Of a stretch of DNA of 64,000 nucleotides, positions 1-64,000 are shown in pieces. This DNA comes from an uncultured bacterium (GTDB taxonomy: Bacteria > Bacillota_I > Bacilli_A > RF39 > UBA660), in NCBI GenBank assembly GCA_947646655.1, contig CANSHI010000005.1, positions 1,599-65,598 on the forward strand, read 5' to 3'. The notes under the pieces were generated by a model. It ran no database searches. It was not told the DNA's origin and saw only the letters and a list, made by a program, of their open reading frames with translations. How positions within the stretch are numbered: the stretch's first letter is position 1; each line of letters starts with the position of its first letter. The translations under genes and the position numbers were made by a program.

Positions 1-1471
1 GGGCCTCATTATGGTTTTCACTATAATCTAAAATATCTTTTATTCTTTTAAGTTCGCCATAAAAAGTTGATATTCCATTTGCTATGTCGTCTTTAACATT
101 TATAGATGTGAAAATTTTCATAATAGGACAAGAGAAAGAAGCTGAATTAACGTATGTTCCCGAGTAGGCAAGAATTAGATTTATTCCAATGGTACGCATG
201 AAAGATGTCTTACCACTCATGTTAGAACCAGTAATTATATTTATATCACGATTGCATGAGAAACTGTTCGTTACACACTTTTCTTCTTCTATTAAAGGGT
301 GTCTCATGTCAGCAATATTTAATTTTAAATCATCTTCGATAATTGGAAGACATGTATTGTTTTTTACAAAACATATAGTTGTTAAGCTTATCAATACTTC
401 AAATTGTTCTAATGCTTTAATACTTGTTTTAAAATTTTCGGTATGTGTAGATAAAAGTTTAGAATATTTGTATAAAAGTATAAAGTTTAAAGAAAAGAAA
501 ACATTTAGTAAAACATTTGTGATAAAATTAGTTCTAAACAAATCAAACTCTCTTATTGATGACAAATCTTTTATAATAGATTTTCCGCGAGAGATTTCGG
601 TTTTTAGTTTTTGGTTTTGTGAATCCTTAAATTCGAAAGAGTCTACATAATTAAAGCTTTCCATTAGTTTACTAAATATTCTAGATGAATTGCCGATGTC
701 TTCAAAAAATTCGTTGTAACGAATAGAATAGATGTAGGAAATGGCTAGTTGTAAAAAGAATAGTACTAAAAATAGAGCTGGATTAACTATTTTTAAAATA
801 GATAAAACTAATGATAAAATTGTCGATGCAGAAAGGATTAATGATAAAATTAAGTGACAGTTTTTAGTTTGAATAGATTTATCGAATAGAGAAAATAATT
901 CTTTGAAATCGATGTTTTCAATGTTTTCAATTTTATCTAATCTTTCTTTGAAATTTAAACAAAAGTTGAAGTTAGTTTTAAGTTCCCCTATTGAACCTTG
1001 ATTGTCTTGAATCTTTTTTTGTGAAACATTTTCTAATGAAAGTGTTTTAATAAGTTTTCTTTTGCCTCCAAGACTCGATGTAAAATCAAGAAATTGCATT
1101 AAAGAATTTTTTCCTATAATATCTAAATCTCCTATAAAATTTTCTTTAGATTCGTTTATAGAGTATGTTTCTTCTTTCCACTTTTCGTCGATTCTGTTTG
1201 AGTACTTTTCAATAATAGAAAGTAAGTTTTTAAATCGATCGATTTCTTTGTCTATTTGATGATGTATAATGACCATAATTATAAAGAAACAAATTAAAAC
1301 AACTGTTAGGGCTATGTGGAGTGTGCTTCGAGTATTAAAATAAATAATCATTTCTACTAAGCTTAGTATGAATATTATCAATCTCATATTCGAATAAAAA
1401 TTGCTTTTTCGTTCTTTTTCTTTTTGTTCTTGTAAAATACTTTTTTGGATTTCTAAAATATTTTTGTGCAT
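1..1471 (-). CDS. MutS-domain ATPase (MutS-family domain V), C-terminus truncated by window edge; N-terminal half has predicted membrane helices
   Basis: My own reverse-strand translation of 1..300 gives TGSNMSGKTSFMRT (MutS Walker A, like TGPNMxGKST) and STFYGEL (MutS STFMxE motif). The frame stays open to an ATG at 1471. It is absent from the ORF track only because the stop lies outside the window. Confidence 0.5.
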   Translation of the reverse strand, partial: MHKNILEIQKSILQEQKEKERKSNFYSNMRLIIFILSLVEMIIYFNTRSTLHIALTVVLICFFIIMVIIHHQIDKEIDRFKNLLSIIEKYSNRIDEKWKEETYSINESKENFIGDLDIIGKNSLMQFLDFTSSLGGKRKLIKTLSLENVSQKKIQDNQGSIGELKTNFNFCLNFKERLDKIENIENIDFKELFSLFDKSIQTKNCHLILSLILSASTILSLVLSILKIVNPALFLVLFFLQLAISYIYSIRYNEFFEDIGNSSRIFSKLMESFNYVDSFEFKDSQNQKLKTEISRGKSIIKDLSSIREFDLFRTNFITNVLLNVFFSLNFILLYKYSKLLSTHTENFKTSIKALEQFEVLISLTTICFVKNNTCLPIIEDDLKLNIADMRHPLIEEEKCVTNSFSCNRDINIITGSNMSGKTSFMRTIGINLILAYSGTYVNSASFSCPIMKIFTSINVKDDIANGISTFYGELKRIKDILDYSENHNEA

Positions 1472-1523
1472 TTTTTCACTCTCTTTCTGTGTTTATATTT
1501 TTATAAAAAACTACTCAATAAAT

Positions 1524-2669
1524 TTAGTTGATTTTTCTCTTTCTTTTAGATATTATGTTAGTCAATATGATAAATAGTATGGAAAATGAAAGTAGTATAG
1601 CCATGTTAAAAAACACTGGTTTTAGAGAAATCAAGTTTATACTTTCAATGGTCTTTAAAATTTCATTATTTTTTATGAACCAGTAAGAAGGCAAAATGTG
1701 AGCAATGTTCAAAACTGAACTTGGTAACCATTCCATTGGTACAAAGGCTCCACATAGAAAGCTGGATCCTAAAGCGATTACATTGACAATACCGTTTACA
1801 GCTTCTTTGTTTTTAACTAAATTTCCGATTAAAAATGCAATTGTTAAGGCATTCATCGTGAAAATAAGTGAGTTTATTATATAGATTAACCCGTGGGATG
1901 TAAACATTGAACTACCGATCAAAATAAAACCGAGTAAAATGTAGACGAACCATAATCCTAATGCGAATAAACTGTTAGATAATAGTAATTGTCTGTTAAT
2001 AGTTTTATAGTTTATACTACTGATCGTAGTTCTTTTGAAAACGTGTTCATTTTTAAAGCTAGATAAGATTAGACATATAACATAGATTGCTCCTGCTAGA
2101 ATGCAATAATTTGTAAAGTTAAAGTAAGTAGTCATTTTATTTAAGTTAGCTGTGTCTAGTTTGCTAGTCATCTGGACAGTTATGTTTTCTTCTAGGATAG
2201 CAGCAATTTTTTTGGCTATTTCTTCTTCACTTTTAAATTCTGTGCGATAAATATTAGCAAGTCTTAAATATTTTTCTAAGTTCATCTCAGCTAGAGTTGA
2301 GGAGTATTCGTTAGTAGTTTTTGTTTCTAATTTAGGGTTTAAGCCTTCCATAAAGTTTTCGTTAAAGTGCTCAGGAATGTAAATGCAGTAATTAATTTCT
2401 CGATAAAAAAGTGCATCGTTAATTTCTTCTTCGTTTTCAAATTGGACAAAATCACTCTTCTCTTTTAGAAAATCAATTAAAGATTCTGTAATACCCTCGT
2501 CTTTGTCGTTGTTGACAATAGTAATTTTTGGTTTGCTTTCTACAAAGTTGGTGGAATTTTCATTGGTGGTCATATTAAATCCTCCAAAAAAAACTAAAAT
2601 TACGGTATACATTATTATTGGAGCTTTACATTTGTTTAATATTTTTAGAAATGCTTTAAATATTGTCAT
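1524..2669 (-). CDS. ABC-2 family transporter permease
   Basis: Multi-pass membrane protein with a large N-terminal extracytoplasmic domain, directly downstream of an ABC ATPase and a second permease. Confidence 0.55.
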   Translation of the reverse strand: MTIFKAFLKILNKCKAPIIMYTVILVFFGGFNMTTNENSTNFVESKPKITIVNNDKDEGITESLIDFLKEKSDFVQFENEEEINDALFYREINYCIYIPEHFNENFMEGLNPKLETKTTNEYSSTLAEMNLEKYLRLANIYRTEFKSEEEIAKKIAAILEENITVQMTSKLDTANLNKMTTYFNFTNYCILAGAIYVICLILSSFKNEHVFKRTTISSINYKTINRQLLLSNSLFALGLWFVYILLGFILIGSSMFTSHGLIYIINSLIFTMNALTIAFLIGNLVKNKEAVNGIVNVIALGSSFLCGAFVPMEWLPSSVLNIAHILPSYWFIKNNEILKTIESINLISLKPVFFNMAILLSFSILFIILTNIISKRKRKIN

Positions 2670-3849
2670 ACTTTTGCCTCCTTAAACTGAAAATGGATAT
2701 GCTTAATAAAATGCCTGTGAATATTAGAAGACTGATAACATTAAAGTAGTATCTATCGTTTGGACCATAATAGTATAAAGAGTAAAATCCGTCTGTAATC
2801 ATATTAGCAGGGTTTAACATGTTGATTATAGGTAGGTTCTTATCGACGATATATTTCATAGTGATACCCATCATTCCCGATAGAAAGCATCCGAGCATGG
2901 TAAACGAAATCATGATACCTGTCTTAAGGTTTTCGTTAGTTTTAAATACACTTGCTGTTGTGATACCAAAACTCAATCCTGCGAGGGAACCGATTAGCGA
3001 AAGTAAAATTATTAAAGGAATATTATCACCATAGTCGATTTTTAATACAAATATAGTATAAATAAATAATAATGCTAAGCCGAATAATTGAATTAGGTAG
3101 CTAGCAAGTACGTTGCTTATAATGAGGCTGCCTTTTTTTATTGCTGAGATAGATACTCTTTTTCCATGATTACTCATATTAGCAAGAGATTTATTGATCG
3201 CGACCATTCCTAATATTCCTCCGTATAAACAAGTCATAGCGATTAGTGTATAAAATTCAATCATCGTATAACTCATGTTTTTATTCGTGATATCTTCTAT
3301 ATTAGTATCATTTTGCTTTATTAAGTTTTCGACTTCTTTAGATAATTCAGAACTTAGTTTGGCATAATCTAGTTCCATATTGTTTTCAGTACTAATTATG
3401 TTTTTAATTTTGTTTTCTATTAAGTCTTTGGATAATACAATTTGTTCTCTTATTTCTTCAGTGACAGTTTCTAAAATGGTTTCGTTGATACCGTTTGACT
3501 TCACGATTACTTCAGGTTTATCTTGAAATGTAATAATACCATATATTTCATCGCTTTCAAGCGCATCTAAAGCATCTTCTTTAGTTAAATATTTAATGTT
3601 AAAAATTTTGTTATCACTATTCTCTTCACTGATACTATTTAATGCATTTTTATAATACTCGTAGTCTTCATAATTTTTGTTCTCGACAACAGCAATATCA
3701 AAAGATTTAAAACTTTCACTATTTTCGATGTTGGAAAAAGCCATATTAAAAAATGTTCCTAAAATAATGGGGAAGGCAAAAGTCCAAAATATGAGAGCTT
3801 TGTTTTTGAGTAAAGTTTTTATAGTGTATTTAAAATTGTGGATAAACAT
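2656..3849 (-). CDS. ABC-2 family transporter permease
   Basis: One N-terminal TM, a large loop and a C-terminal six-TM bundle. Overlaps the ATPase stop, which suggests translational coupling. Confidence 0.55.
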   Translation of the reverse strand: MFIHNFKYTIKTLLKNKALIFWTFAFPIILGTFFNMAFSNIENSESFKSFDIAVVENKNYEDYEYYKNALNSISEENSDNKIFNIKYLTKEDALDALESDEIYGIITFQDKPEVIVKSNGINETILETVTEEIREQIVLSKDLIENKIKNIISTENNMELDYAKLSSELSKEVENLIKQNDTNIEDITNKNMSYTMIEFYTLIAMTCLYGGILGMVAINKSLANMSNHGKRVSISAIKKGSLIISNVLASYLIQLFGLALLFIYTIFVLKIDYGDNIPLIILLSLIGSLAGLSFGITTASVFKTNENLKTGIMISFTMLGCFLSGMMGITMKYIVDKNLPIINMLNPANMITDGFYSLYYYGPNDRYYFNVISLLIFTGILLSISIFSLRRQKYDNI

Positions 3850-4787
3850 CAGTCTCTCAATTCCTTTCCCGTCAACTCTAAGAAGACGTCGTTAAGCGTT
3901 GGTCTTTCGGAAAATATTTTACTATAATTGATTTTATTATTTTTTAAGTAATCGATAAGTTCTGTTAAATTGTTTTTACCTTTTTTATAAGTTATTATCA
4001 AACTATTATTGGAATAAACGACACTTTGGGCATTTTTAAATCCTATTATTTCTTCGATATATTTTTGTTCAAGATTTTGTACTTCGATAGTTACTTTTTC
4101 TTCAATTTTAGCAAGGCTTTTAAGTTCGTCAGAAGTACCTGATGCGATAATTTTTCCTTTATCTAATATGATAACTCTGTCACAAAGTATTTCTACTTCT
4201 TCCATATAATGAGTTGTGTAAATGATGGTGGCTCCATTTGTCCTTAGCTTTTCAATTCCATCTAAAATATTATTTCTACTTTGTGGGTCGACTGCGACAG
4301 TTGGTTCATCTAAAAATATTATTTTTGGTTTATGGGCGATTCCACAGGCTATGTTTAATCTTCTCAGTAACCCTCCCGATAATTGTTTGGGATAATATTT
4401 TTTATAATTTTCTAAACCGACTAATTTAATCGCATCTTCGATACATTCTTGACGTGAACTTTTATCTTTTATATAAAGTCCACAAAAATAATCGATATTT
4501 TCTATGACATTTAGTTCTTCAAAAACTGCTACATCTTGAAATATGACTCCAATTTGTCTTTTGATATCGTAGGCATCAGGTCTCATGTTTTCACCCATAA
4601 TTTTTATTTTTCCACTTTGATAGTTCAATAGTGAGAGAAGACAATTGATAGTAGTTGATTTTCCACTTCCATTTGGCCCTAAAAGTCCTAATATTTCCCC
4701 TTCATAAACTTCGAATGACAAGTCGTCGATTGCTTTTTTATTTTTGTATTCTTTTGTTAGATTTTTAACTTCAATTATATTTTTCAT
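3849..4787 (-). CDS. ABC transporter ATP-binding protein
   Basis: Walker A GPNGSGKST, signature LSGGLLRRL, Walker B IIFLDEPT. Likely start is MKNIIEV at 4787, preceded by AAGGAGA. Confidence 0.85.
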   Translation of the reverse strand: MKNIIEVKNLTKEYKNKKAIDDLSFEVYEGEILGLLGPNGSGKSTTINCLLSLLNYQSGKIKIMGENMRPDAYDIKRQIGVIFQDVAVFEELNVIENIDYFCGLYIKDKSSRQECIEDAIKLVGLENYKKYYPKQLSGGLLRRLNIACGIAHKPKIIFLDEPTVAVDPQSRNNILDGIEKLRTNGATIIYTTHYMEEVEILCDRVIILDKGKIIASGTSDELKSLAKIEEKVTIEVQNLEQKYIEEIIGFKNAQSVVYSNNSLIITYKKGKNNLTELIDYLKNNKINYSKIFSERPTLNDVFLELTGKELRD

Positions 4788-4910
4788 CAGTATTCTCCTT
4801 ATTGATACTTTTTTATTATAAAATTTTTTAGAACATTTGTAAATATTTTTTGGCATTTAAAAAGCAACCACAAGAATGGTTACTTTCGAAGAAATAAGCT
4901 AGTTAAAACT

Positions 4911-7802
4911 TCAAAATAAAGTTTGGGAAATACTTCCCTTGCCCATGATAAAGTTTTTGATTTTAACATAATCAGTAGCATAAATTGAATTATCGTTGTT
5001 CACGTCTGCTGCAAGTCTATAAGCTCCAGTTAAAGTGGTCTTACCCATAATGTGGTTTTTAATACGCACATAGTCTGTTGCATAAATATAACCGTCGCCA
5101 TTAACGTCCCCTTTTACGACGACTGTATAATTGTAATCAGTATTGTTAAAATGGAGAGTAAACTTCATAGCAGTTGCAATTAAACCTTCGTATATCTCAG
5201 TATTATTAGCAGATTTAAAGCTTTTTAAAGTGACTCCTTGTAAACCAGAAAGTTTATTTCTCAAATCTTTAATATTTGTATTGAGTGTGAAGCCTGCAAC
5301 ATAGCCGTCTTTTTTAGTTAAACCAAAGTAATTTAAAACATCTGCTTCATTCAAAGTATTTGAACTACCATTTGTGACTGTAACTTTACTAGTTAATCTC
5401 ATCGAATTTGAACCGATCGCTAAATCAGCATGTACATTTGAAACGCCCGTTTTTAAACCGCTTAATACACTGTTTTGATATTCGATAACATCACTATTTT
5501 CGACAAGGACATTATAGTTTAGCACAGTTGTAGGATTAGATTCGATACTATACGTAAATATTTCTCCAATTTTCATGTCGATTTCTTTTAAAACGCCGAC
5601 TCCTACTATGCCTTTAGAAAGTGAGTTCTCATTTAAAACATCTAATTTATGTAAAGAAGCATAATTACCAACAGGTTGCATGGAATTATTAACAGTAGTC
5701 TCATAGTAAACATTAAAAGGGACGTTATAGTAATTATCCATTATGCATTGAAGAGCGATGAATGCACCAGTGTTTGAGTTACCGTTTACTTTTCCTTGAG
5801 TAAAACTATTTTTAATAATTGCATTCATATTTAGACCTATAAATCCACCTGCATTTTTAGGAGAGTTAACACTGACTCTTGAAGAGCAGTCTTCTATGTA
5901 AGTATCATTAGAGGCATTTCCTACAAACCCTCCTGTGGAGGCTAAATCTGAAGAGAAAGAACCACTATATTCTATATTGGTTACTGTTCCACTTTTTAGG
6001 TGAATATTTTTAAGTGTTATATTCGAAGTTGTGGATGCAAAACCTCCTAAATAGTCGCCTTTGTCAGGTGTAGCAGTAATATTTTCGACGAAAAGATTTT
6101 TAATCTCCGTTTTAGTTCCATACACTCCTACCGAAGAGAACACTCCTGCCCCTTTCGAAGTAATGTTTTTAAGGGTCTTATTATTGCCGTCTAAATTTCC
6201 TTCAAAGTTGATACTAGGATAATTTTTGATATCTTTAAAATCGATGTCACTACCTAGTTTATAATACTTACCTTTAGTATCTAAACTCATGAGATACATA
6301 AAGTCTTCAGTATCACTTATAATGTATGGATCGTTTGCAGTTCCAGATCCCACTGTTTCAGGTAATGTAACGTTGAATGTAACAGAGTCAGCTGTTTCTC
6401 CTGTAACCTCAATAGCAATCCTTGAATTACTTCCGTCTGCATAGTAAATAGTCTGATTATCGAATACTCCGTTTGTGATAGAAGTTTTACCGAGTGTTTT
6501 TCTAGACATATTTAATGTAGCTTCAACTAAGTTACCTGCTCCTTCACCAAGTTTATCTTCTCCAGGTCTAAATACAAATATATGGTCTTTTTCTCCTCCA
6601 TTACCACTTTGGGCATTACCCATATATTTATTTTTTTCATTAACACGATAAACGATTATTCCCGATTTATCAGATGAGGAAAAATCGTAAGTGTTGTGCT
6701 TCTCGTGATATTCGACTATAAAGTACTCCTGCTTATTAGCATCAGGTTGAATTTTAATAGCACGTACTTCATTGTTATTTATGTACTTTGGTTTATGAAG
6801 TGTAATAGATTTTGTCGTCTTATTAATGACTGGAAGTGGCGTATGCCAGTTTGTTTCCAGGTTAAATTCACTTATAAAATATGTCAAAAAGTGCTGAGGG
6901 TTAGAACCAACGACGTTTCCCATAACGTCATAGAATCCTACTGGCTTTTGTGTCATTGAGTCGCCATAGCGGTATAAATCACTAAATCCTAATGTATGAC
7001 CAAATTCATGGATTATAGTACCATATTTTCCTCGATTTAATGAAAATAGATTGATAGACTCAGTATAATCTCCTGCATACATAAAGTTGTAATCTCCAAT
7101 ACTTTTATTTAAAATTTTAGAAGAAATGTTTCCTTTGTTACTCGATTTATGAGCCCAAAGTAAGTCTTGCCATGTAATAGAAACAGGCAGTGTATCGGCA
7201 CCTTCTACTATGAATGATATGGCATCTATTAGTCCATCATTATTTGTATCGATATCTTTGTCTGTAAAACCATAGGCACTTAATTGATTGCTGATATAGG
7301 CTGTTGCTTTATCGACTAATGCAGCTTCTCTTTCATTAGCTTCTTCTCTAGTTTTATAACCTATCGGATTTTTAGCATCGTATTTTAAATAATAACCAAT
7401 CGGTTTGTCATCTCTAAATGATTTAACTTGACCATTTTCTTTTGGAAAAATGTCAGTTGAAATAGATAGTTGACCATAACTTTCGCGTTCATAATAAGTT
7501 TTAAAAGAAGGAACTTTTATTAAGCCGTTGACTGTAAGCATTTCAAATTCATCACTATTATATATTGCTTCGGCGTTTTTAACACTTTGTTCGTCGTCCA
7601 AATGATGTTTAGTATTAGTATCACTATCGCTAAATTCGATGAAAACGACGATGTTTTGTAATTCTCTTCTACTTGCCCTAGACTCAGCACTAAGCTCAGT
7701 TTGTGTAACATTAAAAACTTCTTCTTTAGAAAGTATTTCACTGTTTGAAGGTAATAGTAAAAGAGCCGTTACTAGTAGTAATAATTTAAACAGTTTTTTC
7801 AT
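4911..7802 (-). CDS. Secreted peptidase-M6 (immune inhibitor A-like) zinc metalloprotease with C-terminal type-I dockerin repeats
   Basis: Signal peptide; HEFGHTLGFSDLY (M6-type HExxH plus D). C-terminus has two repeats, DVNGDGYIYATDYVRIKNHIMG and DVNNDNSIYATDYVKIKNFIMG, typical of dockerin Ca-binding loops. Confidence 0.65.
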   Translation of the reverse strand: MKKLFKLLLLVTALLLLPSNSEILSKEEVFNVTQTELSAESRASRRELQNIVVFIEFSDSDTNTKHHLDDEQSVKNAEAIYNSDEFEMLTVNGLIKVPSFKTYYERESYGQLSISTDIFPKENGQVKSFRDDKPIGYYLKYDAKNPIGYKTREEANEREAALVDKATAYISNQLSAYGFTDKDIDTNNDGLIDAISFIVEGADTLPVSITWQDLLWAHKSSNKGNISSKILNKSIGDYNFMYAGDYTESINLFSLNRGKYGTIIHEFGHTLGFSDLYRYGDSMTQKPVGFYDVMGNVVGSNPQHFLTYFISEFNLETNWHTPLPVINKTTKSITLHKPKYINNNEVRAIKIQPDANKQEYFIVEYHEKHNTYDFSSSDKSGIIVYRVNEKNKYMGNAQSGNGGEKDHIFVFRPGEDKLGEGAGNLVEATLNMSRKTLGKTSITNGVFDNQTIYYADGSNSRIAIEVTGETADSVTFNVTLPETVGSGTANDPYIISDTEDFMYLMSLDTKGKYYKLGSDIDFKDIKNYPSINFEGNLDGNNKTLKNITSKGAGVFSSVGVYGTKTEIKNLFVENITATPDKGDYLGGFASTTSNITLKNIHLKSGTVTNIEYSGSFSSDLASTGGFVGNASNDTYIEDCSSRVSVNSPKNAGGFIGLNMNAIIKNSFTQGKVNGNSNTGAFIALQCIMDNYYNVPFNVYYETTVNNSMQPVGNYASLHKLDVLNENSLSKGIVGVGVLKEIDMKIGEIFTYSIESNPTTVLNYNVLVENSDVIEYQNSVLSGLKTGVSNVHADLAIGSNSMRLTSKVTVTNGSSNTLNEADVLNYFGLTKKDGYVAGFTLNTNIKDLRNKLSGLQGVTLKSFKSANNTEIYEGLIATAMKFTLHFNNTDYNYTVVVKGDVNGDGYIYATDYVRIKNHIMGKTTLTGAYRLAADVNNDNSIYATDYVKIKNFIMGKGSISQTLF

Positions 7803-9099
7803 AAGTTTTACTCCCTTTTTGTTTTTTTAAGAGGGCTAAAATTATAATGAGAAGTGCACCAGATAAACAAGAAAGTATGATAATTAGTAAATTGTTATTA
7901 TGCTTAGTGCTTTCGTTAGTCGGACAATTCGATAAAAATGTCGGATATGGTATTAAAGAGTTTTCAGAAGCTTCGTATAAGTACTCTACGCGTGTTCCAT
8001 CTGCATTAATCGTATTTAGAAGATAATAGTTATCTTGGTTTTTATATTTATAACAGTCGATTTCTAGGTCTTCAATTTTTAACTGACTAAGCTCTAAATT
8101 ATCATCATCATTTTTAGTATCCAACAAATAAATTGTTTTGTTAGCGATTTTTATTGGAATTAATTTATTTGTAATTTCATTTTTCTCTTTGTTGTAGAGA
8201 TAGAAGTTTTTGATATTATTAGTTACTCCATAAATTATAGAAATTTTATCATTAGTAAAAACAGTAATCGTTTTATCATCTTTAGTGATATCTTCTTTTT
8301 TAAATCCTTCAGGAATGTTTAGCCCTTCTAAGTTTCTAACTAATCCTATACTCTCATCATTATAATTTATGAAAACAGTTGGTGCCTCATCGACAAAGAC
8401 ATTTAATTTGTAAGTCTTTTTAGAACCATTTTCGGCAGTAACAGTTATTTTAATTTCATTATTTCCCGGTTTCAATTCGGTTTTTCCTACTCCCGAAACT
8501 TTAGCTTTATCATCTTCGGCTACCCCAGATATGTCGATAGAAGTAACAGTATTTGGAAGATTTAGGGTATATTTTTCTGTATTTGGATCAAATTTAGGAT
8601 TTAGTTCATAGCCTTCTACTTTTAAATTTTTAAGTTTATTATTTGATGAGCGTTTGTCTTGTGGTTTTTGAGATGTCGAAGTAGACGGTTTAGATGTGGA
8701 AGAACCAGGATTTGATGGAGTTGTCGGATTTGATGGCGTGGAACTTTCTTCTATTATAGATACAGAAACGCTTCTTGAACCAGGATTATATTCATTCGCA
8801 TCAGCATCAGAAAATCCTGCTGTTGGTGTTGCTGTGATAGTCACTACTCCACTATTCCCTGCTGTAACAGTAATTGACTCTGTATTTTGTTCTACCCAAA
8901 CGCTCGATTTCGATAGTTTACCATTAGAAACGGAAAGATTAACTCTTCCTATACAATCCCCTCCAACATTGATCGTAAAAGTAGCATTTGGTTTTACTTT
9001 GCTTGTAGAAGCACTTATTTTAAAAGATGCCGCCTTAACAGGTATGACTAGAATAATCATCAAAAAGATGAATATAATTAATAAATTCTTTAACTTCAT
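7786..9099 (-). CDS. Cell-surface protein: signal peptide, Ig-like/cadherin-like beta-sandwich domains, Ser/Thr/Pro-rich linker, C-terminal TM anchor
   Basis: N-terminal signal, STP-rich low-complexity stretch, a KVEGYELNPKFDPNTEKYTLNLP-type cadherin-like domain, and a C-terminal hydrophobic helix followed by KKQKGSK. Confidence 0.5.
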   Translation of the reverse strand: MKLKNLLIIFIFLMIILVIPVKAASFKISASTSKVKPNATFTINVGGDCIGRVNLSVSNGKLSKSSVWVEQNTESITVTAGNSGVVTITATPTAGFSDADANEYNPGSRSVSVSIIEESSTPSNPTTPSNPGSSTSKPSTSTSQKPQDKRSSNNKLKNLKVEGYELNPKFDPNTEKYTLNLPNTVTSIDISGVAEDDKAKVSGVGKTELKPGNNEIKITVTAENGSKKTYKLNVFVDEAPTVFINYNDESIGLVRNLEGLNIPEGFKKEDITKDDKTITVFTNDKISIIYGVTNNIKNFYLYNKEKNEITNKLIPIKIANKTIYLLDTKNDDDNLELSQLKIEDLEIDCYKYKNQDNYYLLNTINADGTRVEYLYEASENSLIPYPTFLSNCPTNESTKHNNNLLIIILSCLSGALLIIILALLKKQKGSKTYEKTV

Positions 9100-9183
9100 A
9101 AAAAACACTCCTCAAAATTCACGTGTAGTATATCATATTTTATGCCTAAATGATAGTGATTTGTGAACTTAAAAGAAGAAATA

Positions 9184-9212
9184 TTGACAAGATGATTTAG
9201 TTGTGGTAAAGT
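9184..9212 (+). promoter_or_regulatory. Sigma-70-like promoter (TTGACA - 17 nt - TGnTAAAGT) upstream of the 9240 ORF
   Basis: TTGACA at 9184-9189, 17-nt spacer, TAAAGT at 9207-9212 with a TG at the extended -10 position; GGAGAG RBS before the ATG at 9240. Confidence 0.4.
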
Positions 9213-9239
9213 ACAAACATTTCAAGGAGAGAAATAATT

Positions 9240-9479
9240 ATGGAAAATGAACAACAAAATTTAGTAAATCGTTTGGAAGAACTTAAAGCTACTTTAATTA
9301 ATTTATTTGAGCAGTCAAAAAAATATCAAGCGGGATGTCGAGAGTATAATCTTATAATGTATTCAATCGGCGAAACTTATATGGAAATAGGAAAAATATA
9401 TAAATATTTAAGTCAAAAAGAATGGCTTGGAAATATTAATGAGACTTTAGAAAATATTCAAAAAGGTTGCTCCAAATAA
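9240..9479 (+). CDS. Hypothetical small protein (79 aa)
   Basis: ORF with promoter-like and RBS-like signals; no recognisable motif. Confidence 0.4.
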   Translation: MENEQQNLVNRLEELKATLINLFEQSKKYQAGCREYNLIMYSIGETYMEIGKIYKYLSQKEWLGNINETLENIQKGCSK

Positions 9480-9534
9480 TAAACTGGAAAGATGAAATGT
9501 TTTTAAGTAAACATTTCAAGTTATCCAGTTTTTT

Positions 9535-10050
9535 TTAAAAAGTTTTATGATTACCATATAGTCGCTCTTTTATGTTTTCTATTTCTTGATTTATAATTTT
9601 AGATTTTTTAGAATTTTTTAATGTACATGTAATAAAACTGATTGCTTGACTGGCAAGAGCCAATCCTAAAATTCCTATTTTATCGATTATTTGTTTTACA
9701 CCTTCGAATAAACTTGCGTACGTTGCCTGAGCGGCTTGATCTTTTGAAAAGACATCACTGTTTGAGATGAGGGATAAAACTTCGTTAAACATTTCTGTAA
9801 CATTTGTTGTAATTGTTGAATGGGGGTTTAAAATTAAATAGCCTAAAAATAATATTAATGCTCCTTGTCCAATAGCTTGTTTTACTAAAAGAGAGTTGTA
9901 TTCACTGAAATTTTGATCAATTCTTTCTATTTTTAATTTTGTACTGCCATTAAAACCATTATCAAAAGATGAGACTTTTAATGAATTAATATCGGTCATT
10001 AAAATGTTTTCGAGTTTTATTTTTTTTTGATTTAATTTACTTGGTATCAT
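9535..10050 (-). CDS. Hypothetical protein with central hydrophobic segments (possible membrane protein), last gene of the CYTH operon
   Basis: Abuts the upstream ORF (10050/10051); hydrophobic stretches GALILFLGYLIL and IGILGLALASQAISFI. Confidence 0.4.
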   Translation of the reverse strand: MIPSKLNQKKIKLENILMTDINSLKVSSFDNGFNGSTKLKIERIDQNFSEYNSLLVKQAIGQGALILFLGYLILNPHSTITTNVTEMFNEVLSLISNSDVFSKDQAAQATYASLFEGVKQIIDKIGILGLALASQAISFITCTLKNSKKSKIINQEIENIKERLYGNHKTF

Positions 10051-10272
10051 TTATTTTTCTTCCAAATTTTTAGCAAATATTTCTAATAATTCAAAGAACA
10101 ACTGTTCTTCGTTTACTAGTATGACTTCATCATCAATTAACTCACAAATTGCTATTCCTGATTGATCTTTCTTTATTAAATAAATATATATTTTTCCTTT
10201 AAATTGAATTTGGTCCATAACTATATACTGAACATTGTTACTTAACTCAATTAAATATCCTTTTTCTAACAT
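10051..10272 (-). CDS. DUF1292-like small protein
   Basis: 73-aa protein whose pattern resembles the Firmicutes DUF1292 family (…GKIYIYL…EVILVNEE…). Confidence 0.35.
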   Translation of the reverse strand: MLEKGYLIELSNNVQYIVMDQIQFKGKIYIYLIKKDQSGIAICELIDDEVILVNEEQLFFELLEIFAKNLEEK

Positions 10273-10287
10273 TTTAGCACTTCCTTA

Positions 10288-10587
10288 TTATTTTTTAGGC
10301 TTAAGACTTTTACAAGTTTCTATAACTATATCTCGAATCAATTCTTTGTTATCGATATCTTCGATAATGTACATCGGTTTCGCACCTTTATAAGGAATTG
10401 CTTCTTTTAGAGAAAACTCTTTGTTAGTATCAACAATTTTTACTAGTAGTCGTTCATCGTATATGCCTCCAAATAAAATGTTTTTATAGTATAGCAAGTA
10501 CTTTCCCATCATCGGTCTACAAGTTATCTCTTCAAGTAAATTTAGTTGTTCTAATAAAAAGTCTCTGTATTGTTTTGTTGTTGCCAT
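10288..10587 (-). CDS. TfoX N-terminal-domain-like protein
   Basis: 99-aa protein whose MGKYLLYYKNILFGGIYDERLLVK pattern resembles the TfoX/Sxy N-terminal domain. Confidence 0.4.
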   Translation of the reverse strand: MATTKQYRDFLLEQLNLLEEITCRPMMGKYLLYYKNILFGGIYDERLLVKIVDTNKEFSLKEAIPYKGAKPMYIIEDIDNKELIRDIVIETCKSLKPKK

Positions 10588-10621
10588 AATAATCTTTCCT
10601 TACTGTTCAAATTTATTTGTT

Positions 10622-11188
10622 CTATTTAACTTTATCTCTATTAATTTTATATGCTTCGAAATAATTGATGCCATAAAGTTTGTGAATATCTTCTGTTCCC
10701 ATAACAACTACTTTATTTTCTTCTAAACCTAAAGCTTTAAGTAATTGGTCAACAGTCCAACCTTCTTTCTCGAGATGCTCAATATCTATTTCTAAAAATG
10801 GTGGTATCAAAGGGAATTTATCGATGTCAAAATCTATTTGGCCTATTTCATATGATATTCTATGAGAAGTAACTTTACAAATTGGGTCTAACCCTAATTC
10901 ATGAAAAAAATCTGCTGTTTCTTTCATTCTACTAGTTTTAAATTTAATTCCTTCTTTTATCTCTGGCTTACTTTGATTAACATGCATAGTTACTTTAACA
11001 GTTCCTTCTTCAGTAATTCTAATAAGTTTGTCTTTTTGATTTATATAAGCTAGATTTTCTGTATCAAAAACCGTTATAGTTCTCTCATCATCAAATACTT
11101 TAATTGCATTGAGATCTACTAATCTTGCTTGCAAATCATCTATATTTACGTCTAATATTTTTATTTCATGTTCTTTATATTCATTCAT
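10622..11188 (-). CDS. CYTH-domain protein (CyaB/thiamine-triphosphatase fold; triphosphate tunnel metalloenzyme)
   Basis: N-terminal EHEIKIL matches the CYTH ExExK signature; size 188 aa is typical of the family. Confidence 0.6.
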   Translation of the reverse strand: MNEYKEHEIKILDVNIDDLQARLVDLNAIKVFDDERTITVFDTENLAYINQKDKLIRITEEGTVKVTMHVNQSKPEIKEGIKFKTSRMKETADFFHELGLDPICKVTSHRISYEIGQIDFDIDKFPLIPPFLEIDIEHLEKEGWTVDQLLKALGLEENKVVVMGTEDIHKLYGINYFEAYKINRDKVK

Positions 11189-11255
11189 TTTTATTTTTCT
11201 CCTTTGTTAAATAAATTATATCATAAGTAACTTTAATATAAAAGACTTATACTTG

Positions 11256-11831
11256 CTATTTAATGTTTTCAGGGATAAGAATATTTATATAGTTTATTAT
11301 ATCTTGTTTGGAATAATCAGTTGGACTCATAAGCCATTTAATTACTATACCTACGACGGCACCTAAATAGAAAGCTGAAGTAAATTCCGCGGGTACTTGG
11401 CCTTGTACTTTAGGTTCATTTTGTAATCGTTTTTTGATATCTTTACTTATAGTATCGATAAAAATATCAGATGTTATACTTCCTCGGTTGTTCAAAAGCA
11501 TCGAATAATAAACATCTTTTTTATCTTCCATGTGGTCTAGGAGTAATCTAATCATTTCAATGTAATACTCTCTCGTATTGATGATATTTTCGTTTTGTTC
11601 TAAATCTTCCGCTAAAGAATTTTTAAGAGTGTCGATAAAGTCGACCAATAACTCATATTTATCTTCATAATGAGCATAAAAAGTGGAACGGTTAACTAAT
11701 GCTAGACTGCAAATATCGGAAACTTTTATGCTCTCAAAAGACTTACTTTTCATAAGTTCTAGAAGAGCATTATATAAAGATTTTTGTGTTTTTAATATTC
11801 TTAAGTCGGTATTTTTTTTCATTTTCATCAC
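11256..11831 (-). CDS. TetR/AcrR family transcriptional regulator
   Basis: N-terminal HTH (SFESIKVSDICSLALVNRSTFYAHYEDK); divergent from the MMPL gene. Confidence 0.8.
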   Translation of the reverse strand: MMKMKKNTDLRILKTQKSLYNALLELMKSKSFESIKVSDICSLALVNRSTFYAHYEDKYELLVDFIDTLKNSLAEDLEQNENIINTREYYIEMIRLLLDHMEDKKDVYYSMLLNNRGSITSDIFIDTISKDIKKRLQNEPKVQGQVPAEFTSAFYLGAVVGIVIKWLMSPTDYSKQDIINYINILIPENIK

Positions 11832-12001
11832 CTGATATCCATTATACTAATAAAAGAACAAAAGTAAAGATAAGAAACAGAATGTTGTTTATTTAGCAAT
11901 ACAAAATCAAATTATTTGTTGGATAAAATACAAAGTTTAATTTATGTAAGTGCATTTTTAAAGCCTAAATAATAAAATACTGTAGCGAATGGAGGAAAAT
12001 T

Positions 12002-15000
12002 ATGCAAAAATTTTGTGATTTTATTTGCAAGAAAAGAAAACTAGTCGTAGTTGTTTCAGGCATCTTGCTTATCTTGTCGATTATAGGTTCGATGATGACT
12101 CATATTAACTACGATATTCTGGTGTATTTGCCTTTAGATAATGAGACTATTAGAGGCGAAAATATTTTAAGTGAAGACTTTAATATGGGTGCTTACTCGA
12201 TCGCGACAATCGAAAATATGGAAAGTAAAGATGTTCTTAAATTAGAAAGTCAGATTAAGGAAATCGACGGTGTAAATTTGGTCGGAAGTTTATATGATTT
12301 TTTAGGAACAACGATCTATGTCGATATGTTACCTTCGGAAATCTCTAGTAAACTTCATAAAGAAAATACCGATTTACTATTTATAACTTTTGAAGACGGT
12401 ATTTCTAGTGATTCGACATTGACTGCCGTAGAGGAAATTAGAAATTTAGCTCAAGGAAAAGTTAAATTTGGAGGAATGAGTTCTTTAGTATTAGATACGA
12501 TGGAGCTTGCCAATAAAGAAATAGTTATTTATATAATTATTGCTGTGTTACTTTGTCTAATCGTATTAGAAATTGCTTTAGACTCTTATATTGTTCCAGT
12601 TTTGTTGCTTGCCAATATTGGTGCTTCTATTGTCTTTAACTTAGGAAGTAATGTATTTTTAGGACAAATTTCTTATATTACAGAATCTTTAGTGGCGGTG
12701 TTGCAATTGGGTGTTACAACGGATTTCTCTATTTTCTTGTATCACTCATATGAAAAGAATAAGAAGTTATTAAAAACTAAGGAAGAGGCGATGAGTGAAT
12801 CGATTAAAGAAACGTTTACTTCTGTTACAGGAAGTAGTTTGACGACTATTGCAGGATTTTTAGTTTTATGTACAATGCAGTTGACTTTAGGTCGTGATTT
12901 GGGAATCGTTATGGCTAAGGGTGTTATGTTTGGAGTTTTATCGGTTCTTACTCTCTTCCCTAGTTTACTATTAATCGCAGATAAATTGATAGATAAAACG
13001 AGACATAAGAAGTTTGTGCCTAAATTCGATAAGTTCAATAAGCTTATTATTAAGCACCATAAACTAGTGTTTGGCGTATTTTTGTTACTATTAGTTCCAG
13101 CTTATTTGGCAAATTCAAAAGTAGAAGTTTATTATAAAATCGATCAATCCCTACCCGATAATTTGGAAAGTATTGTTGCTAATGAGGAATTAAAAACTAA
13201 ATATAATATCGTAAGTCCTGAAATTATTTTAATCGATAAAAATATGAAGACTGATGAAGTAAAAGAATTAACTGAAAAGTTAGAAGATGTCGATGGAATA
13301 GACTTTGCTTTAGGAGTTGCCGATTTAAAAAGTATGGGAATGAACACGAGTATGTTTAGTGAAGAAATTATGAGCTATTTAGAAAGTGATAAGTATCAGC
13401 TTGTAATGCTTAATTCGTTATATGATATAGCAAGCAATGAGTTGAATTTACAAGTCGAAGAAGTTAAAACTATCGTTAAGGAGTACGATGGATCTGCAAT
13501 CGTCGCAGGTGAAGGACCTTTGATGAAGGATTTAATCTCGATAAGTGATACAGATTTTAAAAATGTCAATTACTCGTCTATCATATGTATAACTCTCATA
13601 TTGTTCTTCGTTTTAAAGTCATTATCACTACCTATTTTATTAATTGTTGCCATTCAATTTGCAATATTTATGAACATGGGCTTCTCATATTTTAGTGGTA
13701 CTATTTTACCTTTCGTCGCTCCGATCGTTTTAGGTACTATTCAGTTGGGTGCGACTATCGATTATGCGATTTTGATTACTACTTGCTATTTGAATAAGAG
13801 AAAATCGGGTATGAAAAAACGAGAAGCTATGTTAGAAACTATGAATTATGCAAGTATGTCTGTTTTAGTAAGTGGTATGTGCTTCTTTGCAGCTACGTGT
13901 GGAGTTGGCTTTGTATCAAAGTTAGAGATGGTCGCATCGATTTGTACTTTAATATCTAGAGGTGCCATTATAAGTATGATAGTCGTTATGACTGTTCTGC
14001 CTTCTATTTTATTAATATTTGACAGTCTTATTATGAAGACTACTTTAAAAGGAAAGGAAGTTAAAATTATGAAGAAAAATAATAAAAAATTAGTGTCTTC
14101 TGTCATGATTGCATGTCTTTTGATGAGTGTGATTCCAATACCTGTTTTTGCTTTAAGTAAAGATGAAACGGTTAATGTTAAACTTAATCATGATGGAAGT
14201 GTAAAGAAAACGATTGTAAGTGAAAGGTTAATCAACGATTCTAAGTTGAACGTTATAGATGACAATTCTATATTAGAGAGTATCATGAATGTAAACAGTG
14301 ATAGTTCTTTTAAAAAGGATGGCGAGAAGTTATCTTGGCAAGCAGATGGAAAAGACATTTTTTATCAAGGTAGTACTACTAAAGAGTTGCCTGTAAATAC
14401 AGAGATAACTTACATGCTGAATGGAAAAAAGTCTACTGTCGATGAAATGCTTGGCAAGAGTGGCGAAGTTGTTATTGAACTTAAATTCACTAATAAGGAA
14501 AAACATTATATCAATGTCGCTGGCAGTTTGGCTACTATGTATACACCTTTTATGGTAAATGTTGGCACAATTATCGACAATGAAAACAGTAATATCAAAG
14601 TAAATAATGGTCGCGTTTTTAATAATGGGAATAAGAGTATGGTAATGGGTGTTGCCTCCCCTGGATTAAGTAAAAGTTTGGATTTGCAAGGTAGTAAAGA
14701 TATGGATAAGGTTGTCATCAGTTATGAAACATCAAAGTTTGAGCTTGCAAGTATTTATGTCATTCTTGTACCTAAAGTAATTACTAAAGAGGATATCGGA
14801 TTCATAGATGAATTTGACACTTTATATAGTAGTATGAATGCTTTAAAAAGTAATATGTCGACGATTGCCGATGGTTCTAAAACTTTAAAAAGCGGTTCGA
14901 ATGAATTGAAAAGTAAGCTAGCTAGTTCGATCGATAATTTATCAAAGGATAAAAGTAATGCTTTAAATGTTGATCAGATCGATGCGATAAGGAAGCAAGC

Positions 15001-15811
15001 TAGTCAAAGTGTTAAGTCAACTTTTACGGATGATTATAAAAGTCAATTAGCAGAAAGTGCATGGACTCAAGTTAAAAAAAGTTTGAATCCTAATGATAAT
15101 AATGTTAAGGAAATTGTATCTTCAAATGTAAAGGATGCTGTTAACTCAAATGTACAAAACGAAGTACAAAATTATTTAAATGCTTTAGTTGCTAATGGAA
15201 TAAGTTTTGATCCTAATGTTTGTGTATCTCCTTCAGTAGATCAAATGCCTATTTGTTTAGCTTTAAATTCCATAAAAAATGCAGCAACAGAAGCAGCAAA
15301 GGAATCTTCTATCAATACTGCTTCAAAAGTTTCTAGTTATGTAGCCGAAAATGTTGCTAAAAGTGTTTCAGTTAATGTTGCCGAGTCGACAGCAGAAATG
15401 GTGGCAAGCAATGTTGCAGGTACAGTAGCATTAAATGTTGCCAATCAAGTTAAAAACTCTTCTATTAGTTCAGTGAAATCGTCACTCAATACGCTTTATA
15501 CAGGTGTCTCTAAAGTCGACGATGGCATCAATTCTTTATCGAATGGTATTGGCAAATTTCAAAAAGAAGGTATTAACAAATTATCCAATACTGTCAATGG
15601 AAAAGTTAAAAATACCACTAGTAGAATGGAAGCTTTAGTTCAATTAGGCGAAGAATATCAAACTTTCGATAGTAAATCTAAAAATCATAAGGGAGAAACA
15701 AAATTCGTTATGATAATAGATGGAAAAAGTATTCCTACAGAAAAAAAGATTGAAAATACTCCACAAGAAAAAATGTCTTTTATAGAAAGAGTAAAAAATT
15801 TATTCAAATAA
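12002..15811 (+). CDS. MMPL/RND-superfamily membrane protein with a very long C-terminal extracytoplasmic coiled-coil/repeat region (YhgE/Pip-like)
   Basis: Two six-TM bundles separated by an extracytoplasmic domain (MMPL-like), then about 500 aa of low-complexity N/S/V-rich coiled-coil; GGAGGA RBS. Confidence 0.55.
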   Translation: MQKFCDFICKKRKLVVVVSGILLILSIIGSMMTHINYDILVYLPLDNETIRGENILSEDFNMGAYSIATIENMESKDVLKLESQIKEIDGVNLVGSLYDFLGTTIYVDMLPSEISSKLHKENTDLLFITFEDGISSDSTLTAVEEIRNLAQGKVKFGGMSSLVLDTMELANKEIVIYIIIAVLLCLIVLEIALDSYIVPVLLLANIGASIVFNLGSNVFLGQISYITESLVAVLQLGVTTDFSIFLYHSYEKNKKLLKTKEEAMSESIKETFTSVTGSSLTTIAGFLVLCTMQLTLGRDLGIVMAKGVMFGVLSVLTLFPSLLLIADKLIDKTRHKKFVPKFDKFNKLIIKHHKLVFGVFLLLLVPAYLANSKVEVYYKIDQSLPDNLESIVANEELKTKYNIVSPEIILIDKNMKTDEVKELTEKLEDVDGIDFALGVADLKSMGMNTSMFSEEIMSYLESDKYQLVMLNSLYDIASNELNLQVEEVKTIVKEYDGSAIVAGEGPLMKDLISISDTDFKNVNYSSIICITLILFFVLKSLSLPILLIVAIQFAIFMNMGFSYFSGTILPFVAPIVLGTIQLGATIDYAILITTCYLNKRKSGMKKREAMLETMNYASMSVLVSGMCFFAATCGVGFVSKLEMVASICTLISRGAIISMIVVMTVLPSILLIFDSLIMKTTLKGKEVKIMKKNNKKLVSSVMIACLLMSVIPIPVFALSKDETVNVKLNHDGSVKKTIVSERLINDSKLNVIDDNSILESIMNVNSDSSFKKDGEKLSWQADGKDIFYQGSTTKELPVNTEITYMLNGKKSTVDEMLGKSGEVVIELKFTNKEKHYINVAGSLATMYTPFMVNVGTIIDNENSNIKVNNGRVFNNGNKSMVMGVASPGLSKSLDLQGSKDMDKVVISYETSKFELASIYVILVPKVITKEDIGFIDEFDTLYSSMNALKSNMSTIADGSKTLKSGSNELKSKLASSIDNLSKDKSNALNVDQIDAIRKQASQSVKSTFTDDYKSQLAESAWTQVKKSLNPNDNNVKEIVSSNVKDAVNSNVQNEVQNYLNALVANGISFDPNVCVSPSVDQMPICLALNSIKNAATEAAKESSINTASKVSSYVAENVAKSVSVNVAESTAEMVASNVAGTVALNVANQVKNSSISSVKSSLNTLYTGVSKVDDGINSLSNGIGKFQKEGINKLSNTVNGKVKNTTSRMEALVQLGEEYQTFDSKSKNHKGETKFVMIIDGKSIPTEKKIENTPQEKMSFIERVKNLFK

Positions 15812-15855
15812 AAACAAACTATAATAAGAGAATATCCTATTATAGGTTTTAATTT

Positions 15856-17058
15856 TTAAAAATTGTCATCTAAAAGAAAATCGATTAAATTTAAATGTAC
15901 AATTCCATCTTTTGATAAATCTTTTTTTTCTAAAGAAATAACGAATTTAGGATAATTATCTGTAATAACTTTAAATGCTCCAAACTCTCTTTCCATAGTA
16001 GAATTATCTTTCAAATCATAAGTAACTTGTATATATTTGGTCAATCCATTTTTTTTTGCTACAAAGTCTATTTCACCATTTTTTGTTTTACCTATATACA
16101 CTTCATACTCTTTGTTAAGTAATTCATTATAAACAATATTTTCTAACATTATATAGTTTTTAAATTCAGAATTATTGTTTTTAATTTGGGCAATCCCTAA
16201 ATCAGTTACATAATATTTGTTCAAAGTTTTTAATAATCCTTTTCCATGAACATCATATCGATATACTTTTTTGATAATTAAAGCTTTACATAAAGCTTCT
16301 ATATATGTATAAATAGTTTCAGTTGATACTTTTTTGTATTCTCGTTCAAGATAATTTATAATATTTTCACAAGAAAATTCTCTACCTGTTGTATCAATTA
16401 AATATTGTAAAATCATATTGAATAGAATTGTATCTTGAAGTTTAAGTCTTGTGATGATATCTCTTAAAATAATAGAATCAAAAACGCTGTGTAAATAGTT
16501 TTTAATATCAGCTTCATCGGTAAATTCGCATCTATTAGGTAAACCTCCCCATTTTGCATAATCATTAAAGCTTTCTAAATCAAAGGCATCTTTTTTTGTC
16601 AAGGCTATATATTCTTTGTATGATAAAGGATTAATATTAAATAATACATATCTTCCAGATAATACGGTAGATAACTCATCCGATAGCATTTTACTATTAG
16701 AACCTGTAATAAATATGCTAATATTATTTATCGATGCTCTAATTGAATTTATAACATCTTCAAATTTATCAACATTTTGTATCTCATCTAAAAATACATA
16801 ATATTTTTTATTATCAACAATTTTTTCTTTTATATATTTATTGAGCTCTTTATAGTTTTTTAGATCCTCAAATTCTATAAACTCAAAGTTTATTTTTATA
16901 ATATGCTCTTCATCAATTTTTTTCGTTGTTTTAAGTTCTTCGATTATTTGATTAAGTATTACTGTTTTACCGCTTCTTCTAATTCCTACTAGTATTTTTA
17001 CCAAGTCAGAGTCATAAAAACCCCTAATTTTTTTTAAGTACTTTTCTCTAATTAACAT
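15856..17058 (-). CDS. AAA-family ATPase with DUF4143-type C-terminal domain
   Basis: Walker A GIRRSGKT, Walker B YVFLDEIQ; overall AAA_14/DUF4143 architecture. Confidence 0.65.
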   Translation of the reverse strand: MLIREKYLKKIRGFYDSDLVKILVGIRRSGKTVILNQIIEELKTTKKIDEEHIIKINFEFIEFEDLKNYKELNKYIKEKIVDNKKYYVFLDEIQNVDKFEDVINSIRASINNISIFITGSNSKMLSDELSTVLSGRYVLFNINPLSYKEYIALTKKDAFDLESFNDYAKWGGLPNRCEFTDEADIKNYLHSVFDSIILRDIITRLKLQDTILFNMILQYLIDTTGREFSCENIINYLEREYKKVSTETIYTYIEALCKALIIKKVYRYDVHGKGLLKTLNKYYVTDLGIAQIKNNNSEFKNYIMLENIVYNELLNKEYEVYIGKTKNGEIDFVAKKNGLTKYIQVTYDLKDNSTMEREFGAFKVITDNYPKFVISLEKKDLSKDGIVHLNLIDFLLDDNF

Positions 17059-17199
17059 TTATCATCACCTAGTAAAATTATAACTTATAAATGAACAAAA
17101 GTAAAGTTATTTCGTTTCGACAAAATAACTTTACAAACGGTTGAATTATTTTGTTTGAACAAAATAACTTTTTCTATCATATGAATTAAAAATAGATTA

Positions 17200-17433
17200 T
17201 TAATCTGTTTCTTTCTCAAAATTAATTTTCTCTTCTTGTTCAACGATTAGTTCGTCTATATCATTAAAAGCATTTTCTATAGCTTCACTATGGTATCTTT
17301 CATACATGTCATATACTATTTGGGTAAGATTTAGTTTATCTAGTTTATTGATAATATCTGTCGTAGAAGTTTGCTTGTATTCTGAATAATTTTCTAGTAA
17401 ATAAATAAAAAATTCGTCTTCTTTTTTCATCAA
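17200..17433 (-). CDS. Hypothetical small acidic protein (77 aa), third gene of the DUF3990 operon
   Basis: Its start overlaps the upstream stop by 4 nt (ATGA); Glu/Asp-rich. Confidence 0.4.
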   Translation of the reverse strand: MMKKEDEFFIYLLENYSEYKQTSTTDIINKLDKLNLTQIVYDMYERYHSEAIENAFNDIDELIVEQEEKINFEKETD

Positions 17434-17696
17434 TCGATACTCCTCAAATATACTGAGTTTTGTGGTACTCCAGTAATTAACTCATTTTCTAATATATCAA
17501 ATATTGCTGGACTTCCAAATTCGTACATTGCACAGTTTTTATCTTCTATAAGTTTGTATGTTTTAGAATTAAGGAATTTTCTGTAAGCTTCAAAAAACGA
17601 AAAATCATATTTTTCCATCAACATTTCTACCACTTCTTTGGAATAATATATTAGATATCTGCTTGAAATCTTATTCATAAATTTTGACCTCCTCAA
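17430..17696 (-). CDS. DUF3791-like protein
   Basis: 88-aa protein immediately downstream of, and overlapping, a DUF3990-like gene, which is the usual pairing. Confidence 0.45.
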   Translation of the reverse strand: MRRSKFMNKISSRYLIYYSKEVVEMLMEKYDFSFFEAYRKFLNSKTYKLIEDKNCAMYEFGSPAIFDILENELITGVPQNSVYLRSID

Positions 17697-18147
17697 ATAC
17701 TAGATATGCTAGTGCTTTCTCAGTTTTAAAAACTATTTGGTCTTTAAGATTTTGAGTTAATAGCCTTTTTATTGCTTCTTCCTCATTGTATACATTGTTA
17801 AGATAATCATTAATTACTGGCATAGTATTATCATTCGCAACTGGTCCAATTATAATGTCATAATTATTTTCTTCGTATAACCTTTTTCTATTTAACGATA
17901 CAAAATGTAACCATTCTGTGTTTGGACTATCAAATTTTAATATTTTTAAATTGTTATTTTCATTGTAATTGTATACTGAAACTGACTTATTTCCTTTTTT
18001 TCTTCGCATTGTAGTTGTAAAAGACCATTTTATTGCTTGGTCTAAATCCGAAGTAAGATAAAACCCGTTTCCAAAATCTAAATTTCTTTTACTTTTTATT
18101 ATTTTAGGTTTTTCAACTGTTACATTACTTCCATGATATAATTTCAT
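17671..18147 (-). CDS. DUF3990-like protein; possible PARP/ART-like fold (H-G-S and G-x-G-x-Y-L motifs)
   Basis: Probable start is MKLYHGS, preceded by GAGGA; the track ORF begins at an upstream TTG. Contains LYHGS near the N-terminus, then FGNGFYLTSD. Confidence 0.45.
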   Translation of the reverse strand: MKLYHGSNVTVEKPKIIKSKRNLDFGNGFYLTSDLDQAIKWSFTTTMRRKKGNKSVSVYNYNENNNLKILKFDSPNTEWLHFVSLNRKRLYEENNYDIIIGPVANDNTMPVINDYLNNVYNEEEAIKRLLTQNLKDQIVFKTEKALAYLVFEEVKIYE

Positions 18148-18224
18148 ATTAACACGTTCCTCTAAATATATTCTATCATTTTTTAATGGGTTGCACAACT
18201 AGTTGCAATACTATTCTTAATTCT

Positions 18225-18851
18225 TTAGAACTCTTTTTTTAAATAAATGTGTTTTGATACGAGATAGGATAAAACCATGATAACTACTGATGAAATACTA
18301 AATATTATAAGGCCATAGTTATTTAAAATGGATAAAGTAGAATCTGATAAGTGTATTCCTAACTTAGAAATTAAAGCAAATATGCCTGCCACTAAAAATA
18401 TTCCTACAAAAAGACCAATTCGACTCTTTTCGATTCCGAATTTAAATATTATTGGATATATAATAGATTGAACAATGAAGACACTAATTAGGCATCCAAA
18501 TCCTGATGATATTATTTCTTCGATATTTAAGTTATTTCTCACTATACCCATTAAAATGGTTAATATACTCATTAAAAGAGTTGAAATAACGATGATTAAA
18601 ATAGTCGCTAAGTATTTTGAAGCAACGATATTTTTTCGTCCATTAGGCAAAGTTACTGCAAAAGCATCAAACTTATTGTATTCATCATAACTGAAAGTAG
18701 ACATCATAATACTTATACTTAAAAATGTTGCAATAAATCCTATATTGCTGTTTCCATTAGTTAGAATAATTGCAAATATAGCAAACATAATTAATAAAGT
18801 TCTTAAATTATTTTTTATTATAAATAGATCTTTTTTGATTAAGCCTCTCAT
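18225..18851 (-). CDS. ABC-2 type permease of a YtrA-type module
   Basis: Six-TM protein overlapping the ATPase stop. Confidence 0.5.
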   Translation of the reverse strand: MRGLIKKDLFIIKNNLRTLLIMFAIFAIILTNGNSNIGFIATFLSISIMMSTFSYDEYNKFDAFAVTLPNGRKNIVASKYLATILIIVISTLLMSILTILMGIVRNNLNIEEIISSGFGCLISVFIVQSIIYPIIFKFGIEKSRIGLFVGIFLVAGIFALISKLGIHLSDSTLSILNNYGLIIFSISSVVIMVLSYLVSKHIYLKKEF

Positions 18852-19720
18852 ATATTTTCTCCTTTTATCATTAAAATCATCAAATTTTCTAAAGTTATTT
18901 TGTCTATGATATAATTTGCATATTTTTTCTTCATTTTGGCCATATCTTTCATTAAGACTTCGTAGTCGTATTTATTTTTTATAAATTTAACTATATCTGA
19001 GGGCTCTATATTTTTGAATGTCTTTTCATCACATTTAATAATTCCAAAGTTATCCATAATATTATCGCGAGTGTCCTCAAGTATTATTTGACCTTCATCG
19101 ATAAAAACTATTTTATCAGCTATATGTTCTAAATCACTTGTAATATGAGTCGACAAAAGAATTGTGTGTTTATCATCACTGACAAATTTTTGGAACACAT
19201 TTAAAATATCTTGTCTAACAACAGGATCAAGTCCACTCGTCGGTTCATCAAGAATTAAAAGTTTTGGGTGGTGAGAGAGTGCGGTGGCAATTTCCAGTTT
19301 TTTTCTCATACCTTCAGAAAGAGCTTTTATTTGTTTATCTTTGTCGATGTCAAAGTCGTTTAAGTAGTTATAAAAAAGTTCTGTATCCCACTGTTTATAA
19401 ATACTTTTCATAACCGAGTCGATATCTTTAACAAGTAATATTTCTGGGAAAAAAGAATTATCTAATACTACGCCTATATCTTCTTTAATTAATGACTCTT
19501 CTTTTTTATAATCTTTATCAAATATTTTAATACTTCCTCGATCTATATGTAAAATGTTTAATATAGATTTTATCAGAGTAGTTTTCCCTGCTCCATTTTC
19601 TCCGATGAGTCCAATTATATAACCACTCGGTATATTTAAAGTTAACTCCCCTAATTTAAAAGATGTTTCATATTTTTTAACTAAATTTTTAATCTCAATT
19701 GCATTATTCATTTTCTTCAC
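18848..19720 (-). CDS. ABC transporter ATP-binding protein
   Basis: Walker A GENGAGKTT, signature LSEGMRKKL, Walker B LLILDEPTSGLD. Confidence 0.85.
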   Translation of the reverse strand: MKKMNNAIEIKNLVKKYETSFKLGELTLNIPSGYIIGLIGENGAGKTTLIKSILNILHIDRGSIKIFDKDYKKEESLIKEDIGVVLDNSFFPEILLVKDIDSVMKSIYKQWDTELFYNYLNDFDIDKDKQIKALSEGMRKKLEIATALSHHPKLLILDEPTSGLDPVVRQDILNVFQKFVSDDKHTILLSTHITSDLEHIADKIVFIDEGQIILEDTRDNIMDNFGIIKCDEKTFKNIEPSDIVKFIKNKYDYEVLMKDMAKMKKKYANYIIDKITLENLMILMIKGENI

Positions 19721-20087
19721 TCTCCAATAAATATTTAAATAGTTCTAAAAGATCTTTTTTCTCTATGCCGAATTTATATGATTTTTCTATGATATGAAGC
19801 ATGCTCTCTTCGATGTCTTTTTTGGCTTGCTCTTTTATTAACTCTGTGTTCTTAGGAGCTACAAAACTACCTTTTCCGTGTCTAGTCGTTATATAGCCTT
19901 CTCTTTCTAGTTCATCATAAGCCTTTTTGATAGTCATGATACTTATTCTCGTATCGCTTGCTAAGCCTCTTATCGAAGGCAAAGGTTCATTCTCTTTCAG
20001 CTCATCATTCATTATTTCTTTAATAATTTCCGTTTTTATTTGCTCATAAATGGGAATAGGACTAGAATTACTTATGATTAATTTCAT
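19704..20087 (-). CDS. GntR-family transcriptional regulator, short YtrA subfamily
   Basis: GntR winged HTH (LPSIRGLASDTRISIMTIKKAYDELEREGYI) with a short C-terminal tail. Confidence 0.8.
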   Translation of the reverse strand: MKLIISNSSPIPIYEQIKTEIIKEIMNDELKENEPLPSIRGLASDTRISIMTIKKAYDELEREGYITTRHGKGSFVAPKNTELIKEQAKKDIEESMLHIIEKSYKFGIEKKDLLELFKYLLESEENE

Positions 20088-20172
20088 GAGAGACCTCCTT
20101 AACTGTTATATATAATATATAACAGTATAAGACACTTTGTCAAGCACAAAATAAAAAAGCAGAAATCAGTTT

Positions 20173-20934
20173 CTACTTTTTAGCACGCTTCTTCATTAAG
20201 CTCATTACTTTAGCATCATTTTTAATTCCATCTTTTATTTGAAATGGTAAGACAACAGTTTGTGGAAAATATTTTGCCAGTGAATCTATTTCACTTAAAC
20301 TCATTTTATAAATTGGATATTTTATATTGCCTTCATATAAACTTAAAAACTCTTCTATTTGGTCTTCATCTACTTGATCAAAACATCCATCCATAAACTG
20401 TTCAAGTCTTAAAAGAGATTTAGGTATATTTATTATGTTTGATTTTCTATATGTTCTACGATCATCAAAATGATAAAAACCCTGTTCTATTACTAAACCT
20501 TTTATATTAGAAGGGCTTAAACTTGTATCATCAATTACTTCTACGTAATTAGATGCTCCTAATCTTTTATAATATGATTCTAATAAATTTATATTAGGTT
20601 CTCCCTCTAATGGAATAACGTCGTGGTTAGTATCATAAAATTTATCGTCAAAAGACAATTTAGAAGCCTTTATAGTTGTCATTCTTTCTTGTAAAACTTC
20701 TGGGTTAAATGCTCTTTTTAATACTTGACTATTAGAAGTAGTTACAGCTTGTAAACAGCGTTTTTTTTCAGGAATCGTTTCAACTCCAGCTTTTTTAAAT
20801 TCATAAAATTTATTTTTATTAGGGATAAGCGGATAAACTAATACTTCTTTATCGTCTCCGTCGTATAAATACATTACTCCATCTGTTCTTTGATAGTGTT
20901 TCATAATCAAAACCTCCTGAATTAATTGTATCAT
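20173..20934 (-). CDS. Hypothetical protein (253 aa)
   Basis: Long ORF with no recognisable motif. Confidence 0.35.
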   Translation of the reverse strand: MIQLIQEVLIMKHYQRTDGVMYLYDGDDKEVLVYPLIPNKNKFYEFKKAGVETIPEKKRCLQAVTTSNSQVLKRAFNPEVLQERMTTIKASKLSFDDKFYDTNHDVIPLEGEPNINLLESYYKRLGASNYVEVIDDTSLSPSNIKGLVIEQGFYHFDDRRTYRKSNIINIPKSLLRLEQFMDGCFDQVDEDQIEEFLSLYEGNIKYPIYKMSLSEIDSLAKYFPQTVVLPFQIKDGIKNDAKVMSLMKKRAKK

Positions 20935-21244
20935 AAATACTATAAAAGTGTCTACTATTTTTGTTTCCGAAATAAAGTTGTAGTATTAAGTTACAATAGA
21001 CGTGATACCAAAAGTATATATAAAAAAGATTTAAGTCGTAGAATATTGTTAATCAAATACGAAAGGACTCAAATCTATGATCAGTATAACTTAAGTTAAA
21101 AATAATGTAAGATTATTTACTACACGAATTAAAATTCGGATGATCCCGCAATCTCTACGGTACAAGTAGCATTTAGTATTTTGTTTACTTTATTTTGATT
21201 TACAGTTATTTTGTATTCATCTGCCTTGTTTCTTGAAGTTGCTT

Positions 21245-21898
21245 TTAAATAGTAAATAGCATTTTCACCGAGTATGAATATCGGAAGTCATCTTCTTCAT
21301 TTTGTTCGTATAATTCTTTATTACAGCCTTCCTTTATAGTAATACCTTGACCAGAGGCTTGTAGTTTTTCTGAGGTTAAAATAGTACCTTGGTCATTAGT
21401 TATAAATATGTAAACGCCTGGTTCTCCTGCGGGCATCACTCCATAAGTTTTAAAATATAAATAATCTTTATCTCCTTTTATAAAGCCAAAACTATTTTTG
21501 ATTAATAAAACTATTTCATCAATATACTTTTTTGATTCTGTCATTTGGTCCGGGTCTAAAAGCATTGTATTTATTGACTCAGTTGCCGAAGGTGTGTATA
21601 TTTTATTATTAACTATAATATCATATTTTATAGTCTCTTCATCTTGTTTATAAAAACCTAAGTCGACATCGACCATTTTTCCATTTACTTTTTTCTGTAT
21701 TGATTCAGTTCTAAAATATTTTTCATTATCTATTATTTTTTTGGTATCTTCAATAGGTTTCTTGTCATTTTCTTTTTCATTTATTTTCTCATTAGGCATA
21801 GGTTGATTAAATTTTTCATAGATAATGTAACCTCCTAAGCTTAAAGATATAATTATGAATATTACTAAAGCAATTTTTGTAGCGTTATTATTTTCCAT
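21245..21898 (-). CDS. Hypothetical membrane-anchored or secreted protein
   Basis: N-terminal hydrophobic helix followed by a Lys/Glu-rich linker. Confidence 0.4.
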   Translation of the reverse strand: MENNNATKIALVIFIIISLSLGGYIIYEKFNQPMPNEKINEKENDKKPIEDTKKIIDNEKYFRTESIQKKVNGKMVDVDLGFYKQDEETIKYDIIVNNKIYTPSATESINTMLLDPDQMTESKKYIDEIVLLIKNSFGFIKGDKDYLYFKTYGVMPAGEPGVYIFITNDQGTILTSEKLQASGQGITIKEGCNKELYEQNEEDDFRYSYSVKMLFTI

Positions 21899-21974
21899 TA
21901 TTACTTCCTACTCTCTAATAAGAGTTTAACATCAGATTGTTAAAAAGTAAATGCAAAGATTATAACCTTTACAC

Positions 21975-22766
21975 TTAGTCAATATTTACTCCTTTGTTTA
22001 ATAAGTGTCTGTTAAAAAGATATTCTATTATGAATAGTAGTATGTTCATGGCTATATCGAATACGATAATAGTTGTCACAAAATTTGGACTCGGTAATGT
22101 ATTGGTCGTGAACATTTGCATAATATCGTTGTTGAAAAGTCCGAGGATTAGTAGTCCTATGACAGTGAAAGTTTGTAAGATGATATGTGTTATAAATCCA
22201 AAAATTACGGAATACCCAAGTTTCATATTGTTCATACGATGTCCTAATAAAAGTCCTGTATAACCTAATTGTAATGTGTTTGATACTTGAATAAAAGTTG
22301 CAAAAATGAATCCGATTATTAGGAAAATTAAGGAGGTATCGATGATGTCTTTTAGAGATGTGAACATGTTTTCGATAGACAACCAGTTATTTTTTGTGTA
22401 ATATGTTACGAAAATTGTGCAAAGAATTACGACGATGCTTGTAAATAAGCATATTACAGATGATAGAACCTTAGATAAATATAGTGAATTTTTGCTGACT
22501 GGTAGGGAATGTGTTAAATAAGCTTCGTCACCATAAAAGTTATTTTTAAATCTTAGCCATGCTCTCATCAATGTATTTATGAGAATGGCTATTATACATA
22601 CTATAGTGAGTATATTACAAATTTCGCCTATCGAATGTAAAATTAATGAGTTTTGGAAGCCTAAGAATAGACGTGTTATTATTCCAAAAAATACGGTAAT
22701 TAAGTAGAAAATGCTTAGAAATTTTAAATTATATTTTAAGTCGTATTTTAACAGTTTTTTTAGCAT
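21975..22766 (-). CDS. ABC-2 type permease
   Basis: Multi-TM protein overlapping the ATPase gene. Confidence 0.5.
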   Translation of the reverse strand: MLKKLLKYDLKYNLKFLSIFYLITVFFGIITRLFLGFQNSLILHSIGEICNILTIVCIIAILINTLMRAWLRFKNNFYGDEAYLTHSLPVSKNSLYLSKVLSSVICLFTSIVVILCTIFVTYYTKNNWLSIENMFTSLKDIIDTSLIFLIIGFIFATFIQVSNTLQLGYTGLLLGHRMNNMKLGYSVIFGFITHIILQTFTVIGLLILGLFNNDIMQMFTTNTLPSPNFVTTIIVFDIAMNILLFIIEYLFNRHLLNKGVNID

Positions 22767-23455
22767 TTGAATTTCCTCCTAAATATTTCGTCGATAGAAC
22801 AGTTTTCTTTAACTCTTAGAGTATCGGCATCACTTGTTAGAATAATTTTGCCTTCATCGATAAAGATAACCTCGTCTAATATTCTTTCGATATCTGAGAT
22901 TAAGTGAGTCGATATGATTATGCTTGCTCCATCTTTAAAATTTGATAAAATAGTATCAAGGATATAATCTCTCGTAGCAGGATCAACTCCTCCGAGTGGT
23001 TCGTCTAAAATGTAGAGGTCAGCATCTCTTGACATGACGAGAACAAGTCCAACTTTTTCTTGCATACCTTTACTCATTTTAGCAAGAGTTTGATTAATGT
23101 CTAATCCTAAATCTGAGAGTAAGTTTTGTGCTTTTTGAGCATCAAAATTTTCATAAAATTCTTGAAAAAATTTAATACTCTCTTTTACCGTTAATGATTT
23201 GTCTAAGTAGGTTCTTTCTGGTAAATAAGCAATTATTTTTTTACTTTCGATACCTACTTTTTTTCCATTGATTAAAACTTCTCCTGATGAAGGAGTTAAA
23301 GCATCGTTTATGAGTTTAATGAGGGTCGATTTTCCTGTGCCATTTTTACCGAGTAAGCCGATTATTTTTCCTCGTGGTATTTTTAAATTTATATCTTTTA
23401 AAATCATTTTTCCATTAAAGTTTTTACATACATGTTTAAATTCTAATAGTTCCAT
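22760..23455 (-). CDS. ABC transporter ATP-binding protein
   Basis: Walker A GKNGTGKST, signature MSKGMQEKV, Walker B LYILDEPLGGVD. Confidence 0.85.
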   Translation of the reverse strand: MELLEFKHVCKNFNGKMILKDINLKIPRGKIIGLLGKNGTGKSTLIKLINDALTPSSGEVLINGKKVGIESKKIIAYLPERTYLDKSLTVKESIKFFQEFYENFDAQKAQNLLSDLGLDINQTLAKMSKGMQEKVGLVLVMSRDADLYILDEPLGGVDPATRDYILDTILSNFKDGASIIISTHLISDIERILDEVIFIDEGKIILTSDADTLRVKENCSIDEIFRRKFKC

Positions 23456-23456
23456 A

Positions 23457-23831
23457 TTATTTTTTTTCTCCTTTTTTCTTTATCTGTTCAATTATTTCTT
23501 TTAAACTATATCCCAGTTTTGACATGTTCTCTATGTAATAAGTAGTCAATTTGGCAGACTGCTCTTGTTTCAATTTATCAATCAACTTCTTATTTTGAGT
23601 AGCATATTTTCCATTAGTTCGTTCAGTGTAAATAAGTCTAAGATTTTCTAATTCGACCAAGGCTTTTTGCATGGTATTAGGGTTCACTTTCATGTCGAGT
23701 GCGAGGTCTCTTACGGACGGAAGTCTATCGCCTGGTAAAATTTGTCCACTGATGATGAGAATTTTTATTTTTTCGACTATTTGCAAGTAAATCGGTGTTT
23801 CATTAGAAAAATCTTGTTTCATAAAATTCAT
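23457..23831 (-). CDS. GntR-family transcriptional regulator, YtrA subfamily
   Basis: GntR HTH LPSVRDLALDMKVNPNTMQKALVELENLRLIY; 124 aa. Confidence 0.8.
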   Translation of the reverse strand: MNFMKQDFSNETPIYLQIVEKIKILIISGQILPGDRLPSVRDLALDMKVNPNTMQKALVELENLRLIYTERTNGKYATQNKKLIDKLKQEQSAKLTTYYIENMSKLGYSLKEIIEQIKKKGEKK

Positions 23832-23907
23832 TCCTTTCTAACTGTATCACTAACTTAATACAATAGTACAATACAATGAAAGAAAAGTCAACAAAAAAAT
23901 TCTAACA

Positions 23908-24870
23908 TTAAATATTAGAATTAATTTTGATATCTTTAAGTATGTAATTATCTCGTTCTTTAATAAATGAAACTGTATATTTATCTAAATAGTTTTGAAA
24001 GTTGACTAAGTCTTCATTATTGTATTCTTGTTTGATTATATCATTTTTATTGTTTAAAAGTACGTTGTTTTCAGATATTTTAGCTGTCAGAATGTCAAAT
24101 TTAAGAGTTTCATTTTCTAAGTTGGCATCAATAATCTGAAAGTGAAAATTGGATTTATTTTCTTTTTCTTTCATTCCTAAATAGGTGTTATTATAAAACA
24201 TAAAGCGTTCAGAATTATATGTAAATGTTTCGTTTTCGAACGTAATGTTTTCACCTAAAATTTGTTTTAATGTAACTAAAAGCGAATTTGGCTCAAAGCT
24301 TATTATATCATTTTCATTTTTTATAAGTTTTTCATCTAAATTTTTGTATGCTAACTTAAGTTTAAGTTCATTTGATAAATTGTTAGTTGAAATAGAATCT
24401 TTAAATAGATCAAATACTGCATTATCTTCAATAATAATGTTTTTTATAAGATATTCGTATTCTTTGATTAGTTCTTCCTTAGTAGGCTTAGGTGGTTCAT
24501 CTTTGTTTATATTATTATTGTTTTGGTTATTATTTACGTAATCTTCTTTTGGAAGTTCAATTGTAATGTTTTTTAGATGAAAATAGTCTACATCGTAAAG
24601 ACAATAACCAAAGTAACATATTATTGTTAACAAGATTATTATTAAAAAATTAAGTCTTATGATTTTAAACTTTTGACCACGAGTAAATTTTTTTTCTTCT
24701 TCTTTTAAACGTTTTGCTACTTGAAATTCTACTTGTTCATTTATTTTATCTTTTAGATTTTCAGTTATGAGCTCAACTTTTTTGTTCAGCTCTTTATTTA
24801 TTCTTTCTTCAATCTCTTTCGTATCGATAGAGTCCGATTTATCTCTTGATGCAAGTGCTTTTCTTGGCAT
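23908..24870 (-). CDS. Hypothetical type-II membrane-anchored protein
   Basis: Charged N-terminus, single TM (IIRLNFLIIILLTIICYFGYCLY), Asn-rich linker, then an extracytoplasmic domain. Confidence 0.4.
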   Translation of the reverse strand: MPRKALASRDKSDSIDTKEIEERINKELNKKVELITENLKDKINEQVEFQVAKRLKEEEKKFTRGQKFKIIRLNFLIIILLTIICYFGYCLYDVDYFHLKNITIELPKEDYVNNNQNNNNINKDEPPKPTKEELIKEYEYLIKNIIIEDNAVFDLFKDSISTNNLSNELKLKLAYKNLDEKLIKNENDIISFEPNSLLVTLKQILGENITFENETFTYNSERFMFYNNTYLGMKEKENKSNFHFQIIDANLENETLKFDILTAKISENNVLLNNKNDIIKQEYNNEDLVNFQNYLDKYTVSFIKERDNYILKDIKINSNI

Positions 24871-24951
24871 ATTGTTACCTCCCTGATTTAATACTCACAA
24901 TTCGATTTTATCATAATATTTGGGAGCATGCAAGTTTTTGATAGTGTAATT

Positions 24952-25308
24952 TTATTTAACTTTGTGATAAATATTTGTACAAGATTTGCAAGTGATTTTT
25001 AGATCAAAGCTAGCTACTTTCTTATCTAATATCGTAAGAAGTGGTTCGTTATCTTTTGGACAGCAAAGTCTATTTTTTATAATAATCATTTCATCATTAC
25101 AATCGTGTCCAGTTTGACTGTCTTCAAAATCTAGAAAAGCCTCTCCCCTGCTACCACAGTTACATTTATATTTTAATTCTAGACTGTCGTAAGTAGAATA
25201 GCATAAGTAACCTATGTTTTCATTACAAGTCTCACAATACATCCAACCTCCATAGTTAGTCGCTAATTTAGTATTAATTAATGTTTTTGTTTTTAATATT
25301 CTTGCCAT
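24952..25308 (-). CDS. Cys-rich zinc-ribbon protein (118 aa)
   Basis: CETC…CNCG…HDCND…CCPK…CKSC pattern, suggesting two zinc ribbons. Confidence 0.4.
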   Translation of the reverse strand: MARILKTKTLINTKLATNYGGWMYCETCNENIGYLCYSTYDSLELKYKCNCGSRGEAFLDFEDSQTGHDCNDEMIIIKNRLCCPKDNEPLLTILDKKVASFDLKITCKSCTNIYHKVK

Positions 25309-25523
25309 TTTTTTATCCTCCTTTTAAATTTTAGTAATATGTATAAAGTATATCATAGTGATGGAGAATTTTCTATTTTTTGTTTCATTAACAGTTTAAA
25401 ATATTAAATTTTTTATTTGTACAAAGTGTGCATAGATTGGCTTATTCATATAAACTTTAACATTTAATTGATTTTGCTGAGACTTTATGTTATTATAATT
25501 TCCTTTTTAAAGGAGGATTTAAG

Positions 25524-26366
25524 GTGATGGAAGAAATATTAGAAAGTTTAAAATCAATAGATTTAACATGGCCTAAAAAATATATTATTCGTTATATTTA
25601 TATAAAAATTTCAATATTTTTTCGACGTGACTTAAATTATTTTTTAGCAACAGAAGAGGAACAATTAGAATTATATAAGTTAGGATTTAAAAAAGATGGG
25701 TTTAATATAGTTTGTAGTAGCTTAGCTGATTATTACATCGATATTTTTTCTATTTTTAATATAAGAGCTACAAAAATAGTTGCAACGAATACTGCTGTTC
25801 CATTATTTTCGTTAATTGTCGAAAGCGATGAAGAAATTTATTATTTAGATCCTCTAAATGATTTAGCTAGAAATCAATATGGATTAGAAACGGGATATTT
25901 TGCGATTATTCCAAATTATGAAAATGTTAGAAAAATGTTTAATCTTTCGTCAATTTCATCCGATGTTCTACGCACTATGGATACCGAGTTAGGGTTACAA
26001 TCTAATGGAATTTATGTTTCAGATTTTGTCAAAAGATTGCGCCAGGAAATGGTTGTTGAAAGTAAAATAAATAGAATATATGATATCGCTTTTACGGACA
26101 TATATTCATCGATAAAGAAAAAGTTAGAAATAATTGAGGGAGAATTAATCAATTTAGGCCATGTTAAAGGCTTGTATGAAAGAATGATGGTTTATAATTA
26201 TTTGAGAGGACAGCTTTTTAATAAGTGTGAAAGAAAAGTAACTGAAATGATTATTGATAAAGATAAAATGGAATTACAGTTTGTTTTAAAATTCCCTTCT
26301 TTAGATAGAGAAGTCTATGTGGAAGAACAAAGCCCGAGTGGACAGCATTATTTAAAAAAAAGATAA
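25524..26366 (+). CDS. Hypothetical protein (280 aa)
   Basis: AGGAGGA RBS; no recognisable motif. Confidence 0.4.
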   Translation: MMEEILESLKSIDLTWPKKYIIRYIYIKISIFFRRDLNYFLATEEEQLELYKLGFKKDGFNIVCSSLADYYIDIFSIFNIRATKIVATNTAVPLFSLIVESDEEIYYLDPLNDLARNQYGLETGYFAIIPNYENVRKMFNLSSISSDVLRTMDTELGLQSNGIYVSDFVKRLRQEMVVESKINRIYDIAFTDIYSSIKKKLEIIEGELINLGHVKGLYERMMVYNYLRGQLFNKCERKVTEMIIDKDKMELQFVLKFPSLDREVYVEEQSPSGQHYLKKR

Positions 26367-26433
26367 TGAAATCTTTTAGAAGTAGTATTAAAGTTCTATC
26401 TTATTTTTAATAATTTGAGTTTATAATTAAATT

Positions 26434-27234
26434 TCAATATTTCAATAAAGATAGCTGTTCTTTTAATTCTTCGTAAGAACTATTTTCGCATACGATGTCA
26501 AATTTATCTTCAAAGAAGCTACGATTTTGTTCTATATTTTCTTCTAAAAAACCTATTTTCAACGCATTTTTTCTGCTTTCTTTTTTGGCCATTCTCAGAT
26601 CAGAAATTGAATCTCCTAACAAAATAATATTTGGTCTAGTAGATAATAATTTTTTTACATCGTCTGGTAATGAAACTTCATTTTTATTTAAAGAATGTAT
26701 TATATTTTCTGATACTCCAATTGCTATTCCATTCTCGAATTTTATGAAGTTGGAAATTATAAAAATGTTATCGAAATCGCATCCATTTTGGATTAAAAAT
26801 TGTTTTATGAAATTTCCGATTCCCGCTGAGATTATGATTACTGGTGTCTTTCTGTCGTTTAAACTTTTCAGCAATTGTTTTGCACCTTTTCGAAAAGCCA
26901 TTATTCTTAAATTTTTTGCAGCATCATTTATTACTTTTTCTGATAATTTATATTTTATAAATAAGTTAATATGTTTATTCCACCATTCATTCATCAATTT
27001 GTTTTTTGTTTCGTAGTCTAATGTGGCATCTATTTCAAATGGTCTATAATATTCAAATAATTCCTGTCTTTCTTTAACGTATTCTTTAGGAACTAAATTA
27101 CTTTTAGATAAAATACTCCATGAACTATCACTATTTCCAACCGTAATAGTTCTATCGAAATCTGTTAAAATATGTATCGATTCATCACACCATGTTTTTA
27201 CTCTTTCTAATGTTCCTTCTTTAATTGTGATCAT
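26434..27234 (-). CDS. HAD-superfamily hydrolase resembling pyrimidine 5'-nucleotidase (UMPH-1/NT5C3-like)
   Basis: Motif I ILTDFDRTIT (DxDxT), motif IV LLGDSISD. Confidence 0.5.
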   Translation of the reverse strand: MITIKEGTLERVKTWCDESIHILTDFDRTITVGNSDSSWSILSKSNLVPKEYVKERQELFEYYRPFEIDATLDYETKNKLMNEWWNKHINLFIKYKLSEKVINDAAKNLRIMAFRKGAKQLLKSLNDRKTPVIIISAGIGNFIKQFLIQNGCDFDNIFIISNFIKFENGIAIGVSENIIHSLNKNEVSLPDDVKKLLSTRPNIILLGDSISDLRMAKKESRKNALKIGFLEENIEQNRSFFEDKFDIVCENSSYEELKEQLSLLKY

Positions 27235-27296
27235 ATCAAATCCTCCAAGTTTCTAAAATACATTTGACTAATATAATTTTAACATAAAATTTTAGT

Positions 27297-27593
27297 CTAT
27301 TCTATTTTTTTTGTGGGTAAGTTTTGCAAATTACCAGGAATATATTCTATTAAATCATTTGGATTAATCCCGTAGTTCATAAGTACAAAACCGATTCTAG
27401 CCAAGACATCTTTATCAATTCTTATAATATCATCATTATAGTATTTTTTTACTATATCGTAATTTAATCCAGTCAATCTTTTCATTTTTGAAACAGATAA
27501 ACCAGCTTTATCCATGGCTTCTCCAACTTTACAAATATATTGACCGTAATTCTCAAATAATTCAATCATAAAAAACACCTCTTCTAAATACAA
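27297..27593 (-). CDS. Putative helix-turn-helix DNA-binding protein
   Basis: 98-aa protein (GLSVSKMKRLTGLNYDIVKKYYN) at the edge of the mobile-element region. Confidence 0.4.
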   Translation of the reverse strand: MYLEEVFFMIELFENYGQYICKVGEAMDKAGLSVSKMKRLTGLNYDIVKKYYNDDIIRIDKDVLARIGFVLMNYGINPNDLIEYIPGNLQNLPTKKIE

Positions 27594-27616
27594 AATAATT
27601 ATATTTAAATTATAAA

Positions 27617-28354
27617 TTAGTAGTTTGTATTATAGCAAGTTTTTTTATAATCGATATTTGCTAACTTGGCTTGTTTACACAAATCTTTCGTTTGAATTTT
27701 ATATTGTTTTCCATCTTTTATTGTATAAGTTCCACACTGTCTAAATTCAAAATTAACTTTTTTTCTTATACACTGTTCTCTAACATTTAAAGCCCATTTA
27801 TAATCAAAAGTTCTAGCATTAACATCAGATTCTCCACCAACTACTACAAGTTCTATATCAATAAGATATTTTTCTATATCGATATTTTCTAATAATGGTT
27901 GTGCTGTGATACATTTATGTTTTATTGGAAGATCTTTAAATATGGATAATTTATAATCAGTATTTTTCTGATTTTCGATAGTACAACATACAACGACATT
28001 ATCATAGCCACCATTCCAATCAGATGGAATACATTTCATGAATCTTTCAATTCGCTTTGTTAAAAATAGAAAGGTGCAATCTTGTCTTTCTTTAATCATT
28101 TTCCAACATTCATCTCTCCACTTGTCGGCTTCTTCAATAAGAAAGTCAGTAGAAAAACATAAATAAACGATTCCAGATTTCATTTTATATTTGCCATTTT
28201 TAAGTTTTTCTATTGGTTTATCAAAGTATTCTGTTTTTACAATTTCATTAGTATTTATATTTCTTTTTGTATCCCCCTTTATGAATATAGCAATGTAAAC
28301 AGCCTTCACTACATTTTTTACAACCTCGCCATGGATTCCACATTGCCATATTAA
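27617..28354 (-). pseudogene. Phage Gp37/Gp68 (DUF5131) family gene split by a +1 frameshift in a GGGGG run
   Basis: A 33-codon ORF MAMWNPWRGCKKCSEGCLHCYIHKGG starts at 28354 (AAGGAG RBS) and matches the DUF5131 N-terminal WNPxxGCxxxSxGCxxCY motif. After the G5 run near 28255 it continues in another frame as the 230-aa track ORF 27617..28309. Confidence 0.5.
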
Positions 28355-28414
28355 TCACTCCTTAAATCTTTAATTTCCATAATTATAAGGAACACTTGTT
28401 CCTATAACTAATCT

Positions 28415-29077
28415 TCATTTAGTCAAATCCGAATCTTCTTGAATAGGTATTAATCTCGTTTTTATAGTATTTATAAAAGCACATTTATGCTCTATTTCAA
28501 ATCTTTCTTTGTCAGTTGTTAATTCATATTTTATAAATAAATTAGGTATGAACTCATACTTATCACTAGCAAAATTTCCATAAGACGTATCACTTTCTGT
28601 ATAACTTCCTTTTAACATATTATATAAAAGTTTCCATCTATCACAAGATCCAATATCAGTTTCTTTTGTAATATCATCATTTTCTTTAAAGATAGATTCT
28701 TCTTTCATGTCTATCTCAGAAAATTTTATTTTTAATTTATCATAATAATCTTTTAATATAGAACCTTTAAAATACTGATTTAATGCAACTTCTATACACT
28801 TATTAACATCTGTATTTTTATTAATTACTATTAATCTAACAGGCATTTTATTTTTATAAAATACTATAGCATTATGTTTATTACTTATATGTATGTCATT
28901 TTGATTGACATTAATAATACAATTACAATTCTTAATAATTTTATATTCATCAAATGGTATTTTGTTATTTTCAAATCCATCAACAAATGCTCCATTAAAA
29001 CATTCATAGTGATTTTCATGTTGTTCAGTCCATAAATCAATTGTTTTAATTGTCTTCATTATTTTAAATTCTTTCAT
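28415..29077 (-). CDS. Hypothetical protein (220 aa)
   Basis: ORF inside the mobile-element region; no motif. Confidence 0.35.
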   Translation of the reverse strand: MKEFKIMKTIKTIDLWTEQHENHYECFNGAFVDGFENNKIPFDEYKIIKNCNCIINVNQNDIHISNKHNAIVFYKNKMPVRLIVINKNTDVNKCIEVALNQYFKGSILKDYYDKLKIKFSEIDMKEESIFKENDDITKETDIGSCDRWKLLYNMLKGSYTESDTSYGNFASDKYEFIPNLFIKYELTTDKERFEIEHKCAFINTIKTRLIPIQEDSDLTK

Positions 29078-29491
29078 TTCGATTTAATTTTGGCTTGCTT
29101 CAAATTTTTAATATATTTGTCAGTTAAAATATAATCAACAGTTCTTATTTGTTTTTCATTTAATCTTTTTAAAAAGTCTTTTTGAGTCCGGTCTTCCATA
29201 AAAATCTTCCCAATTAGTCAGTCACGACTGACCAGTTCAAAACAAAAATTTAAATCTCTTATATTATAACATTTATTTTGTGCTATTTATACTATTTTAG
29301 TAGTATCCCATTAAATTAATGTTTTTTAAACTACTTTAATTCATAATAACAAAAAGTGTAGCCTAACGGCCCCTTCAGGGGGCGGTTAGAGTTCACGCAC
29401 TTCAAAGTTTATTTAAATAATTTTACCTTTATTTTAATAGGATTAAAAATACTTAAATTTAACAAGTATTATATGAATTTTTAAATTTTGG

Positions 29492-29530
29492 TAGTTGAAA
29501 AGGTAGTTGAGATAATTATAAACTACCTTT
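29492..29530 (-). terminator. Hairpin plus T-tract downstream of the 29566 gene; T-runs on both strands, so possibly bidirectional
   Basis: GGTAGTTGAGATAATTATAAACTACC stem-loop with T-runs on both sides. Confidence 0.35.
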
Positions 29531-29565
29531 TTTATTTTTTATAATTTTTTTAACAATTTTAAATA

Positions 29566-30387
29566 TTATTTTTTCAATTTTCCTATAGGATATAATTCAT
29601 TAAGAAATTCATTTAATTCTGCCTGATTATTTGCATTTATTACTGAAGTAAATAATATTGTATCATTATCTCCCAATATTTGTTCTATAATTCTTTGTGG
29701 TTGCAATTTAAACATCTCTTCATTAGTTGCAAAAATCCACTTTTCAGGTTCACCATATTCTTTTGACCACCCATCAATATAAAATCTTACCATAGTCATA
29801 TCAAAATTAACCCAAATATTTTTTTCTTGAATATATACCAAATTCCATGCATGGCCTGTAGTACCTTTTCCTCTTACTTTTAAACAAGGAATATTCAAGC
29901 TATCACATATTTGTTTAATCCACCTTGAATATTCTCCGCATACACCATTTGTTAATAATCCATTACAATATATTGGTGGATAATTGTTTGGCTCAATGTG
30001 AACAATTTCATCATAAGCATCTCTAGCAGGAATTTTTATTATTCCATTTTTTGCTAGTTGTGCTTCATGATGAATAACAGTACCATAATTTTTAAACCAT
30101 TCTAATTTATTTTTTTCAGATAATGGTCTTCCTTCAATTTTTAAGAATGCATCGTCTAAAAGTTTTATTAAATATTCTTTAAATTTATCAGATTTCTCAT
30201 TTTCATTTTTTGTTATTAAATCATTAACCTGTCTTAAATATTCATTTTCATATCTTTGATATTTTACTACTTGAAGTTCATCATAATTATAACTTACATT
30301 ATTTTTGAAATAGCTAAAAAGAGTGATTAAAATTTCCTCTGTACTAGTTAAACTAGATAACATTTTAATAAATTGTTCATAATTCAT
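29566..30387 (-). CDS. Transglutaminase-like / papain-fold cysteine peptidase domain protein
   Basis: GVCGEYSRW (Cys) followed by GHAWNLVY (His) and a downstream Asp: a Cys-His-Asp transglutaminase-like core. Confidence 0.45.
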   Translation of the reverse strand: MNYEQFIKMLSSLTSTEEILITLFSYFKNNVSYNYDELQVVKYQRYENEYLRQVNDLITKNENEKSDKFKEYLIKLLDDAFLKIEGRPLSEKNKLEWFKNYGTVIHHEAQLAKNGIIKIPARDAYDEIVHIEPNNYPPIYCNGLLTNGVCGEYSRWIKQICDSLNIPCLKVRGKGTTGHAWNLVYIQEKNIWVNFDMTMVRFYIDGWSKEYGEPEKWIFATNEEMFKLQPQRIIEQILGDNDTILFTSVINANNQAELNEFLNELYPIGKLKK

Positions 30388-30459
30388 ATTTTGCCTCCTA
30401 TATTTTTTCTTGCCTTTTTTATTATTTTAGTTTATTATTTAAAGCATTAATGTATTTAT

Positions 30460-30810
30460 TCAAGTACTTATTCTTCTCTTTTGAATTATATTGCATAATA
30501 AATCTTGGATGTTCTTAGGGATTCCTTTTATTCTTAAAATAGGAGCTATTGCAAGACCAATATCAGAGCATCCTGAATATGTTCTTCTTACAAATATTTC
30601 AGCAGATGTACATGCAAATTTTTTTGTATTTTTATCAGAAATAAAATAAGAATAAAATAATTCATCAATATACTTTAAATCCTCTACATGTTCTAACGGA
30701 GGAATTTTATTAGCAAATGATATCATTTCAGGATTCGGTTCATTTTGGTCTTTATTTTCTAATAAACTTACCAAATTATTTCTATCAACTGTATTAATTA
30801 TGTTACTCAT
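30460..30810 (-). CDS. Hypothetical protein (116 aa)
   Basis: ORF only. Confidence 0.3.
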   Translation of the reverse strand: MSNIINTVDRNNLVSLLENKDQNEPNPEMISFANKIPPLEHVEDLKYIDELFYSYFISDKNTKKFACTSAEIFVRRTYSGCSDIGLAIAPILRIKGIPKNIQDLLCNIIQKRRIST

Positions 30811-30857
30811 ACGAACCTCCTCAATATTACTATTTGTGCAACACTTTATATAAAATA

Positions 30858-31046
30858 TTATACCATTAAAAAAGCAAAATCTAAACTGATTCTACTCTCA
30901 TTCTTCAAAAAATTTATTATCCTAACACCTAGTATTATAGAAATCTTATATATAGTCATAAGTGATATATTATCTCTATCATTAGTCGACTCGATACATT
31001 TTAGATGATTAACCGATACATCTAATTTTTCAGCAAGATCCATCAA
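30858..31046 (-). pseudogene. Truncated XRE-type HTH regulator remnant
   Basis: LAEKLDVSVNHLKCIE resembles the second half of the HTH in the 31595 gene (LARTLDVSLSCFF), but the protein is too short to be functional. Confidence 0.3.
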
Positions 31047-31594
31047 TCTTACACCTTTTTCGTTTCAATATTTCTGGATGTTTTGACAGATAACAGCCTT
31101 AATATTTTCATTAAAGTCAGCATACTAATTCAAAATATCACTTTCCTAATTAAAATTATAGAAAAAAACTACAAATGTAGTATTGGTGTGTTTTGTAATT
31201 TCTTTTTTTAGTAAAAAAGTGGAGCCTTTCGGCTCTGGGGGCTATTAAATTTTAATTTATTTTTATCTAAACTCACACTTTATCCTATTTTTTATAAGTT
31301 TTCTTTTTATTTTAATTTAAAAAAATTTATTTTTTCACTTTTGATTTTAAAAGTTTGTGGGGTAAATGTGGGATAAAGCACATTTTTTTAAAATTCATTC
31401 CTTACAAACCCTAGTATTTAAGGCAAAAAAGTAGTCGACATAATTAATATGCCGACTTTCAGGGGGGTGTAAAATTATGGATTTTTATAGTTTCCCATAG
31501 TTTAAAATCCCTTTATTTATAATACTTTCAGCACTTTTGAGATTTTTAGAGATTTCTAAAGTTTAATATTTTGAGTGGTAAATAAGTGGTGAAA

Positions 31595-31894
31595 TTAGTC
31601 ATTATATTTAGGGGGATTAAGTATAGGCTCTTTTAAGAAGAAGCAGGATAAACTGACATCTAAAGTACGAGCTAATCTGTCAAGAAAAACTACTGACACC
31701 CCTTGCTCTACATTTTTGGCTGTAAGGTTGTATAACATATTAGGACTACTGTCTATCTCCTCCGCCAATCTTTCAATAGTAACAAATCCTTTTTCGTTCA
31801 TTATTTTAGTGTTATTAGCATGATAACGATAATAATTGATATTCTTTCCTATTAGATTTAATAGGTCTTTTTTATCTTGGTCGGTATAATTCAT
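31595..31894 (-). CDS. XRE-family HTH protein, accessory gene at the island edge
   Basis: HTH-like ITIERLAEEIDSSPNMLYNL…LARTLDVSLSCFF. Confidence 0.45.
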   Translation of the reverse strand: MNYTDQDKKDLLNLIGKNINYYRYHANNTKIMNEKGFVTIERLAEEIDSSPNMLYNLTAKNVEQGVSVVFLDRLARTLDVSLSCFFLKEPILNPPKYND

Positions 31895-32070
31895 GTACGC
31901 CTCCTATACTAAGTCATACACTTAGTAAATCTCAGTAATAATTATCGCCAAAATATCAATTTTTAACCATAAACGTAACACTTAATTATTTTAAGTTATT
32001 TACTTAAACCATATTGCGTAAATAAGTTTATTTGTGCTATAATATAGAAGTATAGAGGAGTGAGAAAAAT

Positions 32071-32475
32071 ATGGAAAATTGGTCTGTAAAAAAACAATTA
32101 TGTTTAATCTTTGGAGGAGGAGCTGTATTACTTATATTTATTTTTTTGGTAGCTATTTTTTATGATGGAAATGGGAATAAAACCGATTTAACAGAATCGA
32201 AAGAAAATTTAGATGGACTTCAAGGAAACTGGGCAAAAGTTGATAATACTACTCGAAAAGTTGATAAATCTGAATATTTAAGTTTTGATGGAAAAGGAAA
32301 TGTTACATATTACGTAAGCGGTTATAGTTTAAATTATAATTATACTTTTGATGATAAAGTGTCTTTTGAAAATTGGTCTTGTAGTCTAAAATCGACACCT
32401 TATTCAGATGGTTCAAAACAATATAGGTTAGAATGTTGGAGTGATACAACAATAAGAGTTTTTATTAGACAATAG
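32071..32475 (+). CDS. Small membrane-anchored protein (134 aa) with an extracytoplasmic Cys-containing domain
   Basis: N-terminal TM LCLIFGGGAVLLIFIFLVAIF; C-terminal domain with paired Cys (WSCSLK…RLECWSD); strong hairpin terminator follows. Confidence 0.45.
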   Translation: MENWSVKKQLCLIFGGGAVLLIFIFLVAIFYDGNGNKTDLTESKENLDGLQGNWAKVDNTTRKVDKSEYLSFDGKGNVTYYVSGYSLNYNYTFDDKVSFENWSCSLKSTPYSDGSKQYRLECWSDTTIRVFIRQ

Positions 32476-32496
32476 CTTATATTTTGTAAAAAAATT

Positions 32497-32537
32497 AGTC
32501 CCATTGTCCGACTTGAACATCGGGACTTTTTCTTTTT
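32497..32537 (+). terminator. Rho-independent terminator of the 32071 gene
   Basis: AGTCCC…GGGACT stem followed by TTTTTCTTTTT. Confidence 0.5.
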
Positions 32538-32632
32538 CCCCTTTATTTATGGGGCAAAATAAAGATAGCCCGCGGGTTTACCACTTATTTTACCTCTATT
32601 TGACCTCAAAAATTGCATTTTTTACCAATATT

Positions 32633-32835
32633 AAGAGTTACAGAGTTACACAATTTTGTTGATCTCTTTTTGTTTTTTATTTTTTTCTTTTCTTAATTTA
32701 TTTGAAAAGAATAAAAGAAATTTTGTAACAATATAAAGACTTGGAGTATGATCCCCAAGTTTTAAAATGCTTAACTTTGGTTACAGCAATTTTTTTATTT
32801 CTGTAACTTTGTGTAGAATAAGCGTAACAAAAGAA
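32633..32835. repeat. Iteron-like cluster of GTTACA/TGTAAC hexamers, a candidate replication origin downstream of the primase operon
   Basis: GAGTTACAGAGTTACA tandem at 32635-32650, TGTAACA at 32726, GGTTACAGCAA at 32779, CTGTAAC at 32801, CGTAACA at 32822, plus a TTACAG…CTGTAA palindrome, all within about 200 bp of non-coding DNA. Confidence 0.4.
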
Positions 32836-33019
32836 ACACAATTTCATATACGCTTATGGCTGGATTATTAAATTTCTCTTGCAAGATTCTTTTAACATCA
32901 TACATAAGTTTATTACTAGCCAAATTTTCTTTTGTGATTATTGTCATTTTATAGCTACTATGAATCCACTTTCCTTTGCTATTTTTATAAATATAGAGGA
33001 CTATTGCTTCTTTCTCCAT
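32795..33019 (-). CDS. Hypothetical small protein (74 aa), abuts the primase gene
   Basis: ORF contiguous with the 33020 stop. Confidence 0.3.
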   Translation of the reverse strand: MEKEAIVLYIYKNSKGKWIHSSYKMTIITKENLASNKLMYDVKRILQEKFNNPAISVYEIVFLLLRLFYTKLQK

Positions 33020-34873
33020 TTATTCTTCCTCCTTAAATATTTTTCTAACACTTGCTCCAAACTCATCTTTTACAACTCTTGACTTATACCCTAAAGCATT
33101 TAATCTGCGACTAAAACGTGCTGGCGACAATGTTTTTAGTTTATTAGCTTGTGTATACATTTCATAATAATGATAGGCTTCTGTTACCTTTCTACCTATT
33201 ACGTGTTTAGATTGTTCCTCAAGGTAGGATAATACGCTGTCATTTTCAATATGATATTGCTTGGTAGCTTCGTTTATAGTGCTGCTTGTAGAAAGTTCTA
33301 AATCATTGTCAAAAAGCCTTTGTACTCCCTCTAACGCAAGATTAAGAATATAACTCTTTGCATTGTCTGTACTTAATTCTTCATCAATATATGGATTCCG
33401 CTTCTCGACTACATTTTCAAAAGGAACGATCACAAGTCTACGAATCAATCCATTTGACTTGTCTTTAAAGCTAGGAGGCTCATTTGCGGTAAATATAAGG
33501 CTTGCTGTATTTTTAATTGATATAGGCTTGCTATATATTGCTCTAGTGCCTATTTTATCACCACTTGCCATGGTTTTTAAATTTTTGCTTTTTTCTAAAT
33601 ATACAGAATCTACATCATCACTTACATTAACTATTTTTCCAATTAGTGATGTAAGACTTGTACCATCATCAAAATCAGCAATATCAACGTATGAAGCAAG
33701 ATCCCCTGTAAAATTAGTAATAAGTTTAATAAAGGTGCTTTTTCCGTTCTTTCCGTTTCCAGTTAAGAAAAATATCTTATGCGGAAATCTATTAACTAAA
33801 ATTATATGTCCTAATACTTCCTCTAAAACTAATCGTAAGTCCTTTTTCCCAAAAGAAATAAAATTTAGAAAAGTGTCTACATTTTCATCGTATGCGTTTT
33901 TATCATACAATACATCAAGATAGAAAGGCGTAAAATCACACTCACTCTCGACTACATGATTATTAAATATATATCCATTACGCAGCTGGATTTTAAATTT
34001 ATCATATCCGCTGTCAATTAGATCAGCATACTTATACAACTGATGATTTAATTCGCTATCTTTATTACGTGTAAGCTCAATATACTTTGCGATCTCTCTT
34101 AACAATAAAGTTTCGTTACTAATATACTTCCCATCGGTTTTGAAATATAATTGTCCGTTATATAGTTTTATATCTAGTTTTTTAACTATCCACTTGGCAG
34201 CAGAGATCATATCTTTTTTACTTCCTTTGTAGATTTCCATGTTAGACAAAGGATCACTAGCTAATACACTTTTAATTACACGATCTAGCTCATTATTTTC
34301 CATTACTTCACCGAAAATATTCTGATTGATAAATTCTCCAATCTGTGCTATATTTAGCGTAGGATAACTTTGTTTTAAACAATATAAATGTGCGTTTATA
34401 CCAACATTGCGACCATCACCATCACACATATTACTCAAATTAGTTTTAATTGATAAAGGGTACAATATAGGAGGTAATATAGGAAGATTTGTAAGAGTTA
34501 GATCTCGATTTCGTTCTCTTTCAACGCCGCAGCGTTTAACAATTCCATATTGATTTCCAGTTTTATAATCAACTTGGAAGCCTCCCGCTGTAATTACATC
34601 AGACTTTGATTTAATAACAATGTCGGAGGGTTTACTAAAATAAAAATGATAACCCTTTGTAGTAGTTATAGTAAGTGTAGGATAATTGAGCTTTATATAC
34701 TCGATTATCCCTTTTTCTTTCTCCCCATTATCACCATCAAAATCTACTAATACCACGTTATTGTTAAGCATAAGCCCAGCACTATTCAAATGATCCATAC
34801 TTGGATATGTAACATCATAGCTAGTTTTAGGAGATTTATCTTCGTTAAGTTCTATGAATCTTAATTCTGACAC
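33020..34873 (-). CDS. Phage/plasmid primase-polymerase plus SF3 helicase (P4-type, D5_N-like) replication protein
   Basis: Prim-pol motifs VVLVDFDGDN and GYHFYF in the N-terminal half; Walker A GNGKNGKST in the C-terminal half. Confidence 0.7.
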   Translation of the reverse strand: MSELRFIELNEDKSPKTSYDVTYPSMDHLNSAGLMLNNNVVLVDFDGDNGEKEKGIIEYIKLNYPTLTITTTKGYHFYFSKPSDIVIKSKSDVITAGGFQVDYKTGNQYGIVKRCGVERERNRDLTLTNLPILPPILYPLSIKTNLSNMCDGDGRNVGINAHLYCLKQSYPTLNIAQIGEFINQNIFGEVMENNELDRVIKSVLASDPLSNMEIYKGSKKDMISAAKWIVKKLDIKLYNGQLYFKTDGKYISNETLLLREIAKYIELTRNKDSELNHQLYKYADLIDSGYDKFKIQLRNGYIFNNHVVESECDFTPFYLDVLYDKNAYDENVDTFLNFISFGKKDLRLVLEEVLGHIILVNRFPHKIFFLTGNGKNGKSTFIKLITNFTGDLASYVDIADFDDGTSLTSLIGKIVNVSDDVDSVYLEKSKNLKTMASGDKIGTRAIYSKPISIKNTASLIFTANEPPSFKDKSNGLIRRLVIVPFENVVEKRNPYIDEELSTDNAKSYILNLALEGVQRLFDNDLELSTSSTINEATKQYHIENDSVLSYLEEQSKHVIGRKVTEAYHYYEMYTQANKLKTLSPARFSRRLNALGYKSRVVKDEFGASVRKIFKEEE

Positions 34874-35052
34874 AATAACCCCTCCATTTTTACATAATTG
34901 TAAAGATCCACTATATCTTTTACGCTCAAAAATATTTTGTAGTAGGAATACTTATCCAATTTTGGCGATTCATCATTTTTAATTAAGTAAAGGGTTTGCT
35001 TTTTGCCAATTTCAATGACCGCAGCTTCCCTAAAATTTCCGATTACTCTCAT
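34861..35052 (-). CDS. Hypothetical island protein (63 aa)
   Basis: Short ORF in the operon. Confidence 0.25.
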   Translation of the reverse strand: MRVIGNFREAAVIEIGKKQTLYLIKNDESPKLDKYSYYKIFLSVKDIVDLYNYVKMEGLLCQN

Positions 35053-35053
35053 T

Positions 35054-35326
35054 TTAGCTCTCCCTTTCCTCTAATTCCTCAAAAATATTATTTAAAGAGA
35101 TTTCCATAAGATCCCCAACTTCTTTAAATGACAGGTATTTTTTATTATCGAAATTTTTATCGCAAATTAAAACACTATTTTCCTTATCATTTAAAGCATA
35201 TATGTTATTTTTTGTAGTGTAGATTTCTTCACTAGTTTTAAAGAAATCAACAGGAATCTCTATTATAGAAGCAGGAACACTATTGTCATATTTTTTCATT
35301 AAATTTCGCCTCCATCTTCTTTGCAA
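35054..35326 (-). CDS. Hypothetical island protein (90 aa)
   Basis: ORF in the operon. Confidence 0.3.
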   Translation of the reverse strand: MQRRWRRNLMKKYDNSVPASIIEIPVDFFKTSEEIYTTKNNIYALNDKENSVLICDKNFDNKKYLSFKEVGDLMEISLNNIFEELEERES

Positions 35327-35571
35327 TTTATAGCATTTCCTATTATATTTCCTGTGATATATTGTAATTCTTCATCGTTTTGTATCGGCATACTATTAAG
35401 CTTCTTTTTTAGGCTTCTTAATTCTGCTTCACAATTCGCTTGCCACTCGGAAATTTTATCGAATTTCCTTTTTAATTGCCTTTCAATAGCTAAATCTATA
35501 TCGGTACAATCTTGGAATATTTTGTTCCTTTCAGAATCAACATCAATTATATCATTTTTATTTTCTTTCAT
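35299..35571 (-). CDS. Hypothetical island protein (90 aa)
   Basis: ORF in the operon. Confidence 0.3.
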   Translation of the reverse strand: MKENKNDIIDVDSERNKIFQDCTDIDLAIERQLKRKFDKISEWQANCEAELRSLKKKLNSMPIQNDEELQYITGNIIGNAINCKEDGGEI

Positions 35572-35773
35572 TTAGATTTCCTCCTTTTTTATTTATTTCT
35601 TGCGATACAATATCATATATAGTGCCAGATGATATACGCTTTTTTCCTTTTTCAAATTCACCACTTTTTCGTGATTCTTTCCTCATTTCACATATAGATT
35701 TCTCTATTAAAGTGAAACGACTATTCATTTCACTTTTAAGCTGTAAAATAGCTTTTTTTAATTCATTTTCCAT
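35558..35773 (-). CDS. Hypothetical island protein (71 aa, coiled-coil)
   Basis: ORF in the operon. Confidence 0.3.
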   Translation of the reverse strand: MENELKKAILQLKSEMNSRFTLIEKSICEMRKESRKSGEFEKGKKRISSGTIYDIVSQEINKKGGNLNERK

Positions 35774-36102
35774 TATTCTTCTCCTTTTACTTCTAATTTT
35801 TTAAGATAATCAACTATTTCATTGATATATGTAGGATTTATAGCAACTTGATTGACACCATCTTTAATAACTGTCCACTCAAAATGCAACTCCACTATTA
35901 AGCGATCCCCTATTTTTAAAGTAGGGCATATATCATAGTCTTTTCTTTGAAATTGTTGAATTTTTAACATCTGTTCTACACTCAAATATACAGGGCATAA
36001 CTTATCAGCAGCTATGATCATAATATTTTGACCTTTAATAATTACAATGTGATCTATAATATCCAAAATATCACAGTTTTCACCTTTATAAATGCTTTTC
36101 AT
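35773..36102 (-). CDS. Hypothetical island protein (109 aa)
   Basis: ORF contiguous with its neighbours. Confidence 0.3.
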   Translation of the reverse strand: MKSIYKGENCDILDIIDHIVIIKGQNIMIIAADKLCPVYLSVEQMLKIQQFQRKDYDICPTLKIGDRLIVELHFEWTVIKDGVNQVAINPTYINEIVDYLKKLEVKGEE

Positions 36103-36449
36103 TACTTTTTTACCTCCCTAATTGTTAAATCTGGGTATGAATACTCAAAGAGCTTGTTTTTAAGCATATATACATCTGTTTTAAAGCCTTTTGTATCTTC
36201 AACAATAGTTTTACCTTGTTTAAGATCAAAGTAGCTAAAATCAGCCTTATAACAGGTTTTTCTATATGCTTTATTTCCTTTTTTAAACTTTGGAATCAAC
36301 TCATATGATGGTTGCAGGACTAGATCCTTAATAATTCCTTGTGATTCTAAAGTTTTAAGCTCCTTATACCTTTTTGCTTCCAATTTTGAATCAAAAGTTA
36401 TTCCATCAACACAAGTTTTAGTATTATGGTATTTAGGTTTATTTTTCAA
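36102..36449 (-). CDS. DUF1064-family phage/satellite protein
   Basis: KTCVDGITFDSKLEAKRYKELKTLESQGII…YKADFSY…VEDTKG matches the conserved DUF1064 pattern seen in staphylococcal phages and SaPIs. Confidence 0.45.
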   Translation of the reverse strand: MKNKPKYHNTKTCVDGITFDSKLEAKRYKELKTLESQGIIKDLVLQPSYELIPKFKKGNKAYRKTCYKADFSYFDLKQGKTIVEDTKGFKTDVYMLKNKLFEYSYPDLTIREVKK

Positions 36450-36693
36450 AGTCAGCTTCCTCCTTTACTCGCTTTAAATAATTGATGTTTAAACCAAAGA
36501 ATTTTACAACATCTTCCATTTTCACGAGATTTTTTGGTAAAAATAAACCATTTAATTCTGATTCTATTCTAATTTTGCGTTTTATTTCTAACGCTGTTCC
36601 ACGACCTACTGATCCAATCGACATAATATCTTGTGTGTTTGCCCAAGGTTTTGCGATTAGATTTAAAATGTCTTTAGCTGGAATTATTCTCAT
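36439..36693 (-). CDS. Hypothetical island protein (84 aa)
   Basis: ORF overlapping the downstream gene. Confidence 0.3.
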   Translation of the reverse strand: MRIIPAKDILNLIAKPWANTQDIMSIGSVGRGTALEIKRKIRIESELNGLFLPKNLVKMEDVVKFFGLNINYLKRVKEEADFEK

Positions 36694-36711
36694 TTTTCAC
36701 TATTCCTTTCA

Positions 36712-36927
36712 TTATTTCGGCGATTCGTTCGTTTTAGAGGGCAAAAAAATAATATCCTCAAATTTCATGTTGCTAGCTGTAAGAATTTTCATTATTATTG
36801 GGGCTGTTGGATATGTCTTAAACTTCTCATAGTTTCTTATAGTATCAACACTAACACCATATTGCTCCGCTGCTTCTTCTAAAGACCACCCTAAATTTAC
36901 TCTTATAGCCTTTAAAGTCATCTTCAA
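36712..36927 (-). CDS. Cro-like XRE-family HTH regulator
   Basis: 71-aa HTH (LKAIRVNLGWSLEEAAEQYGVSVDTIRNYE), divergent from the cI-like gene. Confidence 0.6.
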   Translation of the reverse strand: MKMTLKAIRVNLGWSLEEAAEQYGVSVDTIRNYEKFKTYPTAPIIMKILTASNMKFEDIIFLPSKTNESPK

Positions 36928-37106
36928 TAAACTTCCTCCTCTCTTGGCTGACTGATGTCTATTTTAATTAAATTTTTCCAAAAGTCAAGCACTATTTTAC
37001 GATTAATTATCAATTTTTGTTTATTTATATCTTTTTTGAATAACGAATCGTTGACAAATCTCATAATTTATGGTAATATATTCTTGTAATTGAAAGAGGA
37101 GATACT

Positions 37107-37463
37107 ATGGATAAAAGTAAGATTAAAATATTTAGTACTAATCTATCATACTATATGAAATTAAACGGGAAAAAAAGGCAAGATGTTGCTAAAGATTTAA
37201 ACTTTCCGTATTCTTCATTAAGAGATTGGGAAAAAGGAATCTGTTATGCACAAATAGACAAAATAAAAAAACTTGCTGATTACTTCAATATTTCAATAAA
37301 CGATTTAATAGAAGATCGTAACAGGGCTACACTAATAAAAAATATCAAAGAATCTGAAGAATCTAAACTAATAGAAGAAATTATAGAAGAACTCCCAAGT
37401 TTATCAAAAGAAAAACTTAAACATATTAAAACAACAATAGCTTTATTAAAAGAAAGCAAATAA
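37107..37463 (+). CDS. cI/Stl-like XRE-family HTH repressor
   Basis: HTH FSTNLSYYMKLNGKKRQDVAKDLNFPYSSLRDWEKG; GAGGAG RBS; divergent from the Cro-like gene and followed by the integrase. Confidence 0.6.
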   Translation: MDKSKIKIFSTNLSYYMKLNGKKRQDVAKDLNFPYSSLRDWEKGICYAQIDKIKKLADYFNISINDLIEDRNRATLIKNIKESEESKLIEEIIEELPSLSKEKLKHIKTTIALLKESK

Positions 37464-37604
37464 AAAAGAGCTAGTACTGGTAATACTAACTCGAACGCTA
37501 TATAGCGTACACAAGAAAAAATAATCCCAGCTAAAGACATTTCTTTTTGTGTACCTCTATTATAGCATTTAACAAAAAATATTGCAATTATGGAGGTTAT
37601 AAAA

Positions 37605-38714
37605 ATGGCAGTATATCAAGAAAAAAATAAAAATAAATGGACTAAAGATGGCAGGAGTTGGTATTTTAGAACACCATATGTTGATCTAACAGGAAAACGC
37701 AAACAATATTGGAGCTGTTTCTACTTAACAAAAAAAGAAGCTCAAGAGGGAGAAAGACAATTTCTAGCTTCTGTTAAAAATAAAGTAGATAATACTAGTA
37801 TGACTTTTGAAGAATTATGTTCAGCTTTTTACAAACATCAAGAAGAAGAAGTTAAAGAAACTACACTTCAAACATATAAAGATCGTAAACCATTTTTAGA
37901 GTATTTATATCATATTAAATTAGTAGATTTTAACATCAATCATTTTGAAATGTGGAAAAAGAAAATCAATGAAAAGAAAATTGCTACTAGTTATAAAAAT
38001 GACATATTAAAATTTTTAAAAGCTATACTTAACTTTGGTACAAAAAGATACAATTTTAATTTTACAGCAGTATATAATCAAATGAAAAATTTTAAAGATC
38101 CTAATGGAATAAAGAAAGACATGGATTATTATACTCATGAGGAATTTTTACAATTTATAAGTTATGAAACTGACTTAAAATACAAATGTTTATTTGAAAC
38201 ACTTTATTATTGTGGTTTAAGAAATGGTGAAATGAGAGGAATCACTTGGGAAGATATAGACTTTAATAAAAAGACTATTAGTATTAACAAGCAGATTCCA
38301 ACTCGTTATACAAGTAAAAATTGGAAATTTACAAGTCCTAAAACTAAAAATAGTATAAGAACATTACCTATTCCTAATATACTTTTAGAACATCTTAAAA
38401 TACTTTATAGTAAAGAATCTCAATATAAAAATTTTAAGTCTACATGGTTTGTATTTGGACAAGCTGATGTTCCAATCGTTGCAGATAATCCAAGTTATAG
38501 ACAAGAGGTTATCTGTAAAAATGCCAACATCAAGAAAATCAGAATACATGATTTTAGACACAGCTGTGCTTCACTTTTAATTAACAAAGGTGCTAATGTA
38601 ACAATCGTTGCAAAATACCTAGGACATACAAAGATAGATGAAACACTAAATACCTATACTCATATGTTTGGAAGTGCTTTAGACCAAGTTGTAGATCTTA
38701 TAAATAATTTATAA
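37605..38714 (+). CDS. int: Tyrosine site-specific recombinase (phage-type integrase)
   Basis: C-terminal catalytic region with R…HDFRHSCASLL…GH…YTH (R-H-R-Y signature). Probable start is MAVYQEK with a GGAGG RBS. Confidence 0.85.
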   Translation: MAVYQEKNKNKWTKDGRSWYFRTPYVDLTGKRKQYWSCFYLTKKEAQEGERQFLASVKNKVDNTSMTFEELCSAFYKHQEEEVKETTLQTYKDRKPFLEYLYHIKLVDFNINHFEMWKKKINEKKIATSYKNDILKFLKAILNFGTKRYNFNFTAVYNQMKNFKDPNGIKKDMDYYTHEEFLQFISYETDLKYKCLFETLYYCGLRNGEMRGITWEDIDFNKKTISINKQIPTRYTSKNWKFTSPKTKNSIRTLPIPNILLEHLKILYSKESQYKNFKSTWFVFGQADVPIVADNPSYRQEVICKNANIKKIRIHDFRHSCASLLINKGANVTIVAKYLGHTKIDETLNTYTHMFGSALDQVVDLINNL

Positions 38715-38750
38715 AATAAGTGGTGAATAAGTGGTAAAGCCACTTTTTTT
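38714..38750 (+). repeat. Tandem ATAAGTGGT(G/A)AA units directly after the int stop, overlapping the int terminator hairpin
   Basis: AAATAAGTGGTGAATAAGTGGTAAAGCCAC followed by T7. The same 14-mer AAATAAGTGGTGAA occurs at 31580-31593, and an inverted copy at 32577-32594. Confidence 0.4.
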
Positions 38751-38789
38751 AAAAGCTAAAACCTCCCAATCCCTTATAAATACTGGGAT

Positions 38790-38931
38790 AAAAAAAGTGA
38801 TAGGTCTTTCGACCTATCTTCAGGGGGTTTTGGTCGACTTCGGCCCATTAAAATCATGGGCGGAGGTCTAGCATGACATTACTCAAATATCACGCTATAA
38901 TAATCATACTTTAATTTTAGTTTTTTGTCAA
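38790..38931 (-). ncRNA. Candidate roughly 100-nt small RNA, or pnp 3' terminator region: promoter-like TTGACA-17-TATGAT, two hairpins, terminator
   Basis: On the minus strand, TTGACA (38931-38926), a 17-nt spacer and TATGAT (38908-38903). The transcript would contain GCCCAT…ATGGGC and GATAGGTC-GAAA-GACCTATC hairpins followed by T8. pnp read-through is an alternative explanation. Confidence 0.25.
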
Positions 38932-38966
38932 TCCAAAATTTCTAAAAATTGTCAAAAATTTTTATT

Positions 38967-41126
38967 TTATTTTTTTTCAATTGTTTTTTCTTTTTTTTCC
39001 GACTTTGGAAGTGCTTCTTTTCTCGATAAATTTAGTCTTCCTCTGTTGTCAAATCCTGTAGCTTTTACTATAATCGTGTCTCCTACTTTTACTATATCAC
39101 TCGGTTTTTCAACTCGCTTATTATCTAATTCACTGACGTGTACTAAGCCTTCACACAAAGGCCATAATTCTACAAAACAACCAAATGTTTCCACCTTAGT
39201 AACTTTTCCTGTGTAAACTTGTCCTATTTCAACTTCTTTTACTACATTGGAAATCATCTCAATAGTTTTGTCAATAATTTCTTGATTAGAATGATATACT
39301 ACTACATGTCCATCATCATCAATATCAACTTTAACAGCATCTTTGTCATTGACAGTTTTAACATTAGAGGATTCTAAAATAATTTTTGTAATCATTTCTC
39401 CACCACGACCAATAACATCTTTAATTCTTTCAGGTTTAATATCCATCATAGCGATTTTTGGTGCATAAGGACTTAACTCTTTTCTTGGTTCGGGAATTAT
39501 ACTTGTCATTAAGTCAAGTATTTGTAATCTCGCTTTATGTGCTTGTGCTAAGGCTTCTTTTAAAATACTTTGGGTAATTCCTTTGATTTTTATATCCATT
39601 TGAAGAGCTGTAATTCCATTTTTAGAACCTGCTACTTTAAAATCCATGTCTCCCATGTGATCTTCTAAACCTTGAATATCGGTTAATATAGCATGTTTTT
39701 TCCCTTTTGTTATTAAACCCATTGCAATACCTGCTACAGGAGCTTTAATAGGAACTCCAGCTGCCATTAAGCTTAAACATCCAGCACATATAGAAGCTTG
39801 ACTAGAAGAACCGTTACTTTCTAAGATTTCACTTACGACACGTATTGTATAAGGAAATTCTTCCTCACTAGGTATGACTTGTAAAAGTGCACGCTCGCCA
39901 AGAGCTCCATGTCCAATTTCACGTCGGCCAGGTGCTCCGTATCTTCCTGTTTCACCTACACTAAAGTTAGGGAAATTATAATGAAGCATAAACCTTTTCA
40001 TATCTTCGATACCTAATCCATCGAGTATTTGATGTTCACCAATTGCTCCAAGTGTCGTAGTACTTAAAGCTTGTGTTTGTCCTCTTGTGAACATTGCACT
40101 TCCATGTGTACGAGGTAGAGTATCTATTTCTGCACTCAATGGTCTTATTTCATCAAGTTTTCTTCCGTCTGGGCGAATACCTTCTAAGACAATTAAATCA
40201 CGTACTAACTCGGCTTCTAACTCGTCAACTAGTATTCTAACATTTTTAAGTATGTCCGCTAAGTTTTCATTTTCAGCATATATTTCACCAAAATGGCCTA
40301 TTGCTGAAGTTTTAACGTTTTCAATCATCTCAAATTTTTCTTCTTTTGTACCTGGTGTACGAATAGCTTTATCCATGGCTTCTTTTGAGTATTCTTTTAC
40401 GATAGTAGTAAGCTCAGGGTCGATACAAGCTAAGTCGACTGTAATCTTTTCTTTTCCAACTTCTTTTATTATTTTTTCTTCAAATTCACAAAGTTCCTTT
40501 ATAGCAGCCTGACCAAATTCTATAGCTTTAAGCATTACTGCTTCAGATACTTCTTTAGCTCCTGCTTCAATCATACATATATCGGTTTTAGTTCCCGCGA
40601 GAGTGAGAAGTAATTCAGATTTCTCTGTTTCTTCAACTGTCGGATTGATAATATATTCTTTACCAATTTTACCTACTCTGACTCCCGCGATAGGCCCATC
40701 GAATGGAATATCGCTTATACCTAAGGACAAGGAAGCTCCCAGCATAGCGGCCATTTCTGGTGAATTGTCAGGGTCCACTGATAAAACCATATTTACGACT
40801 TGAACTTCATTTCTAAAACCATCTGCAAACATAGGTCTAATAGGTCTGTCGATCAATCTGGCATTTAGTGTTGCTTCATCAGTTGGCTTTCCTTCACGTT
40901 TTATAAAGCCTCCTGGAATTTTACCTACTGAATAAAGTTTTTCTTGGTAAAGAACTGTAAGTGGGAAAAAATCTGCTGTGCTGACATTGTTACTCATTAC
41001 TGAAGCACTTAATACGACTGTATCTCCATATCTAATTAAAGCAGAGCCATTTGCTTGTTTAGCTTTGTCACCTGTTTCAACTGTGATTGTTCTTCCCCTA
41101 AAATCTAATTTAAATTCTTTTTTCAT
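38967..41126 (-). CDS. pnp: Polyribonucleotide nucleotidyltransferase (PNPase)
   Basis: 719 aa with two RNase PH domains, KH and S1 domains; conserved position downstream of rpsO. Confidence 0.95.
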
Positions 41127-41147
41127 TTATACCTCTTCTATAATCTA

Positions 41148-41162
41148 GTCTCGAAAAGAGAC
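41148..41162 (-). promoter_or_regulatory. Stem-loop in the rpsO-pnp intergenic region (pnp leader)
   Basis: GTCTC-GAAAA-GAGAC hairpin immediately upstream of the pnp RBS. Comparable stem-loops (RNase III sites) are known in rpsO-pnp spacers. Confidence 0.3.
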
Positions 41163-41197
41163 ATTTATTAAATAAAAAGACACTAAAAATAAAGTGC

Positions 41198-41467
41198 CTA
41201 TTTTCTTATATTTAACTTCTTTATTAGTTCACGATATGCTACAACATCGTTTTCCTTCAAGTAGTCAAGTAAACTACGTCTCTTACCAACTTTCATAAGA
41301 AGACCTCTTTTTGAATGATAATCGTGAATGTGTACTTTTAAGTGTTCAGTTAAGTCATTAATTTCGTCTGTTAGAATAGCGATTTGAACTTCTGTTCTAC
41401 CAGTATCTTTATCATTTTTACCGAACTCTTTTACACGAGCAAGTCTTTGTTCTTTAGTGACTGCCAT
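41198..41467 (-). CDS. rpsO: 30S ribosomal protein S15
   Basis: [15 protein letters not shown]… 89 aa from the internal Met, with AGGAGG 7 nt upstream; the track ORF begins at an upstream in-frame Met. Confidence 0.9.
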
Positions 41468-41836
41468 ATTCGTTCCTCCTTTATTTATACTCAATTTAAA
41501 CTTTGTAAGTAAGATGGAGTTCATACAAACAATGTAAAAATCTATATGTAGTATACAAGAAATTTATTGATAAATCAAGTGGGTTGAGTGAAATTTTTTA
41601 TCAAGATGTAAAGACCGTTGTTTTTTATAAAGTGATGCTTTTGTCAAAATGCTATTTTTGACGTCAATTGCCCTATCTAAGCCAAAAAATTGACATTCAT
41701 TAGTGGATGTGTTTTAATAAAAAATTAAGAGCACATCTATTCGTTGTTTCTCCTTTCTTACCTCAATCAACATGATTTTCATAAAATGCTTTACTCAGGG
41801 GGCTAAATATAAAGTAGGAAGGAGTTGATCGGTTTT

Positions 41837-41914
41837 ATGTCTAATAAACTTAAAACTGTGCTTAGCATCCTGCTAGCACTAATCATTCTCGTCCTTTCGT
41901 GCGAGAGTGATTGA
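41837..41914 (+). CDS. Tiny lipoprotein-signal-like ORF (25 aa, MSNKLKTVLSILLALIILVLSCESD)
   Basis: AGGAAGGAG RBS 8 nt upstream; a lipobox-like VLSC followed by only three residues. Speculative. Confidence 0.2.
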   Translation: MSNKLKTVLSILLALIILVLSCESD

Positions 41915-42068
41915 CAGGAAAAAAAGACACGATAGATCCTTGAGGTATCTGTAGTGTCTTCAAAAATCATGGAGATACACATGCATACGTGTGCTCTTTC
42001 CTAATTAGATTATACTACACTTGAGAGATTTTTCAAGTATTTTTTTACAATGTGATTAAGTTAATTTT

Positions 42069-42302
42069 TTAAATATAATCTTCGGTTAATTCGTCGTCAA
42101 TCATATTTATAGTATATTGCCATTCATCTTTTAATCCTTTAAGTTTCAGCATGTCATCAATATAGATATTGCCAGTATTGACATTGTTCATGAATGAAAA
42201 TGCTTCTGTATATGTAATAGCTATTCCTTCTAAATTAGCACTTTTATATATGTTGTCAACTAACTTTCTTTTAGCCAAAAATATATTTTCTTCTTTTGTC
42301 AT
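42069..42302 (-). CDS. Hypothetical small protein (77 aa), last gene of the polysaccharide locus
   Basis: ORF only. Confidence 0.3.
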   Translation of the reverse strand: MTKEENIFLAKRKLVDNIYKSANLEGIAITYTEAFSFMNNVNTGNIYIDDMLKLKGLKDEWQYTINMIDDELTEDYI

Positions 42303-42407
42303 ATCGTATTTATTTTTTATAAGTTAAACCTCCATATAATTATACTAAATTTCTTATTATAAGTCTAAGATTTTTGTATAGAAAAACGACTCTAGTTATA
42401 GATTCGT

Positions 42408-43178
42408 TTATTTAATAGTTCTGTATTTAACAGATGGCATTTCGACTTCTTCGTTATTCAAAACTTTCTGTGGATTAGTTACTAATAAACGTTCAAATTC
42501 GCTTTTACCTAACATTCTCTTTAGCTTTTTCATCGATTTATCAAAAGTATTATCGTCTTTTATGTGGTGAAGATCTGTAGAAATGATACTTACAAGACCT
42601 TCTTTTAAAAGCTTTTTAACAAGGCTTTTTGCATGTCTACCATAATAACCTTCAATACTTTTAATATTACATTGTAGTCGACAATCGAAATCTAAAAACT
42701 CGTATATTTTGCTAAAGTTTTCTTGAATATATGAATAACGTTCGGGATGAGCGATTATCGGTATGATTCCAGCTTCATTTAGTTCATAGATGACATCTTG
42801 AATATAGCGTAATTTCTGATTAAGTGGAAATTCTACTAATAGATATCTGCTGTTGTTAAGCGTAGTAATTTCACCCGATTTCAAAAGATTAATCAATACT
42901 TTTCCATTATTTATAAATACTTCGTTTCCTAAGTATAATTTTACTTCGTCATCATTTAGTTCTTTTTTTAATTTTTCTAATATTCCTTGTCTCGTCTTTA
43001 CTACACTATTGTAATTGGTATTTACGATGTAATGAGACGTTAAACAGATGTGCTTGAATCCACGTTCACTTAAATATTTTATATTTTTAACAGCTTCTTC
43101 TAAACTTTTGGCTCCATCGTCTACTAAAGGTAAACTGTGATTATGTAAATCTATTAAATTATTCATAATAGTGTCCAT
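42408..43178 (-). CDS. PHP-family Mn-dependent protein-tyrosine phosphatase (CpsB/YwqE type)
   Basis: N-terminal DLHNHSLPLVDDGAKSLEE (PHP His motif); 256 aa; adjacent to a BY-kinase. Confidence 0.8.
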   Translation of the reverse strand: MDTIMNNLIDLHNHSLPLVDDGAKSLEEAVKNIKYLSERGFKHICLTSHYIVNTNYNSVVKTRQGILEKLKKELNDDEVKLYLGNEVFINNGKVLINLLKSGEITTLNNSRYLLVEFPLNQKLRYIQDVIYELNEAGIIPIIAHPERYSYIQENFSKIYEFLDFDCRLQCNIKSIEGYYGRHAKSLVKKLLKEGLVSIISTDLHHIKDDNTFDKSMKKLKRMLGKSEFERLLVTNPQKVLNNEEVEMPSVKYRTIK

Positions 43179-44499
43179 AATACTTGCTCTTATTAGTATC
43201 AGTTCTATTTAAAACGATACCCATAATATTAGCGTTTACGTTTTCAAGATTTTTCTTAGTATCTTCTAATAATTTTTTAGAAGTCTGTTTATAACCTGTA
43301 ACAACGATGACACCATCGACTAAAGTACTCATAACTAAGGAATCTGCTAGACCATTGATCGGTGCTCCATCAAATATAACGATGTCGAAGTTTTTCGATA
43401 AGGACTCCACTAATTTTTTGTTTTTTTCTGAGTTAAGTAATTCACTCGGATTTGGAGGAGTTACACCTTTAAACATTAAGTATAAATTGTCTATATTAGA
43501 TTTAAATATATAGTTTCTGTATACTTGTCCAACGTCTTCAAGAAGCAAGTTAGAAAGTCCTTTTTTATTAGGCGAACCAAAAATGTGGTGCTGACGGCCT
43601 TTACGTATGTCACAGTCTACTAAAAGAACACGGCTTCCACTATTTGCGAGTGATACTGCTAAGTTGGAAGTGACGAAACTCTTTCCTTCACCTGGTACGC
43701 TACTTGTTACTAAAATGGTTTTCATCTGTTTATCGATAGATGAGAATTGAAGATTTGTACGAAGAGTACGGATTGCCTCACTAATGCCAGATTTAGCATC
43801 ATTCATGATAATAAGCTCCTTATCACCCATTTTTTCTTTGTTTTTAGGGACTGCACCTAAAATAGGTAATTTGAACTCTTTCTCTATTTCTTCTTCACTT
43901 TTGACCGTATCATCGAAATAATACATAAGAGCAATAAGCAAGCTACTTATGGCAAAACCAGCACCTGTTCCAAATACAAACTGTTTCAATACATGAACAT
44001 TATATGGTGAGTCACCTGTTGTAGCTTCATCGATAATACTGACATTTTCAATATTATAAATAGTTGTAATTTCTGTTTCAAAAACTTTAGCTATTTCATT
44101 GGCTATTTTTTTAGCTGTACTACTCTTCTCATTATAGACGAAGATATTAATAATTTCTGTATCTTCTTTAGTGCTAACTTTTACTTGATCTTTTAAATCT
44201 TCATAAGCGATATCCAAGTCTAGGTTAGTTATAACTTTGTTAAGTATTCTTCTACTTTGAATGATCTCTCTATAAGTAGATACTAAGTTTTTATTGATAG
44301 TAATATCCGTTTGTGTAATAGTTGTATTTTCTTGAGAGTTATTTACCAATACTAAGCTAGTTTTAGCTTCATATACTGCTACTTGTATGTTATAAGTATA
44401 AAGTATACTTGCTATAAGTCCTAAAATTGTCAGTATAATAACAATTACAACTCGATTCCAATAGTATTTTAAAAATTCTAAAATATTAAATTCTTCCAT
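43159..44499 (-). CDS. Fused capsular polysaccharide co-polymerase (Wzz/CpsC-like) and bacterial tyrosine kinase (CpsD-like)
   Basis: N-terminal TM plus periplasmic Wzz-like domain and a second TM; C-terminal Walker A VTSSVPGEGKSF, Walker B VLLVDCD, and a Tyr-rich tail KSKYYGHYYE. Likely start is MEEFNIL with an AAGGGG RBS. Confidence 0.75.
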   Translation of the reverse strand: MEEFNILEFLKYYWNRVVIVIILTILGLIASILYTYNIQVAVYEAKTSLVLVNNSQENTTITQTDITINKNLVSTYREIIQSRRILNKVITNLDLDIAYEDLKDQVKVSTKEDTEIINIFVYNEKSSTAKKIANEIAKVFETEITTIYNIENVSIIDEATTGDSPYNVHVLKQFVFGTGAGFAISSLLIALMYYFDDTVKSEEEIEKEFKLPILGAVPKNKEKMGDKELIIMNDAKSGISEAIRTLRTNLQFSSIDKQMKTILVTSSVPGEGKSFVTSNLAVSLANSGSRVLLVDCDIRKGRQHHIFGSPNKKGLSNLLLEDVGQVYRNYIFKSNIDNLYLMFKGVTPPNPSELLNSEKNKKLVESLSKNFDIVIFDGAPINGLADSLVMSTLVDGVIVVTGYKQTSKKLLEDTKKNLENVNANIMGIVLNRTDTNKSKYYGHYYE

Positions 44500-44580
44500 G
44501 TAAAATTTCCCCTTTTTTATCACGATTACTTTACCATATTTTGTTAGAAAAATCAAGTGTTTCGAACTAAAAAAGCCCTT

Positions 44581-45042
44581 TTAATAAGTGCTTCTTCTTT
44601 CAATGTTTCTTTTCTCATCGTCATCGGTAGTTAAATATTTTATGAACACTCCTTGTACAAGACTTTCCCCTTTTGAAAAACAGTGTTCTTCTGTACTTTC
44701 GTTTTGAATACTTAACCACATGTGACCTTCATTGTCTTTATTATTATAGTAGTCTGCATCTATTACACCAAGTTGATTTGTTAAACGGATGTTGTACTTA
44801 AATCCAGTGCCACTTCGCACTACTAACAATAATACTTCATCAGAGTTAAATAGAGCTTTGATACCAGTAGGTATTTTCTTTATTTCTCCTGGTTTAATTG
44901 TTATGTCTTCTATAAGACTGAAATCGTATCCTGCTGTTTTATCAGAATCTCTTTTGGGCAATTCAAAAGAATTATACAATTCTCGATTGTCACTTATATC
45001 TTTTTTAAATGGTTCAAAAGTTATTTTTTCAAATTTACGCAT
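44581..45042 (-). CDS. dUTPase-family protein (motifs I-IV present, C-terminal motif V not evident)
   Basis: TAGYDFS (motif I), VVRSGTG (II), GVIDADYY (III), GESLVQGVF (IV). The C-terminus is acidic and lacks RGxGGFGSTG. Confidence 0.5.
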   Translation of the reverse strand: MRKFEKITFEPFKKDISDNRELYNSFELPKRDSDKTAGYDFSLIEDITIKPGEIKKIPTGIKALFNSDEVLLLVVRSGTGFKYNIRLTNQLGVIDADYYNNKDNEGHMWLSIQNESTEEHCFSKGESLVQGVFIKYLTTDDDEKRNIERRSTY

Positions 45043-45538
45043 ATTTTTTAACTTCTTTCTTTTTGGTTTTAATATTATTTTTAACTTTAATAATTAAGTT
45101 TGTCAAGCACATTCCAGAGAAGCACCCGATCGTGTCTATTACGACATCATAAAATCTCGCTGTTCTACCAGGTGTGAATATTTGATGAAATTCATCACCA
45201 CATGCGAATATAAAACAGAAGATGATACTTATCATGAGAGTATGCTTTATCTTATAACATCTTAAGAAGGCATAAACTAAAATACCTAGTATTAAATAAA
45301 TTGTAAAGTGTGCTAATTTTCTTACAATAAATCTACTTCTTACGACAATTTTTACTTTTTCTTTTGGTGTATAGTCTTCTTTAAACACACTGGCATACTT
45401 ATCGATTACACTTTTTGTAAAAGAGTCACTGACTTTTATACTAGAAGAGCCATCTTGATTGGAAAAAAAGAAAATAACTGAGGCAAGTATTAAAAATAAA
45501 GCGATAATTGTAATCTTTTTTATTTTTTCTTTTTTCAT
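45035..45538 (-). CDS. VanZ-family membrane protein
   Basis: Four TM segments plus FACGDEFHQIFTPGRTARFYDVVIDTIG, the VanZ-like conserved block. Confidence 0.6.
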   Translation of the reverse strand: MKKEKIKKITIIALFLILASVIFFFSNQDGSSSIKVSDSFTKSVIDKYASVFKEDYTPKEKVKIVVRSRFIVRKLAHFTIYLILGILVYAFLRCYKIKHTLMISIIFCFIFACGDEFHQIFTPGRTARFYDVVIDTIGCFSGMCLTNLIIKVKNNIKTKKKEVKKYA

Positions 45539-47055
45539 ACTTTTTTCCTCCTCAAGAATTGCTTTAACAAATTTAAATAATATTTAAAGTTTTCATTATT
45601 GCGATATATAATTATTAAAGCTAGATTTGGAAGTAAAAGCGATAATAAGATGTTTAGAAGTAATAAGATAACTTGGTTTTCTATATTTATAAAATATGAA
45701 ATAGAGAAAGTTATACCAGCGATTAGAATAAATACTAAAATATATTCCAATGTCTCTTTAATATAATCTTTATAGTTTCTGTCAAAAAGTTTTTTGTATA
45801 CAAATTTCGGATAACTGTAGCACCATAGAGCTAATCCACTTATAATAGTACCCATGAAAACGCCTGCTAAATCAAAATAGTGAAGTAAAATGATAGATGA
45901 GACAATGTTTAATACAGATTCAATGATCGGTACAAATCTATCTTCGTGATAAATTCCGGCTGCTTCTTTAAATACCGAGTAAGATGAACGCATGGACTTT
46001 TGAAAATAGTTTAATATTAAAATTATTAAAACGAAAGTCGGCAATATAAATTCTTTTCCTACCCATACCGATATAAAAGAATTAATTATTACTAAAATTG
46101 AAATTCCCGAAAAAGTTGCAATCCAAAAGTTTAAAAAACGCACTCTTTTGAAAACGTCAAAAGTCTTTTTTTTATTATTTTCTGTAAGAAGATTGCCTAC
46201 ACTAGGCGTTAAAACATTTATGACTTGACCGAATAATTTAGATACGGCATCTATGATTAAGTTGTAGTTCGAATATAGTCCGACTGTTACGATACCTAAG
46301 TATTTAGAAATAATAATGTTATCCGTTCCGAGAACTAAAAACCCTCCGATTTTATGAAAGAATAAAGCTCTTACTTTTTGAAAAATATCTTTTTTCGTAA
46401 CTTCATCTAATTCTTCTTTGTTATTGTTTAGATATGGATAAAGTTTTGTTGCGATTATGGAAAGTACGACGTTTTCTAATAGACGTAATACTATTTTTAT
46501 ACCTAAATACAAGTAGTAATTTTTAGTTAAAATTAAAATCGCGATTTGTAATAAATTTAGTATGACTAAATAGCCAATGTGAACTATATTTACTATAAAG
46601 TTTTTTTGATTAGCATTTATTATAGAGCGTTTATATGATAAAAGATAGGAAGCAAAGACGTCAAGGATAAATAAAATATATATAAATTCTAAATTGACAT
46701 CAACTGTGACATCTGTTGCAAAGAAGTTTAAAAAAGGTGTAATAGATAGTCCTATTAGCAAAATAATTATCGATATAATGTTGTAACATTTTTTATAAAA
46801 GTTCATGAGGGCTTTTATTTTTTGATGATCGTTTTCAGCAACAGGCTTATATAAATTGTATATTATTGCAGAGCCAATACCTAATTCGACTATCGCTAAC
46901 ATAGAGACAATATTATTAAATAAGCCATTTATACCAAGGTATTCTTTTCCGAGAATTTTAATGAAAATAGCTTGAGACAATAGCCCTAGTAATATAACAA
47001 TTAGATTACTAGAAAAAGATGTAATGATATTTTTTATTGAATTTTTGACTCTCAT
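45535..47055 (-). CDS. Polysaccharide flippase (Wzx, MOP superfamily)
   Basis: 506 aa with about 12-14 TM segments; position inside a glycan locus. Confidence 0.65.
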   Translation of the reverse strand: MRVKNSIKNIITSFSSNLIVILLGLLSQAIFIKILGKEYLGINGLFNNIVSMLAIVELGIGSAIIYNLYKPVAENDHQKIKALMNFYKKCYNIISIIILLIGLSITPFLNFFATDVTVDVNLEFIYILFILDVFASYLLSYKRSIINANQKNFIVNIVHIGYLVILNLLQIAILILTKNYYLYLGIKIVLRLLENVVLSIIATKLYPYLNNNKEELDEVTKKDIFQKVRALFFHKIGGFLVLGTDNIIISKYLGIVTVGLYSNYNLIIDAVSKLFGQVINVLTPSVGNLLTENNKKKTFDVFKRVRFLNFWIATFSGISILVIINSFISVWVGKEFILPTFVLIILILNYFQKSMRSSYSVFKEAAGIYHEDRFVPIIESVLNIVSSIILLHYFDLAGVFMGTIISGLALWCYSYPKFVYKKLFDRNYKDYIKETLEYILVFILIAGITFSISYFINIENQVILLLLNILLSLLLPNLALIIIYRNNENFKYYLNLLKQFLRRKKV

Positions 47056-47128
47056 AAAATCTCTCCTTTTTAGTCTTTTTATTAATTTATATTATACACT
47101 TTATAGTGATGAAAATAAAGAATATACT

Positions 47129-47932
47129 TTAATTTTTACTCTGTTTAAAGTTGTTAATAACTAGTAGAGATAACCCTAGAAGCAGTATAATACACCCAGT
47201 TACTAGAACTAATGATAAATATTTGTCGATTATAGATACGATAAGATTAGAAAATACTTTGCTTATAATAGAAATATTTTGGTAAATTTGTCTTAAAATT
47301 AGATTTAAAGTAATAGCGATAATTCCGCATGCAGTAAAGATTGTACCTAGTTCTTTTAAAGGTTTTTTATTCAATATAATCGTTAATACTATTAAAATTG
47401 TCAATAAAACTGTTAACACTATAATAACTGGTTTTGAAATATTTTTAACTTTGGAAATTATTAAACTCAGTTTAGATACCGTTGAAGGAAAAACGCTTAT
47501 CTCTTCTTTATAAATATTTACTAACTCTTTCTCAAGTCTTTCGATGTCTTTTTTCTCTTCATAACTAGGAGTTCTGTCGGCTGCATTTAGAGCTTCTGTT
47601 ATTTTTGTATCGATCTTTTTTTGGAAGTCTCTTTCATCTATATTCAGCTCTTTATTTTGAAATAATGAGTCAACTAACTTATCGATTTCAGATTTTACAA
47701 TTTTTTCGTCAACAGTGTTTTTCAATTCCTCCGTATTGAGACCAGACTCTAATGTATTATTTTCAATTTGTTCTTGTATGTTAGTGTAAATTTCGTGGTA
47801 GTAGTTTATATCTTCTAAATGATTTTTTATGTTGTTTTCATCTAGTAAAACTGACTTTCCTATGAGTAGAAAAATAAATATAATCATAGTCACAAGAGTA
47901 ATAAAGTTTAATATATGTTTAAAAATTTTCAC
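47129..47932 (-). CDS. Hypothetical membrane protein with a central coiled-coil
   Basis: N-terminal TM, Glu/Lys-rich middle region, three C-terminal TMs. Confidence 0.35.
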   Translation of the reverse strand: MKIFKHILNFITLVTMIIFIFLLIGKSVLLDENNIKNHLEDINYYHEIYTNIQEQIENNTLESGLNTEELKNTVDEKIVKSEIDKLVDSLFQNKELNIDERDFQKKIDTKITEALNAADRTPSYEEKKDIERLEKELVNIYKEEISVFPSTVSKLSLIISKVKNISKPVIIVLTVLLTILIVLTIILNKKPLKELGTIFTACGIIAITLNLILRQIYQNISIISKVFSNLIVSIIDKYLSLVLVTGCIILLLGLSLLVINNFKQSKN

Positions 47933-48576
47933 TATTCTTCACCCCTATATTCACTATTCTCTAACTTTGCATATACGACAAATCTCTTTTCAGTGTGCCC
48001 AAAAGTAGAAGTTTGAAAGCAAGTATATAACATCAATATTTCTTCACCTTTGTTTGTCGGAACTTTATCGGTTTCTTTGTAGTTAATAATTTGGTGGTCA
48101 TATACTTTGTATGTAAATTTACCGTATGAAGTTTGAACGATTATTTCAGAATTTATGTCGATGTTTTTTAGTTTACTTAGAACTCCGACATTGTTATGAC
48201 CCATGTAAAGGATTGAACCGCCTTCGCCCGGGAAATAACTACTACTAGAATGCCCTATTCCGTGTTTTAAAATCGACATCGAGTCCCCGAAAAAAACGGG
48301 CAAGTCGATATTTAAAGATGGTATTTGAAGTGTGGCATATTTAGTACCATATTCCGGGTAGACAACTAGCTTATGACTTTCTTCATCGATCAAAACATCT
48401 TTGGAAGATACTTCTTTGTTGTTAATCGAAATTAAGTCGATTGTAGATTTTAATTCCTTATAACTTTTATTAAAACATATAAATAAGACACCAAAAAAGA
48501 GGAATGAATAAATGAAAGCAACTATAATAGATTTCATAGTTGCTTTTATTATTGTCTTAACGTTTTTATTAAGCAT
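47932..48576 (-). CDS. Sortase-family transpeptidase
   Basis: N-terminal TM; a His in YMGHNNVG, the TLxTC-type Cys in LMLYTCFQ, and an Arg 12 residues later (TEKRF). Confidence 0.65.
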   Translation of the reverse strand: MLNKNVKTIIKATMKSIIVAFIYSFLFFGVLFICFNKSYKELKSTIDLISINNKEVSSKDVLIDEESHKLVVYPEYGTKYATLQIPSLNIDLPVFFGDSMSILKHGIGHSSSSYFPGEGGSILYMGHNNVGVLSKLKNIDINSEIIVQTSYGKFTYKVYDHQIINYKETDKVPTNKGEEILMLYTCFQTSTFGHTEKRFVVYAKLENSEYRGEE

Positions 48577-49096
48577 TGAATCTCTTTCTTAGAACAAGTG
48601 TTCCTGTTCCTAGAATAGCTACTACAGACATAGTAATTGCTAAAACGTTAGCAGTACCAGTTTGTTTAAGATAAGGGTTCAATGAAATGGCGTCTATTTT
48701 TTTGTCACCTTTATAGGCAACGATTTCTTTATTAGCTTTGTCATAAGAAAGAGTAACACCAACAATGTTAGCAGCTTCTTTTGCTAAGCCAAATATTTCA
48801 TTTTTAACGTTTTTACTTAATTTTGTAACGTCTTTAACGCCTTCTCTATTTAGAACAGCTATTATTTCGTCACATTTAGCAATTATATCACTAGCTTGTT
48901 CATCAGTAACCTCGTTAGAATTTAAAAATCTTTCTATTTTAGCAATATCACCATTAGATAAACTAACATTTTCCCCCGCAATTTTATGAGATTGATTAGC
49001 ATAAGTTAATAATGTATCGTTTCCTTTAGCACTTACAGAAGTAACAAAAGTAAAAGTTGCTAACATTACTAACATTCCTTGCATAACTTTTTTCAT
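48569..49096 (-). CDS. Small secreted protein with a C-terminal sortase-type sorting signal (noncanonical LKQTG motif, hydrophobic segment, RKRFNA tail)
   Basis: Signal peptide ending …TSVSA; C-terminus NPYLKQTGTANVLAITMSVVAILGTGTLVLRKRFNA; overlaps the sortase start by 8 nt. Confidence 0.45.
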   Translation of the reverse strand: MKKVMQGMLVMLATFTFVTSVSAKGNDTLLTYANQSHKIAGENVSLSNGDIAKIERFLNSNEVTDEQASDIIAKCDEIIAVLNREGVKDVTKLSKNVKNEIFGLAKEAANIVGVTLSYDKANKEIVAYKGDKKIDAISLNPYLKQTGTANVLAITMSVVAILGTGTLVLRKRFNA

Positions 49097-49207
49097 AATA
49101 AATTTCCTCCTTTTGGGGTCATATTATAGCACACTTTTTATAAAAATCAAGTACTAAACGGCAAAAATACGTTATTTTTGGTGGAAATGTCTGGAATTAT
49201 CGTCAAG

Positions 49208-50212
49208 TTAGTCTTTGATTTTATATAGTATTTTTAAAGTTATCAAATATAAATTCATTAAAATGGTATTATTATTTTTAATCATATTAAGTAAAATTCG
49301 ATTTTTTTTAGGCAGTGTATTTAAATGAGAGTTAGATAAAAGATATTTAAAATAATCATCGTTTTGCAATTTTGTGATTTCTTTAATACACGTATTTTTA
49401 TTAATTTTACATATGTTAATTAAATATTGACTAATGATAGATAAGTGACTAGCATTCATATCTAAGATGATGTTTTTATCGACGATATTTTTGATTTCAG
49501 CGTTAAGAACTCGGTTAGTATCTAATATTCCGTATATGATTTTTGTAAAGTTGTTTTTATTATGTGTTACACTTACGGGATTATTGTAGTAGTTATACAT
49601 TTTAATATCTATGAATTTACCTTTTTTGGCAGTTTTGAATAGTTGAAAATAGAACTCGACATCTTCCATCATAAATAGAGTTTCGTTGAATTTCAATTTA
49701 TCAATTATGTCTTTTCTTATTAATAGCAAAAAAATTAAATTAGGAATTGCTTCTTTGGAAGTTAAGAAGTGTCTGAAGATGATTTCACTATTTTCCTTTA
49801 TATTTAGTGTTTTATTAGCTAGATCGAATAAATTGTTATTAAAAGTAGTTGGTCCAATCGGATTAAAATTGTATCTTATGAAATCTACGCTTTCTTCGAT
49901 GTTGTCAATAAGAGTTTTTATGCAGTCTGTTTCTATAGTATCATCAGAATCGATGAATGTTACATAATCTCCAGTTGAGGCCTCGATTCCCTTATTTCTA
50001 GAGTTACTTACGCCAGAGTTTGGCTTGTCGATAACTTTTATGCGATCATCTTTATCAGCATAAGAAGTACATATTTGTAATGTATTATCTTTAGAGCCGT
50101 CGTTTATAACTATTACTTCGATATTTTGATAAGTTTGATTTAAAACAGAATCTAAACATCTCGCTAAAGTTTTTTCGGCATTGTAGGCTGGAATAATAAT
50201 ACTAACTTTCAT
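49208..50212 (-). CDS. Family 2 glycosyltransferase
   Basis: GT-A motifs VIVINDGSKDNT and FIDSDD near the N-terminus. Confidence 0.8.
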   Translation of the reverse strand: MKVSIIIPAYNAEKTLARCLDSVLNQTYQNIEVIVINDGSKDNTLQICTSYADKDDRIKVIDKPNSGVSNSRNKGIEASTGDYVTFIDSDDTIETDCIKTLIDNIEESVDFIRYNFNPIGPTTFNNNLFDLANKTLNIKENSEIIFRHFLTSKEAIPNLIFLLLIRKDIIDKLKFNETLFMMEDVEFYFQLFKTAKKGKFIDIKMYNYYNNPVSVTHNKNNFTKIIYGILDTNRVLNAEIKNIVDKNIILDMNASHLSIISQYLINICKINKNTCIKEITKLQNDDYFKYLLSNSHLNTLPKKNRILLNMIKNNNTILMNLYLITLKILYKIKD

Positions 50213-51305
50213 TTTTGATCTCCTCCTTGTTGTTAAAAATTATGTTCGCGATGATTAAGAGCGAAATCGACCTAGCTATGTTAATTGGAAATAACTCATT
50301 AAACAAGTACAGTGGGAATATAATCAGAATGGCCCTATCGATTACATTTTTTTCTTTTTTCTCTGTACAATAATATAAGAAAGCGATCACTACAAGTATT
50401 ATGAATCCATAAGTTATGAAAGCCCTAGTATAAAAGTTGTCGACGATTAAATTATTGTTTATTAAAACGTTGCCTATTTTATTGCCAAAAATATGAAAAC
50501 CAAATAGTTGTATAGCTTTGTTTGTGTAGTAAAGTCTTCGGCTTAACAATCTATCGAGTTTGACTATTAGAGGATTTTTCATAAAATTACTTATGAACAA
50601 AGTGAGGCAGTTAACGCATATCATAACCAAAAACAACTTTTTCTCGAGAAAATTGGTTATTTTAGTAAACTTTTTGTGTTTCAATAAATACAAGAGCAAT
50701 AAAAATATTATATATATTATGATAGCTGTTCTCGAATATATAAAGATCGAATATAGCGTGAATACAATAGTACTTATTATAATCGCTCTTTTTTTGTTTT
50801 TGGTAATATATATCCAGTCGATGATAAGCCATATAATTATTGAGGCAGTCGTATTAGGATGTGTAAAATATAAGGCGTGTCTAACAGATATAGTACTACT
50901 TCTAAATAGATGAGGTACTATTTTAGAATAATCTAATATGTAATCATAGAAGTAGATAATCGTATGTAGTGACAAGAAAATTAACTTCATTATTAGGTCA
51001 GCTTTTATTACCTTTTTAACGTCGACATCTACTATGGCAATCATTACGATAAAATTGGTTATAAACATAAAATCATTCGTTTTAAACGAAGTATATATAG
51101 AAATTAATCCTATTAAAGCCATGTAGAGAATGTGTTTTTTCTCGTATTTAGATTTTACTATTTTTAAAATCATTAAGACTAATGCTAAAGCATAAAGTGC
51201 ATAATGTATTTTAGAGTCTATGGTAATTATATTAGATACGCCTGATAGAGTTATAAAGTTTAAAATTATAATGCCTATAATATAAAATAACTCATTTTTT
51301 TTCAT
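50202..51305 (-). CDS. Polysaccharide polymerase / O-antigen-ligase-like membrane protein (Wzy-like)
   Basis: About 10-12 TM segments with a larger loop; locus context. Confidence 0.5.
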   Translation of the reverse strand: MKKNELFYIIGIIILNFITLSGVSNIITIDSKIHYALYALALVLMILKIVKSKYEKKHILYMALIGLISIYTSFKTNDFMFITNFIVMIAIVDVDVKKVIKADLIMKLIFLSLHTIIYFYDYILDYSKIVPHLFRSSTISVRHALYFTHPNTTASIIIWLIIDWIYITKNKKRAIIISTIVFTLYSIFIYSRTAIIIYIIFLLLLYLLKHKKFTKITNFLEKKLFLVMICVNCLTLFISNFMKNPLIVKLDRLLSRRLYYTNKAIQLFGFHIFGNKIGNVLINNNLIVDNFYTRAFITYGFIILVVIAFLYYCTEKKEKNVIDRAILIIFPLYLFNELFPINIARSISLLIIANIIFNNKEEIKNES

Positions 51306-51319
51306 TTACATCACCCTTT

Positions 51320-52480
51320 TTATTTAATCAATTCGTGGAAATTTTGACAGTAATTTTCTATAGAAAACTTTTCTATTATAGCTTTGTAATCTTTTATTTC
51401 TCTTTCTTCTTTTAAAACTAGTTCCATTTTGGCAACTAAATCTTCTACTAAATTTTCTCTATTAACATAAATCGCATCGTCTTTTAAAACTTCTGGTATA
51501 CCACCACTTTTGGTAGCAATAACTGTGAGATTAGATGGAAGTCCTTCTAGAAGTACTAGTCCAAAGGCTTCGTTACATATAGAGGGAACGACTTGAATGT
51601 CGGCGATTTGATAGTATTTGTACATACTTTGATAGTCTACATAACCAGTGAAAATGATGTTTTGGTTATCTTTACTCAGCGATAGTAAACTTTCTCGGTA
51701 GGAATCGGTGGCACGCATGCTTTTAGTTCCACCAGCGATGAGGAGTTTTGTTTTTGGAAATTGCTTATTAACTACTAGAAATGCTTCAACGAGTTCTTTA
51801 ACTCCTTTTTCGGGCATAAGACGACCTGTATATAGAAAAACTGTTTCGTCCATAATGTTGAGACTTTTTTTGAAAGAAATCTTTTCTTGTTGAGACAATT
51901 TTTTTTGGAAATTTGCAAAATCTACACCATTATAAAGAACTTTGACAGGAATTTCTTTATGATTGACTTCTTCGATACGACTTTTAATAAACTCACTTAC
52001 TGACCAAATTTCATCACAAGATGCGATTATTTCATGGACATTGATAGTATCTTTATTGACATAATCATTGTGAAGATGAAGAATAATTTTATTTTTGGCA
52101 CCAGTGTGTTTTTTAAAATAAGGAATATGGTATTGGCAGTTTTCGAAAATTATACAATCATAAGAATTTATATTTTTGTGCTTATTTAAGTCTTTTACTA
52201 CACTTCTCATATAAGCTCCTGGAAGGTTCTTTTTAGTCAGTTTATTTAATAAGCGATAAAAATAATCTTTAGTTTTAAATAGTAATTTTGTTTTATCGAT
52301 TATTTTAAATTGTGTATGTTTAAAAGTTCTCGTTTCTGTTTCTCTCGACTTAATAGTATATAAAGTAATATCATCTTTAACTATCTCATTATAATCGAGA
52401 TAATACTCTATAAGTTTTTCTATTGCACCTTTTTTGCTCGTGACAGGAATGTAACCTGGACTAACAATTAAAATTCGCAT
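51320..52480 (-). CDS. Family 4 (GT-B) glycosyltransferase
   Basis: C-terminal EAFGLVLLEGL (the E-x7-E region of GT4). Confidence 0.75.
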   Translation of the reverse strand: MRILIVSPGYIPVTSKKGAIEKLIEYYLDYNEIVKDDITLYTIKSRETETRTFKHTQFKIIDKTKLLFKTKDYFYRLLNKLTKKNLPGAYMRSVVKDLNKHKNINSYDCIIFENCQYHIPYFKKHTGAKNKIILHLHNDYVNKDTINVHEIIASCDEIWSVSEFIKSRIEEVNHKEIPVKVLYNGVDFANFQKKLSQQEKISFKKSLNIMDETVFLYTGRLMPEKGVKELVEAFLVVNKQFPKTKLLIAGGTKSMRATDSYRESLLSLSKDNQNIIFTGYVDYQSMYKYYQIADIQVVPSICNEAFGLVLLEGLPSNLTVIATKSGGIPEVLKDDAIYVNRENLVEDLVAKMELVLKEEREIKDYKAIIEKFSIENYCQNFHELIK

Positions 52481-52492
52481 ATTCGTTCCTCC

Positions 52493-53662
52493 TTATAGTA
52501 TTTTTTTAATTTCTTCGTATATTCTCTCACTGTTCGATTTATCTATATATTTGAAAAAACTCTTGTTTCGACTTTGATACTCACTAAAGTCTTCTTTGCC
52601 TTCTAAATATTCTAATATTTTTTTCTTAAGACTTTCAAAATCTTTATAAACTGGTCCGAATCCATCGTTTTCGTAAGAGTAGTAACCATCGGCATATTGT
52701 TCTTGACGATATTTTTCGACGTCAAATTGAAAATATAGTACGTTTTTTTGCATGTAAGCAAAATCGAAAGTAACACTTGAATAATCAGTAATTAAAAGTT
52801 TTGATCTTTTTAATAAATCTTGAACATCGTAATTTTTAAAGTCGGCCATGATTACTTTTTCACTTGTACTTTTAAAATCTTTGATAAATTTTTGAAGTAC
52901 AATGTGGGGATAAAAAATTATTTTCATGTTTTTGAGCTCTAAAAGTGATAAAATGTCTTTATCGTTTAATATTTTCATGTATTGTTCATAAAATTTCGTA
53001 CCGACTAAAGTATCGTTATATTTGAGCCATTTACGCCATGTCGGCATGATTAAAATTATGTTTTCATCTAAATTTTCGAGTTGGTCAAATCGAGAAAACC
53101 CTGTCAGCCTGGCAACTTTGTCACTGTAGCCATATTTTTCTATCATATATTTACATTCTGGAATCGCACCACATATGAATAAATCTAGTTTTGTTCTAGT
53201 GGGAAGCATATATTCCATGAAGTCTTTTGTTATACCATGTTGTAAAAAAACAGTTTTTCCACATAGTTTTAAAAGTCCCATTTTGTTAAGTCGATAATAA
53301 AGTTGTTCATTTGGGGAAAAGCCCATTATTTGAGCACTTATCAATACTTTAGAATATAAAAAGTAGTAGTAATGCTCTTTTGAACGATAGTCGACTATAT
53401 CACAGGAAGCAATCTTTTTTCGGTCAGCACTTTTTTTAGAAATTACATATTTTATTTCTATTTCTGGATGATTGTCTTTCATATATTTATAAAACCAATA
53501 TCCGTTGTCTCTAGCATCGATACCTCTTTCGGAGATGAGCCATGTATCAGTTTTCTTTTTGCCTTTAATTTTAAAGAATATTTTATAAAAAGCTAATGTT
53601 AATATGTCGATTAAACTTTTAAATATAAATTTTAATTTATTCATGATCGATAACCCTTTCAT
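52493..53662 (-). CDS. CDP-glycerol glycerophosphotransferase (TagB/TagF family)
   Basis: FLQHGITKDF and IMPTWRKW blocks characteristic of TagF-like enzymes. Confidence 0.6.
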   Translation of the reverse strand: MKGLSIMNKLKFIFKSLIDILTLAFYKIFFKIKGKKKTDTWLISERGIDARDNGYWFYKYMKDNHPEIEIKYVISKKSADRKKIASCDIVDYRSKEHYYYFLYSKVLISAQIMGFSPNEQLYYRLNKMGLLKLCGKTVFLQHGITKDFMEYMLPTRTKLDLFICGAIPECKYMIEKYGYSDKVARLTGFSRFDQLENLDENIILIMPTWRKWLKYNDTLVGTKFYEQYMKILNDKDILSLLELKNMKIIFYPHIVLQKFIKDFKSTSEKVIMADFKNYDVQDLLKRSKLLITDYSSVTFDFAYMQKNVLYFQFDVEKYRQEQYADGYYSYENDGFGPVYKDFESLKKKILEYLEGKEDFSEYQSRNKSFFKYIDKSNSERIYEEIKKIL

Positions 53663-54755
53663 AATATTCTTCTAATTTTTTGACTTCAAGAGCAATGTCA
53701 TACCCATGATATGATACTTCCTTACTCCAATCCCTTCTAGGCTTATTGTCTAAAAGCTTTAATGCTTCGTTTTTCCAAGCAGTGCTTCCAGCTTCTAAGC
53801 TTAAAAATTTTAAATTTTCGGTTACTTTAGTAGCTTTTGGAACCATAGTGGAAGTCAAACATTTTGCTCCAGCACATTCTGCTTCGATGAGTGCCATTCC
53901 TAGTCCTTCGTAGAGACTTGGCATAATAAATAAATCTATGGCCTGATATATTTCGTTGATATCGTCTCTTTGTCCTAGAAGTTGAGTACAACCTTTTAAA
54001 TTTAATCGAGAAATTTTTTGTTCTACTTCGTTCATTAAAGGTCCATGGCCTCCGAGTAATAGTACTGAATTTGGAAGATTATCATGGATTTCTTTGAATA
54101 TATCTAGTAGGAAGGTATGATTTTTGGTTTCGACAAACCTTCCTACATGTCCTACTACTAATACGCCTTCTTCGATATTCAATTCATTGCGCACTTTTTT
54201 TCTTATTTTTTCATTGTATTTAAATTTACTTAAATCGATAGCATTATTTAAAAGATAGACAAGTCCTTTATCATATGTTTTGTCGCCAAAAAGCCAACGA
54301 CCTGCATGTTCTGAACAACACATATAGTTGGTTGCAAAGACTTTACTGAATGGTTTTAATAGTGTTTTCATAATGTGCTTTTTTAGTTCTTTTTTATTTG
54401 TCGTAGCGTGATTGTGCGCGATGCGAACAGGCACGCCTGCTCTTTTGGCAGCCAAAAGAGGAAAAACAGAAAGTGTATTGATGTGTGAATGAACTATTTT
54501 GTAATTGCCTTTTTTTAAAACTTGTTTTAATACTTTTTGGTATTTAAAGATTTTTTGATATGGAGGTATTAAAATTACTTTTCCTCCAAGTTTTTTGATT
54601 TCTTCGTAGGGAATATCAGTGGAATCTTCATCACATAAAAAGTCAAACTGTATTTTGGATCTATCGATTTGACGATAGTAATTCATAATGACAGCTTCTA
54701 CTCCACCACCTACCCATTTTCCTATTATTTGGGCTATTCTTATAGGCTTATCCAT
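53637..54755 (-). CDS. Family 4 (GT-B) glycosyltransferase
   Basis: EGLGMALIEAECAGAKCL motif. Confidence 0.75.
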   Translation of the reverse strand: MDKPIRIAQIIGKWVGGGVEAVIMNYYRQIDRSKIQFDFLCDEDSTDIPYEEIKKLGGKVILIPPYQKIFKYQKVLKQVLKKGNYKIVHSHINTLSVFPLLAAKRAGVPVRIAHNHATTNKKELKKHIMKTLLKPFSKVFATNYMCCSEHAGRWLFGDKTYDKGLVYLLNNAIDLSKFKYNEKIRKKVRNELNIEEGVLVVGHVGRFVETKNHTFLLDIFKEIHDNLPNSVLLLGGHGPLMNEVEQKISRLNLKGCTQLLGQRDDINEIYQAIDLFIMPSLYEGLGMALIEAECAGAKCLTSTMVPKATKVTENLKFLSLEAGSTAWKNEALKLLDNKPRRDWSKEVSYHGYDIALEVKKLEEYYERVIDHE

Positions 54756-54839
54756 GGCTTACCTCCAAAAAAAATACTATATACTTTTGTATATAGTAAT
54801 TATATCATATTATAAAGTTTTATGGTAACCAATATACAC

Positions 54840-55586
54840 TTATTTGGCACTTTTGTGGTCAAAAAGAGCAGTAAAAGTTTTGAAAAATATTTTTATGTCC
54901 ATTTTAGCATTATAATTGTTAGAATAATATTTTTCCATTTTTAATCTATCTTCAAATGTACCACGTGAACGAAGATTTACTTGCCAATAACCTGTAAGTC
55001 CTGGTTTGGTTTTAACGATATCATTGTAATAAAACATCATATCTTCTTTTTCTCTAGGTAAGTATGGTCTATTTCCAATGAAACTCATATCACCTTTTAA
55101 AATGTTTATTATTTGCGGAAGCTCATCGATAGAGGTACGTCTTAAAATTTTACCAATTTTAGTTATTCTAGGATCATTTTCAAGCTTTTTCATTTCAGTA
55201 TATTCTTCTTTAATCTTTGGATTACTTTCTAAAAGTTCCATAAGTACAGCATCAGCGTTAGGTATCATACTTCTAAATTTATATAATTTGAAGAGTTTGC
55301 CATCTTTTCCTATTCTGTTTTGTGTATAAAATATGGAATCGTAATCTTTAGATAAAAGAGATACTATTTTAACTATTAGTATAACTGGTAAAAGACATAT
55401 AAGAGCGAGCAAAGATAAAACAATGTCAAAAAGTCTTTTAAAACCTAAATAAGTTACTTCTAAAACTTTGCTTAATTTAACACTAGTACGGACTTTTCTA
55501 CTTTCAATTATAGTTTCTTCAAACATAAACAAAACCCCCTTTTGTTTAATGGCTGATATGATAACACAAATCGACAAAAAATGCAA
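54840..55586 (-). CDS. Polyprenyl-phosphate sugar phosphotransferase (bacterial sugar transferase; initiating enzyme)
   Basis: One TM, then the conserved C-terminal DELPQIINILKGDMSFIGNRP block. The true start may be the internal MFEETII. Confidence 0.8.
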   Translation of the reverse strand: MHFLSICVIISAIKQKGVLFMFEETIIESRKVRTSVKLSKVLEVTYLGFKRLFDIVLSLLALICLLPVILIVKIVSLLSKDYDSIFYTQNRIGKDGKLFKLYKFRSMIPNADAVLMELLESNPKIKEEYTEMKKLENDPRITKIGKILRRTSIDELPQIINILKGDMSFIGNRPYLPREKEDMMFYYNDIVKTKPGLTGYWQVNLRSRGTFEDRLKMEKYYSNNYNAKMDIKIFFKTFTALFDHKSAK

Positions 55587-55656
55587 GTTTTTTCGTTTTG
55601 GAATTTATTGGAGGTTACAAACACAAAAAAAGATAATTCGTCATTTTTGAACTATC

Positions 55657-56508
55657 TTATATCAGTTTTACGTACATTTTATATATGTTATTTTCTTTTT
55701 GATAAATAGCGTACACTTCATTTTCTTTGACGAATTTAATAAATTTATCTTCAAAGTTATAACTTAATTGTATGCCATTTTCGACCTTTTTTAGCAAATT
55801 TTCGTCTAACTCAACAGATCTTATGTTTTGAAGAAATTGTATAGGTTTTAAAATAGTAAAGTTATTTTTTTCTATTTCTTCTAGTGTATAACAGTTTTCT
55901 ATGTTAAAGTTTCCTTGTTTAGTTCTTATTAGAGACGTCATAGTTGCATAAGTACTCAGTGAAGCACCAATATCGCGTATAAGACTTCTAATATAAGTCC
56001 CTTTGGAAACAAGAGTTTTAATAGTTATTTTTGTTTCATCAAAAGAAAGTATTTCGATGTTTTTAATGTTAACTAATCTACTTGGTAAATTTACTGGCAG
56101 TCCTGAGCGGGCATATTCATAGAGCTTTTTTCCATTTACTTTAACAGCCGAATATTTAGGAACGATTTGATTATATTCACCTTTAAAAGAGTATATTGCC
56201 TCTTTAATAGCATCTTTTGTAACCATATGACTACTTTCTTTGGTTTTTACTCCAGTTATATCTAAAGTATCTGTTTCAAATCCTAATATAAATTCGGCAA
56301 TGTACTCTTTATATTCACTTGTCAGCATTTCAGTGAGTTTGGTACATTTTCCAATAGTTAAAATGAGAACACCAGTCGCGAGTGGGTCTAGTGTTCCTGT
56401 ATGACCTATTTTTTTGGTTCCTAGTAGATGAGAAACTTTATTTACCACATCTCTACTAGTGAATTTTTTTGGTTTATTGATTAGCAATATTCCGTTTAAA
56501 TCAGTCAT
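55657..56508 (-). CDS. truB: tRNA pseudouridine(55) synthase
   Basis: GHTGTLDPLATGVL catalytic motif; conserved position after rbfA. Confidence 0.9.
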   Translation of the reverse strand: MTDLNGILLINKPKKFTSRDVVNKVSHLLGTKKIGHTGTLDPLATGVLILTIGKCTKLTEMLTSEYKEYIAEFILGFETDTLDITGVKTKESSHMVTKDAIKEAIYSFKGEYNQIVPKYSAVKVNGKKLYEYARSGLPVNLPSRLVNIKNIEILSFDETKITIKTLVSKGTYIRSLIRDIGASLSTYATMTSLIRTKQGNFNIENCYTLEEIEKNNFTILKPIQFLQNIRSVELDENLLKKVENGIQLSYNFEDKFIKFVKENEVYAIYQKENNIYKMYVKLI

Positions 56509-56839
56509 TATCCTTTATTTCTTCCATTATTTCGTCGATATTACGAGCGTAGTCAGCTGATTTATCATAGACGAATCTCAACTCAGGTGTACTTCTGAGG
56601 TCGAGTCTGTGAGCAAGTTCTCGTCTTATAAAGCCGGAAGCCTCATTTAATTCTGCTTCTACTTTTTCGTGTTCTTCGAGTCTTGTCATAAAGTAGACTT
56701 TGGCAAAAGTTAAGTCTGAATCGAGTGTCACGTCTGTTACACTAACCATTTTTAATATTTCGTTTTTAGCTTCTTCATTTAGAATAAGACCAATTTCACG
56801 TCCAATTTGAGATGCAATTCTTTTAGTTTTTAAGTTCAT
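56501..56839 (-). CDS. rbfA: Ribosome-binding factor A
   Basis: 112 aa; RbfA-like KH fold sequence; follows infB. Confidence 0.85.
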   Translation of the reverse strand: MNLKTKRIASQIGREIGLILNEEAKNEILKMVSVTDVTLDSDLTFAKVYFMTRLEEHEKVEAELNEASGFIRRELAHRLDLRSTPELRFVYDKSADYARNIDEIMEEIKDND

Positions 56840-58941
56840 CTTTTTACCTCAACCATTTCATAAGCTTCGATGATGTCACCGACTTTTAAATCATTGTATC
56901 CGTCGATTGTGATACCACATTCGTAGCCTTCTTTAACTTCTTTAACACTGTCTTTTTCTCTTTGAATAGAAGATATTTTGCCGTCATAGATAATAGTACC
57001 ATCGCGTATGATGCGAGCTTTTGAATTATTTTTCATAATATCTTTTATGACTTTTACTCCAGCGATAGTTCCGACTTTAGAATATTTAAACAATTGTCTA
57101 ATTTCTGCCTGTCCTGTAACACGTTCTTCAAATTCAGGGTCGAGCATTCCTTTCATGGCTGCTTCCATATCTTCTACTAATTTGTAAATGATAGTATATT
57201 GTCTGATTTCAACACTATACTCTTTAGCTGCTTCTTTAGTCGAATTTGAGGCAACGACATTGAAGCCTATGACGATGGCATTTGAAGCATTGGCAAGTAC
57301 AATATCTGATTCTGTAATAGCTCCTATACCACTTCTAATTATTTTAACTTTTACACCTTCGACATCTATTTTGATGAGAGCGTTTTTTACAGCTTCTTCT
57401 GAACCACGAACATCTGCTTTAAGGATGACATTGATTTCTTTAACACCAGATTGAATTTGACTAAATAAATCTTCAAATGTAACAATATCTGTTTTATATT
57501 TAGTGGCTTTTTGATTATTTTGACGTTTGGCTGCAATTTCTTTAGCCATGTGTTCAGATTCGAAAGCCATAAATTTATCTCCAGCACTAGGATTTCCATT
57601 TAAACCAGTAATTTCTACAGGTGTAGATGGACCTGCTTCTACTATCGGCTGACCTAAATCGTTTTTAATAGTACGCACTTTTCCAAAAGCACTTCCTACT
57701 ACTACTGGATCACCTAGTCTTAGAGTTCCATTTTGTATTAGCAAGCTGGATACTCCTCCACTGGCTTTATCGATACGCGATTCAATAACTGTTCCACTTG
57801 CGTAGCGATTAGGATTAGCTTTATATTCGTTGATTTCAGAAATAGCAAGAATGGTATCTAGTATTTCGTTGACATTGTCTCCTGTTCTTGCACTGATGTT
57901 TACGAAAGGTATATTTCCTCCCCATGACTCAGGAGTAATGTTGCGTGCTGCCATTTCTGATAAAATTTTCTCAGGGTTGGCATCTGGTTTATCACATTTG
58001 TTGATGGCTACTATTATCGGTACACCTGCACTTAGAGCATGGTCGATTGCTTCTTCGGTTTGTGGCATGACACCATCATCCGCTGCAACGATGATGATAA
58101 CGATATCTGTAATACTAGCTCCTCTAGCTCTCATTTCTGTAAAAGCAGCATGTCCTGGAGTATCGATGAAAGTTATTTTTTGCTCGTTATACTCGATTTG
58201 ATATGCTCCTATATGTTGAGTGATACCTCCGAATTCCTTATCTACGACATGTGAATTTCTAATGTAATCCAGTAATGTTGTCTTTCCATGGTCGACGTGT
58301 CCCATAATCGTTACGACTGGTGGTCTTTGTTGAAGATTAGCTTCATCTTCGATTATTTCTAATTCTTCAAAGTTAGAGACATCTTGAGTACTTTCTTTCT
58401 TTAAAGTTTTATTATATTCTAAAGCTATGATTTCAGCATTTTCGAAATCGATCGATTCATTTAAAGATATCATCAAACCCATTGACATGAGTTTTACAAT
58501 TATGTCATTTCCTTTGACATTTAGAGATTCTGCAAGTTCACTAACGCTCATACCATCTTTATATATAACTATATCTTCGTTGGAATTAGTATTAGACTCC
58601 AATTTTTCTTTATGTTTGTACATCTCTTTACGCTTTTTGGCATAATTATTTTTGCTATCTTTGTTAGCAGATTTTTTAACTTTATCGTTTATTCTTTTTG
58701 TATCTTTTTTTTCGTTTTCAATGACAATACTTTCTTCATCATCGTCGTCTTCTGTATAAATGTTTTCTTCAGCTGTTTCCACTGAGTCCATAATATCTAT
58801 AGCATTATCGAGCATGATGACATCGTCTTCGCTCAACATTGCTTCTGCACTTTTGGCATCAATTCCTAAAAATACACATTTATTAAGTACTTCTTGTACA
58901 GTTATCCCCATTTCTTGTGCATATTCTTTTACATTACACAT
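56836..58941 (-). CDS. infB: Translation initiation factor IF-2
   Basis: GTPase motifs GHVDHGKTTLLD, DTPGH, NKCD; 701 aa. Confidence 0.95.
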   Translation of the reverse strand: MCNVKEYAQEMGITVQEVLNKCVFLGIDAKSAEAMLSEDDVIMLDNAIDIMDSVETAEENIYTEDDDDEESIVIENEKKDTKRINDKVKKSANKDSKNNYAKKRKEMYKHKEKLESNTNSNEDIVIYKDGMSVSELAESLNVKGNDIIVKLMSMGLMISLNESIDFENAEIIALEYNKTLKKESTQDVSNFEELEIIEDEANLQQRPPVVTIMGHVDHGKTTLLDYIRNSHVVDKEFGGITQHIGAYQIEYNEQKITFIDTPGHAAFTEMRARGASITDIVIIIVAADDGVMPQTEEAIDHALSAGVPIIVAINKCDKPDANPEKILSEMAARNITPESWGGNIPFVNISARTGDNVNEILDTILAISEINEYKANPNRYASGTVIESRIDKASGGVSSLLIQNGTLRLGDPVVVGSAFGKVRTIKNDLGQPIVEAGPSTPVEITGLNGNPSAGDKFMAFESEHMAKEIAAKRQNNQKATKYKTDIVTFEDLFSQIQSGVKEINVILKADVRGSEEAVKNALIKIDVEGVKVKIIRSGIGAITESDIVLANASNAIVIGFNVVASNSTKEAAKEYSVEIRQYTIIYKLVEDMEAAMKGMLDPEFEERVTGQAEIRQLFKYSKVGTIAGVKVIKDIMKNNSKARIIRDGTIIYDGKISSIQREKDSVKEVKEGYECGITIDGYNDLKVGDIIEAYEMVEVKR

Positions 58942-58960
58942 AGAAAATCACTTTCCTTTC

Positions 58961-59218
58961 TTAATCGATTAGTTTACTTAAGTGTTCATAAACTGAATCC
59001 TCTATTTCTATTTCAAGTGCTCTGTCGATAGCTTTATTTTTTTTTGCTAAATCTAGCACACTTAAATCTTTTTTAATATAGCAACCCTTACCATTTTTTT
59101 TACCTGTCTCATCGACAGTTACAACTCCATCAAATTTTACGATGCGAATAAGTTCTTGTTTTGGCAATTTCTCTTTAGTTACTATGCAAGTTCTCATCGG
59201 AACTTTTTTTACTTTCAT
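58961..59218 (-). CDS. ylxR: YlxR/RnpM-family (DUF448) protein
   Basis: PMRTCIVTKE…GKGCYI pattern; lies between nusA and infB. Confidence 0.7.
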   Translation of the reverse strand: MKVKKVPMRTCIVTKEKLPKQELIRIVKFDGVVTVDETGKKNGKGCYIKKDLSVLDLAKKNKAIDRALEIEIEDSVYEHLSKLID

Positions 59219-60333
59219 TATTTATTACCCTCTTCATTAACTTGACTCATCGATTTTACTGTAAGATGATATTTTGTCAACTTACTTGCTAGTTTGATAT
59301 TTGAGCCTTGTTTTCCTATCGCGAGACTTAATTCGTCATCACTTACAACTATAAATGCTTCATTTTTCTCGGTTGTTTCGTCAATAGTTACATAGACATT
59401 TTTAGCAGGGCTTAAAGCATTTTTAATAAATTCTTGTGGGTCTTCTGAGTATAAGACTAAGTCGACCTTTTCACCGTTTAACTCTTTATAAATGCTTCCT
59501 ATACGGATACCTTTTTCTCCAATACATGCTCCAATAGCATCTACTCTTTCATCGGTAGAATATACGGCTACTTTACTTCTAATACCAGGTTCACGAGCAA
59601 CACCATATAGTAATATAGTACCGTCAACTAATTCAGGTATTTCACTTTCAAATAGACGTCTTACGAAGTTATAGTGTCTTCTAGAACATAAAATAAGTGG
59701 ACCTTTTGGAGTAGCTTCAATTTTTTGGATATAAACTCTGATGCTATTACCCATTTTAACTGTTTCGTTAGGAATCATTTCTTTTTTAGGTAGGATACCT
59801 CTTGCACGGCCTAAATCTACGTAGTAATTTTTTTCATCTTCCATAGCAAGCATACCCATCATCATTTCGCCTTCTTTTCCTTCAAAGTCGGCCATGATAC
59901 TTTCGCGTTCAGCAGTTCTAATTTTTTGGATTAAAACTTGTTTAGCTGTTCCAACGGCAACACGTCCAAAGTCATCTGGAGTTACTTCTTCTTCGATAGT
60001 CTCTCCTACTTTAATATCGGGAACTTTTTTACGAGCATCTTCTAGAAGTATTTGAGCATCTACTGGTACAGAAGGTTCGATTACGACTTCATTTCCTTCT
60101 TCATCGATTGTTACTTCTGGGTCTTCATAGTCTTCCATGACAACATAGTAAGTAAAAATTTTAATCTCACCAGTTTCTCTGTTTATTTTTGGCTTAACGT
60201 TTGTCTTAGAGTTGTAATTTCTTTTGTAAGCTGTAATAAGTGCTTGTTCCATTCCTTCGAATATGATTTCCTCATCTATTTCTTTTTCTTTTGCTACTAA
60301 GTGTACATTTTTGATAAAATCTTTTGCATCCAT
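59218..60333 (-). CDS. nusA: Transcription termination/antitermination factor NusA
   Basis: N-terminal domain plus S1 and two KH domains (…LAIGKQGSNI…); 371 aa. Confidence 0.95.
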   Translation of the reverse strand: MDAKDFIKNVHLVAKEKEIDEEIIFEGMEQALITAYKRNYNSKTNVKPKINRETGEIKIFTYYVVMEDYEDPEVTIDEEGNEVVIEPSVPVDAQILLEDARKKVPDIKVGETIEEEVTPDDFGRVAVGTAKQVLIQKIRTAERESIMADFEGKEGEMMMGMLAMEDEKNYYVDLGRARGILPKKEMIPNETVKMGNSIRVYIQKIEATPKGPLILCSRRHYNFVRRLFESEIPELVDGTILLYGVAREPGIRSKVAVYSTDERVDAIGACIGEKGIRIGSIYKELNGEKVDLVLYSEDPQEFIKNALSPAKNVYVTIDETTEKNEAFIVVSDDELSLAIGKQGSNIKLASKLTKYHLTVKSMSQVNEEGNK

Positions 60334-60334
60334 T

Positions 60335-60589
60335 TTAATTACCTCTTTCTTTGCTTGATATATCTAAAATATATTCCTCTTTAATTGGGTCTAAGTCATC
60401 AATTATGGGATTTATGATGTTAGTGGCTTCGACAACAGAGTCGATATCTAATCCGTTTACTTTATCTAAAGTTATTTTAAGAAAATTATAGCCGTTTTCT
60501 TTTTCGTATAAAATCTCATCTACAGATATCCCCAATTTTTCCATCGGTTCTTTGATGGCTTCTTCAATTCGTTTCAGTGTTTTTTCCAT
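60335..60589 (-). CDS. rimP: Ribosome maturation factor RimP, unusually short form (84 aa)
   Basis: Position immediately upstream of nusA; the N-terminal RimP-like sequence covers only the first domain. Confidence 0.55.
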   Translation of the reverse strand: MEKTLKRIEEAIKEPMEKLGISVDEILYEKENGYNFLKITLDKVNGLDIDSVVEATNIINPIIDDLDPIKEEYILDISSKERGN

Positions 60590-60604
60590 ATAATAATTTC
60601 ACCA

Positions 60605-60634
60605 CTATAAAAGTGGGATAATTTTTTCCCACTT
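60605..60634 (-). terminator. Hairpin terminator after the 60697 gene, upstream of rimP
   Basis: AAGTGGGA…TCCCACTT stem followed by a T-run on the minus strand. Confidence 0.4.
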
Positions 60635-60696
60635 CCTTTCTGTTAATAAAATGATTATAACATACTATTTAATAAAACACAAATTTTTTTGAAATT

Positions 60697-62112
60697 TTAC
60701 GTAGTGAACGGATTATTTATCGTTCCATTACCTTTTAATGTCTGTGCATATTCTTTAGTAAGGTTGATTACTGGTGCTGTGCCTCCGTCTTGAGCACTGA
60801 CATTATATTGATTGATCGTTCCTGTATTTCCTACTATAAGCATATGGGCAGTAGAACTGTCGGTGAAAGCGCGCGGAGTCATCGTCCAATAGAAGAGACC
60901 TTTATATAAGTAGTAATTTGTATTTCCTGTACCACCTACTGCGCCTCCTAGAGATGCTTCATCAGCAGTAATGAGGCCTACTGGGTAAGTAAGAGCAGCA
61001 TTTCCATTAGTGGCATCTGATACAGTAAAAGAATCGATTTTTTCTTTACATATTAGCTCAGGTTTAGGATCAGTATTCCACGAATTATCTTTAGTTTTAA
61101 AACGGCTAAATCCACCAAAAGCGGTTGGATTAGAACCAAATCCTCGTGCTGTATCATTTGTCCACCATGTATTGGCACTGGAAGCGGTAGTACGATCATT
61201 ACAAAAAATAACATCGTCTATATAACTTCCATATCCTTTATCTAAAATATTAGTTTTATACCATTCTTCTACTTTGGATTTTATATTGGAGCTGGTCGTA
61301 TTTGTACGAGCTTGTGTTTTGGAAGTCGAAGCTGCTCCATTTGCACCTCCATACATCCAACCTACATATTTGGCATCATTTTCGTAGCTCATATTGTATG
61401 GGTTACCTCTGGCTATAAAACGAGATAAATCGTTAGTACCATTTGTATGTGCTTTAGTTCCATCATAAATAATTCTTAAGCTTCCATTACCATTAATTCT
61501 TATGATTCTCCAGTAAAAACCTGCAAATCTAACATAGTTGTTTTCTGTTGCGCCTCTAAAGTAATAAGAAGTACCATAATTATCTTCCATAGAGAAAAGT
61601 CCATTGCTTGTTTCATCAGTAGTTGCAGGAGTTGAAAAGTTATTTATTTGGTTGTTATTAACTTTTAAATTTAAAGAATATAAAGTTTTCAATGAAGGTG
61701 GTAACTCTTTTTTAAAATAAAGGCTACATCTATCGTTCGAAGATACTTTCAATCTGATCTTTTTACTTTCCATGTCTTGTTGTAGTATTCCTGCATTTGA
61801 ACAACTGCTTTTTTCTAAGTCGAGCAAGTATCCATCAGTCGGAAATTTTTTCTCGTTTGATAACTGGAACTCTCCATTGTCATTTTCTACGTAAATGGCA
61901 ATTAAATTGTTTTTAATTTGATCGGTGCTATCTTTAGAGAACACTATAAGAAAGTTAGATAATATTAGTATAAACAGGCTCAGTATTATAATAATTTTAT
62001 GATTGTGTAAAAATTTTAATAAACATATTGAAAACTTGAAACGCATTTTATTATTCATTTTAATTCCCATTTCTATCATAATAATTTTACTACCTATATC
62101 AAAAAAACACAA
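60697..62112 (-). CDS. Hypothetical secreted/membrane-anchored protein (471 aa), Thr/Asn/Gly-rich
   Basis: N-terminal TM; possible cargo of the adjacent conjugative element. Confidence 0.35.
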   Translation of the reverse strand: MCFFDIGSKIIMIEMGIKMNNKMRFKFSICLLKFLHNHKIIIILSLFILILSNFLIVFSKDSTDQIKNNLIAIYVENDNGEFQLSNEKKFPTDGYLLDLEKSSCSNAGILQQDMESKKIRLKVSSNDRCSLYFKKELPPSLKTLYSLNLKVNNNQINNFSTPATTDETSNGLFSMEDNYGTSYYFRGATENNYVRFAGFYWRIIRINGNGSLRIIYDGTKAHTNGTNDLSRFIARGNPYNMSYENDAKYVGWMYGGANGAASTSKTQARTNTTSSNIKSKVEEWYKTNILDKGYGSYIDDVIFCNDRTTASSANTWWTNDTARGFGSNPTAFGGFSRFKTKDNSWNTDPKPELICKEKIDSFTVSDATNGNAALTYPVGLITADEASLGGAVGGTGNTNYYLYKGLFYWTMTPRAFTDSSTAHMLIVGNTGTINQYNVSAQDGGTAPVINLTKEYAQTLKGNGTINNPFTT

Positions 62113-62183
62113 GCTTTTGCATAAAACTTCATAAGAAGATGTTGAACTGTATTTGCAATAAAAAAAATTCCGTGAAGGAATTT

Positions 62184-63992
62184 TTAATCGTCGTCGCCGA
62201 AGAAATCATCGAAAAATTGGTCATCTGTAACTAATTGATTACTTAAAACTACACTTGAATTGTCGACATTTGACAATACTTTTTTAGCTGGATGATCGTC
62301 TAAAATTTTTCTTTCTAGAGGAGGTTCCATAATATTAGGTGTATTTTTTATAACGTTTTCAACTTTTTCTTGATATGACACTGGTTTAGCTGGTTCAGCT
62401 GGAGTGCTAGACTCAGCTGCTTTTTTCTTCTTTTCTTCCTCTTCTTCTTTTTCAAGAGCAGCGATTTGAGCATCTATATTTTTAATTAGTGCATCTATGT
62501 CATCCACTTTATTATTAGGCATGCCCATTCCTCCAAAAGATGACGGTGGAGGTGGAAATCCATTCATTCCTGGTAAATTGGGGTTACTCATGAAGTCATT
62601 TACCCCTCTAGCAGAAGGCATAATTCCACCAGGCATGTTTGGTAAAGTTCCATTTTTGGCTTGATTTATCGTGTCCATTTGTTTTTTTCTTTTTTCTTCT
62701 TTAACATGTGATCGCATGTCAAATACTTTTACAGGATAAATTTCTCTTTCTTGTAATATAGCATCTTCATATGAGTCTCCCCAATCGATGTCATATGAAC
62801 CTTTTAAAACAGTTCTAAACGGTCTCATACGCATACGAATAACTATAATCTCATTTCTTTTCATCTTCTGAAGATCGGTTACAGTTACTAGAGGAGTTGA
62901 AACAGTTTTATCATCTTTTTTAGATTTGACTTCTCCACAAAGTTTACTAATCTTTTCTAAGGCAGATAATTCATTTGTAAGTAAGTAAATAGTGTTACCA
63001 CAGTTACTTCTAATTGTTTCGGCATTTTTTTCACCGTAAACTTCATCTAGCTGTGCAAAGTTCTGAATGATAAATGTAAATCTTATTTTACGAGAACGTG
63101 CTGCTGTTACCATGGAAGTAACATCGCGTAGCTGAGGCATGTTTGCAAATTCGTCTAAGATGAAATTTGTACGATATTTTAATTCACCATTAGGGTTTTT
63201 GTGAGCAACATCGATTAAAACTTCGTAAAGCTGTTTAATAAAAATCGTTGCAAGTGAGTGATACGTAGTTTTTTCATCGTGTACAATTAAGAATACAGCT
63301 GTTTTTTCTTTACCTATATCTTCCATGTTAAAGTCTGTGTATGATAGCATTTCTGATAGTTTTTCACGAGTAGAGAAAGTTCTTATTTTACTTTGGAACA
63401 CCGATAAAATACTTGATTTTGTATCACTAGGTGCAGAGATAGTTGCCTTAGCAAATTCATAAGCAGAATTTGATTCATTTTTTAGAGTAAAATAATCTTT
63501 GGCAAAAGTACTCAAGCCATTTTTTTCTTCACCAACAGTTGCCATGTTACTGATAGAAGTAATATTTACTTCGTTTTCTTTGGCATCTTCGAATAAGCCG
63601 AGTGCTAAACCTGAAAAATAGTCTGCTGCTGAATTTTCCCAAAAGGGATCGTTAGTATTTTTAGGATCGATACAAATATTTTTACTAATGTCTTCTAATA
63701 GCTCGATGGCTTTATCGACTTTCCCCTGTTTATACATACGATATGGAATAGTAAGAGGATTCCAAGCATTACCGTTTTGTGGATCACGGAAATTTATAAC
63801 TACTACTTTATAGCCCTTGTCTTTTAAGCGATTAGCATGATGTTTGTAAATCTCACCCTTAGGGTCTGTGATGACCATCGATTCTCCATGTTTTGCTAAA
63901 CTATATACTTGGGGATCTACAAGTGCAGTAGTTTTTCCAGCACCAGATTGTCCTATTATTAGTGAATGGTATTCTCCATCGTCAACCCACAT
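62184..63992 (-). CDS. Type IV secretion coupling protein (TraG/TraD/VirD4 family ATPase) with a Pro/Gly/Met-rich and acidic C-terminal tail
   Basis: Walker A IIGQSGAGKTTAL near the N-terminus, Walker B-like NFILDEFANM; C-terminal PGGIMP…GMNGFPPPPSSFGGMGMP and a DDFFGDDD tail. Confidence 0.65.
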   Translation of the reverse strand: MWVDDGEYHSLIIGQSGAGKTTALVDPQVYSLAKHGESMVITDPKGEIYKHHANRLKDKGYKVVVINFRDPQNGNAWNPLTIPYRMYKQGKVDKAIELLEDISKNICIDPKNTNDPFWENSAADYFSGLALGLFEDAKENEVNITSISNMATVGEEKNGLSTFAKDYFTLKNESNSAYEFAKATISAPSDTKSSILSVFQSKIRTFSTREKLSEMLSYTDFNMEDIGKEKTAVFLIVHDEKTTYHSLATIFIKQLYEVLIDVAHKNPNGELKYRTNFILDEFANMPQLRDVTSMVTAARSRKIRFTFIIQNFAQLDEVYGEKNAETIRSNCGNTIYLLTNELSALEKISKLCGEVKSKKDDKTVSTPLVTVTDLQKMKRNEIIVIRMRMRPFRTVLKGSYDIDWGDSYEDAILQEREIYPVKVFDMRSHVKEEKRKKQMDTINQAKNGTLPNMPGGIMPSARGVNDFMSNPNLPGMNGFPPPPSSFGGMGMPNNKVDDIDALIKNIDAQIAALEKEEEEEKKKKAAESSTPAEPAKPVSYQEKVENVIKNTPNIMEPPLERKILDDHPAKKVLSNVDNSSVVLSNQLVTDDQFFDDFFGDDD

Positions 63993-64000
63993 ATTTTTTC

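Follow-up and report, generated by a model that had tools for sequence, protein, structure and literature searches.

The window, which is the whole stretch of 64,000 nucleotides that was analysed, was found to contain three consecutive and contiguous open reading frames on the minus strand at positions 17200-18198, arranged in the order A-B-C (Table 1), and the three coupled reading frames named in the preliminary description were therefore present. The TTG codons located upstream were found to be the starts of the 175-aa, 88-aa and 77-aa versions of these reading frames, and the ATG starts were found to be preceded by the Shine-Dalgarno sequences AGAGGAA (gene A), GAGGAGG (gene B) and GAGGAG (gene C). 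From these likely ATG starts, genes A and B overlapped by 8 nucleotides (ATGAATAA) and genes B and C by 1 nucleotide (TGATG), which replaces the overlaps of 26 and 4 nucleotides reported earlier. Both junctions were of types found in the loci of the relatives, where the A/B junction was an overlap in 82 of 89 loci, mostly of 4 or 8 nucleotides, and the B/C junction was an overlap or a gap of at most 3 nucleotides in 78 of 89 loci.

Table 1. Positions of the A-B-C triad and of the signals and the gene next to it in the window.
Feature	Position	Strand	Description and basis
Gene A	17671..18147	-	158 aa; DUF3990; predicted ADP-ribosyltransferase fold; H5-G6-S7, F25-G-x-G-F-Y30, D97, D106, Q137; predicted effector/toxin
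Gene B	17430..17678	-	82 aa; acidic, helical; no Pfam model; predicted part of the inhibitor
Gene C	17200..17430	-	76 aa; very acidic; DUF3791; predicted second part of the inhibitor
Shine-Dalgarno AGAGGAA	18157..18163	-	9 nt before the ATG of gene A; reading of the sequence
Possible own promoter	18170..18198	-	TTGTGC, 17 nt, TG-A-TAGAAT (extended -10); putative, reading of the sequence
Hairpin 1 of 2 in tandem	17144..17169	-	Beyond the stop codon of gene C; RNA fold
Hairpin 2	17101..17134	-	15-bp stem followed by a T-run; terminator scan and RNA fold
AAA_14 + DUF4143 ATPase	15856..17058	-	PADLOC candidate PDC-S01 (E 7e-137), Pfam; outside the triad

The putative promoter was located in the 77-nt gap following an ABC permease gene, and it was missed by the consensus scan because its -35 element matches at only 3 of 6 positions. 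No operator-like inverted repeat was found upstream of gene A. The RNA fold of positions 17205-17090, which cover the two hairpins, was found to have a z-score of -4.4, an equally good fold being obtained in 0 of 200 shuffles, and the second hairpin forms a terminator-like end of the A-B-C unit. The neighbouring ATPase gene is transcribed separately from the triad. The AAA_14 + DUF4143 family was also found to adjoin the triad in loci L017, L019 and L029. The surroundings of the window triad were housekeeping and transporter genes and not a defence island, and no R-M neighbour was present. The GC content showed a mild dip at the locus (0.22-0.27 against 0.27-0.33), which is not decisive for horizontal transfer.

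The product of gene A was found to contain the MKLYHGS start followed by the presence of FGNGFYLTSD. It matched the Pfam model of DUF3990 (PF13151) with an E-value of 1e-51 and 175.1 bits, above the gathering cut-off of 32.2, and the match spanned residues 1-150 of A and positions 1-151 of the 152 profile positions. Among 36 homologues of 55-68% identity, H5 was conserved in 35, and the residues G6, S7, D24, F25, G26, G28, F29, Y30 and T32 were invariant or nearly so. One homologue (P0055) was found to contain R in place of this H. The residues Y4, H5, G6, S7, G28, F29, Y30, D106 and Q137 were invariant down to about 25% identity, and the HGS and FGNGFY motifs are thus not due to chance. The named family nearest to A was ART-PolyVal (PF18760), the ART domain of the polyvalent proteins of phages and conjugative elements, which was matched below threshold by the window A (E 0.002; 19 against 31 bits) and by 33 of the 36 homologues (best E 2.8e-4). 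There, the domain is part of a giant injected protein, whereas DUF3990 is a free-standing protein of 158 aa with two small partners. No Pfam match of A to Tox-ART-HYD1 was found, NCBIfam contained no model for A, B or C, and sequence searches of the PDB with A, the A profile, B and C returned nothing. PHROGs gave weak matches for A alone, to families of unknown function. DUF3990 has already been placed in the ART clan of Pfam (PMC7955679).

The AF2 model of A (pLDDT 92.3) was found to contain the split beta-sheet of the ART fold, and all meaningful Foldseek matches of this model in the PDB and BFVD were ART-fold proteins. The best PDB matches were modest and comprised the RES toxins (9r35, 6gw6; E 1e-3, TM 0.49-0.53), followed by the presence of VPA0770, cholix toxin and Arr, the last being matched partially over 65-71 columns. 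The BFVD matches contained ART-PolyVal proteins (E 2e-6, a Salmonella phage Mutine protein) and an unnamed viral protein (E 2e-11, TM 0.74). In the model, strand 2-7 was found to carry H5-G6-S7 and strand 29-32 to carry Y30, in agreement with the His and Tyr of the H-Y-[EDQ] clade. The candidates for the third catalytic residue were Q137, which is invariant and starts strand 136-140, the invariant D106 in a loop, and D/E97, which starts strand 98-102. The Foldseek matches of the model, the ART-PolyVal matches and the Pfam clan support the ART-like fold proposed in the preliminary description, the motifs of the NAD site being those known from the H-Y-[EDQ] clade (PARP/diphtheria toxin), and the effector is predicted to contain an intact H-Y-type NAD+ site. 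Of the folds named for comparison in the preliminary description, the ART fold was recovered but the PARP and Tpt1 folds were not, as no PARP or Tpt1 chain was present among the PDB Foldseek matches up to an E-value of 10.

The product of gene C was found to match the Pfam model of DUF3791 (PF12668) with an E-value of 2e-12 and 47.3 bits (cut-off 25) and to have a pI of 4.3. The DUF3990 label given earlier was thus retained for A, but the DUF3791 label belongs to the acidic third gene C and not to the middle gene B. The median pI across the families was 4.7 for B and 4.6 for C, both acidic, and 8.0 for the mildly basic A. The product of gene B had no Pfam match even at an E-value of 10 and no match in NCBIfam or PHROGs. 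Its family contained the conserved C-terminal motif IFDMWE-x-E-x-ITG-x-PRNS-x-YLR, from which the window B deviates by L in place of the 96%-conserved W63 and by Q in place of the R of the motif. A k-mer search with B alone gave 2 matches, and the B homologues were gathered through gene context instead; the family was found to comprise 89 cluster representatives among 1.84 billion proteins.

The possibility that B is a diverged DUF3791 paralogue of C was rejected, with a BLASTP E-value of 0.94, an hhalign probability of 1.6% and disjoint jackhmmer match sets. A relation of C to HsdS was likewise rejected; three PADLOC HsdS models were found to match C, yet the C profile found nothing in the HsdS proteins adjoining the triads, and the matches are therefore probably a seed artefact. 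No HTH was detected in B or C. The model of the B-C fusion protein (pLDDT 88, pTM 0.54) gave nothing significant in Foldseek (best E about 1), and no recognisable structural or sequence relatives of B, C or the fusion model were found.

The three adjoining genes were found to match the PADLOC models of PDC-M13 (Payne et al., bioRxiv 10.1101/2024.01.29.577857) with E-values of 1.3e-67 (A), 2.9e-27 (B) and 1.6e-29 (C), the same three genes being present in the same order. The window locus is an intact, self-contained PDC-M13 cassette (DUF3990 / unnamed family / DUF3791) and one ordinary copy of it. PDCs are defined by their embedding in R-M systems, and relatives of the window triad were found in type I R-M operons; the sole difference is that the window copy lies outside an R-M system, PDC-M13 itself being a prediction. 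The three-gene unit is thus already catalogued in PADLOC as a phage-defence candidate, and its anti-phage role is predicted. In the literature search, no paper testing PDC-M13, DUF3990 or DUF3791 was found. The earlier statement that the pair is functionally uncharacterised held for the searchable literature, but the unit was already listed as PDC-M13 and DUF3990 was already assigned to the ART clan.

The scan of the species-level genome collection gave at least 576 matches, and a census reported 3,324 PDC-M13 systems in 6,530 rumen genomes (PMC13356809). The A-B-C triad was retained in 89 of 91 loci, a B-like gene following A in 90 of them and a C-like gene being found in 90. The triad was present in at least nine phyla, namely Bacillota, Spirochaetota, Lentisphaerota, Actinomycetota, Bacteroidota, Fibrobacterota, Pseudomonadota, Campylobacterota and Planctomycetota. 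The order was permuted to C-A-B in the plasmids of Clostridium botulinum. In Bacteroides, B and C were fused into one 149-aa protein located upstream of A, in which B formed the N-terminal half and C the C-terminal half, and because of this fusion B and C belong together. One A-B fusion protein was found, confined to one cluster, and it may be an artefact of a frameshift. Loci L046 and L067 contained additional B-C pairs that lacked A, and a homologue was present on 87 plasmid records.

In 15 of the 78 species-level loci, type I R-M genes were found at most two genes from the triad. An R-M gene directly flanked the triad on the same strand and with a short gap in at least 10 of these 15 loci (L018, L030, L031, L033, L035, L046, L050, L058, L069 and L082), and the Moraxella plasmids, such as NZ_CP069435.1, contained hsdM-A-B-C-hsdS with 4-nt overlaps throughout. 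In 4 of the 78 loci, a NADAR gene shared the strand of the triad and was located at most two genes away, directly adjacent in 3, and in two of these four loci (L067 and L085) A or B looks damaged. NADAR genes encoded beside triads were located at 1891-2364 of L033, 3427-3903 of L067 and 3493-3966 of L085. NADAR hydrolytically removes ADP-ribose from the guanine and cytosine of nucleic acids, and it acts as the antitoxin to DarT1 and YarT (PMC11543638, PMC11125620, PMC12945103). Most triads were flanked by housekeeping or transporter genes and not by defence islands, and most had no R-M neighbour. In the Rhs proteins of the T6SS, DUF3990 also forms the toxin tip at the C-terminus (PMC4524185, PMC10763514).

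The triad consists of small, adjacent, co-transcribed, mobile and widespread genes, as is the case for type II toxin-antitoxin systems. Judged from sequence, the coupling, the permuted order, the B-C and A-B fusions, the spare B-C pairs, the plasmids and the Rhs tip fit a reading of A-B-C as a putative toxin with its partners, and gene context predicts that B and C are the inhibitor of A. The most likely mode of action of the cassette is that of a toxin-antitoxin or abortive-infection module, in which an H-Y-type ART would be the effector and two proteins together the inhibitor. A would belong to the H-Y-[EDQ] clade as a minimal ADP-ribosyltransferase, in which H5-G-S and F-G-x-G-F-Y30 would form the NAD+ site, followed by Q137, D106 or D/E97 at the third catalytic position. 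Free A would use NAD+ to ADP-ribosylate an essential target, for which a base of RNA or DNA is the preferred guess, and this activity would halt growth in infected cells or in cells from which the element has been lost. B and C, as small, acidic and helical proteins held in a fixed ratio to A by translational coupling, would jointly act as a heteromeric inhibitor of A and possibly also as a sensor.

The links to NADAR and to type I R-M point to a mechanism of nucleic-acid ADP-ribosylation and to a restriction-coupled trigger. In a more specific form, DUF3990 would be a new family of nucleic-acid-base ART toxins (guanine or cytosine, RNA or DNA) that is reversible by NADAR and held by a novel-fold two-protein inhibitor (B and DUF3791); this inhibitor would itself be the trigger, set off by phage infection or, where a copy is wired to hsdM-hsdS-hsdR, by disablement of the type I restriction enzyme. 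This full scheme is conceivable but doubtful. PrrC guards EcoprrI and provides a model for a triad that would fire once a type I restriction enzyme is disabled.

Among the known systems, Tre23, an Rhs ART-HYD1 toxin that ADP-ribosylates 23S rRNA, was found to contain the catalytic residues H8 and Y33 at a spacing of 25 residues, which is the spacing of H5 and Y30 in A (PMC8661411). Tre23, YarT and DUF3990 are all small ARTs of the H-Y-[EDQ] clade, of which Tre23 and YarT are used as bacterial toxins and DUF3990 is predicted to be. YarT is a NADAR-linked ART toxin neutralised by NADAR (PMC11125620), the enzyme found near 4 of the 78 triads. The immunity to Tre23 and YarT is provided by Tri23 or the NADAR enzyme, whereas the partners of DUF3990 are two tiny proteins predicted to be non-enzymatic. 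In Xre-RES and MbcT-MbcA, the toxins are likewise small and of the ART fold, and a protein antitoxin encoded alongside neutralises them by direct binding, but the RES toxins contain an R-E-S site and degrade NAD+, and their antitoxin is one Xre-HTH protein in contrast to the two partners of A.

In DarTG and CmdTAC, an ART effector acting on DNA (DarT) or mRNA (CmdT) is released by phage infection, and the likeness to the triad is one of general logic. CmdTAC contains three components, as does the triad (PMC11618068), but CmdC is a SecB-like chaperone, and no match of B or C to the SecB or CmdTAC models of Pfam and PADLOC, nor of A to the CmdT models of PADLOC, was found; the triad was thus not assigned to CmdTAC. 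DarG is an enzyme of the macrodomain or NADAR type, and no match of B or C to either was found. As A had no match to the DarT (DUF4433) models of Pfam and PADLOC and no macrodomain or NADAR gene was found at the window locus, the locus was not assigned to DarTG or DarT-NADAR either.

It is unlikely that A is instead an NAD+-consuming toxin (a glycohydrolase or phosphorylase) that resembles RES or MbcT and kills by NAD+ depletion, with B and C still acting as inhibitors. The RES toxins of the Xre-RES systems and VPA0770 were the best structural matches of A in the PDB, the closest solved structures (RES) degrade NAD+ and are not transferases, and A is a minimal domain of 158 aa with no obvious substrate-binding extension; however, the TM-score to RES was just about 0.5, the conserved residues are those of the transferase H-Y pattern (H5 and Y30) and not of R-E-S, and ART-PolyVal was the nearest family of A in both sequence and structure. 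The recurrent NADAR neighbour also makes sense only if an ADP-ribose adduct forms.

It is improbable that A is a non-toxic modifier, acting, for example, on a small molecule as Arr does on rifamycins or tuning a partner such as a type I R-M enzyme, with B and C as adaptors or regulators. The use of the DUF3990 domain as the toxin tip of Rhs proteins (PMC4524185, PMC10763514) argues against such a role. A strictly coupled unit with permuted gene orders, fused genes and spare B-C pairs is also typical of toxin-immunity logic. The roughly 10 loci in which the triad is co-transcribed with hsdM, hsdS and hsdR, and the housekeeping genes surrounding many triads, would agree with a modifier, but most triads, including that of the window, had no R-M neighbour, and the Arr matches of A, which would favour it as well, cover only a part of the domain. 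That A is a true member of PARP or Tpt1/KptA (a poly-ADP-ribose polymerase or an RNA 2'-phosphotransferase) is very improbable, for although HGS and FGxGFY of A resemble the H862-G-S and F-G-K-G-I-Y896 motifs of PARP1, hhalign of the A profile with a PARP1 segment paired these motifs alone at a non-significant probability of 1.8%, no Pfam PARP or PTS_2-RNA match was found at an E-value up to 1 in the 36 homologues, Foldseek gave neither chain, and the H-H pattern of Tpt1 was missing, the second motif residue of A being Tyr, so that the likeness noted in the preliminary description does not extend to membership.

Bacteria of the gut and the rumen very often carry DUF3990/DUF3791 cassettes, and no demonstrated function was found for them. 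With an H-Y-type effector and a two-protein inhibitor as the preferred reading, the present analysis narrows the experiment to the predicted intact H-Y NAD+ site in the effector and to B and C as parts that belong together. If this reading is confirmed, bacterial immunity would be extended by an ART toxin family and a two-subunit antitoxin, both of them new.

Three consecutive ORFs were found by ORF scan on the minus strand within positions 18198-17200, where the preliminary description had placed three overlapping ORFs; the observation was real but partly mislabelled. The longest-ORF version of all three was found to start with TTG, and each of the genes (A, B and C, together the triad) was also read to contain an ATG downstream of a Shine-Dalgarno sequence. 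With the ATG starts assumed, the A/B overlap was 8 nt (ATGAATAA) and the B/C overlap was 1 nt (TGATG), the 26-nt and 4-nt overlaps described previously being the product of the upstream TTG starts. Between A and the ABC-2 permease gene upstream lies a gap of 77 nt, and it contained an extended -10-like TGATAGAAT, a putative promoter by our own reading that was absent from the list of the consensus scan. The gene C was followed by two tandem hairpins (fold z-score -4.4). Owing to the gap with its promoter-like site and the hairpins after C, the three genes look like a transcription unit of their own. Both hairpins, located between C and the PDC-S01 gene, repeat the motif GTTATTTTGT, with a T-run in the second only.

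Positions of the triad, its surroundings and the features of related loci
Feature	Sequence	Position	Strand	Remarks
Gene A	window	18147-17671	-	158 aa, MKLYHGS...
Gene B	window	17678-17430	-	82 aa, MNKISS...
Gene C	window	17430-17200	-	76 aa, MKKEDE...
First hairpin 3' of C	window	17169-17144	-	RNA fold
Second hairpin 3' of C	window	17134-17101	-	15-bp stem and T-run
PDC-S01 (AAA_14 + DUF4143 ATPase)	window	17058-15856	-	PADLOC E 7e-137; directly 3' of triad
MMPL-family gene	window	12002-15811	+	one 1269-aa ORF
MMPL-family gene	L001	4382-8189		called as two, 961 and 304 aa
M6-type peptidase	window	4911-7802	-	963 aa, type I dockerin domain
ORF upstream of GntR-ABC operon	window	20173-20934	-	253 aa
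NADAR gene	L033	1891-2364	as triad	
NADAR gene	L047	4984-5355	as triad	
NADAR gene	L067	3427-3903	as triad	
NADAR gene	L085	3493-3966	as triad	
Extra B-C pair	L046	4976-5626		3' of complete triad
Extra B-C pair	L067	5342-5835		3' of complete triad

The protein A was found to belong to Pfam DUF3990 (E 1e-51) and C to DUF3791 (Pfam E 2e-12), C being very acidic (pI 4.3), and B gave no match in Pfam up to E 10 and none in NCBIfam or PHROGs. A reading of B as a diverged DUF3791 was rejected by sequence and profile comparison with C. Of the order DUF3990, DUF3791 and small acidic protein proposed earlier, the first label was retained, and the second and third are replaced by an unnamed family and then the acidic DUF3791 protein. 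All three were found to match phage-defence candidate models of PADLOC, namely PDC-M13A (A, E 1.3e-67), PDC-M13B (B, E 2.9e-27) and PDC-M13C (C, E 1.6e-29). B and C were acidic and A mildly basic family-wide, and the conserved columns were kept in the copies of the window except for W63L in B. C also matched three PADLOC models of HsdS, the type I specificity subunit (profile positions ~330-400 of 420, E 2e-5 to 0.02), and the C profile gave no match against the HsdS proteins adjoining triads; HsdS-DUF3791 read-through sequences in the model seeds are the likely origin of these matches.

The three-gene unit is thus already catalogued as a defence candidate, such "phage defence candidates" being predicted from embedding in BREX, DISARM or type I R-M systems (bioRxiv 10.1101/2024.01.29.577857). 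In the literature searched, PDC-M13 was mentioned only in a rumen census, with 3,324 copies in 6,530 genomes (PMC13356809). The PDC-S01 family also adjoins the triad in three other loci (L017, L019 and L029), and in the sole test found it was reported to give E. coli B no protection against T4, T5 or T7 (bioRxiv 10.1101/2024.09.26.614923).

Related loci were collected from species-level genomes (80) and metagenomes (10). Profile search of the ORFs 3' of A gave two match sets without overlap, a B-like gene being present in 90/91 loci and a C-like gene likewise in 90/91. A and B overlapped in 82/89 loci (4 nt in 46 and 8 nt in 22), and B and C were overlapping or at most 3 nt apart in 78/89. The hosts were found to include Bacilli, Clostridia, Treponema, Lentisphaeria, Bifidobacterium, Fibrobacter, Bacteroides, Campylobacter, Pasteurellaceae, Desulfovibrionaceae and Planctomycetes, the majority being gut or rumen organisms, and this range implies that the triad spread horizontally. 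Homologues were also carried on 87 plasmid records and on seven gut contigs recorded as phage (unverified as such).

The components of the triad were constant and their arrangement was variable, the order C-A-B being found in Clostridium botulinum pCLI. Bacteroides plasmids and one phage contig contained a single 149-152-aa B-C fusion protein upstream of A, of which residues 11-75 match the B profile (E 2e-12) and residues 90-148 the C profile (E 8e-15). At least 239 such fusions were found, with the B and C of the window aligning to the two halves; the predicted structure was all-helical (pLDDT 88, pTM 0.54), with no significant neighbour in the PDB by Foldseek. One 246-aa protein (P0261) is an A-B fusion, with a complete DUF3990 domain and a complete B domain in a single chain; it is the only representative of its cluster and may have arisen artefactually, by a frameshift or by gene calling. 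In two loci, B and C were present a second time just 3' of the complete triad, with A in one copy only, resembling the spare immunity genes of polymorphic-toxin loci. The fusions and the co-duplication speak for a joint action of B and C, and of both with A. The locus in the window is an ordinary, intact member of the PDC-M13 family.

More than 1,100 homologues of A were found. Among 36 of them (55-68% identity), H5 (35/36), G6, S7, D24, F25, G26, G28, F29, Y30, T32, Q37, A38, W41, R48, D97, G101-D106, Q132, D136 and Q137 were invariant or near-invariant. When plasmid and phage-contig homologues were added, down to ~25% identity, Y4, H5, G6, S7, P14, D24, G28, F29, Y30, A38, W79, L80, R87, G101, A104, D106 and Q137 remained invariant, with D or E at position 97 throughout. 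The AlphaFold2 model of A was confident (pLDDT 92.3, pTM 0.85); of its seven strands, the first carries H5 and the second Y30, and a helix comes next. As the preliminary description had anticipated, this model matched ADP-ribosyltransferase (ART) folds, the top Foldseek matches in the PDB being only ART-fold proteins: the RES toxins 9r35 and 6gw6 (E 1e-3, TM 0.49-0.53), VPA0770, cholix toxin and Arr. Among viral models, the best match was an unnamed protein (E 2e-11, TM 0.74), followed by ART-PolyVal proteins (E 2e-6) and polyvalent proteins. A sub-threshold Pfam ART-PolyVal match was given by A, over the full length (E 0.002), and by 33/36 homologues.

DUF3990 already stands in the ART clan of Pfam (PMC7955679); the ART-fold idea is correct yet recorded before. 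Together with the conserved motifs and the structural and ART-PolyVal matches, this makes the motif reading right at the level of the superfamily, in the H-Y-[EDQ] clade; true PARP or Tpt1 membership is judged refuted, no PARP or PTS_2-RNA (Tpt1) match being given in Pfam by any of the 36 homologues, and Tox-ART-HYD1 was not matched either. The ART fold of A is of the H-Y type, intact and subject to strong purifying selection. The candidates for its third catalytic residue are Q137, which opens the penultimate strand, D/E97, which opens the strand before, and D106 in the loop after. By strand order, Q137 may take the position of E988 in PARP1, which is a lead; hhalign against a PARP1 segment paired the HGS and FGxGxY motifs in a non-significant match.

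The triad in the window was flanked by a GntR / ABC-ATPase / ABC-2 permease operon and by the PDC-S01 ATPase with an MMPL transporter gene near, and no R-M system was found near it. The MMPL gene is split in L001, a near-identical metagenome contig; either a frameshift or a difference of assembly affects one of the two. No significant match was found for the 253-aa ORF in Pfam, PADLOC, NCBIfam or PHROGs, the best being one in PHROGs at E 0.08. The dockerin peptidase and a GC content of ~27% together suggest a host of Clostridia type that forms cellulosomes.

Among 142 neighbour proteins of 78 species-level loci, HsdS was the commonest immediate neighbour family (12-13), followed by HsdR (4) and HsdM (3); other neighbours were housekeeping genes. 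Type I R-M genes were at most two genes from the triad in 15 of these loci, and in at least 10 of the 15 one such gene stood immediately beside it, in the same orientation and a short distance away. The order was hsdM-hsdS-ABC-hsdR (ABC being the triad) in L069 and hsdM-A-B-C-hsdS in Moraxella plasmids, where every overlap was 4 nt, and two half-size hsdS genes enclosed the triad in L033 and L082. This census is not new, as it re-finds the grounds on which PADLOC listed PDC-M13. In four loci a gene with a NADAR domain (E 1e-33 to 2e-49) lay at most two genes from the triad, directly adjacent in three and with a half-hsdS gene between in L033; B is truncated in L067 and A in L085, and a sample of four is too small to interpret.

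A was found to be obligatorily associated, by translational coupling, with two small acidic proteins which are fused together in some lineages, and DUF3990 is known to form the toxin tip of T6SS Rhs proteins (PMC4524185, PMC10763514). The triad is also mobile and, in part of the loci, embedded in type I R-M operons. We infer that A would be a toxin moving ADP-ribose from NAD+ onto an essential target and that B and C would form its inhibitor, growth being stopped when A is released by phage attack, loss of the element or failure of a linked R-M enzyme. A nucleic-acid base may be the most attractive target, and this is the weakest step of the mechanism. It is suggested by the NADAR link and by the precedents of Tre23, which targets 23S rRNA (PMC8661411), YarT and DarT; guanine and cytosine of nucleic acids are freed of ADP-ribose by NADARs, which are antitoxins for DarT1 and YarT (PMC11543638, PMC11125620, PMC12945103). 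Alternatively, A may be an NAD+-depleting enzyme like RES, or a non-toxic modifier, either Arr-like or tuning R-M. As far as the literature search shows, it is new here that B belongs to a family of its own, that B-C and A-B fusions and permuted gene orders are found, that NADAR genes lie near some triads and that certain residues of A are candidates for catalysis, and these additions are leads for experiments.

Follow-up and report, generated by a model that had tools for sequence, protein, structure and literature searches.

Compact satellites without packaging genes are already known from other bacteria, the precedents being PICMI (PMC10803314) and StCI (PMC13376191). The former, the phage-inducible chromosomal minimalist islands of Vibrionaceae, are still packaged, as concatemers in full-size helper capsids (PMC10803314). 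The latter, the Streptococcus thermophilus chromosomal islands, are 'Type C PICI' satellites (Morency et al. 2026, PMC13376191), for which phage induction, competence-mediated transfer and phage resistance have been demonstrated (PMC13376191).

The island was found in the window, i.e., the whole 64,000-nucleotide stretch of DNA analyzed. We regard it as an intact, mobile, site-specific island of phage-type modules, most likely a minimal, packaging-gene-free, helper-dependent satellite (probability approximately 0.6), dependence on a helper phage being plausible. A 9-bp direct repeat, TTCAGGGGG, flanks the island (31458-31466 and 38819-38827) and occurs at three sites in the window (31458, 38819 and 29374). 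Taking the flanking copies as the real junctions, the island spans 31467-38827 (7,361 bp) and is intact. Repeats of CCCCCTGAA(G) border every island copy, at a spacing of 7.37-8.31 kb. An earlier note had correctly located an island here, but its ends (31575 and 38750) fall on 11-bp arm-type repeats (AAGTGGTRAA) and not on the att core; the true ends lie approximately 100 bp further out on each side, and its size of ~7.2 kb was accordingly too small. The attL/attR recovery that it had proposed yielded both the att core and the arm repeats. The features of the ends and their surroundings are as follows.

31213..31457, no strand: relic of an earlier related element, ~245 bp, outside the island (repeat D4 and terminator scan)
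31213-31245: part of the relic, degenerate core and native sRNA terminator
31356-31377: part of the relic, degenerate arm repeats
31433-31457: part of the relic, terminator serving the sRNA in the empty allele
31458..31466, no strand: att core at the integrase-distal junction, exact TTCAGGGGG 9-mer
31467..31594, no strand: integrase-distal attP arm, with two 11-bp arm-type repeats (GAGTGGTAAAT and AAGTGGTGAAA) at 31574-31599
38715..38818, no strand: integrase-proximal attP arm (repeat and terminator scans)
38715-38740: arm-type repeats in the integrase-proximal arm
38729-38745, plus strand: integrase terminator
38799-38818, minus strand: island-borne replacement terminator for the target sRNA
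38819..38827, no strand: att core at the integrase-proximal junction, TTCAGGGGG
38828..38931, minus strand: promoter and 5' part of the target sRNA, outside the island (TTGACA-17-TATGAT, 11/12 matches)

The 11-bp arm-type repeats lie ~85 and ~107 bp from the core on either side. The integrase-distal arm was almost unchanged in every copy of the island, whichever its backbone type, and the integrase-proximal arm was homologous to chromosomal positions 31355-31457. Insertion takes place in a small RNA gene (~100 nt) that lies downstream of pnp and is not annotated. Its architecture (hairpin, hairpin, single-stranded CAACCAAAACCCCCUGAAG, terminator) was common to 8 host versions with unrelated helix sequences, with z-scores of -6.9 to -9.0, and no Rfam family was matched. 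The core sits between the conserved single-stranded tail of the sRNA and its terminator, which is replaced on insertion by the island's own. Other small integrase elements use the same att site. The relic is common to the empty and occupied alleles, and its native sRNA terminator resembles that of the L005 copy. The island had been placed between pnp and a second degraded element; the pnp side was confirmed, but the left-hand neighbor is this relic, which belongs to the same site and carries no genes. The region at 27.6-31.0 kb contains DUF5131, a truncated HTH and a weak transglutaminase-like match, and its status as a mobile element was not supported.

Mobility was evident from the comparison of alleles. 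A metagenome contig with a PNPase gene identical to that of the window (L002) shows the site precisely empty: it matches window positions 43850-38819 and then 31466-31081 at 100% identity, with a 9-nt overlap that equals the core. The occupied allele was found at 100% identity in L001. The two alleles occur side by side in a background that is otherwise identical, and the strain comparison suggested in the earlier note thus revealed a precise presence/absence polymorphism in one strain background. The same island was found across many host backgrounds; copies in the same target were 92-98% identical at the nucleotide level, whereas the RecG proteins of the flanking host DNA were only 49-54% identical, and the compact gene set was intact in >10 contexts with 94-100% protein identity. 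One contig (L098) closed through an exact 30-nt terminal overlap into a circle of 7,943 bp with its junction precisely at the core; the integrated L090 island, which measures 7,944 bp from core to core, matches it at 99.8% identity. The circle is a sibling (Type 2) island rather than one of the window's type, and a tandem duplication could assemble alike. The near-identical islands in distant hosts and the sibling circle together indicate that the element is active and moves between hosts, and is not a decayed remnant. Furthermore, integrase, cI/cro, helicase domain and cargo were swapped among otherwise near-identical copies, a module exchange typical of phages and satellites. Overall, the proposal of a compact integrative island was borne out by the polymorphism, the att core and arm repeats, the many hosts and the sibling circle.

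The genes and repeats inside the island, from the integrase-distal end, are as follows.

31595..31894, minus strand: HTH_26 regulator, 99 aa (Pfam HTH_26, E 1.1e-4)
32071..32475, plus strand: cargo gene for a protein of 134 aa that is membrane-anchored at its N-terminus, no family match
32498..32528, no strand: hairpin/terminator at the inner edge of the cargo slot (terminator scan)
32577..32605, minus strand: third AAGTGGT-like 11-bp repeat cluster, inside the island
32634..32810, no strand: candidate replication origin, an A-rich tract with five TGTAAC/GTTACA repeats around it
32795..33019, minus strand: 74-aa ORF directly downstream of the replicase, no family match, 94-96% conserved in other copies
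33020..34873, minus strand: replicase, fused primase-polymerase/SF3 helicase (PriRep-like), 617 aa (DUF5906, TIGR01613, phrog_864)
34861..36102, minus strand: five small ORFs of 63, 81/90, 90, 71 and 109 aa, conserved across copies
36102..36449, minus strand: DUF1064 protein, a phage Holliday-junction-resolvase-type nuclease (PF06356 E 1.6e-29; phrog_190 E 1.7e-41)
36439..36693, minus strand: 84-aa ORF (orf84) after cro, helical, AF2 pLDDT 55, no family match
36712..36927, minus strand: Cro-like HTH_3 regulator, opening the leftward operon (PF01381 E 3.4e-9; phrog_3)
36961..37079, no strand: divergent cro/cI promoter region (TTGACT-16-TAAAAT, minus; TTGACA-17-TAATAT, TG-extended, plus)
37107..37463, plus strand: cI-like HTH repressor, 118 aa (HTH_26 and HTH_3, residues 12-69 only; phrog_2967)
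37590..38714, plus strand: tyrosine integrase, 369 aa from the called start at 37605 (Phage_integrase E 7.6e-30; Arm-DNA-bind_4)

Most of the gene order given in the earlier note was recovered. The tyrosine integrase (phrog_1), whose PDB relatives include Tn1549 Int, is present and intact at the right end, and the cI-like and Cro-like HTH genes are likewise intact and divergent. A domain search of the cI-like repressor showed that the Peptidase_S24 self-cleavage domain is absent; in a related phage (L009), S24 is encoded by a gene of its own. By position, orf84 is inferred to be a candidate excisionase; its counterpart in Type 2 islands is 36% identical. The DUF1064 gene is present and intact, but it is the second gene after cro and does not lie behind the string of small ORFs. 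The string itself is also intact, and its five ORFs gave no match in Pfam, PHROGs, NCBIfam or PADLOC; seven small ORFs in the island altogether have no family match. The 109-aa ORF had only five homologue clusters among 5.8 billion proteins, and its AF2 model was poor, with no fold match.

The predicted P4-type prim-pol/SF3 helicase corresponds to the intact 617-aa replicase, which matched DUF5906 (Pfam, E 1.2e-14) and phrog_864, DNA primase (PHROGs, E 1e-94), and whose C-terminal half matched TIGR01613, 'phage/plasmid primase, P4 family' (155 bits vs a cut-off of 108.7). Some homologues carry Prim-Pol PF09250 (Pfam). The sole PDB relative was PriRep5 of the staphylococcal satellite SaPI5 (7OLA, E 1.5e-20), and the nearest homologues outside islands (56-58% identity) were in complete SPP1-like temperate phages. 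The motif TGTAAC occurs five times within 32637-32808 (172 bp), compared with 0.7 per kb in the window. The iteron-like cluster noted earlier is therefore real, but it does not follow the primase gene directly, since the 74-aa ORF lies between. The repeats co-vary with replicase type, being kept in all Type 1 copies and missing from Type 2 islands, whose helicase domain differs. SaPI origins lie directly downstream of the replicase, the same position as this cluster (PMC9371898), and by this analogy the cluster is likely the origin of replication. The third AAGTGGT-like cluster is kept in Type 2 islands and thus travels with the integrase/cargo module, not with the replicase.

The expected accessory genes at the far end proved to be a membrane protein gene (plus strand) and an HTH_26 gene (minus strand). 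The HTH_26 regulator was 94-100% identical in L003-L008 and L090-L099 (tblastn), i.e., in both island types. The 134-aa cargo protein gave only a weak DUF5640 match (E 0.044), and its slot is variable, with a 146-aa or 323-aa protein instead in other copies (L005, L008 and L003); alignment A2 was conserved as far as the hairpin at 32498..32528 and divergent past it.

As the earlier note had stated, terS, capsid-remodelling and morphogenesis genes were not found by Pfam, PHROGs or NCBIfam; the same searches detected no terS, terminase, capsid, portal, tail or lysis gene in any ORF. The recognizable genes are all of phage families (phrog_1, phrog_3, phrog_190 and phrog_864). The proposal of a PICI-like satellite was upheld in part: phage-type genes, a PriRep5-like replicase and a repressor without a self-cleavage domain were present, but terS and capsid morphogenesis genes were absent and the searches gave no helper. 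Of the five PICI core components used by SatelliteFinder, the island has three (terS and capsid morphogenesis are missing), which by the tool's criteria places it in 'Type C', together with the StCI satellites of S. thermophilus, a class that the tool's authors regard as ambiguous (PMC10085698). Neither a helper phage nor a packaging signal nor any occurrence in viromes was found in the searches made. The related phages L009 and L102 shared no DNA segment with the island beyond the primase gene, INPHARED phage genomes gave no match to the island, IMG/VR contained no close relative of its primase, integrase or arm sequence, and no attP junction was found in JGI metagenomes. Hosts with ~50% RecG identity represent a wide spread for phage-mediated transfer.

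The satellite reading was weighed against other explanations. The island could be an autonomous, phage-derived element that integrates and replicates itself without a helper and reaches new hosts by natural transformation, as naked DNA or in vesicles. This would be consistent with the missing packaging and interference genes, with the lack of hits in viral contig collections and with the competence-mediated movement of which StCIs are capable (PMC13376191), and near-identical copies at ~50% RecG identity are easier to explain by DNA uptake than by phages of narrow host range. However, phage proteins induce even the StCIs, the lysogeny-type switch, whose repressor has no self-cleavage domain, suggests an external inducer carried by a phage, and repressor variants are exchanged among islands that are identical in other respects, just as Stl proteins are among satellites; we consider this explanation unlikely, though still a serious one.

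Conjugation as an integrative mobilizable element, by a relaxase and mating pore acting in trans at an unrecognised oriT, appears improbable. No relaxase or conjugation family was detected in any island ORF, nor a coupling protein or oriT-like feature in the island, every recognizable gene is of a phage family, and PLSDB plasmids gave no match, although the small size with an integrase and a replication protein, the wide host range, and the att site shared with small integrase elements, one relative of which (L100) has a Mob_Pre relaxase gene nearby, would suit such an element. As for the remnant of a decayed prophage that is fixed in the chromosome and no longer moves, the lack of structural genes among phage-type ones and the adjoining ~245-bp relic (31213-31457) would fit, but the chance is very slim: the empty allele is precise in an identical background, the gene set is intact in >10 contexts (94-100% protein identity), and copies have recently been transferred between hosts. 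The circle, host-to-host transfer and the empty allele effectively refute it. The 'decayed' option of the earlier note was also rejected because every ORF has its full length, with 94-100% conservation between copies, and integrase and primase, whose disruption throughout the species would have told against mobility, are both intact.

If the island is a helper-dependent satellite, its life cycle may be outlined as follows. The tyrosine integrase, which has an arm-binding domain, inserts the element at the core TTCAGGGGG. In the integrated state, the cI-like repressor would silence the leftward operon, whose order is cro, orf84 (candidate Xis), the DUF1064 nuclease, the five small ORFs and the PriRep-like replicase. 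The lack of a self-cleavage domain suggests an external, phage-borne inducer, and derepression would probably require a phage-encoded anti-repressor, as for SaPI Stl. Int and a directionality factor would then excise a circle, and the replicase, self-loading at the TGTAAC repeat/A-rich origin that lies shortly downstream of its gene, would amplify the element. Since the island has neither terS nor capsid genes, its transfer would depend on the helper, either by headful packaging of concatemers in full-size capsids, as in PICMI, or by phage lysis that releases DNA for uptake, as in StCI. The divergent far-end pair (the 99-aa HTH regulator and the exchangeable membrane-protein cargo, which has a promoter and terminator of its own) is predicted to be expressed while integrated and may repay the host, e.g., by superinfection exclusion.

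Compared with known systems, the island resembles P4-like satellites in the TIGR01613 match of its replicase, unlike which it has no psu, delta, sid, epsilon or alpA homologues and no identified cos site. It shares with PICMI a minimal size (6.1 kb in PICMI vs 7.4 kb) and an integrase and primase without terS, sid, ppi or capsid-remodelling genes, whereas PICMI has AlpA rather than a cI/cro switch, integrates next to fis, belongs to a Gram-negative host family with virulent helpers, and has no known genes in common with the island. Like SaPIs such as SaPI5, the island has an integrase at one end, a divergent repressor/cro-like pair, a repressor without a self-cleavage domain, and a rightward-type operon that ends in the replicase with a repeat-containing origin directly downstream (PMC9371898); PriRep5 of SaPI5 is homologous to the fused primase/SF3 helicase (7OLA, E 1.5e-20). 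In contrast, SaPIs measure ~15 kb, and past their origin comes a packaging operon (terS, cpmA/B or ccm, ppi, ptiA), where the island has only the cargo gene and regulator, and no Stl homology was found. Unlike StCI, the island has as host an uncultured low-GC gut member of Bacilli and as target a small RNA gene. The likeness to StCI, which is one of layout and gene content rather than of demonstrated sequence relationship, comprises a small size (7 kb up), short direct repeats at the ends, an integrase, HTH regulators, primase-type replication, variable cargo, the lack of structural and terS genes, three of the five SatelliteFinder PICI components, integrase and cargo modules exchanged between copies, and cross-species transfer.

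Querying public assemblies with the exact PNPase protein retrieved two contigs. The first (L001) represented the occupied allele, running from pnp into the integrase gene at 100% identity to the window, and the second (L002) represented the empty allele, in which window positions 43850-38819 were followed by 31466-31081, both at 100% identity and with a 9-nt overlap. Since this overlap, TTCAGGGGG, is found at both 31458-31466 and 38819-38827, the island corresponds to positions 31467-38827 (7,361 bp with one core counted). The pair of an occupied and a precise empty allele strongly supports the integrative island proposed in the earlier note, and the comparison of presence and absence suggested there thus recovered both alleles together with the 9-bp core at both ends. 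The genes within and near 31.5-38.8 kb also agreed with the description given there, and the unit is indeed compact, but its ends had been placed at arm-type repeats (31575 and 38750) rather than at the core repeat revealed by L002. These 11-bp repeats, of the type AAGTGGTRAA, are located at 31574-31599 (two) and 38715-38740 (two), approximately 107 and 85 bp from the core (one distance per side), as would be expected of arm-type sites recognised by an integrase that has an arm-binding domain. The 14-mer AAATAAGTGGTGAA at the previously assigned ends was considered as the att site and rejected, being itself an arm-type repeat located approximately 100 bp inward of the crossover core. In all complete island copies, CCCCCTGAA(G) repeats mark the two ends, at a spacing of 7.37-8.31 kb.

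The G+C content was approximately 28% across the window. The principal genes of the island were as follows.

37590-38714, plus strand: tyrosine integrase (Phage_integrase and Arm-DNA-bind_4 in Pfam), 105 bp from the att core
37107-37463, plus strand: cI-like HTH repressor of 118 aa, consisting of the HTH domain alone
36712-36927, minus strand: cro-like HTH_3 gene
36102-36449: DUF1064 gene (phrog_190, Holliday junction resolvase)
33020-34873: replicase of 617 aa (DUF5906; TIGR01613 'primase, P4 family'; phrog_864)

The cI-like and cro-like genes are divergently transcribed from good sigma-70-type promoters, and their matches are generic (HTH_3/HTH_26), with no specific homology to Stl. The leftward operon proceeds from cro through an 84-aa ORF, the DUF1064 gene, and five small ORFs to the replicase, past which are a 74-aa ORF, an intergenic region, a 134-aa membrane-anchored protein on the plus strand (the cargo), and a 99-aa HTH_26 protein on the minus strand. 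No terminase, portal, capsid, tail, lysis, relaxase, or conjugation family was detected in any ORF using Pfam, PHROGs, and NCBIfam at relaxed thresholds. Regarding terS, no ORF matched a terminase family even at E-values up to 5, a search that highly divergent small proteins might escape. Families for capsid morphogenesis or packaging interference were likewise absent from all island ORFs in the three databases, as were tail, holin, and other structural genes. Coupling protein and type IV secretion genes gave no Pfam or NCBIfam match, a result that an oriT acted on in trans might escape. The cargo and small ORFs had no credible Pfam match at a relaxed E-value, and PADLOC reported nothing among them for defence families beyond one chance-level match. 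Structure prediction added little: the AlphaFold models of the 109-aa ORF of the leftward operon (pLDDT 61) and of the 84-aa ORF (pLDDT 55) were both too poor for use, and the former had no match at E <= 0.001 in a BFVD fold search.

The PNPase gene is located at 38967-41126 on the minus strand. Downstream of it, on the same strand, a near-consensus promoter (TTGACA-17-TATGAT) is followed by two hairpins, a single-stranded stretch (…CGACCAAAACCCCCUGAAG), and an intrinsic terminator, with the core situated between the single-stranded stretch and the terminator.

38790-38931, minus strand: unannotated small RNA gene of approximately 100 nt; in the empty allele, its 3' end is at 31425-31457

In the occupied allele, the island supplies a replacement terminator beside the integrase (38799-38818), and the original terminator is pushed to the far end. 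The chromosomal side of the integrase-proximal junction showed the same architecture in other island copies, with completely different helix sequences and a conserved single-stranded CAACCAAAACCCCCUGAAG stretch. Eight distinct host versions of the small RNA were obtained, and all six versions tested folded much more stably than shuffled controls (z-scores of -6.9 to -9.0). No Rfam family corresponded to the small RNA: the whole window yielded nothing at gathering thresholds, and the target region yielded chance-level matches only at E-values up to 10. A tRNA or tmRNA as the target was ruled out, as none is present in the window. We therefore concluded that an unannotated small RNA gene provides attB at its 3' end. 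Approximately 20 nt around the core are strictly conserved, which may in part be an effect of ascertainment, because visible sites are limited to those that the integrase can use. Neither island genes nor the target motif was found next to pnp in any of 80 related species representatives.

Looking up the exact primase and 99-aa HTH_26 proteins retrieved many metagenome contigs, whose islands were divided into two backbone types. Type 1 copies share the gene order of the window's island, and their proteins were 94-100% identical for most genes. Exchange between copies affected the integrase (identity of 100 or 78%), the cI/cro pair (identity of 100 or 77/87%), and the cargo gene (134, 146, or 323 aa). 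In the alignment of Type 1 copies, the sequences agreed as far as the hairpin at 32498-32528 and differed past it, so that this hairpin delimits the cargo slot. Type 2 copies were found on three contigs.

L098 (whole contig), L090:2485-10429, and L095:2116-10429: Type 2 islands of 7.9-8.3 kb

The att arms, the HTH_26 gene, and the 134-aa cargo are kept in these islands (97.5% nucleotide identity), whereas their small ORFs differ from those of Type 1. The Type 2 replicase has an N-terminal primase domain 67% identical to that of Type 1 and an AAA_25/DnaB-like helicase instead of the SF3 domain, and is followed by a DUF4240 gene and two small ORFs. Inside the island, on the opposite strand, positions 32577-32605 contain a third cluster of AAGTGGT-like 11-bp repeats. 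This cluster, at a distance of 1.1 kb from the distal att core, is kept in both types at the edge of the common att/cargo module, and extra integrase binding or a recombination boundary are candidate roles.

Activity was shown by both the form and the distribution of these copies. The first and last 30 nt of L098 (7,973 nt) are identical, so that the contig closes exactly at the core into a circle of 7,943 bp, and this circle was 99.8% identical to the integrated island of L090 (7,944 bp core to core). L098 thus represents an excised circle or head-to-tail form of a sibling (Type 2) island. Moreover, the RecG proteins flanking different copies were 49-54% identical, whereas the islands were 92-98% identical in nucleotides, and the element has therefore recently moved between distantly related hosts. 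The closest PNPases (70-84% identity) belonged to metagenome-assembled genomes labelled Bacilli, Tenericutes, Erysipelotrichaceae, and Candidatus Coprovivens; the hosts are uncultured gut Bacilli. Decay, which had been offered earlier as an alternative to a minimal satellite type, was rejected in view of the protein identity across copies (94-100%), the sibling circle, and the recent transfer between hosts.

The nearest non-island homologues of the replicase (56-58% identity) were found in complete temperate phages of approximately 25-33 kb. L009 and L102 are complete SPP1-like temperate phages with terS (Terminase_2), terL, an SPP1-type portal, and Mu F, and L009 also encodes relatives of cI and cro at 43-48%; both are candidates for the gene pool or the helper family. 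Among solved structures, the only relative of the replicase was PriRep5 of SaPI5 (7OLA, E 1.5e-20), a self-loading primase/SF3 helicase whose origin, directly downstream of its own gene, contains the repeats to which it binds (PMC9371898). In the island, TGTAAC occurs five times within 32637-32808, in both orientations around an A-rich tract (background, 0.7 per kb). This cluster is kept in all Type 1 copies and is missing from Type 2 islands, in which homology to the window starts just past it. Because the repeats travel with the SF3 replicase, we consider this region a putative replication origin.

The same site also bears traces of other elements, and the region immediately left of the island contains the following features.

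31213-31457: relic (approximately 245 bp) of an earlier related island at the same att site
31213-31245: degenerate core and probable native terminator within the relic, resembling the native terminator of L005, a Type 1 contig
31356-31377: degenerate arm repeats within the relic
31433-31457: terminator within the relic that is used by the small RNA in the empty allele

Both alleles, empty and occupied, contain the relic. In two further contigs (L097 and L099), a second element follows the island in tandem and shares its core, while its integrase is 52% identical to that of the window and its arm repeats differ.

L097:7174-8273 and L099:7364-7434, with relatives at L100:4785-7907: tandem element with arm repeats GGTACCCA

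Thus, the small RNA gene is a hotspot for small integrase elements of at least three kinds. An 87%-identical relative of the tandem integrase is the representative of about 2,600 clustered sequences, and the relatives form compact HTH/AAA_25/integrase units beside HEPN AbiU2-like genes. The possibility that the second integrase belongs to a helper prophage was rejected, as its relatives are these small elements with defence-like cargo. In another contig (L003:1-6140), a Type 1 island copy lies beside a defence-looking cluster (Fic, EcoRI-type methylase, GmrSD/HNH, and YobI ATPase), and its integrase-side flank is more like a relic arm than like the RNA gene, pointing to tandem arrays or a secondary site. 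Window positions 27617-31046 encode a DUF5131 protein (phage Gp37/Gp68-like), 220-aa and 116-aa orphans, a weak transglutaminase-like match, and a truncated 62-aa HTH protein; the second degraded element of the earlier note, at approximately 28-31 kb, could not be substantiated from the truncated HTH, transglutaminase-like, and DUF5131 genes.

Island DNA matched neither INPHARED phages nor PLSDB plasmids, and IMG/VR, searched with the primase, arm repeat, integrase, and DUF1064, contained no close relatives. An exact-pattern scan of JGI metagenomes yielded no attP junction. Similarity to L009 and L102 was confined to the primase gene, with no non-coding DNA in common and hence no shared cos/pac segment, and no helper phage was identified. 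Beyond integration chemistry, target, and mobility, which are demonstrated here, the following steps draw on the anatomy of the island and on the biology of SaPIs, StCIs, and PICMIs. As the cI-like repressor consists of an HTH domain alone, a direct response to RecA is unlikely, and a phage anti-repressor acting on it would be the natural trigger. Derepression would allow expression of cro, the 84-aa ORF (whose position alone makes it a candidate excisionase), the nuclease, the small ORFs, and the replicase, after which replication of the circle would start at the putative TGTAAC origin. As packaging genes are lacking, transfer would depend either on helper capsids, into which concatemers could enter by headful packaging as in PICMI (PMC10803314), or on phage lysis followed by DNA uptake, as in StCI (PMC13376191). 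Neither route gained positive evidence from INPHARED, the related phages, IMG/VR, or the JGI metagenomes.

By analogy with known systems, a phage satellite is the best available explanation of the island, with a probability of roughly 60%. A more comprehensive reading is tentative and, in our estimate, rather doubtful as a whole. It holds that the islands, whose two backbone types share one att/cargo module, constitute a not previously described family of satellites lacking packaging genes, which may circulate between genera of uncultured gut Bacilli. All members would target one unannotated small RNA and rewrite its 3' end and terminator, insertion could also change the regulation or stability of the RNA, and the islands would be mobilised either as concatemers via hijacked headful SPP1-like phages or by a phage-triggered, capsid-independent route.

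Minimal satellites free of packaging genes (PICMI and StCI) have been recognised only recently, and to our knowledge, no satellites have been described in this uncultured gut lineage. The island is a cleanly delimited example with evidence of activity, including exact ends, an empty allele, a sibling circle, exchanged modules, and transfer between very divergent hosts, and it reveals an unannotated, structurally conserved small RNA gene as an integration hotspot. If dependence on a helper is true, the minimal-satellite lifestyle would extend to gut Bacilli, and the core, the arm repeats, and the HTH_26/cargo module would serve as markers for such elements in metagenomes.

Among mobile element classes other than PICIs, the defining genes were absent from the island. 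A temperate prophage would carry terminase, portal, capsid, tail, and lysis genes, which are present in L009 and L102 but absent here, and the relaxase that defines ICEs and IMEs (with, in ICEs, a coupling protein and type IV secretion genes) is also missing. The capsid, portal, terL, and head-tail genes of cfPICIs and the PLE markers were not detected. Of the P4-like satellites, the island has the C-terminal domain of the alpha-type primase alone, and the psu-delta-sid operon, alpA, and epsilon are absent. PICMIs are alike in minimalism but differ in genes, regulator, and target: they carry AlpA and lie next to fis in Vibrionaceae, whereas the island carries cI/cro and lies in a small RNA gene by pnp or recG in Bacilli.

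PICIs are defined in SatelliteFinder by five core components (PMC10085698). Three of the five are present, namely the integrase at one end, the divergent regulation module, and the primase-replicase, so that the PICI-like regulation and replication half described in the earlier note was borne out; the remaining two, terS and capsid morphogenesis, are absent, as the note had also observed. The specific attachment site with flanking direct repeats and the precise empty allele are likewise as expected of a PICI. Compared with SaPIs, the left half of the island works alike, and nothing stands in place of the SaPI packaging operon. Type C elements were left out by the authors of SatelliteFinder because they are ambiguous (PMC10085698), and the experimentally studied StCIs belong to this type (PMC13376191). 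The island fits the description of Type C/StCI elements in its integrase, regulators, replication genes, direct repeats, and lack of structural and packaging genes. Given the three PICI components and the absence of the defining genes of the other classes, we assign the island to a minimal PICI-like (Type C/StCI-like) kind, and it is probably a satellite.

Follow-up and report, generated by a model that had tools for sequence, protein, structure and literature searches.

A gene for a secreted substrate protein (SUB), a dedicated class D-like sortase and a polytopic membrane protein (TM3) were found side by side in a polysaccharide locus of an uncultured bacterium, within the 64-kb stretch of DNA analyzed here (the window; Table 1). 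Comparison of gene order across related genomes indicated that the three genes form a self-contained cassette belonging to the conserved 'common region' of capsule or exopolysaccharide (cps) loci of the Wzx/Wzy type. At least 266 species carry it, all of them uncultured Firmicutes from the gut of human, rabbit, ruminant or mouse. The dedicated sortase, the substrate with its new predicted fold and non-proline LxxTG signal, and TM3 together occupy the usual place of CpsA. This placement in the locus core points to a connection, made through a protein and not described before, of the cell wall with the assembly of polysaccharide. We consider the chances about even that the cassette as a whole serves the polysaccharide machinery as a wall-side attachment point or adaptor.

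Table 1. Features of the cassette and of the surrounding polysaccharide locus, in order of transcription (window coordinates).
Feature	Position	Strand	Description or basis
Upstream, variable locus part (Bac_transf to GT2)	49208..55586	(-)	
Bac_transf initiating transferase	54840-55586	(-)	Pfam
GT1	53637-54755	(-)	Pfam
TagF-like glycerophosphotransferase	52493-53662	(-)	Pfam
GT1	51320-52480	(-)	Pfam
Candidate Wzy	50202-51305	(-)	Polytopic; no Pfam match
GT2	49208-50212	(-)	Pfam
Intergenic region 5' of SUB	49097..49207	(-)	111 nt; AGGAGG ribosome-binding site
Promoter-like site	49123-49150	(-)	TTGATT-16-TATAAT with upstream TG; weak evidence
SUB (substrate gene)	48569..49096	(-)	ORF; 175 aa, secreted; mature part ~13.5 kDa
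SUB Sec signal peptide	49028..49096	(-)	Residues 1-23, cleavage after VSA; read from sequence
SUB sorting motif LKQTG	48656..48670	(-)	Residues 143-147; codons CTT AAA CAA ACT GGT
SUB hydrophobic helix and basic tail	48572..48655	(-)	Residues 148-175; completes tripartite sorting signal
SUB stop/sortase start overlap	48569..48576	(-)	8 nt, ATGCTTAA; read from sequence
Dedicated sortase	47932..48576	(-)	214 aa, N-terminal membrane anchor; Pfam Sortase PF04203, E=1e-22
RNA hairpin	48515..48546	(-)	13-bp stem, 6-nt loop, then U-rich tail; terminator-like match
Sortase His127 codon	48196-48198	(-)	Catalytic
Sortase Cys186 codon	48019-48021	(-)	Catalytic
Sortase Arg198 codon	47983-47985	(-)	Catalytic
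TM3 (third cassette gene)	47129..47932	(-)	267 aa polytopic membrane protein; ORF, hydropathy
Downstream locus part (Wzx to CpsB)	42408..47055	(-)	
Wzx flippase	45535-47055	(-)	Pfam
VanZ	45035-45538	(-)	Pfam
dUTPase-like gene	44581-45042	(-)	Pfam
Fused Wzz and tyrosine kinase	43159-44556	(-)	Pfam
CpsB phosphatase	42408-43178	(-)	Pfam

The survey of related genomes covered 93 loci, including 80 species-level genomes, with taxonomy taken from MAG labels; all host genomes were uncultured low-GC gut MAGs. First, SUB lay directly upstream of the sortase gene and in the same orientation in 92 of the 93 loci, and TM3 lay directly downstream of it in 90, with every exception to either adjacency falling at a contig end. 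The dedicated sortase-substrate pair proposed in the first-pass annotation was therefore real, but the unit comprises three genes and not two. Second, cps hallmark genes occurred within 8 kb of the cassette in 47 of the 49 loci with enough flanking sequence, and Wzz, kinase and CpsB genes were all present in 40 of these 49. The gene directly after TM3 belonged to the Wzz-tyrosine kinase-CpsB block in 48 of 64 loci, and the set of glycosyltransferases differed between loci, which is the behavior of a serotype-independent 'common' function, as in streptococcal cpsABCD. In about a quarter of the loci, VanZ, Bac_transf and glycosyltransferase genes followed the cassette instead of this block. The location of the pair inside a polysaccharide locus, which had been noticed in the window, thus extended to other genomes; cassettes among housekeeping genes and without cps neighbors were seen in two species (L039 and L086). 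The window itself carried the genes expected of a Wzy-dependent cps locus, i.e., those for CpsB, a Wzz/CpsC-type protein, a tyrosine kinase, Wzx, an initiating transferase and glycosyltransferases. Neither DNA nor protein searches of PLSDB revealed cultured or plasmid-borne relatives, and our literature search retrieved no paper on this cassette and, except for the case of Actinomyces oris, no sortase tied to Wzz/CpsB loci.

SUB had been described as a 175-aa secreted protein with a tripartite LKQTG sorting signal, whose gene overlaps by 8 nt that of a sortase with identifiable Cys, His and Arg residues, and each of these features was found where it had been placed. The protein begins with the signal peptide MKKVMQGMLVMLATFTFVTSVSA, followed by KG after the cleavage site, and Ala23 at the end of this peptide was 97% conserved in the family. 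Its C-terminus reads NPY-LKQTG-TANVLAITMSVVAILGTGTLVL-RKRFNA and contains all the elements of a cell-wall sorting signal: a TG motif, approximately 20 hydrophobic residues and a basic tail, in addition to the N-terminal signal peptide. No other ORF in the window had a credible sorting signal. The pattern PYL(K/R)QTG was kept in all nine of the closest SUB relatives (51-97% identity). The presence of LKQTG in place of LPXTG was confirmed, with Lys instead of Pro at the second position; however, it was not a one-off but one clade's version of an L-x-x-T-G motif found throughout the SUB family, which contained 567 representatives at 50% identity. Among 139 members, Thr146 and Gly147 were 100% and 94% conserved, respectively, against a mean column identity of 25%. 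LAYTG was the commonest form, LVQTG and LVYTG were also frequent, and forms with Pro at the second position were rare and minor (LPYTG, 5 of 221; LPFTG, 3 of 221). The literature search retrieved no paper in which sorting depends on LKQTG, LAYTG, LVQTG, LVYTG or LPFTG. The NCBI LPXTG_anchor model (TIGR01167) matched the C-terminus of 20 of the 139 family members, for instance P0145 with 17.8 bits against a cut-off of 15.9.

On the other hand, no Pfam or NCBIfam family could be assigned to SUB when the window protein and the 139 family members were scanned. Weak matches to 'EF0750_LPXTG' covered the C-terminal anchor only (17-20 bits versus a cut-off of 47), and this identity was rejected. The AlphaFold model of SUB (mean pLDDT 83, core above 90) showed an alpha/beta domain that ends at residue 138, five residues before the start of the motif, and a helix over residues 149-174. 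No PDB relative was detected by fold (Foldseek with two models, best E 0.4) or by profile search, and the predicted fold is a new one. Comparison of the fold with the PDB disclosed no recognizable carbohydrate-binding fold or lectin-like features, and family conservation disclosed no conserved Ser/Thr-rich glycosylation tract.

The sortase, the only one in the window, clearly belonged to the sortase superfamily (PF04203, 80.6 bits versus a cut-off of 26.6; TIGR01076, 68.8 versus 39.35). Its His127 lies in YMGHNNVG, Cys186 in LMLYTCFQ and Arg198 12 residues past the Cys, and all three were invariant in an alignment of 40 family sequences. Among the class models, those of class D scored highest (NF033746, 94.3 bits versus a cut-off of 165; NF058671, 100.6 versus 140), and five relatives also scored 93-131 bits, below these NCBI curated cut-offs. 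One family member is labeled 'class D sortase' by NCBI, and the best PDB matches were 8t28 (class C, 47.5 bits), 4d70 (41.2 bits), which we take to be the structure of Clostridium perfringens sortase D, and also 2ln7. To judge from these scores, the sortase is closest to class D, under the curated cut-offs of that class. Like the class D enzymes Bacillus anthracis SrtC, with its substrates BasH/BasI, and C. perfringens SrtD, it is small, is anchored in the membrane by its N-terminus, has a His-Cys-Arg triad, and is encoded beside few substrates of its own. It differs from them in the signals (LPxTA, LPxTATN or LPQTGS there; LKQTG in the window and LxxTG with Ala, Val or Lys at the second position in the family), in the additional conserved membrane-protein gene, in a YFPGEGG motif that is invariant in and own to this family, and in its cps context as opposed to sporulation or other contexts. 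The class E model NF033747 gave 54.9 bits against a cut-off of 160, and LKQTG departs from the LAxTG signal of that class; LAATG was seen in a few SUB family members and was absent from most. An apparent co-variation of sortase residues with motif type (Y-class versus Q-class) was discarded as confounded, because the two types are simply two clades.

With regard to mechanism, Sec would export SUB, and the C-terminal helix and basic tail would hold it in the membrane. The membrane-anchored sortase would then use His127, Cys186 and Arg198 to cut LKQTG between Thr and Gly with formation of a thioacyl intermediate, and, by analogy with all studied sortases, the 13.5-kDa alpha/beta domain would be moved onto an amine of a peptidoglycan precursor. 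Since the model leaves only about five residues between the folded domain and the cleavage site, the anchored domain should lie deep in the wall, immediately over the membrane. There it would serve Wzz, the tyrosine kinase, CpsB, Wzx and Wzy, most likely as an adaptor of the polymer or its point of attachment on the wall side, in the form of an acceptor glycoprotein or of a tether. The leaky terminator-like hairpin and the overlapping start codon may keep SUB abundant and the sortase scarce. We infer the tie between SUB and the polysaccharide from gene linkage.

In a more specific form of this proposal, the capsule or exopolysaccharide would be fixed to the wall through the protein: the 13.5-kDa SUB domain would carry the polymer, which would be assembled on it or ligated to it, the sortase would join the conjugate to peptidoglycan or SUB directly to a glycan amine, TM3 would act as a coupling factor, and the job of an LCP ligase would be done by a sortase. 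We regard this as possible but unlikely. To our knowledge, LCP ligases are the only enzymes known to fix capsules or wall polysaccharides to Gram-positive walls, and the first-pass annotation had noted that the locus lacks one. Indeed, an HMM built from three distinct LCPs detected no LCP gene in the window, although divergent LCPs may escape it, and it placed an LCP within 8 kb of the cassette in only 3 of the 80 species-level loci. However, these three loci (L019, L025 and L090) do have an adjoining LCP, and in L039 and L086 the cassette lies away from any cps genes; thus, the cassette is not defined by a missing LCP, nor is it simply an LCP replacement.

Several known systems resemble the proposed arrangement in part. 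In streptococcal cpsABCD, a CpsB, CpsC/Wzz-type and CpsD kinase block likewise stands beside a variable, serotype-specific region. CpsA, at the head of that block, is an LCP ligase that attaches capsule to peptidoglycan; its place was held by SUB-sortase-TM3 in the 48 loci with the block directly after TM3. We know of the GspA protein of A. oris as the one case, described as unique in the literature, of a glycopolymer on a sortase-anchored protein. According to the model of the GspA/LcpA/SrtA system, a secreted protein receives the glycan and is then anchored by the sortase (PMC6381275, PMC7831098). GspA is likewise a protein with a wall sorting signal that is genetically linked to glycopolymer attachment, and the three loci with an LCP beside the cassette are a partial likeness. 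In contrast, the A. oris system relies on the housekeeping sortase with LcpA, an LCP, as the key transferase, whereas a dedicated sortase was found here and linkage of an LCP to the substrate was generally not seen, either in the window or within 8 kb in the related loci. SUB is also much smaller than GspA, and searches of family and structure libraries gave no match for it. In Gram-negative exopolysaccharide loci, PEP-CTERM proteins carry a C-terminal motif, a transmembrane helix and a basic tail and are processed by a dedicated exosortase. A tripartite C-terminal signal and a dedicated processing enzyme inside an exopolysaccharide locus are common to both systems, but exosortases are unrelated polytopic membrane enzymes of diderm hosts, usually with many substrates, whereas the cassette has a sortase-fold enzyme with essentially one. 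Finally, Wzi of the Escherichia coli group 1 capsule (wzi-wza-wzb-wzc) is an outer-membrane beta-barrel lectin that tethers the capsule to the cell surface. The likeness is one of analogy only: Wzi, too, is fixed at the surface, and its gene heads a conserved export and regulation block, but there is no homology and no sortase attaches it.

TM3 and the gene order around it are also consistent with a regulatory or scaffolding role, in which wall-anchored SUB and TM3 would be the extracytoplasmic partner of the Wzz/tyrosine kinase/CpsB system, positioning the machinery or reporting wall status and so tuning output or chain length, while remaining unattached to the polymer throughout. Hydropathy of TM3 suggested one transmembrane segment at the N-terminus and about three at the C-terminus, with approximately 135 aa of soluble sequence between them; this soluble segment is conserved and presumed to be extracytoplasmic. 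The tightest linkage of the cassette, to Wzz-kinase-CpsB and to no glycosyltransferase, would be expected of such a partner, as would the lack of lectin-like features or a glycosylation tract in SUB. However, about a quarter of the loci have other genes after the cassette, covalent anchoring to the wall is an unusual need for a regulator, and hhalign did not relate TM3 to either Wzz or SUB. We judge this regulatory or scaffolding role to be unlikely. TM3 gave no consistent Pfam match across 44 members, no relative was found for it in the PDB, and a word-indexed protein search with TM3 returned two matches.

The position of the motif in SUB bears on a further explanation, namely protein-glycan ligation, in which an amine of the polysaccharide or of the undecaprenyl-linked precursor, for example that of an amino sugar or of ethanolamine phosphate, would resolve the sortase acyl intermediate, and SUB would become a covalent cap or primer. 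The predicted lack of all but a few linker residues ahead of the motif, the location of the cassette in the conserved cps core beside export and polymerization genes and the usual absence of an LCP nearby would agree with this, and sortase A accepts aminosugar nucleophiles in vitro. Nevertheless, we know of no natural sortase that employs a glycan as nucleophile. Because the variable regions are very different from locus to locus, only the shared initiating sugar could supply an amine acceptor common to all, and two species have the cassette without cps neighbors. Direct ligation to a glycan is distinctly improbable, and attachment of SUB to the wall as the point or adaptor that serves the polysaccharide machinery remains our preferred reading.

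A polymerizing sortase, linking Thr146 of one SUB to a conserved lysine of another (Lys98, for example) in the manner of pilus sortases and yielding a short surface fiber or sheath co-produced with the capsule, appeared very unlikely. It would fit the pilus-like layout of a dedicated sortase with one adjoining, presumably highly expressed substrate, the class C identity of the top PDB match, the conserved lysines of the SUB family (80% for Lys98), the tandem SUB genes in loci L032 and L036 and the two or three domain copies in some longer SUB proteins. However, the class C (pilus) model NF033745 gave 59.6 bits for the window sortase, and class C scores overall were 60-82 bits, under the class D scores and far under its cut-off of 160; the enzyme has neither a DPW-type lid motif nor a C-terminal hydrophobic segment as membrane anchor, and SUB lacks a YPKN-type pilin motif and is modeled as an alpha/beta and not an Ig-like pilin fold. 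Equally improbable is that SUB is an ordinary surface protein (an adhesin or protective wall protein) with its own sortase that merely lies near cps genes: SUB offers no pointer to carbohydrate chemistry and the cassette stands away from cps genes in two species, but it is co-oriented and contiguous with them in 47 of 49 loci whose sortases are only ~45% identical and whose glycosyltransferase sets differ, a persistence for which a functional tie is expected, and the very short linker in the model speaks against an adhesin exposed at the surface.

Should the cassette indeed anchor or organize the polymer as a wall-side attachment point or adaptor, both the route of attachment and the specificity of the sortase would be new, and the latter could serve protein ligation. 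Capsule loci of little-studied gut lineages would gain a marker, and two families that are now annotated as 'hypothetical' would gain a context.

The junction between SUB and the sortase gene had its own conserved features. The identical overlap was present in 53 of 81 species-level SUB genes, with AATGCxTAA junctions. It joins the stop codon of SUB with the start codon of the sortase, which implies translational coupling and explains why many SUB proteins (105 of 225) end in '-NA'. The upstream promoter match should be read against 46 promoter-like sites in the scanned region versus 35 expected. The hairpin lies within sortase codons 11-21, 23-54 nt past the SUB stop codon, and neither it nor the TM3 gene (Table 1) had been noticed in the first-pass annotation. 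It matched no Rfam family at the gathering score, and the whole window contained no Rfam matches and no rRNA or tRNA genes. Use of a hairpin arm as a recombination site, for which a second copy would be needed, was rejected, as only the two arms themselves occurred in the window. The minimum free energy of the hairpin was -14.8 kcal/mol (z = -5.6), and all 74 distinct loci contained it; 99.3% of cells were paired. Third-codon positions were 96-100% identical in the stem versus 39-88% elsewhere in the sortase gene, and on this comparison the hairpin is evidently under selection at synonymous sites. It illustrates cleanly how an RNA signal can be superimposed on coding sequence.

The cassette comprises three genes, encoding a secreted substrate protein (SUB), its sortase and a polytopic membrane protein (TM3), and sits within a Wzx/Wzy-type polysaccharide locus in the window. 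The first-pass annotation had described SUB and the sortase, and its account was borne out in every detail: the ORFs, their 8-nt overlap (ATGCTTAA; SUB stop codon over sortase start), the tripartite LKQTG signal and the catalytic His, Cys and Arg. Scanning a single genome for each GTDB species gave 266 loci, the best 80 of which were kept. A SUB-family gene lay immediately upstream of the sortase, on the same strand, in 92/93 loci (the one exception was a contig end), and a TM3-family gene immediately downstream in 90/93 (three contig ends). Thus, the proposed SUB-sortase pair is real and dedicated, but the unit is a triad rather than two genes only.

Coordinates of the cassette and its surroundings in the window
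Feature	Position	Strand	Remarks
SUB	48569-49096	-	175-aa ORF; Sec signal peptide ...VSA|KG; C-terminus NPY-LKQTG, 22 hydrophobic residues, RKRFNA
Sortase	47932-48576	-	214-aa ORF; Pfam Sortase match, E=1e-22
TM3	47129-47932	-	267-aa ORF; directly downstream of sortase, touching its stop codon
Terminator-like stem-loop	48515-48546	-	within sortase codons 11-21; closely follows SUB stop codon
Polysaccharide locus, whole	42408-55586		between truB and rpsO-pnp
TagF-like CDP-glycerol glycerophosphotransferase	52493-53662	-	among glycosyltransferases
dUTPase-family gene	44581-45042	-	PF00692, E=1e-9; between VanZ and Wzz-kinase gene
truB	55657-56508		flank
rpsO	41198-41524		flank
pnp	38967-41126		flank
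Mobile-element genes	33020-38714; 62184-63992		flanking the region
Tyrosine integrase	37590-38714		near pnp

All hosts of the best 80 of 266 loci were uncultured gut MAGs (22-31% GC; 29% in the window) sampled from humans, rabbits, ruminants and mice, and carried the labels Clostridia, Clostridium sp., Bacilli, 'Mycoplasma' or Erysipelotrichaceae; among these 80, the window was closest to loci with the last three labels (56-58% sortase identity). In 16 species (L067:1735-4716 and 15 other loci), a ~990-aa protein with a C-terminal dockerin domain was encoded ~5 kb upstream of the cassette, a hint that the hosts include some cellulosome-type Clostridia.

When 1.84 billion representative proteins were searched by profile (E <= 0.001), 567 SUB-family members were obtained. 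The 8-nt overlap was present again in 53/81 species-level SUB genes, and 105/225 SUB proteins ended in '-NA' because the overlapping junction AAT-GCx-TAA holds the sortase ATG. Analysis of 221 distinct SUB proteins revealed the consensus (K)-L-[A/V/K]-[Y/Q]-T-G-N-N, in which position-2 Pro was rare; LAYTG was commonest (54), followed by LVQTG, LKQTG and LVYTG (12 each). Therefore, the LKQTG noted in place of LPXTG is a real signal but not a one-off, being the version of the clade containing the window; close relatives kept it intact (PYL[K/R]QTG). The motif Thr was kept in 100% and the Gly in 94% of SUB members, whose mean column identity was 25%. A literature search returned no paper with LKQTG, LAYTG, LVQTG or LVYTG as a sorting signal.

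The AlphaFold model of SUB (139-sequence alignment) was confident, with a mean pLDDT of 83 and a core above 90. The predicted fold combines a beta-hairpin with four helices and a three-stranded sheet, and ends at residue 138, only five residues from the sorting motif. Neither Foldseek (best E 0.4, TM <= 0.27) nor profile search found PDB relatives, and weak NCBIfam/Pfam matches in some members were confined to the anchor region. The SUB domain was duplicated as two adjacent genes in L032 and L036, and two or three copies occurred in one 289-353 aa protein with a single sorting signal (L049:7115-8011; P0146, P0151, P0196). In addition, 20 species among the best 80 of 266 loci encoded a second secreted protein (220-320 aa, without Pfam family; for example, L066:6620-7402) with a canonical LPK[T/A]G signal, so that two predicted wall-anchored proteins, each with its own type of signal, are encoded near each other. 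Its gene adjoins SUB upstream, except in L071 and L084, where it is two genes farther away (other loci: L033, L042, L044, L046, L047, L051, L053, L056, L057, L060, L061, L065, L066, L069, L073, L075, L079 and L091).

The sortase had >560 relatives; His127, Cys186 and Arg198 were invariant in 40 of them, as was a YFPGEGG motif peculiar to this family. Placement among the sortase classes had been suggested in the first-pass annotation. By HMM, NCBI class D models were best (94-101 bits; relatives 93-131) but both cut-offs (165 and 140) lay higher, and class C and E models scored lower. The nearest solved structures, 8t28 (a class C sortase) and 4d70, had low scores. From its sequence, we file the enzyme as a class-D-like, unclassified subfamily. 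Hydropathy of TM3 indicated an N-terminal transmembrane segment followed by a ~135-aa soluble segment, presumed to be extracytoplasmic, with about three further transmembrane segments at the C-terminus. TM3 of the window had no Pfam or NCBIfam match, its family no consistent Pfam assignment and no PDB relative; comparison with Wzz and SUB showed no relation to either.

The stem-loop had a free energy of -14.8 kcal/mol (z = -5.6 vs shuffles), a U-rich run 3' of the stem and no Rfam match. Its 13-bp stem (AAAGCAACTATTA...TAATAGTTGCTTT) and 6-nt loop were present in all 74 distinct loci of the alignment, with 99.3% of cells paired; 26 of 39 observed substitutions were single changes leaving sense-strand G·U pairs, and double changes occurred at three pairs. 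Four-fold-degenerate third positions of stem codons Ala12, Thr13, Val19 and Ala20 were 96-100% identical (79 genes), whereas at 19 further conserved codons of this degeneracy in the sortase gene identity was 39-88%, which shows selection on nucleotides and not only on protein. The hairpin would probably act as a leaky intrinsic terminator or 3'-stabilising element, keeping SUB mRNA far above sortase mRNA; it might have a DNA-level role.

The window showed an initiating transferase, GT1, TagF-like glycerophosphotransferase, GT1, candidate Wzy and GT2 upstream of the cassette, and Wzx, VanZ, a dUTPase-like gene, fused Wzz + tyrosine kinase and CpsB downstream. With neighbouring genes labelled by HMMs seeded from Pfam-annotated genes, recurrence in capsule/exopolysaccharide (cps) loci was found: among 49 species-level loci flanked by 5 kb or more on each side, 47 had cps hallmarks and 40 had Wzz, tyrosine kinase and CpsB together. 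These three directly followed TM3 in 48/64 loci having a downstream flank of 3 kb or more; elsewhere VanZ or an initiating transferase mostly came next, LCP once and an unlabelled gene in five. Glycosyltransferase sets varied between loci; the cassette thus behaves like a component of the conserved common region. The reported lack of an LCP ligase held for the 64-kb window (scanned with a narrow HMM), but the same narrow HMM placed LCP within 8 kb of the cassette in three species-level loci (best 80 of 266), so the two can coexist.

We propose that SUB would be exported, retained by its C-terminal helix, cut after Thr146 and joined to a peptidoglycan amine, placing a compact domain at the inner wall face, where it would serve the Wzz/kinase/Wzx/Wzy machinery as a polymer attachment point or adaptor. 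The combined statement, covering cassette genes, synteny and linkage together with wall anchoring and this role, has about an even chance of being right; the earlier interpretation is partly supported, for the dedicated pair and its recurring place in polysaccharide loci; primer or adaptor for the polymer, or wall decoration, are its putative roles. SUB might instead be a regulatory scaffold, which appears unlikely, and direct protein-glycan ligation is less likely still. Pilus-like self-polymerisation is improbable, and equally so a hitch-hiker unrelated to polysaccharide. In two species (L039:7470-9464 and L086:7397-9459), an intact cassette lay among housekeeping genes (one with recA, scpA, fur and rubrerythrin, the other with aldolase and integrase), and the surrounding 8 kb lacked polysaccharide genes.

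The attachment-point or adaptor reading has its nearest functional precedent in A. oris GspA/LcpA/SrtA (PMC6381275), according to a review the one case so far in which a sortase-anchored protein is glycosylated by way of an LCP (PMC7831098); unlike that system, the cassette has a dedicated sortase and LCP is usually unlinked. The cassette works like class-D-type dedicated sortase-substrate pairs, although its sortase differs from class D enzymes in missing their thresholds and in its motif, and it occupies the position held in streptococcal cpsABCD by CpsA (LCP). PEP-CTERM/exosortase and Wzi are analogies only. The cassette is widespread, undescribed and built into capsule loci; it combines a new substrate fold (predicted) with a non-proline signal, a membrane partner without known family and an embedded RNA element.

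The nusA-infB-rbfA-truB...rpsO-pnp cluster, normally contiguous, is interrupted here by the cps locus, and L007, a close relative, has its cps locus at this site too, close upstream of rpsO-pnp. The dUTPase-family gene, unexpected in a cps locus, keeps its place in L007 (12527-12988). The TagF-like gene suggests, by its sequence, a teichoic-acid-like polymer with glycerol phosphate. Besides the integrase, an HTH regulator, a DUF1064 protein and a DUF5906 protein are encoded near pnp, and a type IV coupling protein (TraG/VirD4-like) at the window end.
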